Shown: positions 1 to 64,000 of the stretch, in pieces
How positions within the stretch are numbered: the first letter of the stretch is position 1
Layout of the letters: the number at the start of each line of letters is the position of its first letter
Translations under genes and position numbers: made by a program
DNA from: Marsupella aquatica
Taxonomy: Eukaryota > Plantae > Marchantiophyta
DNA: 64,000 nt
NCBI GenBank assembly: GCA_973895155.1
Contig: OZ316897.1
Coordinates: 18,076,457-18,140,456 of the forward strand
Reading direction: 5' to 3'
Notes under the pieces: model-generated
The model's input: the letters and a program-made list of their open reading frames with translations, nothing else
Told to the model about the DNA's origin: nothing
Database searches by the model: none

Positions 1-1102
1 GTTATCACCCCACTCCGGGAGATATGAACCTGCTTCCTCAAAGTGACTTCCCGTAGCGTCGTTCAACATCCCTTGCATGATTCCTCCCCCTTGCTATCCC
101 GTAGCTAATACTTCCCTTCAGTGACCAGCCGAGATTCTAAAACCTCGTTTTCTCTGGTGCGTCCTTCAGGTTGAGACGCGGAAAGGCACACCAGAAGCGT
201 CGCGCACGTTGGTTCGTCACAGATTCCACCGGACGCTGCTCACAGCGTCCACTGGGATCGGACGCTACTCGAAGCGTCCTGACTTGCGGAATCTTCTGGG
301 ACGAATCGCATTGGACGCTCTTCGCGGCGTCCTTCCTTATCTCCTTTACGGTGGCGATTACTGGAACCGGGCGTTCCCCATAATCTCCGACTTCCTTCAC
401 CCTGAAATTTCTTTACCACATGGTACGCTACACTAGGCCATCCTACTAATCAGACGTCTAACTCCTTCCTAATCTTCTACGCAATTCCTGGTGCATGATT
501 CTTTCCGCTAACTCCCGAATGGAAATGACTAAATATCTCTCCTGTGTGATCCTACCATTCAGCCTTAATATTACTAAATGCAAACTTTCATCTTCCCACC
601 AGGTGATAGTTAACCAATGTATGCCATTCCTCCCTCTCAGGCTCAGAACCCAAGAATTAACATAACGATTCCTCAAATTCCTAATTCTTAATGTTCCCAA
701 AGATCGGATAGGTGGCATCGGTCACACGAACCAGGATGGTTGGACAATTTTACAAATCATACGTCCCGAGCAACGTTAGAATAACTTCACTTGTCACTCA
801 AAGTGTCTTTGGTGTCTTCGACTATCTCCAAAGCAACTTGACGAGCAACAGCTCCTCTCTGTGAGGCCTTTTCTGGTGGGAGGGCGGTTTCTTCTCTTAA
901 GTTTGGCACCACAAATTTTTCCAATACTCTTAAGAGAGCTTCCGGGGCGCTTTGGATAGAGTACGGCATCACCTCGAAATGGAAGCTCTTCATCTTTTTA
1001 ACTGGAGTGATGACGCATCTTCACAATTATAGTAGAACGTGAATTCCTCTCCCGTCTAGCTCCTTCTGGCATACACTGCCTGTACGTCAATTCAATCTTA
1101 AA

Positions 1103-1125
1103 TTCGTTCCCCGGCAGCGGCGCCA
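1103..1125 (-). promoter_or_regulatory. Primer binding site, tRNA-Asp type
   Basis: TGGCGCCGCTGCCGGGGAACGAA on -, 6 nt inside the LTR. Near-complementary to the plant tRNA-Asp 3' end, as in Athila-type elements. Confidence 0.85.
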
Positions 1126-1131
1126 AAAAGA

Positions 1132-2493
1132 TGTCGTATAGTGCTAAGTATCAAAAGTGACTCTTCTCACCTAAAACCAGGGTTTCGATCCCTTTAAGAA
1201 CAGATTTCAGAATGAATTGTATAACTTTTATCACTCCGAGTGATTTAGAGTCTTGAGCTCTATGTTGACTTCACTTCTCAATAAAAAAAATCGAATAAAC
1301 AAACAACAAAGTAACTGAACTTCTGATTTATGAATTAGAGAAGAAATGAGTAAGGATTTAGAGACTACAAGCTGCTACTGCCACTCCTTCAGAAAGGATT
1401 TGGGCTCAGTATAGACATGAAATCTATCTCATAATTCATCCATCTCACTCTTCAAAACACAAAGGTTAATGATAATGGAATTCTCAATCTGATGAAGCAG
1501 AAGCTTTCTGATTGCAAATGAATGATATGATTTAAAATGCCGTCAACATGGTTTGACATCAGCGATACACAATTCAGTCAAACTCTAAACCATATTCCAG
1601 AATCAAAGCAACAGTACTAACTACTCTGAGAATCAGAATTTACTTCTCATTTATCATTAACTATTCTTGAATTGGCTAGCGAATCCCGACTCTGCAAGCA
1701 AGCCTAGCAGTGAATTCAATACGAGTTTCAGAAATCTGCAACTGAATTCAATCACCACAGGAATCTCTTGAATTCAATCTTAACTTCAATCAATATAGCT
1801 TTACTTCCATACAAAACACTCACAGCATGCCTTGTTACAATGGAAGGAGGAGAAAACTATTCAGAAGACTCAATTCTGAATACAGTATTAACTCTATTTC
1901 TCTCTACTTCAAATGAGCATTCTACTCTGTCTTATAAGTGCTGGAATCCTAAAATGGAGGAGGTAAGAACAGTCGTGCCTTTCCAAGCTTAAAACTAAAC
2001 AAGGGAGAAGCACAGCATAAGTACTTCAACAAGGGTGGTAGAATACTACTTTACTAGTAATCTACTTCAAAAACTAAGTGTTGAGCGGACGCTGCTAGAA
2101 GCGTCTTAAGTAAAACCAACGGACGCTGCTCACACTGCTCACAGCGTCAATACTAGGGTGGACGCTGCTCACAGCGTCGTGTGTTGAAGCTGACGCTTTC
2201 CACAGCGTCGGTCGAAATCCTCATAGAGTCTTGGTGGCGGTCGGGCGCTGCCAAAAGCGTCATGAGGAGGTTGGACGCTTCCGCAGCGTCTTGAGTAAAA
2301 GAAACGGGCGCTGGTCACAGCATCGGGCAAAGTACACTAGGAATCGTCAGGAAAGCCGGAGATGTCAAATATTTCTATAAGTGTCCAGAACAAGTAAATG
2401 TTGGCCGGAAGGTGTCTAAAGTGTAAGTAAATCTTGTGATATGCTAAAAATAAACAAGTTTCCAGAAAAAATTGCAGGGACACCCATACCACA
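1132..2493 (-). repeat. 5' LTR (1362 bp)
   Basis: Reads TGTCGTATA...CATACCACA on +. Matches LTRs 28092-29477 and 32827-34212 except for a missing 29-bp unit, small indels and a few substitutions. Confidence 0.95.
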
Positions 2494-2525
2494 GGGAGCC
2501 ATGGGACGCACCACAGGAACTACCA

Positions 2526-2700
2526 TGCGTTGGTGGAACTACTATGCGTTGGTGGACCTACTATGCGTTGGTGGACCTACTGTGCGTTGGTAGAACTACT
2601 ATGCGCTGGTGGACCTACTGTGCGTTGGTAGAACCACTATGCGTTGGTGAATATTATTGTAGTTGGTGGAACTACTCACATGCATTGGTGGAACTTCTAT
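2526..2700. repeat. 19-bp minisatellite (TGCGTTGGTGGACCTACTA, about 9 degenerate copies)
   Basis: Directly visible tandem units. Confidence 0.9.
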
Positions 2701-3435
2701 AGTCCGTTAATATAGCTAAAGAAGTTTAATAAAGTTTAAATTTAATAATCTAACTACTAAATTACTTATATAATCTATAGCATATTAAAACAAACAATTT
2801 TTTTATAACTTAAGAGAAAATCATGACAACGTAGACTGAGCAGCAGGAAGGAGCTCTGTGCAAGGAAGGCTGGACTTGGACGTCGTGTGTTGGGGAGAGC
2901 TGGGTTGTGCTATTACTCAAGGAGTAATCAGCCAAGCTTCACAGCAACGGTTTGCCAGGTTTGCGAGCTGGATTGTGGCTCTTTCTAGTGGGCAGCACAA
3001 CTGGGTTCTTTTCCCCCGATACATAGCCTTGGTGATAGGTGACGTATTGGTGATTGTAAACTGTAGGGAGGATTTTGATTGCATTTACGATGAGCACAGT
3101 AGGGAGGCTGAGACACTGATCAAGGTGCAGCAGGAGGAGCATTTACAGTTCAATTTGGCAAGGCTACGTGATCCATGGGGAGTCCCGGCCTTTGTCTGGT
3201 AGAGAGCACTAAGGGATTTATGGCCAGAGCTGAGCTTGCAGGGCAAGCATGAGGCCGGGCCTCATTGCAGTCTGAAGGAAGATCGCCGGCCTGGTACCAG
3301 CTTTGAAGTTGAGTCAACTGTGCATGCGTAACTTGACATTCTAAAATGGAGGTGTGAGATCTGTATGTGCCCCCAAGAATGAAGTGCAGTGAAGGAGGTT
3401 GAGTTCAGGATTGAGTTTGCAAGGCAAGTACGGGA

Positions 3436-4092
3436 TTGGTTCGAGTGGATGATAAGTTCTTAAGCGAGAGAACTATCCTGGCGCCAACCAACAATGAGGC
3501 GCTCAAAATCAACAATTGCATTCTAGAAGGACTTCCTGGGGAGTCAAAGGAGTTTTTAAGCGTCGATCGTCCAGATCAACTGGAAGGGGAGAATTTTTAT
3601 CCTACGGAGTTCTTGAATACGCTAACACCGAGTGGTTTACCACCTCACAAGTTGGTACTGAAGGTTGGATGCCCTATAATCTTGCTAAGGAATATAGATC
3701 ACTCACTTGGATTATGTAATGGCACAAGGCTCATTGTGAGATCCATGAATCGTCGTGTCATTGATGCACGAGTCCTTGCAGGAAAATATGCTGGAACTAT
3801 TATGTTCATCCCACGCATTCCATTGACGTCTGATGAATCACTTCCTTTTATATTACGTAGGGTCCAGTTTCCCATCCGAGTGGCATATGCGATGACCATC
3901 AACAAGGCTCGAGGTCAAACTTTAGAACATGTAGGGTTGCAGCTTTCAAAACCTGTTTTTAGTCACGGCCAGTTGTACGTAGCATTCTCAAGAGCAACAT
4001 CGCCTAGAAGTATTAAGGTTTTGCTTCCAGATTTCAAGGAGGGTCATGCAAGGTTGACCAAAAATGTTGTATATGATGAAGTTCTTTATTGA
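3436..4092 (+). pseudogene. Helitron PIF1-like helicase, C-terminal fragment
   Basis: Motifs ILAPTN, SGLPPHKLVLKVG, LLRNID..GLCNGTRL, QFPIRVAYAMTINKARGQTL, FSHGQLYVAFSR. No Rep domain or Walker A. Confidence 0.95.
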
Positions 4093-4284
4093 ACGCGAAT
4101 AAAGTTGGCATGAGTATGGTATCAATGTCTGCATATAATTTGTATTTAAGCATGTATTTCATTTTCATCATGCTTCCCATATCCCATGACATATTTTATG
4201 ACCTTGACATTTGTGCCTCGCTCAAACATTTGTTCTCTCATGGACATGTTTTGCTCATCTCAATATCTTTTGCTCATCTCAACA

Positions 4285-4640
4285 TGTTTTATCACTTGAC
4301 TTCTTTGTATCACTCAACATCCTTTTATCACCTCGACATATTTATATCACTCGACATTTGTTTATCACTGGACATCCTTTTATCACCTCGAGATCCTTTT
4401 ATCACCTCGACATATATATATCACTCGACATCTGTTTATCATTGGACATCCTTTTATCACCTTCAGTTGACATATTTATATCACTGGACATCCTTTTATC
4501 ACCTCGACATATTTATATCACTCGACATCTGTTTATCACTGGAAATCCTTTTATCACCTTGACATATTAATATCACTCGACATCTTTTTATCACTCAACA
4601 TCTTTTTATCACTCGACATCTTTTTATCACTCGACATCTT
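4285..4640. repeat. Subterminal 17-18 bp tandem repeat (TTTATCACTCGACATC-like) in the Helitron
   Basis: Visible tandem units immediately before the 3' hairpin. Confidence 0.9.
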
Positions 4641-6670
4641 TCGTGCAACGCACGGGCATGGGGCTAGTATATTAAGAAAAGGTTCCATTCAGCCCCTTCC
4701 ACACACCCCTTCCACACACAGTCCTCTCCTTCTTGGAAAGGGCCCTACCCTCATTCTTGCAAAGTGGTAGAGTTGTGCTGTCTCACACCCCAGTTGCCAC
4801 TACTGGCAAAGGGTGAAAGGAAAGGGGGTCATGGGCTATGAACTCTAGAGGGCAGTTTAGGGGGAGGGGGTTACAGTCCATGATTTGCAAGAGGAGATGG
4901 GTTACCTTGTGTAAGCACCTGAGTGTATTACAGTTTCCTTAAATGTCTGTGTGTATTATAGGTTTCCCTAAATCCCTCAATGGAGAGTGAGTTTCTGGTG
5001 TTAGTGGCGAGTGAAGTCAATTTATAAGTCACCAGGATTTTTCTACTTTTTTTGATGAGGCAGAATTAACATGCGGATGAATAGAAAAACCCACCTGTAC
5101 ATTTAATGGTGAATCTGCCTCACCATCCCTATTTATGGGAGCTCCTATTGTAAGTAGCAACCTAGTGGTGGACCTAGCTAGCCACCAATACCCTCATCAA
5201 ACTCACTAGTCTTGGCTAAGTATTTTGAGTATCCAAGCTAGTGCCACCACAGAACTCCACGAGCAAGCAACCCAGTGTCTCTATCACCGTCAATGGCAAC
5301 TCTCATACAAAGTTGCACTTGCTCCTCAACATGACCATCGCTTAACAACCTCTACTATATATCTGCACAAGCAACCAACCAAATTGGTAAATAACCCGCC
5401 TTGACTTCGGATCCCAAGACTATTTTTTCTTCAAGCTCAACAATTGTTAATAAATAGGTTAGTGGATATAGTCTCCCAGGTCCGCATGGCCTTGCCATAA
5501 GCAAAACCCAAGGTTGGCGCCCATTGTTTGTCCAGAATAGCCCCTCTATCATGTGCAGCCCAAGCTTCCCCACTATCTATTTGTCCCTAGTTGACCATCG
5601 TCCCTCCAAGACATGCCCATGGCCCAAATGACTAGCTTGTCCTGAAGCTTGTCCCAAAACGTTGGGACTAGCCCAGTCCTGACTCTCATAGCTTTCCTAC
5701 TGGTCCGTTGAACTAGGATCATAGGGGCATGGGACACTTGGACCTCAACTCCCAGACCTAGTTTGCAATGCCTCCCTAACACAAGTGGGGGAGACATTGC
5801 ACCAAACACGGATTGGTTGTTGTTTCTGCAAGATCGGCAAGCAAACGAGATCTAGCCCTTTGCAAATTGTGAGAACCAAAGTCACCCCAAACCCACCCAA
5901 TATTAGGAGGTAGCTTTCCAACGCACCCAAGAAGTCCTCTAGCGGACTTCCTGTTGAAGAAATATTGTTGTTTCCGTTTGGTGTCTTCCCTTAGTAGCAC
6001 AACCGTCGCACTTCACAACTTGGGCTCGCCCCTCGCTCACTAAGTGACACCACTTCTCACATATATGTTTCTGGCAATCTGCTATCCACGGATCAACTTT
6101 GGTCCCCTATTTCTAGCCCCCCACTAGGACTCTAACCAAGTTGACTACTAGGCACATAGCTAACTTGCTCAGCCCATAACGTTCTTGTCTTATGCATCCA
6201 TAGATGAAGCACCTTAGCCCATTATGATCGGGCCAAATGATGTGGTGCTCATGCCCGGGTCCTCACAACCCATCGTCTGTTGAATGTCCCGGGTTGCACA
6301 ACCCAAGTGGGAACCCAAGCCTTGCCAATTCTCATGCATTAAGCGTCTGTTCTGCATGAACTAAACTTGTTGCACTTAGGCCCTCAAAACTCAGAGTCCA
6401 TTTGGGGAACCAAACAGCTCGCCCTAAGAACGGTTCTTCTCATGGCTTGACCAACTCATAATGTCTGTTACACCATTGCCCACACCATGGTGAGTGCTAT
6501 TAGAGTATATCATGTTGTTTGAGTTTAGTCCCGAGTTTAGTGCTTTCATATGTGTGCTATATGACCCAATAGGGTTCAGTAGGGGGTCCAGTTCACGTTT
6601 GGAGGGATAGTTATCCCTTGTGGTGGCTTGAAGGCCTCATCTTTTGATGTTGAGCCTTCAAGCATCAGCT

Positions 6671-9439
6671 ACAGTGAAAGCTAAGAGAAGCAGGGAGGCC
6701 ATGAGGACTCTGTCAACGGAGGGAGGAGATACTATTACTGAGCCGATGGCTATTCTTCAGGAAGTGATACCACACTGTAAAGAACTGTATGCCCCCCCTC
6801 CTCTTACAACCGGGGAGCACCGAGAACGGCTGCGAGCAAGGAGCACCCTCCTAGCTCACACTAGACATACAGTAACCATATCAGATTTGAATAGGATGGA
6901 AGCATTGCCCACTAGCGAGGAAATCAAGCGAACTCTCTGGCTACTGCCGTTGGATAAGGCCCCAGGCCCGGATGGTATGACTGCTGAAGTTTATCGGGCC
7001 TGTTGGGAGTTTATGGGAGTGGACATAGTGGCAATGATACATGTTTTCTGGCTGACAGGTAAACTAGCAGCAGGAGTGAAAGATGGGATAATTAAATTTA
7101 TTCCCAAGAAGCCGGATAAATGTTTCTTGAAGGACTGGAGACCCCTGACTATGTTGAAAACGATTTACAAGCTTATTGCTAAGATCTTGGCCAATAGATT
7201 GAAGCTGGTTCTAGTTAAGCTCATCAACGTTCAGCAGACAGGGTTCATCCCGGGCAGGAATATTTTGGAGAACATTTCGCTTGCCTGGCTAACATGTGAT
7301 TGGGTTAAGAACAGGAAAGTGGAATCCCTGTTTCTTAAGTTGGACTTTGAAAAGGCCTCAAATGATAGAGTAGATCACGAGTACATTTGGGAATCAATGC
7401 ATCTGCTAGGGATTGGCAGCAACTTTATCAGGTTGGTACAGGAATGACTAAGGGACTCATCTTCGCGAATACAGGTTAACGGTTTGCTGTCAGAACTGGT
7501 GGGTGTGGAGCGGGGCGTTAGACAAGGCTGCCCGCTTTCACCCTTACTGTTCGTTATCTCCACTCAACCACTCATGGATCTCATGGATGCTGAGCTTGAG
7601 GCGGGAAGATTACTGGGGATCAAAATCACGGAGGAGCTAACAATATGCTATAGGTTATTTGTGGATGACATGGGGATGTTTATCCCTGCCCCTTTGAGGA
7701 GCTTTACAATGGCCACAACTGTTTTGCATTGCTATGAAACAGCAACTGGAGCAAAACTCAACCTGCGGAAATCCATTGTCATCCCACTGTCACTGGATAC
7801 TATACCAAGGTGGCTGTCAAATAAAGGTTGCGTGATTAGTCACAAAGGAGAGCTACAGAAGTACCTGGGTGCTCCCCTGGGGGTAGACTTGAAGACGGAG
7901 CAAGTGCACAGATTTGTTCTAGATAAAATCGGCATGCGCTTATCCTCCTGGGCAAATAAACTTTTGTCCTTTTCAGGGCGGACACTTCTGGTGAGACACA
8001 TTTTATAGGCTATTCCTATTTACCACTCCATGTTCCTAAGAGCGTCTGAGGGACTAGCGAAGAAAATGATTGCGCTGTGCCAGGACTTTTTATGGGGATA
8101 CAACTCGGAGGGGGGCAAGAGGATCCCTCTTGTTTCTTGGGCCAGAATGGCCAGACCTAGGATGGAGGGGGGACTCGGGCTGAAAGACTTCCGTTGCCAC
8201 TTCGACGCTCTGTTGGCCAAATGGTTCACTGGAGCTCTAGATTGCCCGGAGATGGAATGGGCCTCTCTCTTTGCAGAAAATCTCAAACTAGTGAGCTGGA
8301 TGAATTATAAGTGGATACGCCGGAACAAGTACTCCTTTCAGGATAAGATGTTTTTATGCAACCCTTGGTCATTCAATGGACTGGCATATACTGGAGGACT
8401 GTGGAAGGCGTGGGTACAACTTCGTTCCCACCTGATCTTTGCACCCACTGTTATGATACCTGGTAGGTGGAATATCATGGACACTATACGCTGTCTCATT
8501 GGTTTCCAATCTTGGCCCAACACGAATTTTACTGTGGTCACTGTGCTGTGTGGCCGAATGGGCATCAGAGGCATTCAGGATTTATGGTCTGCTGAACGGA
8601 ATGAGTGGCGTAATCTGAATGAGCAACTAGAACACCTTCGAGGCTTTACTCTGCTTGAGAAAACTTGCTGCAGGGAGTTCTTACAGAAGGTCAGTGCTAT
8701 AGATGGTTGTAGGATGAACTATGTTACTGGTTCTCGATGCTGGAGATGGGCTGACAGACCTGATCCTATCAATACTTTTAGGATATCCAATCTAAGGGCA
8801 TACATGTTGATCCGCCCCCCCATCAGAGACTACGACAGCCTGAATCACACTTGGGGTAGCTTGAAAACGGAAGGTGAATGGAATGCTGGGTGGAGAGGAC
8901 TGTGGCGCTCTGACCTTTCCTCCCGTGCTAAGACTTTTCTTTGGAGAATATTGGCTTCAGGTCTCTTTACCGGTGTTCGAGCAAGACGCATTGATAAAGG
9001 AGAAGGGCACTGTAAACTGTGCAGTGGAGAAATAGAAACTATCCCCCATCTTTTTGCACAGTGCACTCATGCCAAGAGATGTTGGTCACTTGCTGCCACT
9101 TGTTTTTCAGGGACCTTTACGGATTACTCGGATAAACTACTAGATCTACTGATTCTCACAGCAGCGAAGGACCCTAACACAGTAGCCAAACTATTTCGTC
9201 TCTATCAGATCCTTTGGTCTTTATGGCAGAGTAGGAATGTACACATGTTTCAGGCCAATGGCTTTAGGACATTTGATCTTCGCTTTACTCTCTCAGAGGC
9301 TGTTGACCATGCATCGGCGGTGGGCCTGTGTTTACCCCCGAGCAGACGACACACACGATTGCTACAAGTGAAGGAGATCCTTATCCAGGAAAGATTAGTG
9401 TGGCTGAACAGCCGGCAGACTTGGATTACATCTAGATAG
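6671..9439 (+). pseudogene. LINE ORF2 (RT + zf-RVT) with two in-frame stops (7445, 8006)
   Basis: KAPGPDG, WRPLTML, QTGFIPGR, LDFEKA, GVRQGCPLSPLLF, LFVDD, KYLG, GGLGL, CKLC..ETIPHLFAQC. The three ORF pieces share one frame. Confidence 0.95.
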
Positions 9440-9662
9440 AAAATATGCTGGCCAATGGGGAATGCAGTACTTGAGCTCTGCTTTAACCTGGCGTGGATCA
9501 CTGTTTTCGTGGTGGACAGCCTGGTCTCTGGGCTTTCATCGCATGTTGTTGTTTCCGCTCTTCAGGCGGGGTGGTTGATTGTGTGTTTTGGTCACTTTCC
9601 TGTTTTCCTTGCCACGGGGTTTTCGTGGTCACTAATAAATTGAGAAAAAAACATTTCCAAGG
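6671..9662 (+). mobile_element. 5'-truncated L1-clade LINE
   Basis: RT and zf-RVT coding, 3' AATAAA and A-rich stretch near 9635-9651. Candidate TSD AAGCATCAGCT at 6660-6670 and 9663-9673. Confidence 0.9.
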
Positions 9663-11446
9663 AAGCATCAGCTTTGGCGGCTATGGTGTGGCCAGCCAGA
9701 TCTGAATGCATAAACGTGGATGTGGGTTTTGGAATATGTGTGGTCAGATTGGGCATGATCGATTGTGTTTTGTTGGCGTCAATCGGAGTTTGATTCTTTG
9801 GAAGATTATTGTGGGTTTTGGACATGTGTGGACATGAGTCCGGCTTGTACCTCATTCTCTTATGTTTGTTGTGTCTATGTTTGGATGTGTGTGATATGCA
9901 ATATATGTTGTGTAGGTAGCAATGTGTATGCACATGACACGCCAGTCCAAGGCCCTTGTGCGCAACCCTAGCTCCGCACACCACCTTTGCTAGTTTAACG
10001 CTTCCTTGCTCTCAAGTTTGCTCATATTTAGTCCCTTTTGGATGACCATCCCAGCGATTGGACCACAGAGGAGCTCGGCACCGGGGCTAAGCGGTAGAGT
10101 AGTTGAGTTCCGCGACTAGCCTTGTTGCGCCTCTGACGTACCCAATTGATTTACCAAAAATCTACTTGGCCCAAATCTTTGAGTTTGACTTCATTATTCC
10201 CTTGCAAGGTTAGTCAGGAGGGTCCATGACATATGTCAACCAGGGTTATGACAAACAACCTACGTATACTAAGAACATACAAGCCAACAATATAAGAGGG
10301 GTTTTATGGGGAGGAAATGCACAGTTGGGGCCAGTCTGGAGAGAACAAGCAAACCAGGCCCAATCTCAACCCCATTTTGGCCCCCCAATCTGTCCTCACT
10401 CCTACTTTGTTACATCAACAAGGGTAGATTGCAATTCTATGGCAGTTCATTCCATACCCCCAACAAACACAAAAGAGACTGACCATCACTAGAGGGGTTT
10501 GATGATAAAATACAAGCTGACCCCAAAATGGGTTTGTTTTTTCCTTTAATTTACTGCCCCTTGTTGATTAATTTTTTTTGCCGTCCCAAGGTTAGTTTTC
10601 TTTCTCCCAAATTTGTGTTTCTTTACCTCAATCCCCTATATCATTTTTCTGTCCCTCTCTCTTGTTTGATCTTTTCCTCCCCTTGGAACTTGATGAAGAA
10701 GGGAATGGAAGGGAGGTTTGGGACCGAGGGCATGCAGGTGTGCAAGTTGTTGACGCTCTGGCCCACTTTTACCTACACATGCAAGGCAAGGCAAGGTACC
10801 AAATTCATGGGGTTTCTACTCAAACTCTAAATAATAATTCTGTTTTTTGTGTGTTAGTGGCTTCTGTCAGCTAATTTTCAGGTCAACATTAATCTTTCAT
10901 GTTGACCATGTCATTATAATTTGACATCAATTTCCTTCCAACAATTTTCATTTAGATATGTGCATTGCACATGACATATGACTTGCCTCCTGTCTCCCTT
11001 CCTCATTCACTTGATCCTCCCCTCCCTTTCCAACATTCCTCCCTTGCTTGCCATCTTCATTGCCCACCATATTTGTGCTTACCATGTGCCATTCAGCATT
11101 TCTTAGAGCATTACGCAATGTTCACATGTTTGTGTGTCTATGAAAATGATCTATGTCTATTTTACATCCAAGTTTTGCCCTCCCTTTCACAATACTCAAT
11201 TTCCCCTCTCTCAATGACTTGCCCACTTCTGCTTTAGTCCATGAATAATCAAGAGATGCTCTCATCCATGAATGATAGCATACATTGTGGTAGATGCAAG
11301 GTTACTAAGCATGGTACATAAAACTCTCCATCAAGGAGATTTGAAAACTGACGTCCTATCAAGGCAGAGGTTTGGTCTAGCACCCCAATTTATATACTTT
11401 TAATGTCAATGTAATTGTATATCCAATATTGTAGGTGGATATTATT

Positions 11447-12272
11447 ATTATTATTATTACTACTACTACTATTTTTTAAATTAAAATTTATTCCGCGTGA
11501 ACCCCACAGATGGGGGGAACCAGCAGGCCCAAAGGCAAAAGGGAGCCAAAATGACAAAGGATAACAGCCTTGAAAAGCCACAAAAGACAAGTGACCCTAA
11601 AAGGACCAGCAATCCCACACCACTACACAGATAATGCAATACATTGCACTAGCCCACCAGGAGCAGAATCAGCCAGCCTGAGTACTCACAGCCTAATACA
11701 GTTATCAGGAACATAGTCTTTCAAAGCCACCAAAAGTCACAGTCTACCAAGCGGGAGAGCAATACCCGAAGTCAGGAAACACTAGCCCAAAAGAACAGCA
11801 AAGCACATCGTCTCCGTCCAACAGCAATAGTAGCAGAGTTCAGCCACAACACCACTAACCCTCCTAAGTAGTAAATCTAATCCCCCTTTGGGGTATCCAT
11901 CTAATCCGGATGTAGTCTACAATTTCTTTGGCACGGAGCAACCGGGTGTGCTTCCTACCAGGAGGAGAACATCTCCCAGCCGCAATCAACATGTCTGCGA
12001 CCTCAGATAATACCAAGGAGAGGTCAAAACTTCTTTTCTTCCTATGATCAAATGTCTGTTCATTCCTGCCTAGCCAGATCGTCCACAAAACCTGGTATAG
12101 AATGAAAGCCTTCAGAGTGCAAATGCAATCCCGCCCAACAGTGGAGTCCAGCAAGGGAAGAAGGGCCACATGGGGCCAGTTGAACCAGCCAGCCAAACAG
12201 TCCTGTGTTACCTGCCAGCAGTGCCTAGCATGTTTGCACTCAAAAAAGATATGGGGAATTGATTCCCCATGA
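11447..12272 (-). mobile_element. Heavily 5'-truncated LINE (zf-RVT/C-terminus + 3' UTR + (TAG)n(TAA)n tail)
   Basis: ESIPHIFFECKHARHCW and LYQVLWTIWLGRN are homologous to the end of 8030..9439. TSD TAGGTG(G/A)ATATTATT at 11432-11446 and 12273-12287. Confidence 0.9.
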
Positions 12273-14532
12273 TAGGTGAATATTATTGATCAGGTGGCAT
12301 AGAAATGACATCAAACAGTTGTAGACATTTGCACTAATCTATTCTACATTAATGAACATCAAAATGACTCAAAATGATTTTTGTGATGAAATAAATTATG
12401 TATGTTGCAAATGTTATCATTGGGCATTGGCAATACCGAATTTCCTGGTGGTTCTAAAATTTGTCATTTTGCTAAGGCTAGCCAAAGACACAACAAAACT
12501 TTTGTGCCATATTTAACATACAAATTCACCGGTATGAAAGGGGTTGTTGTGGGCTTTGAGGGGCGCAGTTTGCAGAATTCAATTGAAACCAAACAAAAGA
12601 AATCCCACAAGAAAATGCTTAGATGCACAGATACCACAAAGTGGTAAAAGGCATAGGCAAGTGTTATTGGCTGTTAACCAAAGCTTGATGACAAGTAGGA
12701 GAGGCCAGAAAGCTAGGATAAGCAATTTTTTCCAGCTGTGTATGAAGTGATGCAATCAGCTAGACTCCAGAATTAACCAGTGTAAACTGATATGTGTTTG
12801 TAAAACCTCCGACCATGGCTACAAGAACAAATACACAATCAGTGATATATTGAACTGCCATTATATATAGCATACTCATCCTGGAACATGAAAAGTTATT
12901 TTGTCCTCTAGCAAAAAGTTTAAATTTTTTAGTGAAATATAGGTGATCTGGTTTTTTGTGGCAAATATAAATAGGACATTGATTAGGAAACGTGCTCGGG
13001 GGTTTCACTTCCATGAAAATGACATATCATGTGCGACGAAGGATAGGGCTGATTTATTGGTTCTAAGGGAAGACTTAAGAATTTTTGCAGAAGAACAATA
13101 GGGTCTTTTAAATTCAATTTTGAGACTTATAAGAACATTAGGGCCCTTTTAATCTAATTTTTGGAATATTCCAAGAATATTCCAACTTTATAGGGGTTAA
13201 AAAATAAATATTTTTTCTTATATTTTAGGGGGTCCAAGGCCTAAAAACGTCACAGGTGATGGGGAGGTCCCCATATAGTGAGACCCCCGAGGAAACGTGA
13301 TATTGAAAAGTTGTGCACATAAGGTACAAGAATAAAAATACACATGTAAAGAAAAGTAATAATGAACATGAAAAATTTAAGTCTATGGTATTGGGTTCTG
13401 CACATACTATACACCAGTAAAGATAATGACACTCAAATGAATTAAAACCATAAATTTAGGACACAAAACAATGAGTAGAACTTAAAGACATGAGGAGTGC
13501 ACTTTAATTAGATCATTTCTTCTTCACTAAGGGCTAGAACTTCCGTGAGCTTTGTTAAAGGGTGGATGATCAAAAGTATACCAAAGATTGAAAAATTTAG
13601 AGGGGTGTCGGATTAAATTCAAAATCTAAAGTATACAAGGGATGTACCTTGGTAAGACACATTGAATTACAATACACAAGAAAAAAAGTTTGAAAAAGAC
13701 AAAATACTGGAAGATGGATTCACCATATAGCAGTTTCATTCTGGATATCCACTGAACTGCCACTCACCAGGTCAAACCTGGGAATATCCTTGTTTCTCAC
13801 CAATGGTTTCCTTACAAAATGATATTTTGGGCAGAAACCAAGCCAAGCCATTGGATTCCCTTACCCATTTTCTCCATCATGGGATTTTTGAAAATGACAT
13901 ATTGTGACCCCTCTATGTGCCCCGTTGCTTGCCTTCCCATCCAAGAAGTTCCACCTCCATTTGCCCTCCCCATCCATTCAATCACCCTGACCCTCAGAGA
14001 TCCAGATGCGGCCAATGCCCAAATGCCACCCTTGCCACCACAGCCATGCCTTGCCCTAAAGCCCACCTCACAAAGCCAGGCACAGCCCACACCCTGAGCG
14101 CCAACCTTACTTGTCTCCCCTGCATATTGCCCAAAAGCCCGCCCTCTGCTTCAAAGGGTACTTTTTGCATCAACAACATGGTTGCAACAATTGTTTAACA
14201 ACCTAGCATTGCATGTTGCAACATTTGTGCACCACCCTAGCATTGACCTATTATTGAAAGACCATGTAAACATAGAGACGCCCTAGAAATGTACATTGGT
14301 GGAACCCCTCTTTGTGGTACAGGAGGGGCCTTGGAGAGGTGGTGCAACATTCCTTGTACTCCTTGGAAACCCATAATTATCATTCTCTCAAATACTCTTT
14401 TGCACAACAGTTGCTTGTAAGGTCCAGTAGCAGCAAAACCCAACGCTTCGACAAGTATGTCGAACATTCTGCTCATCCATGGCACAGAGGAATGAAAGCA
14501 GCAAACTTGAGACCTGAGCGTCGCACTCGCAG

Positions 14533-15064
14533 CTAAAACGATATGATCCAGCCGAAAGCATACTCCTCTCTCTCGCCGAACAGCTTCCCATTCTTTGCTT
14601 TGATCTCCTCCTTGGGCATCAGAGCCAGCCACTTGCCCGTATCAGCTCCTTCCGCAGCCTTCTGGCGGCTTAAACCCCCCTTTTAGCGCTGAGGCCAGCA
14701 TGTCGGTGTTCACCAATCCGGGGCAAAATCCCACCACGTAAATTCGGTGCCCCACAGGCTGAGATTTGGCAAATTTCTTCGCCAAGGTGATTGTGTATCC
14801 GTTCATGAACATCTTCGACTCGTTGTAGATCGGCTCCTTCAGCTTGGGACACTCGTTTGGGCCCACGATCCACCCTTCCTCCTCCATTCGTCCCGCCTTG
14901 CTGTCCTCGAGGTACTTCGCAGCCAACGAGTCCATCAGCTCCACGGAATAGCTCTCCTTGTCCCGGAATTGCTTCTTCAAGCTCTCTCCCAGTCGCTCGT
15001 AGAGCGCCGCTCTAGAGGAAACGTTGACGATGCGTGCTCCGGCCGGGGACCAGCTGACGACCAT
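14533..15064 (-). pseudogene. Carbonyl reductase/neomenthol dehydrogenase-like SDR, C-terminal fragment with frameshift
   Basis: SPAGARIVNVSS, catalytic YNESK, FCPGLVNTDM. After a frameshift near 14658 it continues EGADTGKWLALMP...GKLFGERE...stop. The Rossmann N-terminus is absent. Confidence 0.88.
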
Positions 15065-15837
15065 AGCATCATGCTGAAACAGGCGTTGTCGGATACCTTT
15101 AGACTCTGAAGATTGTGTGTCTTAACAGTAGTTTATTCATGCTTGTGTTGGAGCTGAGGTTTTGGGAGGCAGTACTGTGGAGCACCTGGAATCAGCAAGG
15201 CTACGAGCTGTTCAAGCTAGTTATCAATAAGCCTCCTCGTGGCAGACGGTCCTTAGCGTGGTGCCAATTTCCAAATGTCGTAGTTGCTGCATAAGCCCAG
15301 ATGGTGAAAATTTGATTTGGACGATGTCTACCTGCAAATAGCTCTGTGGGAATTTACCAACCCGTCTTTATCATTCGGGGAGGCTGAAGGCTCGCTGGTG
15401 TTAATTAAGCAAGACTCGAGGAGATTCCGTGGAACCATCACTGTCTGGCTGAAATGGCAACACGAGCAACTTGGTCGGCGAATCCAGAAGGCTCCGTGGC
15501 ACATCGGCGGGGAATAACCACCCACCCCAGCAGCCTACAGATCAAGCAGGCTCTAACAATCAACCACGTCCATTACTACTTATCGTGTCTTCATCTACTT
15601 ACTGCATGCCATTCCGTTCATGGCTATCTGATCCCTGTTGTGATAACTCTTCTTTAATGGCGGGTCTTTCCTAATAGCGGGTCCAACAAACCAGGGACTC
15701 GACCTTCAAATAGTATTCGTGATGGTAGTGTACATCATTTGGCGAGACGAGGTGTTGCAAGGACCAGATGACACAAACATTCAAAATAGTCTGCCTACGC
15801 AATCAAATGGGTACTCGGCAGGAGCTTCTCATTTTCA

Positions 15838-18800
15838 GCAATCTACTACTTTGGTGCATCAAAGGAGGGCAACAACAGCCCTCCTTCTGGGGAGTTTCCC
15901 TTCTTGTCATCCATGACAAGCATTGTGTGTATCCAAGATCCTGAACTGTTTGTGTAAGCAGATAATCGGTGGAGCTTACAGATTGCTTGGTGAGATAGCA
16001 ATTAGTGACCTCCCAAGGTTGTCTGGTCCCGGTATGGCTACTAAAACCCACGATGACTTTTGTGCATCCGTTCTGGAGGAAGAGAAATCTGGCTTTATGG
16101 AATGAATGACATACCGCAACACAAGATTGACGGGAACAATTCAGTAGTGGCATCTGCAGCTCCCATTGTGACAAGGGAGTGCAATCCCAGCATTGATTGG
16201 CATTCATCCAGTCGACTCCAGTGACAATTGGCCTGTGTACAAATGCTGCCAAGTTGTACCAATTGATTCGCTAGGGTTGGACAACAAATGTTGAACTTGT
16301 CAAAGCAGGGATAACTCAAGACAGCCCAACATGGTGTCTTGAGCAAGAAAATTTCCAAGTTGCATAAAATAAATTCTGAACATATTTTTCGATGGGATCC
16401 TGGGCATTTCTCTGTTCCAACTTATCCAGGCCTCTCCCGTCACTGTATATCGTTGGCGAATGCATCTCTCAGCCAAAATGGTATATAAGAATTGGACACT
16501 TTTGTTACCCTCGTTCAGTATAGGAAATGATCAGGGAGCCTGGATAGCCACCGGTTGGGATTTGATGTTGTTGATCATTTTTAAAAGCAAGAGTGCCAAC
16601 TGAAGTGCGGAGCTTCAAGTTACAGCTGTGAATAGCCGCTGTGCAGATGGCACTTGTGCACATGGTATTACCTCAGAAGAACTTGATGAATGATTATCAG
16701 AGCCTAATATGATACGTGGGTTCAACATTTGTTTGTTTGGAATCACTTTACATCGTTCTTCACATGTTTTTGGAGAGTTCTTTTTATTGCATCAACTCTG
16801 GCGTCGAGTCAATGCACTGGACGTGTGTTAATTGGGAACCTTTTCTCCTGCTACGGATCCCGTGGTTGACAATATTGATTTATTATCGAAAGGCAACTGA
16901 ACCGGACCCCTGCACAAGGTCTCTCTGTGAGACTCCAAAGTCGTTTAATTCTCGTTGCCTGTTCTTTTGAGGTATGAAATATCAGGAAAGAGTCTGTTAC
17001 GCAAGAAGCCACAACAACACCTCGTCTTGCAGCAGCACAACTCAACCGTTGATCGATGGTGACCTTTGTATTTGAAATATTAAAATTGCTCGAGTACGAG
17101 GTCGTTCTGCATGGATGTATCGCAGGTAAACCAGCGGAGACCAAAACCGAAATTCTCCGAATTGTTAGCATGTCAAGAATCAAAAGTAAGAGTCAATCGA
17201 ATTATCTGTACAACTGGCAATTCGAGTTGGACCTACAGTTCGGACCTACAGTTTAGGGTTTGTTTTTAGTTTCCTCGGTTAGGGTCATTTCTTTCCTGTT
17301 TTTAAAATCGGAAAGCGCTTTTATTTCTATCCCAGAAGACAGGATAAGCTGTTTCATGGGACTGTCATCCTTTGTTCACGGGTTGGTCTACATTTGTTTA
17401 GGAAGAAAAAAGATGAACTCCGGTTTATCGCAGTCCAGGATTACCAACTACCAACCCTAAACAACATCACTGCCGGTGCCAGGGATTTTGATTTTTCTCC
17501 AGTTGAGAACCACGTGCATACCTGCGTGCATAAGCATTCCAATCCGATCACTCAAGAAGGGAGAGCAACCTACGACAATATAGTGAGCCTGATCTATGCA
17601 GGGAAGCGCACCTGTGACGTCACTTGTACAACTGGCCACGCTGTGATATTTGACATCTCTTTCCTGTTGATTATGGTCCGTCTTGTGATGGACAGGAGGC
17701 TGTTGGCGACTTGCAGGGAAAGGCGAAGCATTTCGAGTTGGAAGTGACGGGCTCCAGCGTACATGATCGGAGCCTACGTTCAATGAGAGCAACGAACTGA
17801 TCAGGAGCTATTCTTCCAGGTGAGAGTCGAAAGTAATGTTACCGATCCTGGGAAATTGACAGAGGTAGTGATTACACGATGCGTAGGAGAAGGGAGAACC
17901 TTCCTAGCTCGACCGTCATCCATTGTATCTAGAGGACTTGGGCGTAATGTCTAGCTGGACAGATTCCATGGGCAATTGTCTTAAAAATACACTCCAAGCT
18001 AGAAAGAAATAGGACTGTAGAATCCAGTGAAAGGTCTACATGCGTCGTGGCCGGTCGCTTGTTCAGGAAAACGTGTGATGCGTACAGATTCATGCAAATT
18101 GACCACGGCGCAGGAAGCTGAAATTTGGAAGGGAGTCTCTTTGTGCTAGCGCCTTCCGTATACCCGCTCAAAAACATATCATCAGTGAATTGGTTCAACG
18201 ACAAGGGCAGCTGAATCTTCCTTTGATTTGCAAGTTGTTAAAAATTGGGTTCAAGATGGCTGTAAGTAGCAGCTACTGGGATGAAGCAGTGGCAGTCTAC
18301 TACTTCGGTGCAATCTACTACTTCGGTGCATCAAGGAGGGCAACAACAGCCTTCCTTCTGGCGAGTTTCCCTTCTTCGTTATCCATGACCAGCATTGTGT
18401 ATATCCAAGATGCTGAACTGTTTGTGTAAGCAGTTAATCGGCGGAGCTTCCAGAATTCTTGGTGAGATAGCAATTAGTGACCTCAGTTCCCAGGTGGTCT
18501 GGTCCCGGTATGGCTACTAAAACCGATGAATTTTGTGCATCCGAACTGGAGGAAGAAAATTCTAGCTTCGCGGAATGAATGATATACCGCACAAGATTGA
18601 CGGGAGCATTTCAGTACTGGCACCTGCAGCTCCCATTGTAACAAAGGACTGCAATCCCAGCATCGATTGGCATTTCAACCAGTGACAATTTTGTCATTGG
18701 CATGTGTACAAATGCTGGCAAGTTGTACCGATTGATTCGCAAGAGTCGGACAACAAATCCCTGAACTTGTTAAAGCAGGGATAACTTGGACAGCCCAACA

Positions 18801-21800
18801 CGGTGTCTTGAGCAAGAGACTTTCAAGTTGCATAAAAAACTGAAAATAGATTTAGATGGGATCCTGGACATTTCTCTTTTCCACCCCAAGATGTTGGGTA
18901 GTCCAACTTATCCAAGCGTCTCCCGTCTCTGTATATCGTTGGGCCTCTGTTCAATGCACCTATTCGCCAAAATGGTATAAAAGAATCGGAGACTATCGTA
19001 AGTCAAACGATGGGCACCATAATTGAGTATAGAAAATGATCAGGGAGCCTGTATAGTCAATGTTTGGGATCGATGTGGTTGATTCAGTTTTAAAGCAAGT
19101 GTGCGAACTGAAGTGCGGAGCTTTAGGTTACAGATCTGAATAACAATGCAGTACCGCTTTATGGGTGTCACTTGTGCACATGGTGTTACATCAGAAGAAC
19201 TGGATGAATGATGATCAGAGTTCAACACCTGCCGTCTTTGAATCATTTTACATTGTTCTCACATGTTTCAGAGCGTTGTTTTTATCACATGAGAGATTGA
19301 CTTTGGCGTCGAGTCATTGCACTGGACGTATATTAATTGGGAACCTTCGTTCGTGCTACGGATCCCCGCTGGAAGCTAGATACTGGTTTATCACGGAAAG
19401 GCAACTGAATCGGACTCTTGAGACTCGGACTCCAAACTCGTTTATTTCTTGAGATATGAAATAGCATGAAAGAGTCTGTTACGCATGATGCCACACGAAC
19501 AAGTCGTCTTTCAGCAGCAATGAAGACTTGCCTTCCTTGGTCAATTCCCCCTTCCATCGGTTGGGCCACCTTGATCAGTTTCCTTGTCGATCATTTGCGA
19601 CCAATCTTCTCGATCAATTTCCTGTTCATCTGTTCTCAACAATTGAACATAAGTGATCAATTACAGTGACCCTTTTTGACACCAGGACGTGAATTATCGT
19701 GTAATGATATAACAGTGTCCTGCTCGAACAAAGGTGAGATGACTTCTTTTGTGCAAATGACGTCAGATCGTTTAATTAAATAAAACTTAGCTCCTTTCTA
19801 TGCTGTCATTTGCTGTATTTCGAAGGTCGTGAAGTTAAAATTCTAGGTTGCTGCTGATGTCACGGCCGTTGCGTGTTGAATTTGTCCCCGTGTCACAAGA
19901 CAAGTATCCCTCATCGGACAGTGCGATTCATTGCTGGGATGGGGGACTGCTTGATCGCTCCACTGCAGTCTCAGTTTGAATGCTGGGGTCGCTGATCTAA
20001 TCAGAGATATCCTTGTCGACGAGCTAAAGGGAACCCTGGTCTCCTCCATTCTTTGAGTCATGTTAGACTTTCGAATGTAGTGGCGGCAATCAAGATAACA
20101 GTTGGGAACTGTTAAAGAGTGCTACGATGCTCAAGGATAATTACACATCTGGGTTTCTGCGATTGTGATGCCGCGTCACAACTCAGCCGTTGATGGTGAC
20201 CTTTGTATTTGAAATATAAAAATTGCTTGAATGACTTGGTCTTCTGCACGGACGTATCGCAGGTAAAGCAAATGATACAGACCAACGCTTCAGAAACCGG
20301 AATTTCCCTGAATTGTTAGCTTGTCAAGAATGAAAACTAAAAGTCAATCGAAATATCTGTACAACTGGTAATTCGAGTTGTACCTAGCTACAGTAAGCAA
20401 CGTTTTCGTCGTGGAATCGTGCACAGTTTGTTTTGGTTCCCTCACTCAAGATAAGCATTCAAGACATTGTGGGCTATGAGATGCCACCCAAAACTAGAGC
20501 TTCTATTCCAAGTTTGAGCTACTACTATTTTTGTTGTTTCCCTCCGCTTTTCACAATTCAAGATTAACCCAATGAAATTTCATGCAAATTGAAGTTTTAC
20601 TTGGTAAAAAGACAAGTAAAGAACAAATCTCAAAATGCCGTGCAAAGCCTTATAAGATGGGCATTCTCTTCCATAAAGTATAGAGAAAAACCTTGAAGAG
20701 ACTTAAATGAACCTACGTTCACGAATCTGTAATTCATTGTTTAGTGGGTGGTTCAAGTTTCAGAGAAATAAAAGGTCTACACTTTCAGACAAAAAAGAAT
20801 GACGACGTCCGGTTTGTCACAGCCAGGGCATATCGAGTAAATAAAGAAGATAGCTAATGAGAACTTGTTATTGATTTTTGACACGTCGTTACCACCTGAG
20901 CACGGCAATGAAAGATAGAACCAGGAAAGCTGTAATTTATTTAATCGAGTACACTAAGTCAGTTCAAAAAGACATTTGCTTAGCCTGAAACCTCGCTTTA
21001 ATTGTCATTGATTGCTCCCCGCTCCTGCATAGGAAATAAGAGTTTTAAACTTCGACGGGACAATTAAAACGTGAAGTACCCTGGCTCTGAAAGTACATCC
21101 AGTGCCGATCCCTGTCCACTATATATAAGCTTGTCCATGACCTGTCACTGCAATTTCTGGCACGCGGTCTGTACAATTATTTCCCAGGTTGATGATTTAG
21201 TTCATCCCAGCTGGACCATGCTTGAACCGTACTATAGGAGCACAGTCCGTTGGGGAGGTTCACAAGGTTGTGGATAGTTTGGTCAACAGGAATTTGCCTT
21301 GCAGCCCTTACCTGCTCACTTGGAGTCGATCAAAAATATACTTGCACTTGGATCGGAAGGCAAAACGAAGCCATTTGTCTCTGAGTCTCTGTGCGGGGAG
21401 CGAGACCATTAGAGAGTCCTCGGCACACTCTCCAAAATAATGGAAGCCGAATGCTACTTGTTTCCGTCTGGACTCGTTATGTGGTTAGCTGCAAGCAGAA
21501 ATTATAAGTTCAGAAGCTGATTGTCGTCTGAGATTGTACACACGCATAAAATAGGACGGGAAACGAGATGTAGAGACTGTTGATGAAGTTTATTTACACC
21601 GAGGGTCCAATGTATTCCCCTTGGTACAGCCAAGTTTAGTCTCTTGGTAATACACTGTCAGCTTCAGATCCCCTTCTGGATGGAGCCGAGCTAGTACATA
21701 CAACTTACGACACTGTCACAACCACCATTGCGTTCACAGATAATAATTCTCTTCATAATCACGAGTGGCCCGAGTCGAAGCCAAAACACTCGTTCCAGTC

Positions 21801-22322
21801 GACGTTTTGCTCTTACACAAGATCCAATAAATGCTCTGTGGTTCATACGACACTTGACACGCTCAATTGTGTTTGTTAGGCCTAAAGTCTCGAGCTGGTT
21901 GGTGAGTTTGATGGATTGCTCAACCTCTTGTCATGTGATCAAATTTTTCTCGAGTGTCAAGGGTCCGTTGCTTCCGCTGACTTTTCTTTTTGACATCTTT
22001 TATTCTACCGACGTCACATGTACGACTTGCCCCGCTGTGATATTTGAGATTTTTCTGGGTAGCTGTTGATTATGATCCGTCTTGTGGGCGACTTGCAGGC
22101 AAAGGCGAAGCATTTCAATTTGGAAGTGACGGGCTCTAGCTTACATGATCGGAGCCTACGCTCAAAGAGAGCAACGGACTGATCAGGAGCTAATCTTTCA
22201 GGTGAGAGTCATAATTCATGTTACCGATCCTAGAAATTGACAGAACTAGTGATTACACGATCGACCGTCATCTAGGGTAACTAGAGGACTTGGTCCTGGA
22301 GTTTAGCTAGACAGATTCCATT
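15838..22322. repeat. Older diverged local duplication of unidentified sequence (about 15838-17970 vs 18310-22322, the second with insertions)
   Basis: Colinear blocks such as ATCTACTACTT.GGTGCATCAA, GATGGTGACCTTTGTATTTGAAAT and TACATGATCGGAGCCTACG occur twice. Boundaries are approximate. Confidence 0.8.
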
Positions 22323-22818
22323 CGGCACTTGTCATCCCCACAAGACAAAGAAGCTTGTGGACTACTTTCGAAGCTTTGCCGGCCAGATCGAGCTGCCCGA
22401 GTCCTGTTTAATAGAGAACCCCCCATAGTCACATTGCGGGGCTGCGCACAGTTTATTCCTACCGCTCGGAGATATCGCTGTTGTTTGGTAGTTGTTCCAT
22501 CCATTCCATCCGTCTGTCGCTTGGGAATCCATAGCCCATCAGCTTCGATTTCTGATGACGTGCGTGTACTTGCGACCAATGCAATTGCTGCTTTGGACAT
22601 TGAAATTGGTCATGGCCAAATGTTTTACTTGGTGATCTATATTTTCAAAATATTGATCTGGTCGGACTGAGCAAGAGGTGCTTCTTGTACTAATATTGAT
22701 CACAGTTTCGATTCTAGACGATAGAAAGTGCTCGCTAACCATTGCGTTGCTAAGTAACAGTTCTGTTCTTGTTCCTCAATACGTCAAGTACTCAGAATTG
22801 ACCGTGGTGGGGTACCAC

Positions 22819-23159
22819 TGTTGTATCTGTGGAAGTTTTCAGATGATTATGAAACTTGATTAACGTAAGGCACAATAGTGCGTTTAAATACATGAATGGA
22901 GTGGGGTCCAAGTGCGTGAGCAAAGGAAAACGACAAGTAAACTCTGACCAGGAATATAAGTAGTTGAGTCAGTCTAAGTGGGCGCAGCCAGATAGGACAG
23001 AAAGAGGATCAGAGTCAAACGGGATCGACCAGACAGCCTACCGACCGGCAGCAAGCTCAAGGTAGTCAGTAAGATCCGATGCAGCCAGAGTGTACAGTAA
23101 CCACATCTGACAGCGAGGCATGGGAGCAGGCAAGAGACAAGACCGCGTGAGTTTCAACA
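22819..23159 (-). repeat. Copia 3' LTR (341 bp)
   Basis: TGTTG...CAACA termini, directly abutting the PPT. Confidence 0.8.
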
Positions 23160-23170
23160 CCTCCCCTCAA
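23160..23170 (-). promoter_or_regulatory. Copia polypurine tract
   Basis: TTGAGGGGAGG immediately before TGTTG on -. Confidence 0.88.
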
Positions 23171-23172
23171 CC

Positions 23173-23778
23173 ATGGCTCGCAAAGATTCAGGAGGAGAGT
23201 GTGCTGTGATAATTATATGGAACGTCGGTATGGTAACTGAATCTATCCAAATCAAATTTTGTACATTGGATAGAAACCACCATGGCGCAGGAGGAGATGA
23301 CATTAAGGGAATCGGCGATGTCACTCGTTCTTTCCTTGTTGGGATTTATCTCAGCATTGTCGCGAAGTGTTTAGGGTTTAGGGTTTATGATTACCTAGTG
23401 TGTAATCATAGTGATTCATTAGGACCGGAGGAGAGACCCCTTGGTGGGCAATCGGAAGAAACACCTATTGAGCCGCAGGCAGGTGCATCAACGGAGACTG
23501 ATCGAGCTAGGGAGCTAATAGTCCCTGTAGAGCCAAGTGCTCCAATGTATAAAGAGGAGTCCCGTCACCCGTTGTCAGGAGAAATAGTGAGAGTTTTCTC
23601 AGAAGAGCTGCCAAGGCGATACTATTCAGTGGCTCGAGGCCGACGTCCAGGGATCTATACGACTTGGGAGGAGGTAGAACCCTTAGTAAGTGGCTTCCGA
23701 GGCAATAAGTACAAGTCTTTCAAGACTCGGATAGAGGCCGAGTTGTACTTAAAGAAAGAGCAGGCTAGAGCTTTCTAG
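23173..23778 (+). CDS. Antisense ORF inside the Copia; C-terminal RNase H1 N-terminal hybrid-binding (Cauli_VI-like) domain
   Basis: YYSVARGRRPGIYTTWEEVEPLVSGFRGNKYKSFKTRIEAELYL fits the YYxVxxGxxxGIYxxWxE...VxGFxG..YKxF...EA pattern. The true start codon is uncertain. Confidence 0.85.
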   Translation: MARKDSGGECAVIIIWNVGMVTESIQIKFCTLDRNHHGAGGDDIKGIGDVTRSFLVGIYLSIVAKCLGFRVYDYLVCNHSDSLGPEERPLGGQSEETPIEPQAGASTETDRARELIVPVEPSAPMYKEESRHPLSGEIVRVFSEELPRRYYSVARGRRPGIYTTWEEVEPLVSGFRGNKYKSFKTRIEAELYLKKEQARAF

Positions 23779-23864
23779 GTGGAGAAACTGACTATTGACA
23801 CCAGTTAATCGTGGGATGCTGTAAGACAATCTCAGAGCGATGGAGATGTATCAAAGATGTGTTA

Positions 23865-26800
23865 TCATCGTAGTGGTAGCAGCTTTGCCGACCTCATTCC
23901 TAATATATCTCTATTTCTGAGAAACTTTGCTTTGGATAATGATTTAGTCAGAATGTCGGCTACCTGGTCTTCTGTTTTCACATGATGCACTGAAAGTTCT
24001 CCCTCCAAAACTCTTTCACGTACAAAGTGATGGTGAATTTCTAAGTGCTTTGTCCTCGCGTGGAAGACTGGGTTTTTGGCGAGCTTAACAGCGCTCATGT
24101 TATCGCACCTCAAATGTAAGTCTTGAAGGGATGGCACTGCAGCTTGCTCGAGATCAGTTGCTATTCCAGTGTTTTTACATTTGACCTTGGTAGGCAAGGA
24201 TGTCTTACCAACCAGTTCTTCGAGTAATCGCTTTAGGTACACACCTTCTTGGGCGCCATCTGAAAGTGCCTTATATTCTGCCTCCGTAGTCGATCGAGAC
24301 ACTGTTGGCTGTCTTTTGCTGCTCCATGTGATGGGACCTTCAGACAGCTTGAAGATGTATCCTCCGGTGGATCTTCGAGTATCAGGGCATGAATTTCCCC
24401 AATCAGAATCTGTGAAGCCTTCGAGATTAAGTTGACTGTCTCTGCTGTAGAACACTCCTAGATCCAAGGTGCCACTAATGTAGCGCACGATGTGCATGGC
24501 TGCATCTAGGTGAGCTTGTTGTGGTTGACTCATGAATCTACTCACCAGACCAACTGAGAAGGAGATGTCTGGACGAGTGTTAGTTAGATATATGAGTTTA
24601 CCTACCAACTGACAATAATGTGTAGAGTCAACATCGGGGGTGTAGGACTCCGATGATAACTCAAGGCCTTCTGGAAGGGGTGTGCCCACTGGCTTGCATG
24701 TGTCCATTCCGTAGTCTTGCACAAGTTGGTCAGAATAGTGTTTCTGATGCAGTAGAATCCCTTTTTCGGTGACTAGGAAATCAACTCCGAGATATCTTTT
24801 TGTTTCTCCAAGATCCTTCATCTCGTACTTGGCCTTCAGTTGCTGCTTCAGTTCTTCAATAAGTTGTACTCCGCTGCCTGTGATTAAGAGATCGTCGACA
24901 AATAGCAGGATGATGGCAATTTTTCCTCCTTGTTGTAGGGTGTATAGATTTGGATCTAGGGAGCTACGTATGCATCCAATTGACCTGAGAAATGAGTCGA
25001 CTTCTTCATACCAGGCCCTTGGACTTTGCTTTAGTCCATATATTGACTTTCTAAGTCTGCACACGAGTTTTTCTTGACCAGGAGAGAGGAACCCGGGTGG
25101 CTGCATCATATAAATGGTTTCCTTAAGAGTCCCATTGAGAAATGCAGTGACAACGTCCATATGTGATAATGGCCATCCAAACGCAGCTGCAAGTGCCACA
25201 ATGAGTCTGACAGTGGACCATTTGACTACCGGGGCAAAGGTCTCTTCGAAATCTAATCCTTCACGCTGTTCGTTTCCTCTAGCGACTACCCGAGCTTTGA
25301 ACTTAATGTTTCCTGCTTGGTCAAGCTTTTCCCGAAGGACCCATCTAGCTGATAGTGCTCGCTCTCCCAAGGGAAGGTTGACAAGTTCCCAAGTGCCATT
25401 TTTAAGATGAGCATTCATTTCAGCTTGCATGGCTTCCGTCCAACGGGAATCAGAGAGAGCATCTTCTACAGATATATTGTCGATGGAGTCAGCTAGAAGA
25501 GCTAACAGGAGATGCTCAGTAGTTTCGGAAAGGTATGTTGTGAAATCAGATAGCCAATAGGGATGAGATGTGAGTCGACTGGAGGGTGGACGTGACCGCT
25601 GGAGGAGACGTTGAGTAGCACGTTGTTTTGCACGACGAGCTTGACGTGGTTCAGGGACAAGCGGTGGATCAGTGGTGGAAGCAGATGTGTCCTCGTGGGG
25701 TTCAGGCTCGGGATAGTCAATCCTGCAGTGAGGAAGATTTGGGGATGTAGACTCGGTTGCTGGTGTGGAGTCGGTGGCTGTTGGTGTTGGAGGAGAGCCA
25801 GTTGTTGATGGAGTTGAATGTTCGGCTGGAGATTGCAAGTGGTCAGGTTCATCTTCAAGTGGAAACATATCGAGAATGCTCTCGTAGGTGGTGGCTTGTC
25901 CCGTTGAGAAGTCTCCAAGAGTTGATTCGTCAAAGACCACATTTCGGGAAACAAGAATTTTTTGAGAGATCGAGTCAAAGCATCGATATGCTTTGCTGTG
26001 GTCATCGTATCCAACAAGTATAGTACGAATGGACTTGGGTTGAAGCTTGTTACGCATCTCCTTTGGAACATGAATGTGAGCTATGCTTCCAATGATACGG
26101 AAGTGGCTGACATCAGGTTTGGTACCGGTGAGACATTTTGTTGGTGTAGAGAGATGTAATGCACGAGTGCTGCATCGGTTGTTGATGTGATTAGCCGTTT
26201 TGACTAATTCTTCCCAGAGAAAGGCTGGAAAGTTTGAGCCTATTGAGATACTCCTTACTATATCTAGAAGGGTGCGATTTTTACGTTCGGCGACTCCATT
26301 CTGATGAGGAGTTCGAGCTACAGTAAATTGCCTTCGTATCCCATGTTGCTGACAAAATGCCATGAATAAATCAGACATATATTCTCCGTCTCGATCGCTT
26401 TGTAAGCATTTAATTTTGGTGCCTAGTGAGTTTTCGACTTCTTGTTGGAAGATCTTGAATTTTTCCAAAGCCTCATTTTTGGACTTGAGAAAGAAGACCC
26501 AAGAATGTCGAGAAAAATCATCAGTGAAGGTGATGATGTACCGGGCCCCAGAGAGAGCTAGGACCGGTAAAGGACCACAGAGGTCTGTGTGAATCAATTC
26601 CAGAGGTTTGGTGGCGCGAAAACTTGCTGATTTTGGTACTCGGTGTCGAGACTGCTTGCCTTTCACACAGGGCTCACAGATCATTTTGCTGACTGGAAGA
26701 TTTGATGGAGCTCCCGTGATAAGCCCGTTTTGAGTCATGTAGCTGATGCGCTGATGACTAGAGTGACCTAGCCTTTGGTGCCAAAGTTCAGATGGAGACA

Positions 26801-28062
26801 TCGATGGAGGTTCGACTAAGTGACACTGAGCTGACATGCTGGGATGTGCTAATTTAGTGTTAGCTAAATATTTGTCCGGAGAGACGACAGGCAATTTGAG
26901 CTTATATAATCTACTATGAGGGTCTCTGTAGCCTTTGAGATAAGGCTGTGAGGGTCTCTTGGGGTCATAGACGTAGCATCTACTGGAAGTAAATAGCACT
27001 TGATGACCCTGATCTGTAAATTTACCAACAGAGAGTAAATTCCTTGTAATAGACGGCACGTACAAAACATCACGAACAGATTTATTGCCAGGAAGAGAAA
27101 TACAGCCAGATCCGGATATGGGCATTTTAGAGCCATTAGCCGTGAGAACATTAGACGTAGGGGTGCTGCTGATCAGATTAGTAAGGCTACTACGATTGCG
27201 ACTTATGTGAGCTGAGGCTCCGCTGTCGATGATCCAGGTCTGGTCATCAATGCCTGGAGCATCAAACTCACTGAGCATGGCCTCAATCGTAAGTGAGGAT
27301 TTGGGCTCACTGGGTTCGCCAACGTCAGAGTTGTTGTCTCCGATGTCTCCCTCAGCAAAATATGCTTTTGGTCCAGGAGCAGCCTTGATGTCTCTGATCT
27401 TGGAATGTAGGTCCTTCAGCTGAGATACGGACATTGTCTTGATCTCAGTGTCTGCAGCTTTGATGAAGCAGTCTGCTTCCCAGTGGCCTCGTTTGCCACA
27501 GAAGTTGCAGTTGCGTCGATCTGCTCCACCTTCGTAGCCTCTCTGCTGTCTTGCTCGATCGTGGCGCCCTCGTCCTCGCCCACGATGTCCTCTGCCTCCT
27601 TCTCCACGTCTCTGGTGAGCAGAGGCCAGCATAGACTGCTCGCTGCCTTCATTGCTTGATTTGCGACGAAAGTCCTCAGCCTGTAGATATTCTTCCAGAT
27701 CTGCAAAAGTAGCTAGAGGGTCCTTGGCATACATGACACCGTAAGCTGACTTGAATGCTGACCAGCTTTTAGGTAGATTTCTCAACACAATCTGGATCAG
27801 TTCTTTATCGTCAACTTCCTCTCCTACACTACCGAGTTCCATCACATGGTACTCGATCTTTTTGAGGTAGTCCTCGATAGAGGACCCTTCACATAGGCGA
27901 GCCTCGACTAGTGCAGACTTGAGGTCCAGTTTGCGCTGGATTACAGAAGACTCATACTTCTGTTTAAGTGTTGCCCAGAGTTTGGCAGGATCACTCCGCA
28001 GCCTTCTAACAATAGGGACAATGGAATGATGAACAGTTTTGGTGAGAATAATGATTACCCTC
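23865..28062 (-). CDS. pol: Copia Gag-Pol polyprotein, open but N-terminally truncated
   Basis: CNFCGKRGHWEADC, WIIDSGAS, WHQRLGH..CEPC, HTDLCGP/TDDFSR/QNGVAER, YGLKQSPRAW, LFVDD, TDSDWG, CDNMSA, ADILTK. Confidence 0.95.
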
Positions 28063-28091
28063 AAAATATTTGGATGACTCACCTTCGATAT

Positions 28092-29477
28092 TGTGGTATG
28101 GGTGTCCCTGCAATTTTTTCTGGAAACTTGTTTATTTTTAGCATATCACAAGATTTACTTACACTTTAGACACCTTCCGGCCAACATTTACTTGTTCTGG
28201 ACACTTATAGAAATATTTGACATCTCCGGCTTTCCTGACGATTCCTAGTGTACTTTGCCCGACGCTGTGACCAGCGCCCGTTTCTTTTACTCAAGACGCT
28301 GCGGAAGCGTCCAACCTCCTCATGACGCTTTTGGCAGTGCCCGACCGCCACCAAGACTCTATGAGGATTTCGACCGACGCTGTGGAAAGCGTCAGCTTCA
28401 ACACACGACGCTGTGAGCAGCGTCCACCCTAGTAATGACGCTGTGAGCAGTGTGAGCAGCGTCCGTTGGTTTTACTTAAGACGCTTCTAGCAGCGTCCAG
28501 ATTCTCCCGACGCTTCTAGCAGCGTCCGCTCAACACTTAGTTTTTGAAGTAGATTACTAGTAAAGTAGTATTCTACCACCCTTGTTGAAGTACTTATGCT
28601 GTGCTTCTCCCTTGTTTAGTTTTAAGCTTGGAAAGGCACGACTGTTCTTACCTCCTCCATTTTAGGATTCCAGCACTTATAAGACAGAGTAGAATGCTCA
28701 TTTGAAGTAGAGAGAAATAGAGTTAATACTGTATTCAGAATTGAGTCTTCTGAATAGTTTTCTCCTCCTTCCATTGTAACAAGGCATGCTGTGAGTGTTT
28801 TGTATGGAAGTAAAGCTATATTGATTGAAGTTAAGATTGAATTCAAGAGATTCCTGTGGTGATTGAATTCAGTTGCAGATTTCTGAAACTCGTATTGAAT
28901 TCACTGCTAGGCTTGCTTGCAGAGTCGGGATTCGCTAGCCAATTCAAGAATAGTTAATGATAAATGAGAAGTAAATTCTGATTCTCAGAGTAGTTAGTAC
29001 TGTTGCTTTGATTCTGGAATATGGTTTAGAGTTTGACTGAATTGCGTATCGCTGATGTCAAACCATGTTGACGGCATTTTAAATCATATCATTCATTTGC
29101 AATCAGAAAGCTTCTGCTTCATCAGATTGAGAATTCCATTATCATTAACCTTTGTGTTTTGAAGAGTGAGATGGATGAATTATGAGATAGATTTCATGTC
29201 TATACTGAGCCCAAATCCTTTCTGAAGGAGTGGCAGTAGCTTGTAGTCTCTAAATCCTTACTCATTTCTTCTCTAATTCATAAATCAGAAGTTCAGTTAC
29301 TTTGTTGTTTGTTTATTCGATTTTTTATTGAGAAGTGAAGTCAACATAGAGCTCAAGACTCTAAATCACTCGGAGTGATAAAAGTTATACAATTCATTCT
29401 GAAATCTGTTCTTAAAGGGATCGAAACCCTGGTTTTAGGTGAGGAGAGTCACTTTTGATACTTAGCACTATACGACA
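28092..29477 (+). repeat. 5' LTR of the nested element
   Basis: TGTGGTATG...TATACGACA, repeated at +4735. Confidence 0.97.
28261..28527. repeat. Array of 8 spaced palindromes GACGCT-N6-AGCGTC in the LTR
   Basis: Copies near 28261, 28295, 28324, 28376, 28407, 28437, 28480 and 28509, some degenerate. Confidence 0.85.
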
Positions 29478-29483
29478 TCTTTT

Positions 29484-29506
29484 TGGCGCCGCTGCCGGGG
29501 AACGAA
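29484..29506 (+). promoter_or_regulatory. PBS, tRNA-Asp type
   Basis: TGGCGCCGCTGCCGGGGAACGAA, 6 nt after the LTR. Confidence 0.88.
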
Positions 29507-30695
29507 TTTAAGATTGAATTGACGTACAGGCAGTGTATGCCAGAAGGAGCTAGACGGGAGAGGAATTCACGTTCTACTATAATTGTGAAGATGCGTCATC
29601 ACTCCAGTTAAAAAGATGAAGAGCTTCCATTTCGAGGTGATGCCGTACTCTATCCAAAGCGCCCCGGAAGCTCTCTTAAGAGTATTGGAAAAATTTGTGG
29701 TGCCAAACTTAAGAGAAGAAACCGCCCTCCCACCAGAAAAGGCCTCACAGAGAGGAGCTGTTGCTCGTCAAGTTGCTTTGGAGATAGTCGAAGACACCAA
29801 AGACACTTTGAGTGACAAGTGAAGTTATTCTAACGTTGCTCGGGACGTATGATTTGTAAAATTGTCCAACCATCCTGGTTCGTGTGACCGATGCCACCTA
29901 TCCGATCTTTGGGAACATTAAGAATTAGGAATTTGAGGAATCGTTATGTTAATTCTTGGGTTCTGAGCCTGAGAGGGAGGAATGGCATACATTGGTTAAC
30001 TATCACCTGGTGGGAAGATGAAAGTTTGCATTTAGTAATATTAAGGCTGAATGGTAGGATCACACAGGAGTGATATTTAGTCATTTCCATTCGGGAGTTA
30101 GCGGAAAGAATCATGCACCAGGAATTGCGTAGAAGATTAGGAAGGAGTTAGACGTCTGATTAGTAGGATGGCCTAGTGTAGCGTACCATGTGGTAAAGAA
30201 ATTTCAGGGTGAAGGAAGTCGGAGATTATGGGGAACGCCCGGTTCCAGTAATCGCCACCGTAAAGGAGATAAGGAAGGACGCCGCGAAGAGCGTCCAATG
30301 CGATTCGTCCCAGAAGATTCCGCAAGTCAGGACGCTTCGAGTAGCGTCCGATCCCAGTGGACGCTGTGAGCAGCGTCCGGTGGAATCTGTGACGAACCAA
30401 CGTGCGCGACGCTTCTGGTGTGCCTTTCCGCGTCTCAACCTGAAGGACGCACCAGAGAAAACGAGGTTTTAGAATCTCGGCTGGTCACTGAAGGGAAGTA
30501 TTAGCTACGGGATAGCAAGGGGGAGGAATCATGCAAGGGATGTTGAACGACGCTACGGGAAGTCACTTTGAGGAAGCAGGTTCATATCTCCCGGAGTGGG
30601 GTGATAACGTCGCACTTAAATGGTGACTCCTTGCATAAAGACTCCTGAGGAGCGGGTCTGGTGTCTCAAAATCACCCGTGCTTGGAGAATGAGGG

Positions 30696-32749
30696 ATGTC
30701 TGAGGGAGATCCACCAAATAAAAGAAAACCTACCAAGACCTCCAGTAATTCGGATGCTGCAAAATTAGTAGTGACCCCTCGCACATTGTTACCCGAATTC
30801 CAGTCACCAGGAGCACCTGCACCGGGTAGTGTGTGGAAACAAGTGGGATCTATTCAAGAGGCAAGTGGCTCTTTGGAAAGGCCCACGTCGACCCGACCCC
30901 TGTTTGTAAATCTTCGTTCAGGTCCAAAACTTATTGGTTCTCAAAAGACCAAGCTCCGCCAGCAGACAGTACGTTCGGTGAACCAAATTGACTCTGGTGT
31001 GGATAGTACCACTGAGAGGGCCTTATCTCATACCGAAGGAAGAAATTTGGGTTTGCCCGAGAATACAGTTGCAGAATCGCTGGCCCAAGATAATTCTGTC
31101 GATCTTTCACAATTGGATAATCCAGAACCACTGAGTGAAGCCGGTGGTTCGTCTTCTAGTGAGACAAGCAGCAGTTCAGGCTTGGGCAGCCCAAACCCAT
31201 ATTGGTACCCGAGACACCCGCTTCGACAACCAGCTCAGCACCAGTTTCATTGGCTACAAACGAGGATAAAAACATTCGGGAGGAGTTTTCAGTGACGTAT
31301 ACTCGAAAATCTTGGAAACGGTTGCGCCATGCTATCAGTCGACAGATCTTTCCTGAAGCATCTTCCCAGGATTTTGAACAGGGAGAAGCACCTATCGGAA
31401 CAGACGAGCTACCCCTTCCTGTACTTTTGACAGATCGAACTAACCAGGAAGTCTCTTTACCTAGCGATAATTTTAAAGAAGAACTTCCTGTTTTAGTACC
31501 AATGCATCCCATTGCAGATCAACCAGCTACTGTTGCAAGAGAAGAATTTGAACCACTGGAGCCCGAACCTTCTGCTCCTTCGTCTCCTGTTACATTGCCA
31601 ATTCGACCAGTTAAGGAGTCAGTGATTCCTTCCGCTATGCCAGATGTAATTTTCCGTTGGATAGGAGCACCAAGTGATGGAGAAGAAGACGAAGACCCTC
31701 GCATTATCAGAGTACCTCCTCGACTTCGGCATACAGTGGATTTGCCACCCCGAAATCCTATCCCTAATTTGGCTTCAATTCACAGGTGGGAGAAGAAACA
31801 TTTTCGAGTAGCTTTTCGACATCTGGAGATGGAGAGCATTTTGCAGCAGCAGCAGATTTTGCCAATGACATCCCATCCGAGGATTCGTAGTTTGATTCGC
31901 ACATATGAACCTGGGAAGGCGGTTCCTCCCATTGATAAGGACAGACGACATAAGTTTTCGGAGTTCGAAATTTGGTGTTGGGTGTATATGCTTCGACGAG
32001 CTCAAGCTCCATTTCCGCCCCTTGTGCCGGAAATTCCATGGCCCTATCCATACTATGTTTGGGTTTGTCCTGGTGGGTTTGCTATTCCAATTAAATATGA
32101 GAAGAAGCTTGTTAAGCTAAGGGAGCAGTTGATTACAAAACAATGTATGCTACCGGCTTCCCAAGGGTTCAAGTCGCTTAGGTGTTTAGCGTTCCTACCT
32201 ATTATTCCTTCTTATCCGGATGTGATTATTCAAGGTGTTTTATCTAGGACACAGATTTGAAGGACACCATTTATGAGAGATATCAAACGGTGTTGTCATT
32301 TATATGTATATAAGCCGTTACTTTTGCAGCATCCTGCAATTGTTTCCTTCTTTCTCCTTCGAATTGATATTTATCTGCTCATGTGGGACATCAAAGCTAC
32401 TATGGATTGTTGGAATTCTTTACCCCGTGCTTTCCAACATTCCTTTGAAGGCAAGATCAAACTGGGAGGACATGCTATTCAACACTTTGTTATTGATCCA
32501 GGCTCTCGAATTAATTTCCTCTCCCACAGACTGTGCCAGCAATTTGTTCATCAAGAAGTACAACCGATATCTGCTCAGATATCAATCGATGGACGAATCA
32601 TTAATCTTTGGGGAAGAGTTAAAGGAGTCCCAATACAGATCGGAGAAGAATTCCATGACCTCGATTTTTATATTCTGGATTCGGATATCTCCCAACTCCC
32701 GTCAATGATTTTGAGCACTACTTGGATTATTAAGCCAGAATATTATTAA
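30696..32749 (+). pseudogene. Interrupted long ORF: Gag N-terminal-like module, unknown domain and retropepsin-like domain
   Basis: 30696..31295 shifts frame into 31202..32260, which is in frame with 32273..32749 across one TGA. The last part has FVIDPGSRINFL...GRVKGVPIQIG...LDFYIL...MILSTTW. Confidence 0.7.
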
Positions 32750-32813
32750 TGAAGAACATGTCACTCGCTTCTGATTCAATTCGGTCATGTCTTGTGGGGA
32801 CACGGCGAAATTT

Positions 32814-32823
32814 AAGTGGAGGG
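32814..32823 (+). promoter_or_regulatory. Polypurine tract of the nested element
   Basis: AAGTGGAGGG, 3 nt before the 3' LTR. Confidence 0.75.
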
Positions 32824-32826
32824 CTA

Positions 32827-34212
32827 TGTGGTATGGGTGTCCCTGCAATTTTTTCTGGAAACTTGTTTATTTTTAGCATATCACAAGATTTACTTACACT
32901 TTAGACACCTTCCGGCCAACATTTACTTGTTCTGGACACTTATAGAAATATTTGACATCTCCGGCTTTCCTGACGATTCCTAGTGTACTTTGCCCGACGC
33001 TGTGACCAGCGCCCGTTTCTTTTACTCAAGACGCTGCGGAAGCGTCCAACCTCCTCATGACGCTTTTGGCAGTGCCCGACCGCCACCAAGACTCTATGAG
33101 GATTTCGACCGACGCTGTGGAAAGCGTCAGCTTCAACACACGACGCTGTGAGCAGCGTCCACCCTAGTATTGACGCTGTGAGCAGTGTGAGCAGCGTCCG
33201 TTGGTTTTACTTAAGACGCTTCTAGCAGCGTCCAGATTCTCCCGACGCTTCTAGCAGCGTCCGCTCAACACTTAGTTTTTGAAGTAGATTACTAGTAAAG
33301 TAGTATTCTACCACCCTTGTTGAAGTACTTATGCTGTGCTTCTCCCTTGTTTAGTTTTAAGCTTGGAAAGGCACGACTGTTCTTACCTCCTCCATTTTAG
33401 GATTCCAGCACTTATAAGACAGAGTAGAATGCTCATTTGAAGTAGAGAGAAATAGAGTTAATACTGTATTCAGAATTGAGTCTTCTGAATAGTTTTCTCC
33501 TCCTTCCATTGTAACAAGGCATGCTGTGAGTGTTTTGTATGGAAGTAAAGCTATATTGATTGAAGTTAAGATTGAATTCAAGAGATTCCTGTGGTGATTG
33601 AATTCAGTTGCAGATTTCTGAAACTCGTATTGAATTCACTGCTAGGCTTGCTTGCAGAGTCGGGATTCGCTAGCCAATTCAAGAATAGTTAATGATAAAT
33701 GAGAAGTAAATTCTGATTCTCAGAGTAGTTAGTACTGTTGCTTTGATTCTGGAATATGGTTTAGAGTTTGACTGAATTGCGTATCGCTGATGTCAAACCA
33801 TGTTGACGGCATTTTAAATCATATCATTCATTTGCAATCAGAAAGCTTCTGCTTCATCAGATTGAGAATTCCATTATCATTAACCTTTGTGTTTTGAAGA
33901 GTGAGATGGATGAATTATGAGATAGATTTCATGTCTATACTGAGCCCAAATCCTTTCTGAAGGAGTGGCAGTAGCTTGTAGTCTCTAAATCCTTACTCAT
34001 TTCTTCTCTAATTCATAAATCAGAAGTTCAGTTACTTTGTTGTTTGTTTATTCGATTTTTTATTGAGAAGTGAAGTCAACATAGAGCTCAAGACTCTAAA
34101 TCACTCGGAGTGATAAAAGTTATACAATTCATTCTGAAATCTGTTCTTAAAGGGATCGAAACCCTGGTTTTAGGTGAGGAGAGTCACTTTTGATACTTAG
34201 CACTATACGACA
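32827..34212 (+). repeat. 3' LTR of the nested element
   Basis: Same length and termini as 28092-29477. Confidence 0.97.
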
Positions 34213-34217
34213 GATAT

Positions 34218-37200
34218 GCCAAAGTTGCTCATCAGGAAAGTCATCAGAGAGACTATGCTCATTCACAGGACCAGGAAGTCGGGATAAAAAATCCGCATTC
34301 TCATGATGCTGCCCTGGCCGCACCTGAACCTCGTAATCGAACTCCTGCAACAGAAGAACCCAGCGAGCCACTCGTCCCGAAAGGTCCACTTGATTGACTA
34401 AATACTTCAAGGAATTATGGTCCGTATGGAAAACAACCTGATAGCCGAGCAAGTAGTGGCGGAATTTCTTACATGCGAACACAATTGCCAAAGCTTCCCT
34501 CTCAGTAATAGTGTAATGTTTTTCCGCTGCACTCATCTGCCTGCTTGCATAGTAAATCGGATGGTCCCTATTTGCTTCATCGCGTTGGCTGAGATTAGCC
34601 CCTACACAGAAAGTAGAAGCATCAGTGAAAACATGAAACTTCTTACTCCAATTAGGAGGGGACAAGACTGGAGCGGTCACCAAACATTCCTTCAAGGCTT
34701 GAAAAGCAGCCTGTCGCTCAGGGGTCCAAGTGTAAGGAACCTCTTGCTTCAGCAACTGAGTGAGGGGTAGAGCCCTATCCGAGTACTTATGTATAAATCG
34801 TCGATAGTAACCCACGTGTCCCAGGAACCCCCTCAACTGCTTCAAATCAGCCGGAGGTCGCAGCTCTAAGATCACTCAAATTTTTTCTTTATCCACCTCA
34901 ATACCTCGCTGAGAAATGACATGGCCCAACAAAATGCCTTCCTGCATTCCAATGTAGCACTTTTCTGGGTGTAGGCACAGCTGAGCGTCCCGGCACTTCT
35001 GAAAGGTCTTCTCAAGGTGTATCAAGTGGTCAGCCACAGAATTAGAAAACACACAGAAGTCGTCAATAAAAATTTCCATGAAGCGCCTCAAATACTCCTG
35101 AAAAATAATCATCATTATGCGCTGGAAAGTTCCAGGGGCATTACATAGGCCGAAAGGCATCATGGTGAAAGCATATGTGCCCCAGTCGGTGGTAAAAGTA
35201 GTCTTATCGCGGTCCTCCTGACGAATTGAGACTTGGTTGTATCCGGAATACCCATCCAAAAAACTATACCATTCATGACGTGCGACTAAATCCAGGACGG
35301 AGTCAATGAACGGGAGAGGGTAATGGTCCTTACGAGTGGCAGCATTCAGTCTCCGGAAATCCTGACAAACACGGATCTTCATCTTTCCATCCGGACCAGG
35401 CTTTTTGGGAACGATGACAATAGGGGATACCCACTCGCTGCTCAGTACAGGGTAAATAAACCCAGCAGAGGTAAGCTTATCTAACTCATCTTTAACAAGA
35501 ACTAAGTACTTGGGGTTGAGACGGTATTGCCTCTGGCGAACTGGAACTGCCCCTTCCATCAGGTCAATCCTATGTTCTCCAAGGTGTGGGTGTATCCCCT
35601 TCAAATCTGCATGACTCCAGGCAAACACGTCCTTGTATTGGGTTAGCAGCAAAATATACCGTTCTCTCAGCTCGCCCTGGATGTGCTGACCGATGTTGAG
35701 GAACTTACCAGGTTCGATCTCAATTTTCTGGCACGCAGCAGTGTCTACTATCCCTTCAGTAAGACCCGCTGGTCTGAGTTCAAATTCTCTAAACTTTGGA
35801 AGCTCCATATCCGCCTCCTCCAAATGGGGTGAGCGCTCTTCCTCAACACAGGGCGCTTCTAGTTGCGGGGCCTCCTGGTCATTCTGTGATTGTCACGACT
35901 CCTTGGGTACTTGAGCAGATCCCCTAGCAGATACGTCCGCATAGTACAACTCCAAATATCAAACCTCTTCCAACTCAAACTCTAGAGGGTCCAAAATTAA
36001 AGTAGAATCCGAAAAGTCCGAAGTGTATCCATCATCGGTCACAGTCTCACCTTGATGTCTGTCTGGTGCCCAGCTCACCACCACCTTGGGTTGTCCAAAG
36101 GTTAATTCTCGAGTCCTCCAATTCACCTGTACATGAGCCTTGTACAGCCAAGGTCGACCCAACAAAATGGGGAAACTCGAAGGAGTATCAGGACTAATGA
36201 CAATATACTCCAAGGAAAAAGGAACCCCAGCAATGAGAGTTTCCACTCCACTTAGTCTCCCCACAGGGACAACTCGTGATTGGTCCGCCATCCGCAAAAT
36301 CTTTGGTGTGCTCTCCAACTTTGTGAAGCCAAGACCGAACGCTGTCTGCTGAGTCATAAGATTAACACTAGAGCCTCCATCAACTGGGACTCCCTTCACC
36401 ACACATCCCTGAACCTGTACCTCGATCTCGGGTGGGCCTAAATCCTGACTGATCACTCGTAGCACCTCCACCTCCGGTAACTTCCGTCTTCGTCTTCGAC
36501 CAGTGAGGAGACCTCGAAGCTGCCGTCTGTACACTGGGTTATCTTGCAATAGTTCCCCTATAGTAATCTGAGCTGGGGAGTTCTTCACATCTGCCAAAAT
36601 GTCATATCCTTGAGAAGGACCAATGGGAGAATTGTGCTTTGGTGCCTTTACCTCCTTCAGGGTGGGGTCGGGAGGAGTCTCCTTTACTAGCTCCTTCAAT
36701 TGAGCTTTGACCTCTGAAGAAATATCGGGTAGAAAGTATTTCGGATCGTACCGATCATAAGCTGGATCCTGGTCCTTGGGAAGTCCTTCCTCTATTGGTG
36801 CACGAGGTTTACTCTCCGTGTTTTTCTTCTTTACAACAGCCAATTCCTTCTCCTCCTTTCGCTTGGAGCGAGTGGTGGCATAAATATTTTTCAAGACCTT
36901 GTCCCTGTCCTGCACTCTCGCATTAGGTAGTCCCACCACTTCCGGTTTCACTAAGTGCTCCACCATGACATCGGGTACTACTCCGGATAAAGATTGAGCA
37001 AAGAGTGAATCGGCCTTCCCTTCGACACGATTTACCTGTGTATGATGAATCAATCCACAATGCTCAACTTCTTCGGAGTATACCATGCGAACCTTTGCTT
37101 CCGGCGCCTGGTAGTCTCCTTAATTGGTTCCTGGGCAAAGCGCACCATCATTTTGGGTTTGGGAGGATTGGGGCATTCAACTGGCAGGTGGCCCTCTTTA

Positions 37201-37478
37201 TGACAATTCCCACAGACTGGCGTGTAGCCTTCCTCCTGCCTAGGGTAGGGGCATTGAGGAGAATAGTGGTCTGGTTGACCACAGTTCCAACAAGAGCCCT
37301 TTGCTCGAGGTGCACCACGAGGTGGATATCCTCCAGGAGGTCCCATAGGTGGCCTCGGCACTGCTCGACCATAATTCGGCTTCGAAGATGCCCATGCTGG
37401 TCCAGGAGCTGGTTGAGGTGTCGATGGGAAATACTGACTTCCCCCAGGTGCTATCACAGCATAGGAATTATCAGTCAT
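34218..37478 (-). pseudogene. pol: Gypsy nucleocapsid-protease-RT-RNase H, disrupted
   Basis: Two CCHC knuckles, VDGGSSVNL/ILLGRPWL, LDGYSGY, MPFGLCNAP, IFIDDF, FTDAS, EREALA. Stops at 35959, 35893 and 34876; 2-bp insertion near 37105. Confidence 0.95.
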
Positions 37479-39117
37479 AACCCTCCGCCTCCTCCTGCAT
37501 CTGCATGTAATTTACCTTCAGATTGGAATTCGGGCATTCACTTGGATAATGGCCTTGCTGATTGCAACGAGCACACCAAACGTTTACTCTCATAGCAGGC
37601 GGTTGTCGTCTCACAGGTTTAAGAGCAGCAATGTTGACACTTAATTTAGACAACTTGCCACTAAGATCTGACATCAACCGATCCAGGTTCTTCGGGTGAG
37701 TGGTCTTGGAGGCCCCCTTGCTGGAAGATTTCTTCTTTGGAGTAGATTTCTCCGAATCTGAAGAAGAGGTCGAACTCTCACTGGTAGTGGTCGTGGAGCT
37801 GTACTCGTCGTCACTGGAACTGCTAGTGGTTTCTGCCTCCGATTCTGAGCTGTCCTTGGATTTTTTTTTCTTCTTATGCCTATCTCGTTTCAAGTCCTTC
37901 CTCACCCGTTTCTTCCCTGAAATCTCAGAATCGACATACTTCTGTGCGGCTTCTTGTGCTTCATCAAAAGTCGTGCCTCCCTCTCTCCTCACATATCGGG
38001 CAATACGGGAAGGTAGCCCGTTGACAAACCAATCTCTCACAGTTAATTTAGAAGTGGCAGGGTTATACTGGTCAACCAAATCCAACAGTTTATCAGCGTA
38101 TTTTCTTACCGAGCCATGCTTCTTCATACGTAAGTGAGATATCCGAGTAAATGCTCGGGCTGCTGCTCCATCTTCTTGGAATTTAGCCAAGAACGCAGCC
38201 TTCACACTGGGCCAATCCTGTTTGGTTGGGAACCGATCGTACCATTTCTGTGCTCTTTTCTTCATTAGCCCCCCGAATAAATTGGCTTTCTCTGCATCCA
38301 GGCTCTGCCCATTAGAAGTTGCTGAGGCCTCAAACTCCTTCAGGTAAACCTCTGCATCCTCCTTTGAGGTCCCAAAAAATCTATCATACCGCACATGGTT
38401 CCGGGCCATTGTAACTACGGGCGCTGCTGAAGAAGGAGAGGCGCTCTTAGTACTTCCGGGGGTAGAGGTCCCGCCTCGTGGCGTGCGGGTTGTGCTGGAA
38501 GGTAAACTGGAATTTGATGTACCACTTCCCAACGAAGATACTCCCGAGTGGGATGTCTGAGATGTATACAGGTTATCTAAGTCCTCAACGCCTCCCAATG
38601 GTACCACAAAAACACTCTCAGGAGTGTCATAAGGGTCTTGGGCAATCTCTGGTAAAGCGGTGCCTGGCGTCGTAGTTGTGACTTCTGCGGGTTGCTCAAG
38701 GCTACCTTGGTTCTGCTCCTCCTGCGGGGTAAGTGAGTTCTCTCGTTCTTGCCACACCAGAGATGTTCCGAAAGTTTTAAAACTCGATGGAGTTATGTGA
38801 TCATCCAAACTACTGGCTCGTCTTAAACTCCCCAAAATTCCAGGCTTCTTTCGAGGCTTTTGTGGGACAATCAACTTCGGTCCAGAACGTAAGTTCACAA
38901 ATCCTGGTCTACTAGAAGTTGGCACTTCCAGAGTTCCCCTCGAATCATTCTGCTGAATGAGGGATAATCTCGCGTTTACACTTCCAGGTGGCGGAAAGTC
39001 TGGTGACTGAAATTCTGCAATTAACCCCCTCGGTTGAACCGGTGATTCGAAGGATGGGACTTGGGACGTCGAGACTCGGGTTTCCTCCTTGCCTGGTTGC
39101 TGATTTTTCTCAGTCAT
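37471..39117 (-). CDS. gag: Gypsy Gag (548 aa)
   Basis: Retrotrans_gag-like FFG..EDAEVYLKEFE...AQKWY...W..VKAAFLAKF...FVNGL and CARCNQQGHYPSEC knuckle. Confidence 0.9.
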   Translation of the reverse strand: MTEKNQQPGKEETRVSTSQVPSFESPVQPRGLIAEFQSPDFPPPGSVNARLSLIQQNDSRGTLEVPTSSRPGFVNLRSGPKLIVPQKPRKKPGILGSLRRASSLDDHITPSSFKTFGTSLVWQERENSLTPQEEQNQGSLEQPAEVTTTTPGTALPEIAQDPYDTPESVFVVPLGGVEDLDNLYTSQTSHSGVSSLGSGTSNSSLPSSTTRTPRGGTSTPGSTKSASPSSAAPVVTMARNHVRYDRFFGTSKEDAEVYLKEFEASATSNGQSLDAEKANLFGGLMKKRAQKWYDRFPTKQDWPSVKAAFLAKFQEDGAAARAFTRISHLRMKKHGSVRKYADKLLDLVDQYNPATSKLTVRDWFVNGLPSRIARYVRREGGTTFDEAQEAAQKYVDSEISGKKRVRKDLKRDRHKKKKKSKDSSESEAETTSSSSDDEYSSTTTTSESSTSSSDSEKSTPKKKSSSKGASKTTHPKNLDRLMSDLSGKLSKLSVNIAALKPVRRQPPAMRVNVWCARCNQQGHYPSECPNSNLKVNYMQMQEEAEGYD

Positions 39118-39167
39118 TCCTCATTTCTCTACCCCTCTTGATACTGCCTGCCTCCTCCTTTACCAGC

Positions 39168-39707
39168 TTAAAAGGATCGCAACACCATTTCAGGAAATTC
39201 CATGACTGGGGGATCGATTATAACAAAATCCATAACATAGTATTCATCCCCCACTTGAATAGCAAGTGACCTAAGTTCCCCTACAGGTCGAAGGATATGC
39301 CCGTCATACCAAATCCTAACTGTGGTGGCAAAAAGTGGTCCCAAATTTAATTGTTCTACCAACCAAGAAGAAAGCAAATTCACTCTCGAACCTCTGTCCA
39401 GCCTTACTGTTCTAATCAAGAAGTCGTCCACCCTTACTTGAAACTCAAAGGTACTTCCCTGAACCTAGGGCATGATAGCGTCCGGGCCAGCTTCAAATCT
39501 GAGGGCGCCCCTTGCTATCCCGTAGCGCTCCGTCTGTAACTGCCGCACAAGTCCAATCTCCGAATTTTCCGCTTCCGGCTGGAGTCGTCCTTTGCTATCT
39601 AATAGCGCTCTCCTCCAGAACTTCCTCTTGAGCGTAATGGTTTGGATCTCCCTCGAATCTCCCTGAAATCTCCCTGAACCCAGGGCCTCCCCCTTCAACA
39701 GAACCAA
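39168..39707 (-). pseudogene. Extra ORF upstream of gag with a retropepsin-like domain
   Basis: RLDRGSRVNLL...VGELRSLAIQVG...MDFVII. 39465..39707 and 39168..39431 are in one frame across a single TAG. Confidence 0.7.
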
Positions 39708-40066
39708 TACATCCTCAACCCGCGGCGCTCTTCATAGTAAAGCAGCGCTCCTCTCCTGATACTGTACAAAAAAGTAACACTTCCCTCCGTCTGGACCAAG
39801 AATCCGCCCCTGCCAGAGAATTATGCACCATTTCGCTTTTCTTTCTTAATGGTGCGTTCTTTTCTCCTTTCAGTTGCACGGAGCGCTCTCCTTCGCCACA
39901 ATTCTTCAAAAGAAGGTGGTGCATTGTCAATGGTGAAAGAATAGGTCTCAAATGTCATCACCGGCCATTCCACAGATGGCTCCATGAGGCCAAAATTCTC
40001 CCTTCTAAGCTCTTAAAATCCTTCACTACAAGTGGCATTCACTGCCTGAGTTTCAATTACTTCCAA

Positions 40067-40089
40067 TTCGTTCCCCGGCAGCGGCGCCA
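40067..40089 (-). promoter_or_regulatory. PBS, tRNA-Asp type
   Basis: Identical to the PBS of the nested element; 8 nt from the LTR. Confidence 0.88.
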
Positions 40090-40097
40090 AAAATCTA

Positions 40098-41526
40098 TGT
40101 GGTATAGGTCTATAAATAAAACACAAGGTTTAAAGCCAAAGATAACCCAAAGTCGATCCCGTAAAGAACAAAGTGGAAGCTATTGAAGGAAATAGTGTTA
40201 ATGAAGAGATATAAGCTGACCTCTCAAATTTCTCTATCTTCAACCGATCAAACACAGAATAAAATCAACCAGTAACAACTAATTCTGGAATCATGATTGA
40301 AGGTGGATTTACATAAGGAAGAATTCAAGGAATATGAATGGCATTGCCCTTCCTTCAACAAAGATTAGGGTCTTACTCAACCCATTCTCCTATATTCTTC
40401 TCCTTCAAAATCTCGCTCTTGTCATGAGAAGATCACAGGAAAGATATAATCTCTACCGTTTTCAAGGTAAATTTCAGATTATAATTGCCGAGCTTTGCAT
40501 TAAAATGATGGCAACACGGTTTGGCTAGGCATCAGGTATGGCATAGACAAAACACTAATGCAAAAGTCCAGGGCATAATAATGGTACTCTTGTCCCTCAA
40601 TGATAGATTTGACACTTTCCTATAAACATTCATCTTTGAATTTTGAATGATTCTCATCACTGTAAGCAATCAATCATAAAATTCATCTTGATTTCCAGAA
40701 GTTGAACATACACTTGTTTATCGAGGAATCTTTCAAAACAAATTCCTCAACACAAACATTTACTTCATTTGCAATCTCTACAACTGAATAGATCACAAAC
40801 AAAGGGAGCGACCGGGAGTCTTGCATCTACAGCCAGGCTTCCAATTTAGTCCTTCTCACCCGAAATGAGGAAAAACAAGGGCTTAAGTATCATCAAAGTC
40901 AGGGCAGAGAAAGTGTTCCCTAGAATCTAGAAAGAAAAGTAACTAAAATGAGATCTAGAAAGGCTGATCTAAACTAAACTACATACTGTAGTTTTAACTA
41001 GTATGAAAAGTAGTAGAGTACTGAGTGCTGCTAACTAGAAAAGAGACTTCTTACTATGGTGGAAAATCAACTAGTAGCGCTGTCGGTAAAACAATAGTGA
41101 ACATCTACTTAGTAAACTTACTAAAGGTGCTCTGAGTAAGTAAATAGTGCTGTCTTAAGAACTACTAACAGAGGGCGCCTCTTATGAGTTGACACTTCTG
41201 CCCAAAAATTATCCCTGTTTTACTCGCAGCGCCCTGTCTTCAATCAGGGGTGTCACATTACAGCTTCAACAATTGTCCTAAGCCTTCGGTTTTCTTCCTC
41301 GACCTGCATAGCTCCTCCGCCAGTACTCATTCTTTCTCGCGCTCTTACTGCTACCGGTCACCAGGTTGAAGCGCTCATTTCTTGGTAAAGGCCGTTCCTC
41401 TTCCCTACTCACTTAATGCTCTTTATGGCTAATTATCCTGCTTACAACCTCAAAGTTTCTAACTTCCATCCAAAAAAATTAAAAATGTCTCCTATTTAGA
41501 AGATTATCGCTAACGGGTATACCACA
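40098..41526 (-). repeat. Gypsy 5' LTR (1429 bp)
   Basis: 9-bp terminal inverted repeat TGTGGTATA...TATACCACA next to the PBS. Confidence 0.9.
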
Positions 41527-42854
41527 GCCTTGTTGCGCCTCTGACGTACCCAATTGATTTACCAAAAATCTACTTGGCCCAAATCTTTGAGTTTGACTTC
41601 ATTATTCCCTTGCAAGGTTAGTCAGGAGGGTCCATGACATATGTCAACCAGGGTTATGACAAACAACCTACGTATACTAAGAACATACAAGCCAACAATA
41701 TAAGAGGGGTTTTATGGGGAGGAAATGCACAGTTGGGGCCAGTCTGGAGAGAACAAGCAAACCAGGCCCAATCTCAACCCCATTTTGGCCCCCCAATCTG
41801 TCCTCACTCCTACTTTGTTACATCAACAAGGGTAGATTGCAATTCTATGGCAGTTCATTCCATACCCCCAACAAACACAAAAGAGACTGACCATCACTAG
41901 AGGGGTTTGATGATAAAATACAAGCTGACCCCAAAATGGGTTTGTTTTTTCCTTTAATTTACTGCCCCTTGTTGATTAATTTTTTTTGCCGTCCCAAGGT
42001 TAGTTTTCTTTCTCCCAAATTTGTGTTTCTTTACCTCAATCCCCTATATCATTTTTCTGTCCCTCTCTCTTGTTTGATCTTTTCCTCCCCTTGGAACTTG
42101 ATGAAGAAGGGAATGGAAGGGAGGTTTGGGACCGAGGGCATGCAGGTGTGCAAGTTGTTGACGCTCTGGCCCACTTTTACCTACACATGCAAGGCAAGGC
42201 AAGGTACCAAATTCATGGGGTTTCTACTCAAACTCTAAATAATAATTCTGTTTTTTGTGTGTTAGTGGCTTCTGTCAGCTAATTTTCAGGTCAACATTAA
42301 TCTTTCATGTTGACCATGTCATTATAATTTGACATCAATTTCCTTCCAACAATTTTCATTTAGATATGTGCATTGCACATGACATATGACTTGCCTCCTG
42401 TCTCCCTTCCTCATTCACTTGATCCTCCCCTCCCTTTCCAACATTCCTCCCTTGCTTGCCATCTTCATTGCCCACCATATTTGTGCTTACCATGTGCCAT
42501 TCAGCATTTCTTAGAGCATTACGCAATGTTCACATGTTTGTGTGTCTATGAAAATGATCTATGTCTATTTTACATCCAAGTTTTGCCCTCCCTTTCACAA
42601 TACTCAATTTCCCCTCTCTCAATGACTTGCCCACTTCTGCTTTAGTCCATGAATAATCAAGAGATGCTCTCATCCATGAATGATAGCATACATTGTGGTA
42701 GATGCAAGGTTACTAAGCATGGTACATAAAACTCTCCATCAAGGAGATTTGAAAACTGACGTCCTATCAAGGCAGAGGTTTGGTCTAGCACCCCAATTTA
42801 TATACTTTTAATGTCAATGTAATTGTATATCCAATATTGTAGGTGGATATTATT

Positions 42855-43680
42855 ATTATTATTATTACTACTACTACTATTTTTTAAATTAAAATTTATT
42901 CCGCGTGAACCCCACAGATGGGGGGAACCAGCAGGCCCAAAGGCAAAAGGGAGCCAAAATGACAAAGGATAACAGCCTTGAAAAGCCACAAAAGACAAGT
43001 GACCCTAAAAGGACCAGCAATCCCACACCACTACACAGATAATGCAATACATTGCACTAGCCCACCAGGAGCAGAATCAGCCAGCCTGAGTACTCACAGC
43101 CTAATACAGTTATCAGGAACATAGTCTTTCAAAGCCACCAAAAGTCACAGTCTACCAAGCGGGAGAGCAATACCCGAAGTCAGGAAACACTAGCCCAAAA
43201 GAACAGCAAAGCACATCGTCTCCGTCCAACAGCAATAGTAGCAGAGTTCAGCCACAACACCACTAACCCTCCTAAGTAGTAAATCTAATCCCCCTTTGGG
43301 GTATCCATCTAATCCGGATGTAGTCTACAATTTCTTTGGCACGGAGCAACCGGGTGTGCTTCCTACCAGGAGGAGAACATCTCCCAGCCGCAATCAACAT
43401 GTCTGCGACCTCAGATAATACCAAGGAGAGGTCAAAACTTCTTTTCTTCCTATGATCAAATGTCTGTTCATTCCTGCCTAGCCAGATCGTCCACAAAACC
43501 TGGTATAGAATGAAAGCCTTCAGAGTGCAAATGCAATCCCGCCCAACAGTGGAGTCCAGCAAGGGAAGAAGGGCCACATGGGGCCAGTTGAACCAGCCAG
43601 CCAAACAGTCCTGTGTTACCTGCCAGCAGTGCCTAGCATGTTTGCACTCAAAAAAGATATGGGGAATTGATTCCCCATGA
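42855..43680 (-). mobile_element. Truncated LINE, duplicate of 11447-12272
   Basis: ORF 43272..43604 is identical to 11864..12196. Confidence 0.9.
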
Positions 43681-45940
43681 TAGGTGAATATTATTGATCA
43701 GGTGGCATAGAAATGACATCAAACAGTTGTAGACATTTGCACTAATCTATTCTACATTAATGAACATCAAAATGACTCAAAATGATTTTTGTGATGAAAT
43801 AAATTATGTATGTTGCAAATGTTATCATTGGGCATTGGCAATACCGAATTTCCTGGTGGTTCTAAAATTTGTCATTTTGCTAAGGCTAGCCAAAGACACA
43901 ACAAAACTTTTGTGCCATATTTAACATACAAATTCACCGGTATGAAAGGGGTTGTTGTGGGCTTTGAGGGGCGCAGTTTGCAGAATTCAATTGAAACCAA
44001 ACAAAAGAAATCCCACAAGAAAATGCTTAGATGCACAGATACCACAAAGTGGTAAAAGGCATAGGCAAGTGTTATTGGCTGTTAACCAAAGCTTGATGAC
44101 AAGTAGGAGAGGCCAGAAAGCTAGGATAAGCAATTTTTTCCAGCTGTGTATGAAGTGATGCAATCAGCTAGACTCCAGAATTAACCAGTGTAAACTGATA
44201 TGTGTTTGTAAAACCTCCGACCATGGCTACAAGAACAAATACACAATCAGTGATATATTGAACTGCCATTATATATAGCATACTCATCCTGGAACATGAA
44301 AAGTTATTTTGTCCTCTAGCAAAAAGTTTAAATTTTTTAGTGAAATATAGGTGATCTGGTTTTTTGTGGCAAATATAAATAGGACATTGATTAGGAAACG
44401 TGCTCGGGGGTTTCACTTCCATGAAAATGACATATCACGTGCGACGAAGGATAGGGCTGATTTATTGGTTCTAAGGGAAGACTTAAGAATTTTTGCAGAA
44501 GAACAATAGGGTCTTTTAAATTCAATTTTGAGACTTATAAGAACATTAGGGCCCTTTTAATCTAATTTTTGGAATATTCCAAGAATATTCCAACTTTATA
44601 GGGGTTAAAAAATAAATATTTTTTCTTACATTTTAGGGGGTCCAAGGCCTAAAAACGTCACAGGTGATGGGGAGGTCCCCATATAGTGAGACCCCCGAGG
44701 AAACGTGATATTGAAAAGTTGTGCACATAAGGTACAAGAATAAAAATACACATGTAAAGAAAAGTAATAATGAACATGAAAAATTTAAGTCTATGGTATT
44801 GGGTTCTGCACATACTATACACCAGTAAAGATAATGACACTCAAATGAATTAAAACCATAAATTTAGGACACAAAACAATGAGTAGAACTTAAAGACATG
44901 AGGAGTGCACTTTAATTAGATCATTTCTTCTTCACTAAGGGCTAGAACTTCCGTGAGCTTTGTTAAAGGGTGGATGATCAAAAGTATACCAAAGATTGAA
45001 AAATTTAGAGGGGTGTCGGATTAAATTCAAAATCTAAAGTATACAAGGGATGTACCTTGGTAAGACACATTGAATTACAATACACAAGAAAAAAAGTTTG
45101 AAAAAGACAAAATACTGGAAGATGGATTCACCATATAGCAGTTTCATTCTGGATATCCACTGAACTGCCACTCACCAGGTCAAACCTGGGAATATCCTTG
45201 TTTCTCACCAATGGTTTCCTTACAAAATGATATTTTGGGCAGAAACCAAGCCAAGCCATTGGATTCCCTTACCCATTTTCTCCATCATGGGATTTTTGAA
45301 AATGACATATTGTGACCCCTCTATGTGCCCCGTTGCTTGCCTTCCCATCCAAGAAGTTCCACCTCCATTTGCCCTCCCCATCCATTCAATCACCCTGACC
45401 CTCAGAGATCCAGATGCGGCCAATGCCCAAATGCCACCCTTGCCACCACAGCCATGCCTTGCCCTAAAGCCCACCTCACAAAGCCAGGCACAGCCCACAC
45501 CCTGAGCGCCAACCTTGCTTGTCTCCCCTGCATATTGCCCAAAAGCCCGCCCTCTGCTTCAAAGGGTACTTTTTGCATCAACAACATGGTTGCAACAATT
45601 GTTTAACAACCTAGCATTGCATGTTGCAACATTTGTGCACCACCCTAGCATTGACCTATTATTGAAAGACCATGTAAACATAGAGACGCCCTAGAAATGT
45701 ACATTGGTGGAACCCCTCTTTGTGGTACAGGAGGGGCCTTGGAGAGGTGGTGCAACATTCCTTGTACTCCTTGGAAACCCATAATTATCATTCTCTCAAA
45801 TACTCTTTTGCACAACAGTTGCTTGTAAGGTCCAGTAGCAGCAAAACCCAACGCTTCGACAAGTATGTCGAACGTTCTGCTCATCCATGGCACAGAGGAA
45901 TGAAAGCAGCAAACTTGAGACCTGAGCGTCGCACTCGCAG

Positions 45941-46472
45941 CTAAAACGATATGATCCAGCCGAAAGCATACTCCTCTCTCTCGCCGAACAGCTTCCCATT
46001 CTTTGCTTTGATCTCCTCCTTGGGCATCAGAGCCAGCCACTTGCCCGTATCAGCTCCTTCCGCAGCCTTCTGGCGGCTTAAACCCCCCTTTTAGCGCTGA
46101 GGCCAGCATGTCGGTGTTCACCAATCCGGGGCAAAATCCCACCACGTAAATTCGGTGCCCCACAGGCTGAGATTTGGCGAATTTCTTCGCCAAGGTGATT
46201 GTGTATCCGTTCATGAACATCTTCGACTCGTTGTAGATCGGCTCCTTCAGCTTGGGACACTCGTTTGGGCCCACGATCCACCCTTCCTCCTCCATTCGTC
46301 CCGCCTTGCTGTCCTCGAGGTACTTCGCAGCCAACGAGTCCATCAGCTCCACGGAATAGCTCTCCTTGTCCCGGAATTGCTTCTTCAAGCTCTCTCCCAG
46401 TCGCTCGTAGAGCGCCGCTCTAGAGGAAACGTTGATGATGCGTGCTCCGGCCGGGGACCAGCTGACGACCAT
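45941..46472 (-). pseudogene. SDR C-terminal fragment, duplicate
   Basis: Same as 14533-15064 with a V>I change; same frameshift. Confidence 0.88.
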
Positions 46473-49400
46473 AGCATCATGCTGAAACAGGCGTTGTCGG
46501 ATACCTTTAGACTCTGAAGATTGTGTGTCTTAACAGTAGTTTATTCATGCTTGTGTTGGAGCTGAGGTTTTGGGAGGCAGTACTGTGGAGCACCTGGAAT
46601 CAGCAAGGCTACGAGCTGTTCAAGCTAGTTATCAATAAGCCTCCTCGTGGCAGACGGTCCTTAGCGTGGTGCCAATTTCCAAATGTCGTAGTTGCTGCAT
46701 AAGCCCAGATGGTGAAAATTTGATTTGGACGATGTCTACCTGCAAATAGCTCTGTGGGAATCTACCAACCCGTCTTTATCATTCGGGGAGGCTGAAGGCT
46801 CGCTGGTGTTAATTAAGCAAGACTCGAGGAGATTCCGTGGAACCATCACTGTCTGGCTGAAATGGCAACATGAGCAACTTGGTCGGCGAATCCAGAAGGC
46901 TCCGTGGCACATCGGCGGGGAATAACCACCCACCCCAGCAGCCTACAGATCAAGCAGGCTCTAACAATCAACCACGTCCATTACTACTTATCGTGTCTTC
47001 CTCTACTTACTGCATGCCATTCCGTTCATGGCTATCTGATCCCTGTTGTGATAACTCTTCTTTAATGGCGGGTCTTTCCTAATAGCGGGTCCAACAAACC
47101 AGGGACTCGACCTTCAAATAGTATTCGTGATGGTAGTGTACATCATTTGGCGAGATGAGGTGTTGCAAGGACCAGATGACACAAACATTCAAAATAGTCT
47201 GCCTACGCAATCAAATGGGTACTCGGCAGGAGCTTCTCATTTTCAGCAATCTACTACTTTGGTGCATCAAAGGAGGGCAACAACAGCCCTCCTTCTGGGG
47301 AGTTTCCCTTCTTGTCATCCATGACAAGCATTGTGTGTATCCAAGATCCTGAACTGTTTGTGTAAGCAGATAATCGGTGGAGCTTACAGATTGCTTGGTG
47401 AGATAGCAGTTAGTGACCTCCCAAGGTTGTCTGGTCCCGGTATGGCTACTAAAACCCACGATGACTTTTGTGCATCCGTTCTGGAGGAAGAGAAATCTGG
47501 CTTTATGGAATGAATGACATACCGCAACACAAGATTGACGGGAACAATTCAGTAGTGGCATCTGCAGCTCCCATTGTGACAAGGGAGTGCAATCCAAGCA
47601 TTGATTGGCATTCATCCAGTCGACTCCAGTGACAATTGGCCTGTGTACAAATGCTGCCAAGTTGTACCAATTGATTCGCTAGGGTTGGACAACAAATGTT
47701 GAACTTGTCAAAGCAGGGATAACTCAAGACAGCCCAACATGGTGTCTTGAGCAAGAAAATTTCCAAGTTGCATAAAATAAATTCTGAACATATTTTTCGA
47801 TGGGATCCTGGGCATTTCTCTGTTCCAACTTATCCAGGCCTCTCCCGTCACTGTATATCGTTGGCGAATGCATCTCTCAGCCAAAATGGTATATAAGAAT
47901 TGGACACTTTTGTTACCCTCGTTCAGTATAGGAAATGATCAGGGAGCCTGGATAGCCACCGGTTGGGATTTGATGTTGTTGATCATTTTTAAAAGCAAGA
48001 GTGCCAACTGAAGTGCGGAGCTTCAAGTTACAGCTGTGAATAGCCGCTGTGCAGATGGCACTTGTGCACATGGTATTACCTCAGAAGAACTTGATGAATG
48101 ATTATCAGAGCCTAATATGATACGTGGGTTCAACATTTGTTTGTTTGGAATCACTTTACATCGTTCTTCACATGTTTTCGGAGAGTTCTTTTTATTGCAT
48201 CAACTCTGGCGTCGAGTCAATGCACTGGACGTGTGTTAATTGGGAACCTTTTCTCCTGCTACGGATCCCGTGGTTGACGATATTGATTTATTATCGAAAG
48301 GCAACTGAACCGGACCCCTGCACAAGGTCTCTCTGTGAGACTCCAAAGTCGTTTAATTCTCGTTGCCTGTTCTTTTGAGGTATGAAATATCAGGAAAGAG
48401 TCTGTTACGCAAGAAGCCACAACAACACCTCGTCTTGCAGCAGCACAACTCAACCGTTGATCGATGGTGACCTTTGTATTTGAAATATTAAAATTGCTCG
48501 AGTACGAGGTCGTTTTGCATGGATGTATCGCAGGTAAACCAGCGGAGACCAAAACCGAAATTCTCCGAATTGTTAGCATGTCAAGAATCAAAAGTAAGAG
48601 TCAATCGAATTATCTGTACAACTGGCAATTCGAGTTGGACCTACAGTTCGGACCTACAGTTTAGGGTTTGTTTTTAGTTTCCTCGGTTAGGGTCATTTCT
48701 TTCCTGTTTTTAAAATCGGAAAGCGCTTTTATTTCTATCCCAGAAGACAGGATAAGCTGTTTCATGGGACTGTCATCCTTTGTTCACGGGTTGGTCTACA
48801 TTTGTTTAGGAAGAAAAAAGATGAACTCCGGTTTATCGCAGTCCAGGATTACCAACTACCAACCCTAAACAACATCACTGCCGGTGCCAGGGATTTTGAT
48901 TTTTCTCCAGTTGAGAACCACGTGCATACCTGCGTGCATAAGCATTCCAATCCGATCACTCAAGAAGGGAGAGCAACCTACGACAATATAGTGAGCCTGA
49001 TCTATGCAGGGAAGCGCACCTGTGACGTCACTTGTACAACTGGCCACGCTGTGATATTTGACATCTCTTTCCTGTTGATTATGGTCCGTCTTGTGATGGA
49101 CAGGAGGCTGTTGGCGACTTGCAGGGAAAGGCGAAGCATTTCGAGTTGGAAGTGACGGGCTCCAGCGTACATGATCGGAGCCTACGTTCAATGAGAGCAA
49201 CGAACTGATCAGGAGCTATTCTTCCAGGTGAGAGTCGAAAGTAATGTTACCGATCCTGGGAAATTGACAGAGGTAGTGATTACACGATGCGTAGGAGAAG
49301 GGAGAACCTTCCTAGCTCGACCGTCATCCATTGTATCTAGAGGACTTGGGCGTAATGTCTAGCTGGACAGATTCCATGGGCAATTGTCTTAAAAATACAC

Positions 49401-52400
49401 TCCAAGCTAGAAAGAAATAGGACTGTAGAATCCAGTGAAAGGTCTACATGCGTCGTGGCCGATCGCTTGTTCAGGAAAACGTGTGATGCGTACAGATTCA
49501 TGCAAATTGACCACGGCGCAGGAAGCTGAAATTTGGAAGGGAGTCTCTTTGTGCTAGCGCCTTCCGTATACCCGCTCAAAAACATATCATCAGTGAATTG
49601 GTTCAACGACAAGGGCAGCTGAATCTTCCTTTGATTGCAAGTTGTTAAAAATTGGGTTCAAGATGGCTGTAAGTAGCAGCTACTGGGATGAAGCAGTGGC
49701 AGTCTACTACTTCGGTGCAATCTACTACTTCGGTGCATCAAGGAGGGCAACAACAGCCTTCCTTCTGGCGAGTTTCCCTTCTTCGTTATCCATGACCAGC
49801 ATTGTGTATATCCAAGATGCTGAACTGTTTGTGTAAGCAGTTAATCGGCGGAGCTTCCAGAATTCTTGGTGAGATAGCAATTAGTGACCTCAGTTCCCAG
49901 GTGGTCTGGTCCCGGTATGGCTACTAAAACCGATGAATTTTGTGCATCCGAACTGGAGGAAGAAAATTCTAGCTTCGCGGAATGAATGATATACCGCACA
50001 AGATTGACGGGAGCATTTCAGTACTGGCACCTGCAGCTCCCATTGTAACAAAGGACTGCAATCCCAGCATCGATTGGCATTTCAACCAGTGACAATTTTG
50101 TCATTGGCATGTGTACAAATGCTGGCAAGTTGTACCGATTGATTCGCAAGAGTCGGACAACAAATCCCTGAACTTGTTAAAGCAGGGATAACTTGGACAG
50201 CCCAACACGGTGTCTTGAGCAAGAGACTTTCAAGTTGCATAAAAAACTGAAAATAGATTTAGATGGGATCCTGGACATTTCTCTTTTCCACCCCAAGATG
50301 TTGGGTAGTCCAACTTATCCAAGCGTCTCCCGTCTCTGTATATCGTTGGGCCTCTGTTCAATGCACCTATTCGCCAAAATGGTATAAAAGAATCGGAGAC
50401 TATCGTAAGTCGAACGATGGGCACCATAATTGAGTATAGAAAATGATCAGGGAGCCTGTATAGTCAATGTTTGGGATCGATGTGGTTGATTCAGTTTTAA
50501 AGCAAGTGTGCGAACTGAAGTGCGGAGCTTTAGGTTACAGATCTGAATAACAATGCAGTACCGCTTTATGGGTGTCACTTGTGCACATGGTGTTACATCA
50601 GAAGAACTGGATGAATGATGATCAGAGTTCAACACCTGCCGTCTTTGAATCATTTTACATTGTTCTCACATGTTTCAGAGCGTTGTTTTTATCACATGAG
50701 AGATTGACTTTGGCGTCGAGTCATTGCACTGGACGTATATTAATTGGGAACCTTCGTTCGTGCTACGGATCCCCCGCTGGAAGCTAGATACTGGTTTATC
50801 ACGGAAAGGCAACTGAATCGGACTCTTGAGACTCGGACTCCAAACTCGTTTATTTCTTGAGATATGAAATAGCATGAAAGAGTCTGTTACGCATGATGCC
50901 ACATGAACAAGTCGTCTTTCAGCAGCAATGAAGACTTGCCTTCCTTGGTCAATTCCCCCTTCCATCGGTTGGGCCACCTTGATCAGTTTCCTTGTCGATC
51001 ATTTGCGACCAATCTTCTCGATCAATTTCCTGTTCATCTGTTCTCAACAATTGAACATAAGTGATCAATTACAGTGACCCTTTTTGACACCAGGACGTGA
51101 ATTATCGTGTAATGATATAACAGTGTCCTGCTCGAACAAAGGTGAGATGACTTCTTTTGTGCAAATGACGTCAGATCGTTTAATTAAATAAAACTTAGCT
51201 CCTTTCTATGCTGTCATTTGCTGTATTTCGAAGGTCGTGAAGTTAAAATTCTAGGTTGCTGCTGATGTCACGGCCGTTGCGTGTTGAATTTGTCCCCGTG
51301 TCACAAGACAAGTATCCCTCATCGGACAGTGCGATTCATTGCTGGGATGGGGGACTGCTTGATCGCTCCACTGCAGTCTCAGTTTGAATGCTGGGGTCGC
51401 TGATCTAATCAGAGATATCCTTGTCGACGAGCTAAAGGGAACCCTGGTCTCCTCCATTCTTTGAGTCATGTTAGACTTTCGAATGTAGTGGCGGCAATCA
51501 AGATAACAGTTGGGAACTGTTAAAGAGTGCTACGATGCTCAAGGATAATTACACATCTGGGTTTCTGCGATTGTGATGCCGCGTCACAACTCAGCCGTTG
51601 ATGGTGACCTTTGTATTTGAAATATAAAAATTGCTTGAATGACTTGGTCTTCTGCACGGACGTATCGCAGGTAAAGCAAATGATACAGACCAACGCTTCA
51701 GAAACCGGAATTTCCCTGAATTGTTAGCTTGTCAAGAATGAAAACTAAAAGTCAATCGAAATATCTGTACAACTGGTAATTCGAGTTGTACCTAGCTACA
51801 GTAAGCAACGTTTTCGTCATGGAATCGTGCACAGTTTGTTTTGGTTCCCTCACTCAAGATAAGCATTCAAGACATTGTGGGCTATGAGATGCCACCCAAA
51901 ACTAGAGCTTCTATTCCAAGTTTGAGCTACTACTATTTTTGTTGTTTCCCTCCGCTTTTCACAATTCAAGATTAACCCAATGAAATTTCATGCAAATTGA
52001 AGTTTTACTTGGTAAAAAGACAAGTAAAGAACAAATCTCAAAATGCCGTGCAAAGCCTTATAAGATGGGCATTCTCTTCCATAAAGTATAGAGAAAAACC
52101 TTGAAGAGACTTAAATGAACCTACGTTCACGAATCTGTAATTCATTGTTTAGTGGGTGGTTCAAGTTTCAGAGAAATAAAAGGTCTACACTTTCAGACAA
52201 AAAAGAATGACGACGTCCGGTTTGTCACAGCCAGGGCATACCGAGTAAATAAAGAAGATAGCTAATGAGAACTTGTTATTGATTTTTGACACGTCGTTAC
52301 CACCTGAGCACGGCAATGAAAGATAGAACCAGGAAAGCTGTAATTTATTTAATCGAGTACACTAAGTCAGTTCAAAAAGACATTTGCTTAGCCTGAAACC

Positions 52401-54580
52401 TCGCTTTAATTGTCATTGATTGCTCCCCGCTCCTGCATAGGAAATAAGAGTTTTAAACTTCGACGGGACAATTAAAACGTGAAGTACCCTGGCTCTGAAA
52501 GTACATCCAGTGCCGATCCCTGTCCACTATATATAAGCTTGTCCATGACCTGTCACTGCAATTTCTGGCACGCGGTCTGTACAATTATTTCCCAGGTTGA
52601 TGATTTAGTTCATCCCAGCTGGACCATGCTTGAACCGTACTATAGGAGCACAGTCCGTTGGGGAGGTTCACGAGGTTGTGGATAGTTTGGTCAACAGGAA
52701 TTTGCCTTGCAGCCCTTACCTGCTCACTTGGAGTCGATCAAAAATATACTTGCACTTGGATCGGAAGGCAAAACGAAGCCATTTGTCTCTGAGTCTCTGT
52801 GCGGGGAGCGAGACCATTAGAGAGTCCTCGGCACACTCTCCAAAATAATGGAAGCCGAATGCTACTTGTTTCCGTCTGGACTCGTTATGTGGTTAGCTGC
52901 AAGCAGAAATTATAAGTTCAGAAGCTGATTGTCGTCTGAGATTGTACACACGCATAAAATAGGACGGGAAACGAGATGTAGAGACTGTTGATGAAGTTTA
53001 TTTACACCGAGGGTCCAATGTATTCCCCTTGGTACAGCCAAGTTTAGTCTCTTGGTAATACACTGTCAGCTTCAGATCCCCTTCTGGATGGAGCCGAGCT
53101 AGTACATACAACTTACGACACTGTCACAACCACCATTGCGTTCACAGATAATAATTCTCTTCATAATCACGAGTGGCCCGAGTCGAAGCCAAAACACTCG
53201 TTCCAGTCGACGTTTTGCTCTTACACAAGATCCAATAAATGCTCTGTGGTTCATACGACACTTGACACGCTCAATTGTGTTTGTTAGGCCTAAAGTCTCG
53301 AGCTGGTTGGTGAGTTTGATGGATTGCTCAACCTCTTGTCATGTGATCAAATTTTTCTCGAGTGTCAAGGGTCCGTTGCTTCCGCTGACTTTTCTTTTTG
53401 ACATCTTTTATTCTACCGACGTCACATGTACGACTTGCCCCGCTGTGATATTTGAGATTTTTCTGGGTAGCTGTTGATTATGATCCGTCTTGTGGGCGAC
53501 TTGCAGGCAAAGGCGAAGCATTTCAATTTGGAAGTGACGGGCTCCAGCTTACATGATCGGAGCCTACGCTCAAAGAGAGCAACGGACTGATCAGGAGCTA
53601 ATCTTTCAGGTGAGAGTCATAATTCATGTTACCGATCCTAGAAATTGACAGAGCTAGTGATTACACGATCGACCGTCATCTAGGGTAACTAGAGGACTTG
53701 GTCCTGGAGTTTAGCTAGACAGATTCCATTCGGCACTTGTCATCCCCACAAGACAAAGAAGCTTGTGGACTACTTTCGAAGCTTTGCCGGCCAGATCGAG
53801 CTGCCCGAGTCCTGTTTAATAGAGAACCCCCCATAGTCACATTGCGGGGCTGCGCACAGTTTATTCCTACCGCTCGGAGATATCGCTGTTGTTTGGTAGT
53901 TGTTCCATCCATTCCATCCGTCTGTCGCTTGGGAATCCATAGCCCATCAGCTTCGATTTCTGATGACGTGCGTGTACTTGCGACCAATGCAATTGCTGCT
54001 TTGGACACTGAAATTGGTCATGGCCAAATGTTTTACTTGGTGATCTATATTTTCAAAATATTGATCTGGTCGGACTGAGCAAGAGGTGCTTCTTGTACTA
54101 ATATTGATCACAGTTTCGATTCTAGACGATAGAAAGTGCTCGCTAACCATTGCGTTGCTAAGTAACAGTTCTGTTCTTGTTCCTCAATACGTCAAGTACT
54201 CAGAATTGACCGTGGTGGGGTACCACTGTTGTATCTGTGGAAGTTTTCAGATGATTATGAAACTTGATTAACGTAAGGCACAATAGTGCGTTTAAATACA
54301 TGAATGGAGTGGGGTCCAAGTGCGTGAGCAAAGGAAAACGACAAGTAAACTCTGACCAGGAATATAAGTAGTTGAGTCAGTCTAAGTGGGCGCAGCCAGA
54401 TAGGACAGAAAGAGGATCAGAGTCAAACGGGATCGACCAGACAGCCTACCGACTGGCAGCAAGCTCAAGGTAGTCAGTAAGATCCGATGCAGCCAGAGTG
54501 TACAGTAACCACATCTGACAGCGAGGCATGGGAGCAGGCAAGAGACAAGACCGCGTGAGTTTCAACACCTCCCCTCAACC

Positions 54581-55186
54581 ATGGCTCGCAAAGATTCAGG
54601 AGGAGAGTGTGCTGTGATAATTATATGGAACGTCGGTATGGTAACTGAATCTATCCAAATCAAATTTTGTACATTGGATAGAAACCACCATGGCGCAGGA
54701 GGAGATGACATTAAGGGAATCGGCGATGTCACTCGTTCTTTCCTTGTTGGGATTTATCTCAGCATTGTCGCGAAGTGTTTAGGGTTTAGGGTTTATGATT
54801 ACCTAGTGTGTAATCATAGTGATTCATTAGGACCGGAGGAGAGACCCCTTGGTGGGCAATCGGAAGAAACACCTATTGAGCCGCAGGCAGGTGCATCAAC
54901 GGAGACTGATCGAGCTAGGGAGCTAATAGTCCCTGTAGAGCCAAGTGCTCCAATGTATAAAGAGGAGTCCCGTCACCCGTTGTCAGGAGAAATAGTGAGA
55001 GTTTTCTCAGAAGAGCTGCCAAGGCGATACTATTCAGTGGCTCGAGGCCGACGTCCAGGGATCTATACGACTTGGGAGGAGGTAGAACCCTTAGTAAGTG
55101 GCTTCCGAGGCAATAAGTACAAGTCTTTCAAGACTCGGATAGAGGCCGAGTTGTACTTAAAGAAAGAGCAGGCTAGAGCTTTCTAG
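54581..55186 (+). CDS. Antisense ORF with RNase H1 N-terminal/Cauli_VI-like domain, duplicate
   Basis: 201 aa, identical to 23173..23778. Confidence 0.85.
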   Translation: MARKDSGGECAVIIIWNVGMVTESIQIKFCTLDRNHHGAGGDDIKGIGDVTRSFLVGIYLSIVAKCLGFRVYDYLVCNHSDSLGPEERPLGGQSEETPIEPQAGASTETDRARELIVPVEPSAPMYKEESRHPLSGEIVRVFSEELPRRYYSVARGRRPGIYTTWEEVEPLVSGFRGNKYKSFKTRIEAELYLKKEQARAF

Positions 55187-55272
55187 ATGGAGAAACTGAC
55201 TATTGACACCAGTTAATCGTGGGATGCTGTAAGACAATCTCAGAGCGATGGAGATGTATCAAAGATGTGTTA

Positions 55273-58200
55273 TCATCGTAGTGGTAGCAGCTTTGCCGAC
55301 CTCATTCCTAATATATCTCTATTTCTGAGAAACTTTGCTTTGGATAATGATTTAGTCAGAATGTCGGCTACCTGGTCTTCTGTTTTCACATGATGCACTG
55401 AAAGTTCTCCCTCCAAAACTCTTTCACGTACAAAGTGATGGTGAATTTCTAAGTGCTTTGTCCTCGCGTGGAAGACTGGGTTTTTGGCGAGCTTAACAGC
55501 GCTCATGTTATCGCACCTCAAATGTAAGTCTTGAAGGGATGGCACTGCAGCTTGCTCGAGATCAGTTGCTATTCCAGTGTTTTTACATTTGACCTTGGTA
55601 GGCAAGGATGTCTTACCAACCAGTTCTTCGAGTAATCGCTTTAGGTACACACCTTCTTGGGCGCCATCTGAAAGTGCCTTATATTCTGCCTCCGTAGTCG
55701 ATCGAGACACTGTTGGCTGTCTTTTGCTGCTCCATGTGATGGGACCTTCAGACAGCTTGAAGATGTATCCTCCGGTGGATCTTCGAGTATCAGGGCATGA
55801 ATTTCCCCAATCAGAATCTGTGAAGCCTTCGAGATTAAGTTGACTGTCTCTGCTGTAGAACACTCCTAGATCCAAGGTGCCGCTAATGTAGCGCACGATG
55901 TGCATGGCTGCATCTAGGTGAGCTTGTTGTGGTTGACTCATGAATCTACTCACCAGACCAACTGAGAAGGAGATGTCTGGACGAGTGTTAGTTAGATATA
56001 TGAGTTTACCTACCAACTGACAATAATGTGTAGAGTCAACATCGGGGGTGTAGGACTCCGATGATAACTCAAGGCCTTCTGGAAGGGGTGTGCCCACTGG
56101 CTTGCATGTGTCCATTCCGTAGTCTTGCACAAGTTGGTCAGAATAGTGTTTCTGATGCAGTAGAATCCCTTTTTCGGTGACTAGGAAATCAACTCCGAGA
56201 TATCTTTTTGTTTCTCCAAGATCCTTCATCTCGTACTTGGCCTTCAGTTGCTGCTTCAGTTCTTCAATAAGTTGTACTCCGCTGCCTGTGATTAAGAGAT
56301 CGTCGACAAATAGCAGGATGATGGCAATTTTTCCTCCTTGTTGTAGGGTGTATAGATTTGGATCTAGGGAGCTACGTATGCATCCAATTGACCTGAGAAA
56401 TGAGTCGACTTCTTCATACCAGGCCCTTGGACTTTGCTTTAGTCCATATATTGACTTTCTAAGTCTGCACACGAGTTTTTCTTGACCAGGAGAGAGGAAC
56501 CCGGGTGGCTGCATCATATAAATGGTTTCCTTAAGAGTCCCATTGAGAAATGCAGTGACAACGTCCATATGTGATAATGGCCATCCAAACGCAGCTGCAA
56601 GTGCCACAATGAGTCTGACAGTGGACCATTTGACTACCGGGGCAAAGGTCTCTTCGAAATATAATCCTTCACGCTGTTCGTTTCCTCTAGCGACTACCCG
56701 AGCTTTGAACTTAATGTTTCCTGCTTGGTCAAGCTTTTCCCGAAGGACCCATCTAGCTGATAGTGCTCGCTCTCCCAAGGGAAGGTTGACAAGTTCCCAA
56801 GTGCCATTTTTAAGATGAGCATTCATTTCAGCTTGCATGGCTTCCGTCCAACGGGAATCAGAGAGAGCATCTTCTACAGATATATTGTCGATGGAGTCAG
56901 CTAGAAGAGCTAACAGGAGATGCTCAGTAGTTTCGGAAAGGTATGTTGTGAAATCAGATAGCCAATAGGGATGAGATGTGAGTCGACTGGAGGGTGGACG
57001 TGACCGCTGGAGGAGACGTTGAGTAGCACGTTGTTTTGCACGACGAGCTTGACGTGGTTCAGGGACAAGCGGTGGATCAGTGGTGGAAGCAGATGTGTCC
57101 TCGTGGGGTTCAGGCTCGGGATAGTCAATCCTGCAGTGAGGAAGATTTGGGGATGTAGACTCGGTTGCTGGTGTGGAGTCGGTGGCTGTTGGTGTTGGAG
57201 GAGAGCCAGTTGTTGATGGAGTTGAATGTTCGGCTGGAGATTGCAAGTGGTCAGGTTCATCTTCAAGTGGAAACATATCGAGAATGCTCTCGTAGGTGGT
57301 GGCTTGTCCCGTTGAGAAGTCTCCAAGAGTTGATTCGTCAAAGACCACATTTCGGGAAACAAGAATTTTTTGAGAGATCGAGTCAAAGCATCGATATGCT
57401 TTGCTGTGGTCATCGTATCCAACAAGTATAGTACGAATGGACTTGGGTTGAAGCTTGTTACGCATCTCCTTTGGAACATGAATGTGAGCTATGCTTCCAA
57501 TGATACGGAAGTGGCTGACATCAGGTTTGGTACCGGTGAGACATTTTGTTGGTGTAGAGAGATGTAATGCACGAGTGCTGCATCGGTTGTTGATGTGATT
57601 AGCCGTTTTGACTAATTCTTCCCAGAGAAAGGCTGGAAAGTTTGAGCCTATTGAGATACTCCTTACTATATCTAGAAGGGTGCGATTTTTACGTTCGGCG
57701 ACTCCATTCTGATGAGGAGTTCGAGCTACAGTAAATTGCCTTCGTATCCCATGTTGCTGACAAAATGCCATGAATAAATCAGACATATATTCTCCGTCTC
57801 GATCGCTTTGTAAGCATTTAATTTTGGTGCCTAGTGAGTTTTCGACTTCTTGTTGGAAGATCTTGAATTTTTCCAAAGCCTCATTTTTGGACTTGAGAAA
57901 GAAGACCCAAGAATGTCGAGAAAAATCATCAGTGAAGGTGATGATGTACCGGGCCCCAGAGAGAGCTAGGACCGGTAAAGGACCACAGAGGTCTGTGTGA
58001 ATCAATTCCAGAGGTTTGGTGGCGCGAAAACTTGCTGATTTTGGTACTCGGTGTCGAGACTGCTTGCCTTTCACACAGGGCTCACAGATCATTTTGCTGA
58101 CTGGAAGATTTGATGGAGCTCCCGTGATAAGCCCGTTTTGAGTCATGTAGCTGATGCGCTGATGACTAGAGTGACCTAGCCTTTGGTGCCAAAGTTCAGA

Positions 58201-59470
58201 TGGAGACATCGATGGAGGTTCGACTAAGTGACACTGAGCTGACATGCTGGGATGTGCTAATTTAGTGTTAGCTAAATATTTGTCCGGAGAGACGACAGGC
58301 AATTTGAGCTTATATAATCTACTATGAGGGTCTCTGTAGCCTTTGAGATAAGGCTGTGAGGGTCTCTTGGGGTCATAGACGTAGCATCTACTGGAAGTAA
58401 ATAGCACTTGATGACCCTGATCTGTAAATTTACCAACAGAGAGTAAATTCCTTGTAATAGACGGCACGTACAAAACATCACGAACAGATTTATTGCCAGG
58501 AAGAGAAATACAGCCAGATCCGGATATGGGCATTTTAGAGCCATTAGCCGTGAGAACATTAGACGTAGGGGTGCTGCTGATCAGATTAGTAAGGCTACTA
58601 CGATTGCGACTTATGTGAGCTGAGGCTCCGCTGTCGATGATCCAGGTCTGGTCATCAATGCCTGGAGCATCAAACTCACTGAGCATGGCCTCAATCGTAA
58701 GTGAGGATTTGGGCTCACTGGGTTCGCCAACGTCAGAGTTGTTGTCTCCGATGTCTCCCTCAGCAAAATATGCTTTTGGTCCAGGAGCAGCCTTGATGTC
58801 TCTGATCTTGGAATGTAGGTCCTTCAGCTGAGATACGGACATTGTCTTGATCTCAGTGTCTGCAGCTTTGATGAAGCAGTCTGCTTCCCAGTGGCCTCGT
58901 TTGCCACAGAAGTTGCAGTTGCGTCGATCTGCTCCACCTTCGTAGCCTCTCTGCTGTCTTGCTCGATCGTGGCGCCCTCGTCCTCGCCCACGATGTCCTC
59001 TGCCTCCTTCTCCACGTCTCTGGTGAGCAGAGGCCAGCATAGACTGCTCGCTGCCTTCATTGCTTGATTTGCGACGAAAGTCCTCAGCCTGTAGATATTC
59101 TTCCAGATCTGCAAAAGTAGCTAGAGGGTCCTTGGCATACATGACACCGTAAGCTGACTTGAATGCTGACCAACTTTCAGGTAGATTTCTCAACACAATC
59201 TGGATCAGTTCTTTATCGTCAACTTCCTCTCCTACACTACCGAGTTCCATCACATGGTACTCGATCTTTTTGAGGTAGTCCTCGATAGAGGACCCTTCAC
59301 ATAGGCGAGCCTCGACTAGTGCAGACTTGAGGTCCAGTTTGCGCTGGATTACAGAAGACTCATACTTCTGTTTAAGTGTTGCCCAGAGTTTGGCAGGATC
59401 ACTCCGCAGCCTTCTAACAATAGGGACAATGGAATGATGAACAGTTTTGGTGAGAATAATGATTACCCTC
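55273..59470 (-). CDS. pol: Copia Gag-Pol, N-terminally truncated, duplicate
   Basis: Same domains. Differs by K>E (LPESW) and D>Y (EGLYF). Confidence 0.95.
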
Positions 59471-62400
59471 AAAATATTTGGATGACTCACCTTCGATATG
59501 CCAAAGTTGCTCATCAGGAAAGTCATCAGAGAGACTATGCTCATTCACAGGACCAGGAAGTCGGGATAAAAAATCCGCATTCTCATGATGCTGCCCTGGC
59601 CGCACCTGAACCTCGTAATCGAACTCCTGCAACAGAAGAACCCAGCGAGCCACTCGTCCCGAAAGGTCCACTTGATTGACTAAATACTTCAAGGAATTAT
59701 GGTCCGTATGGAAAACAACCTGATAGCCGAGCAAGTAGTGGCGGAATTTCTTACATGCGAACACAATTGCCAAAGCTTCCCTCTCAGTAACAGTGTAATG
59801 TTTTTCCGCTGCACTCATCTGCCTGCTTGCATAGTAAATCGGATGGTCCCTATTTGCTTCATCGCGTTGGCTGAGATTAGCCCCTACACAGAAAGCAGAA
59901 GCATCAGTGAAAACATGAAACTTCTTACTCCAATTAGGAGGGGACAAGACTGGAGCGGTCACCAAACATTCCTTCAAGGCTTGAAAAGCAGCCTGTCGCT
60001 CAGGGGTCCAAGTGTAAGGAACCTCTTGCTTCAGCAACTGAGTGAGGGGTAGAGCCCTATCCGAGTACTTATGTATAAATTGTCGATAGTAACCCACGTG
60101 TCCCAGGAACCCCCTCAACTGCTTCAAATCAGCCGGAGGTCACAGCTCTAAGATCACTCAAATTTTTTCTTTATCCACCTCAATACCTCGCTGAGAAATG
60201 ACATGGCCCAACAAAATGCCTTCCTGCATTCCAATGTAGCACTTTTCTGGGTGTAGGCACAGCTGAGCGTCCCGGCACTTCTGAAAGGTCTTCTCAAGGT
60301 GTATCAAGTGGTCAGCCACAGAATTAGAAAACACACAGAAGTCGTCAATAAAAATTTCCATGAAGCGCCTCAAATACTCCTGAAAAATAATCATCATTAT
60401 GCGCTGGAAAGTTCCAGGGGCATTACATAGGCCGAAAGGCATCATGGTGAAAGCATATGTGCCCCAGTCGGTGGTAAAAGTAGTCTTATCGCGGTCCTCC
60501 TGACGAATTGAGACTTGGTTGTATCCGGAATACCCATCCAAAAAACTATACCATTCATGACGTGCGACTAAATCCAGGACGGAGTCAATGAACGGGAGAG
60601 GGTAATGGTCCTTACGAGTGGCAGCATTCAGTCTCCGGAAATCCTGACAAACACGGATCTTCATCTTTCCGTCCGGACCAGGCTTTTTGGGAACGATGAC
60701 AATAGGGGATACCCACTCGCTGCTCAGTACAGGGTAAATAAACCCAGCAGAGGTAAGCTTATCTAACTCATCTTTAACAAGAACTAAGTACTTGGGGTTG
60801 AGACGGTATTGCCTCTGGCAAACTGGAACTGCCCCTTCCATCAGGTCAATCCTATGTTCTCCAAGGTGTGGGTGTATCCCCTTCAAATCTGCATGACTCC
60901 AGGCAAACACGTCCTTGTATTGGGTTAGCAGCAAAATATACCGTTCTCTCAGCTCGCCCTGGATGTGCTGACCGATGTTGAGGAACTTACCAGGTTCGAT
61001 CTCAATTTTCTGGCACGCAGCAGTGTCTACTATCCCTTCAGTAAGACCCGCTGGTCTGAGTTCAAATTCTCTAAACTTTGGAAGCTCCATATCCGCCTCC
61101 TCCAAATGGGGTGAGCGCTCTTCCTCAACACAGGGCGCTTCTAGTTGCGGGGCCTCCTGGTCATTCTGTGATTGTCACGACTCCTTGGGTACTTGAGCAG
61201 ATCCCCTAGCAGATACGTCCGCATAGTACAACTCCAAATATCGAACCTCTTCCAACTCAAACTCTAGAGGGTCCAAAATTAAAGTAGAATCCGAAAAGTC
61301 CGAAGTGTATCCATCATCGGTCACAGTCTCACCTTGATGTTTGTCTGGTGCCCAGCTCACCACCACCTTGGGTTGTCCAAAGGTTAATTCTCGAGTCCTC
61401 CAATTCACCTGTACATGAGCCTTGTACAGCCAAGGTCGACCCAACAAAATGGGGAAACTCGAAGGAGTATCAGGACTAATGACAATATACTCCAAGGAAA
61501 AAGGAACCCCAGCAATGAGAGTTTCCACTCCACTTAGTCTCCCCACAGGGACAACTCGTGATTGGTCCGCCATCCGCAAAATCTTTGGTGTGCTCTCCAA
61601 CTTTGTGAAGCCAAGACCGAACGCTGTCTGCTGAGTCATAAGATTAACACTAGAGCCTCCATCAACTGGGACTCCCTTCACCACACATCCCTGAACCTGT
61701 ACCTCGATCTCGGGTGGGCCTAAATCCTGACTGATCACTCGTAGCACCTCCACCTCCGGTAACTTCCGTCTTCGTCTTCGACCAGTGAGGAGACCTCGAA
61801 GCTGCCGTCTGTACACTGGGTTATCTTGCAACAGTTCCCCTATAGTAATCTGAGCTGGGGAGTTCTTCACATCTGCCAAAATGTCATATCCTTGAGAAGG
61901 ACCAATGGGAGAATTGTGCTTTGGTGCCTTTACCTCCTTCAGGGTGGGGTCGGGAGGAGTCTCCTTTACTAGCTCCTTCAATTGAGCTTTGACCTCTGAA
62001 GAAATATCGGGTAGAAAGTATTTCGGATCGTACCGATCATAAGCTGGATCCTGGTCCTTGGGAAGTCCTTCCTCTGTTGGTGCACGAGGTTTACTCTCCG
62101 TGTTTTTCTTCTTTACAACAGCCAATTCCTTCTCCTCCTTTCGCTTGGAGCGAGTGGTGGCATAAATATTTTTCAAGACCTTGTCCCTGTCCTGCACTCT
62201 CGCATTAGGTAGTCCCACCACTTCCCGTTTCACTAAGTGCTCCACCATGACATCGGGTACTACTCCGGATAAAGATTGAGCAAAGAGTGAATCGGCCTTC
62301 CCTTCGACACGATTTACCTGTGTATGATGAATCAATCCACAATGCTCAACTTCTTCGGAGTATACCATGCGAACCTTTGCTTCCGGCCTGGTAGTCTCCT

Positions 62401-64000
62401 TAATTGGTTCCTGGGCAAAGCGCACCATCATTTTGGGTTTGGGAGGATTGGGGCATTCAACTGGCAGGTGGCCCTCTTTATGACAATTCCCACAGACTGG
62501 CGTGTAGCCTTCCTCCTGCCTAGGGTAGGGGCATTGAGGAGAATAGTGGTCTGGTTGACCACAGTTCCAACAAGAGCCCTTTGCTCGAGGTGCACCACGA
62601 GGTGGATATCCTCCAGGAGGTCCCATAGGTGGCCTCGGCACTGCTCGACCATAATTCGGCTTCGAAGATGCCCATGCTGGTCCAGGAGCTGGTTGAGGTG
62701 TCGATGGGAAATACTGACTTCCCCCAGGTGCTATCACAGCATAGGAATTATCAGTCATAACCCTCCGCCTCCTCCTGCATCTGCATGTAATTTACCTTCA
62801 GATTGGAATTCGGGCATTCACTTGGATAATGGCCTTGCTGATTGCAACGAGCACACCAAACGTTTACTCTCATAGCAGGCGGTTGTCGTCTCACAGGTTT
62901 AAGAGCAGCAATGTTGACACTTAATTTAGACAACTTGCCACTAAGATCTGACATCAACCGATCCAGGTTCTTCGGGTGAGTGGTCTTGGAGGCCCCCTTG
63001 CTGGAAGATTTCTTCTTTGGAGTAGATTTCTCCGAATCTGAAGAAGAGGTCGAACTCTCACTGGTAGTGGTCGTGGAGCTGTACTCGTCGTCACTGGAAC
63101 TGCTAGTGGTTTCTGCCTCCGATTCTGAGCTGTCCTTGGATTTTTTTTCTTCTTATGCCTATCTCGTTTCAAGTCCTTCCTCACCCGTTTCTTCCCTGAA
63201 ATCTCAGAATCGACATACTTCTGTGCGGCTTCTTGTGCTTCATCAAAAGTCGTGCCTCCCTCTCTCCTCACATATCGGGCAATACGGGAAGGTAGCCCGT
63301 TGACAAACCAATCTCTCACAGTTAATTTAGAAGTGGCAGGGTTATACTGGTCAACCAAATCCAACAGTTTATCAGCGTATTTTCTTACCGAGCCATGCTT
63401 CTTCATACGTAAGTGAGATATCCGAGTAAATGCTCGGGCTGCTGCTCCATCTTCTTGGAATTTAGCCAAGAACGCAGCCTTCACACTGGGCCAATCCTGT
63501 TTGGTTGGGAACCGATCGTACCATTTCTGTGCTCTTTTCTTCATTAGCCCCCCGAATAAATTGGCTTTCTCTGCATCCAGGCTCTGCCCATTAGAAGTTG
63601 CTGAGGCCTCAAACTCCTTCAGGTAAACCTCTGCATCCTCCTTTGAGGTCCCAAAAAATCTATCATACCGCACATGGTTCCGGGCCATTGTAACTACGGG
63701 CGCTGCTGAAGAAGGAGAGGCGCTCTTAGTACTTCCGGGGGTAGAGGTCCCGCCTCGTGGCGTGCGGGTTGTGCTGGAAGGTAAACTGGAATTTGATGTA
63801 CCACTTCCCAACGAAGATACTCCCGAGTGGGATGTCTGAGATGTATACAGGTTATCTAAGTCCTCAACGCCTCCCAATGGTACCACAAAAACACTCTCAG
63901 GAGTGTCATAAGGGTCTTGGGCAATCTCTGGTAAAGCGGTGCCTGGCGTCGTAGTTGTGACTTCTGCGGGTTGCTCAAGGCTACCTTGGTTCTGCTCCTC
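59471..64000 (-). mobile_element. Gypsy element, duplicate (gag-PR-RT-RH pseudogene), running off the right edge
   Basis: ORFs 59414..60127, 60158..61105, 61175..62758 and 62751..63886 (in two pieces). Stops at 61175, 60158 and 60140; 1-bp shorter T run near 63141. Confidence 0.95.

Follow-up and report, generated by a model that had tools for sequence, protein, structure and literature searches.

Does a short Ty1/copia element of a liverwort carry an accessory gene on its antisense strand, and what protein would that gene encode? The question is raised by a 201-codon open reading frame (ORF) in the interval from pol to the 3' LTR of a Copia element in the 64,000-nt stretch of Marsupella aquatica DNA analysed here (the window), which an initial annotation took for a gene on the opposite strand whose protein has a free-standing RNase H1 hybrid-binding domain (HBD). 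The features needed for the argument are listed below.

22819-23159, - strand: 3' LTR of the Copia element, 341 nt, TGTTG..CAACA ends
23160-23172, - strand: polypurine tract (PPT), abutting the 341-nt LTR
23173-23778, + strand: 201-codon ORF of the initial annotation; most likely chimeric, with residues 1-70 differing from the family N-terminus and residues 71-201 holding the family linker and HBD
23282-23374, + strand, frame +1: family N-terminus (MAQEEMTLRESA..., ATG in ACCACCATGG context) and hydrophobic helix
23370-23383, + strand: two TTTAGGG units, 14 nt of plant telomere repeat, where the frames switch
23383-23616, + strand: acidic, Pro-rich linker (15 D/E, 6 K/R and 8 P in 71 aa)
23617-23748, + strand: RNase H1 hybrid-binding domain (PF01693), Pfam profile match
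23865-28061, - strand: Copia gag-pol (gag, zinc knuckle, protease, integrase, RT, RNase H), with gag truncated on the 5' side
54227-59469, - strand: second copy of the truncated element, with the ORF at 54581-55186 and telomere repeats at 54778-54791

As a reading frame, the ORF is real: its 201 codons are open on the + strand and the identical protein is encoded at 54581-55186. It starts close to the 3' LTR, with only the 13 nt of the PPT (23160-23172) between LTR and ATG, and it converges on pol without overlap, the pol stop at 23865 lying 86 nt from its own. This position, antisense between pol and the 3' LTR, is typical of the antisense additional ORFs known as aORF-3R. A sense-strand gene in the interval from pol to PPT was considered and rejected, as all three minus frames contain many stops. 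A bacterial promoter scan, irrelevant to this case, was empty.

The host element has the domain order of a Ty1/copia LTR retrotransposon (gag-PR-IN-RT-RNase H, with an RVT_2-type RT) and the corresponding 3' end, an LTR with TG..CA ends and an adjoining PPT. The catalytic motifs of its pol are retained, and this pol is missing no component that other Copias have. Only one LTR per copy is present, no second LTR having been found in the window for either of them, and gag breaks off at about 28061, at a joint with a Ty3 element; a single LTR and a cut gag together imply an element copy that has no 5' LTR and no PBS. Paired LTRs, a PBS and a TSD, by which a complete copy is recognized, are thus absent from the Copia element of the window. 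The Ty3 element (gag, protease, RT, RNase H) is fused to Copia gag at 28061 and again at 59469. Because public contigs diverge at this joint and continue each element differently, a deletion there is likely to have removed the Ty3 integrase and 3' end together with the Copia 5' end. In the 1423-aa ORF at 55273-59544, the first ~26 residues are Ty3 DNA read off-frame.

Both copies of the antisense ORF lie within a single segmental duplication of 17,975 nt (10118-28091 and 41526-59499, 99.8% identical) and did not arise from two insertions, so they are not independent. The initial annotation itself regarded conservation between the copies as weak evidence. The copies differ at seven positions over 22400-28091, none of them inside the 201-codon ORF. 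The duplication also holds a short-chain dehydrogenase exon (14642-15121) and LINE fragments.

The C-terminal part of the ORF contains the RNase H1 N-terminal domain that had been recognized there at first sight. A profile search matches PF01693 (Cauli_VI/RNase H1 HBD) to residues 149-192 over the full profile (1-44 of 44) with E 2.4e-18 and 66.5 bits, compared with a gathering score of 21, and sequence matches in the PDB include the yeast (1qhk) and human (3bsu) HBDs. At the positions of human W43, F58 and K59 the window has W, Y and K, with S at that of K60, and the net charge of its HBD region is +7. The acidic and proline-rich linker described ahead of the domain is also present (23383-23616). 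The catalytic RNase H domain PF00075 is absent from the ORF and from eight homologues, so the protein is not an RNase H1 enzyme, and a domain search of the ORF gave no TRP28 match.

The N-terminal half of the ORF is a different matter. The start at 23173 does not agree with the homologues, whose N-termini match frame +1 from ATG 23282 instead. The best homologue, P0003, can be aligned to the 201-aa ORF only from about residue 54 onward; its residues 1-23 correspond to frame +1 from 23297 (15 of 23 identical), while its C-terminal part corresponds to the ORF frame. P0008 (a cluster mate of P0003) and three further clusters (P0049, P0118 and P0134) open with MA[QRH]E and then a hydrophobic helix; in the window, translation from ATG 23282, in ACCACCATGG context, gives MAQEEMTLRESAMSLVLSLLGFISALSR. 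A profile of these four N-termini, built without the window sequence, matches the frame +1 segment in both copies with E 3.9e-8 among 2351 sequences, among which the 201-aa protein is unmatched. The helix is conserved over four clusters at 27-60% identity, and the hydrophobic stretch FLVGIYLSIVAKCLGF pointed out by the initial annotation is an off-frame reading of it. Frame +1 from ATG 23282 ends at a TAG (23372-23374) within the two TTTAGGG units, a tandem pair found nowhere else in the window except at its duplicate, 54778-54791.

The same 14 nt are absent from copies in two of four sequencing runs (X2 and X3); X1 and X4 have the window's 14-nt form only and X2 has both, the four runs being ones that may include the window's own source. 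Flank depth is about equal to element depth in X1 and X4, so the 14-nt allele may have been multiplied together with its flank, and depth is not to be read as copy number. In copies without the 14 nt, three of five differences are silent in the family frame and none of seven in the 201-codon frame; on the same five sites, taken from the differences listed, the contrast (3/5 versus 0/5) is not significant alone (Fisher p 0.17) and agrees with the homology. Frame and homology together indicate that the 201-codon ORF is most likely a chimera and its gene model wrong, the 201-aa protein being most probably an artefact that a frameshift at telomere repeats produced in a truncated element. The antisense gene copy in the window, frameshifted at the two telomere repeats, is likely dead. 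Of the claim that the ORF is intact in both copies, the letter-for-letter repetition stands, but the family frame is broken in each of them.

The two exact telomere units at 23370-23383 may represent telomerase-type filler at a repaired break. TTTAGGG has been reported as the telomere repeat of the liverwort Apopellia (PMC12885004), and a GTGTTTA site resembling the repeat adjoins the pair in the window. More generally, a telomere-repeat insertion can create an ORF that is long but false, a lesson for annotation. Just upstream of the family start, an off-frame reading of 23237-23281 (NLSKSNFVHWIETT) resembles the residues of P0134 that precede its MAHE start (NLTKLHCIA), a resemblance that hints weakly at some conserved DNA element, for instance a splice acceptor. 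A speculative intron running from GTAAG 23069 to TAG 23271-23273 would take out the five ATGs that lie upstream (23079-23230) and make 23282 the first.

One could argue that the 201-codon ORF is itself expressed, the 14-nt insertion having given the HBD a new hydrophobic N-terminus from ATG 23173. Ahead of the switch its frame runs through 66 codons without a stop, as in only ~1% of shuffles, although the ORF was picked post hoc for its length and some in-frame ATG is found in 25% of shuffles; the N-terminus of the 201-aa form reaches a Kyte-Doolittle maximum of 1.62, and the 14-nt allele is, as noted, the sole form in two runs and present in a third. Yet none of the seven differences is silent in the 201-codon frame, the window copy has no 5' LTR, and both copies come from one segmental duplication. 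We consider an expressed chimera markedly improbable; it would be compatible with any of the roles discussed below.

If the reading frame is broken here, is the gene kept elsewhere? A 2713-nt contig found in runs X1 and X4 carries 23609-23752 with 27 of 144 letters different, collinear with pieces of pol in which 38 of 237, 72 of 398 and 68 of 305 letters are different. Identity in this contig is thus 81% for the HBD and 78-84% for pol, whereas the DNA flanking the HBD on both sides cannot be aligned at 80%; with the HBD and pol pieces alignable and the flanks not, the HBD forms an island in sister elements, conserved to the same degree as pol. A further joint, 23741-23914, is present in runs X1, X2 and X4. 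In a variant contig, seven of eight HBD differences fall at third positions (among the differences listed, 40 of 783), and six of seven changed HBD codons are silent compared with ~27% expected (p ~0.002, for these eight sites among the differences listed). Retention at a pol-like level of conservation was found for the HBD part only of the antisense ORF.

At the protein level there are seven clusters of homologues with one HBD each, 103-251 aa long and all taken from Logan, in which PF01693 is the sole Pfam domain; they are the single-domain matches of highest identity, from sources that include the best 150 of 2699 matches. Four of the seven have the N-terminal helix, and the other three are shorter and without it. 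A full-profile PF01693 match above the gathering score was obtained in eight of eight homologues. The window and the seven clusters form one branch relative to 50 other HBDs (SH-aLRT 97), in a tree of only 52 columns, its rows selected by means of a profile of the family itself. Outside the family the tree lacks the resolution to point to a donor of the domain. None of 94 HBD loci (24 metagenome and 70 viral) showed Copia pol or the family N-terminus, most of the metagenome matches being prokaryotic RNase HI genes, and a pol scan of the viral contigs found nothing. The seven homologue clusters probably share the Copia context, with which their two longest contigs (5467 and 5180 nt) agree, the others being 1.3-2.9 kb long. 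An atlas search with P0003 returned basidiomycete Cauli_VI clusters as neighbours (0.91), a lead at the level of the domain only, and a query with the P0118 N-terminus gave no usable match. Elsewhere, in P0073, P0083 and P0130, HBDs are fused to PIF1 and UvrD helicases, where by their domain composition they would serve other enzymes as a hybrid-targeting module.

These data bear on one alternative, that the segment is a functionless captured fragment of RNase H1 or of a caulimovirus, or a separate small insertion. The gene is broken in the window copy, and PF01693 has also been captured by a fungal Helitron (capE, PMC4289320). But HBD DNA is conserved like pol and its flanks are not, the silent-site bias argues against a passenger, and the N-terminal helix is kept in four clusters of divergent sequence. 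An insertion with its own TSD, named at the outset as an observation that would count against the gene, was looked for and rejected: there are no terminal repeats and no TSD around the segment, and the longest inverted pair is 16 nt at 81%. A passenger is thus hardly probable at all, and the initial proposal of a stand-alone HBD gene, non-standard for Copia, is borne out by its retention in sister elements with a silent-site bias. We hold the anatomy and family-level conservation of the antisense HBD gene with good confidence.

The pol gene places the element in a group of its own relatives. Its closest pol matches are the Logan protein P0157 (73-75%) and P0158 (66-68%), from Calypogeia fissa, the nearest named relative, and pol proteins of Riccia sorocarpa and angiosperms reach 48% or less. 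By its pol relatives the element is likely to be that of a liverwort host. In a quick tree of 46 rows the window groups with P0157, P0158, P0160, P0162 and P0163 (support 99) in a six-row clade. Between EAEY and CDN, its RNase H has ~24 extra residues (55 versus 31; residues 1285-1346 of the ORF at 55273-59544). The insertion is common to P0157, P0158, P0162 and P0163, four of the five clade mates, and on alignment can be taken as a marker of this pol clade.

What, then, would the family protein do? The family product would be a protein of ~150-165 aa made up of a hydrophobic N-terminal helix, an acidic linker and one HBD, with no nuclease domain. It would be translated from ATG 23282 on an antisense transcript from the 3' LTR, the presumed source of the promoter (a putative TATAA lies at 22955 on the + strand). 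In the AF2 model of P0003 a confidently predicted helix spans 3-43, a middle part that corresponds to the linker is predicted to be disordered, and the HBD superposes on human 3bsu with an rmsd of 1.3 A. In human RNase H1, W43, K59 and K60 are described as the hybrid-binding surface (PMC6846478); among eight family HBDs the W, K59 and an aromatic F/Y are each kept in seven, and K60 in none. This kept W/aromatic/K surface suggests binding of hybrids without cleavage, and the ligand would be the element's own RNA:DNA intermediates of reverse transcription. The helix is mildly amphipathic; its 19-residue Kyte-Doolittle maxima are 1.9-2.1 in three of four clusters and 1.1 in P0049, so that by composition it may be hydrophobic enough for a membrane anchor in three of the four. 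It could attach the protein to a membrane, to itself or to Gag at the site of particle assembly, which is the weakest step of the proposal. So anchored, the HBD would hold the hybrid, keep host RNase H1 off it and add a substrate grip that the element's RNase H is without.

That the antisense Copia accessory gene encodes a product binding the element's RNA:DNA intermediates seems to us nearly an even call. The specific job of an anchored, non-catalytic binder shielding those intermediates from host RNase H1 is a reasonable possibility that leans towards doubt. Against it, K60 of the human binding surface is not kept, no packaging motif pointing to particles was found, and since the element's pol is complete relative to other Copias, an extra hybrid grip is not obviously needed.

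The same domain evidence (Pfam match, fold and kept residues) is also compatible with a nuclear R-loop reader that would bind chromatin hybrids at the element's own LTRs, acting on transcription, or at target sites, acting on integration. Chromodomains steer integration of chromoviruses in a comparable manner. The products of the Grande antisense ORF are nuclear (PMC7264820), TRP28 of Retand is predicted to bind DNA (PMC11963269), and a bryophyte Copia can be site-biased, as is RLC5/Bryco in Physcomitrium centromeres (PMC12885004). A strongly hydrophobic N-terminal helix, however, suits a membrane or an oligomer better than a soluble chromatin reader, and the window contains no centromeric marks. 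We regard the R-loop reader as rather unlikely. More broadly, it is conceivable, with doubts prevailing, that in a Copia lineage of liverworts an anchored reader of RNA:DNA hybrids, expressed separately, has become fixed and either guards the hybrids of reverse transcription from host RNase H1 or steers integration to R-loops.

Caulimovirus P6 (TAV, transactivator/viroplasmin) offers a parallel, being the separately encoded, non-catalytic HBD protein of a reverse-transcribing element (PMC5902531), and it was named with the initial suggestion that the gene could shield dsRNA or hybrids from silencing, taken here as protection of dsRNA from Dicer by a silencing suppressor. The ORF would be covered in full by both genomic RNA and an antisense mRNA, which would pair into dsRNA, a situation discussed for other antisense ORFs (PMC7264820), and the P6 motif binds hybrids and dsRNA in vitro, but the analogy is weakened by the report that the domain is dispensable for RNAi suppression by P6 (PMC5902531). 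The family protein has one HBD per chain, and its likeness to P6 is confined to that domain, with whole-chain TM-scores of 0.30-0.36. HBDs, moreover, favour hybrids over dsRNA. A dsRNA shield is accordingly quite unlikely. The dsR domain of P6 also has protein partners (TOR, eL18 and eL13, PMC5902531), which would allow a host-protein-binding module, or else a self-limiter of copy number acting through blocked RNase H cleavage; an antisense gene with its own promoter would suit a regulator. Against this role, the nucleic-acid-binding W and K are kept in seven of eight family members and there is no homology to the remainder of P6, and we give it little probability. P6 is a sense-strand, multi-domain protein of 400-540 aa that shares only the HBD with the family, and neither the P6 comparison nor the HBD tree gave evidence of P6 as donor.

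ORFs that run antisense in the stretch from pol to the 3' LTR have themselves been described, for Grande, RIRE2, Retand and PvRetro13, and their function in plant LTR retrotransposons is given as unknown in the cited sections (PMC7264820, PMC11963269). The gene described here resembles them in location, orientation, lineage-wide retention and proposed nucleic-acid binding; it differs in its host, a short Ty1/copia element with a pol-to-LTR gap of 0.7 kb compared with 2.9-6.6 kb in Retand, and in a domain of known biochemical activity, without a TRP28 match. With the N-terminal HBD of eukaryotic and bacterial RNase H1 it shares the fold (in the P0003 model, against human 3bsu) and the W43/F58/K59-type residues, but its HBD is single and C-terminal, behind a hydrophobic helix and without a catalytic domain, and K60 is replaced by S or A. 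Among Ty1/copia elements, SIRE (Sirevirus) also has an extra ORF downstream of pol with a hydrophobic stretch, the characteristic extra ORF of Copia; unlike ours, its ORFs are in sense (eORF-3'F) and heterogeneous, and the survey describing them counted ORFs of at least 250 codons (PMC6317226). The aRH of the Tat lineage and the AlkB ORF of orchid Gypsy elements are likewise fixed extra nucleic-acid-handling domains, but catalytic ones in Gypsy, the aRH within the polyprotein (PMC6317226, PMC9289625).

At the level of abstract and section, a screen of 121 angiosperms lists 15 extra domains, all in Gypsy and none in Copia (PMC9289625). Five supplements of PMC6317226 contain no mention of Cauli or 01693; one Helitron gene of a fungus is reported to carry PF01693 (PMC4289320), and in the portion available bioRxiv 10.1101/572842 mentions the HBD for RNase H1 only. 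We found no Copia element with PF01693 or an HBD in the open-access literature. With extra domains confined to Gypsy in the screen and ORFs below 250 codons ignored in the survey, short bryophyte Copia ORFs are perhaps an overlooked class. What is new is an antisense accessory ORF in a Copia element combined with a domain of known ligand, and since ligand and binding residues are known, the function of an antisense ORF becomes testable with one point mutant. If the proposal is true, the gene would encode a split-off targeting module of RNase H1 and, among plant LTR elements, would be the first case of an antisense accessory protein whose substrate is defined; it would form a functional parallel to P6 that arose in Copia, and would suggest that host RNase H1 or R-loops are one of the fronts in the conflict between hosts and retrotransposons.

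The surroundings of the locus are rich in other mobile DNA. Copy 1 carries an LTR element insertion at 28092-34212, with 1386-nt LTRs differing at one site, TG..CA ends and the TSD GATAT. No RT ORF of at least 100 aa was found in it; a weak protease match lies at 32273-32749, and over 83 aa its ORF 30696-31295 shares 49% identity with the N-terminal part of the gag ORF in the adjacent Ty3 element. By these similarities the insertion is likely to be a very young non-autonomous partner of the neighbouring Ty3 family. The stretch 34213-38721 recurs at 59495-64000, and positions 1-2493 hold, in inverted orientation and with small indels, a further copy of the 1.4-kb LTR family to which the LTRs of that insertion belong. 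It is followed by a 19-nt tandem repeat (~2500-2690), by 55-nt repeats (4190-4650) beside a helicase-like ORF (3745-4092), and by fragmented LINE-type RT and zf-RVT ORFs at 6647-9439.
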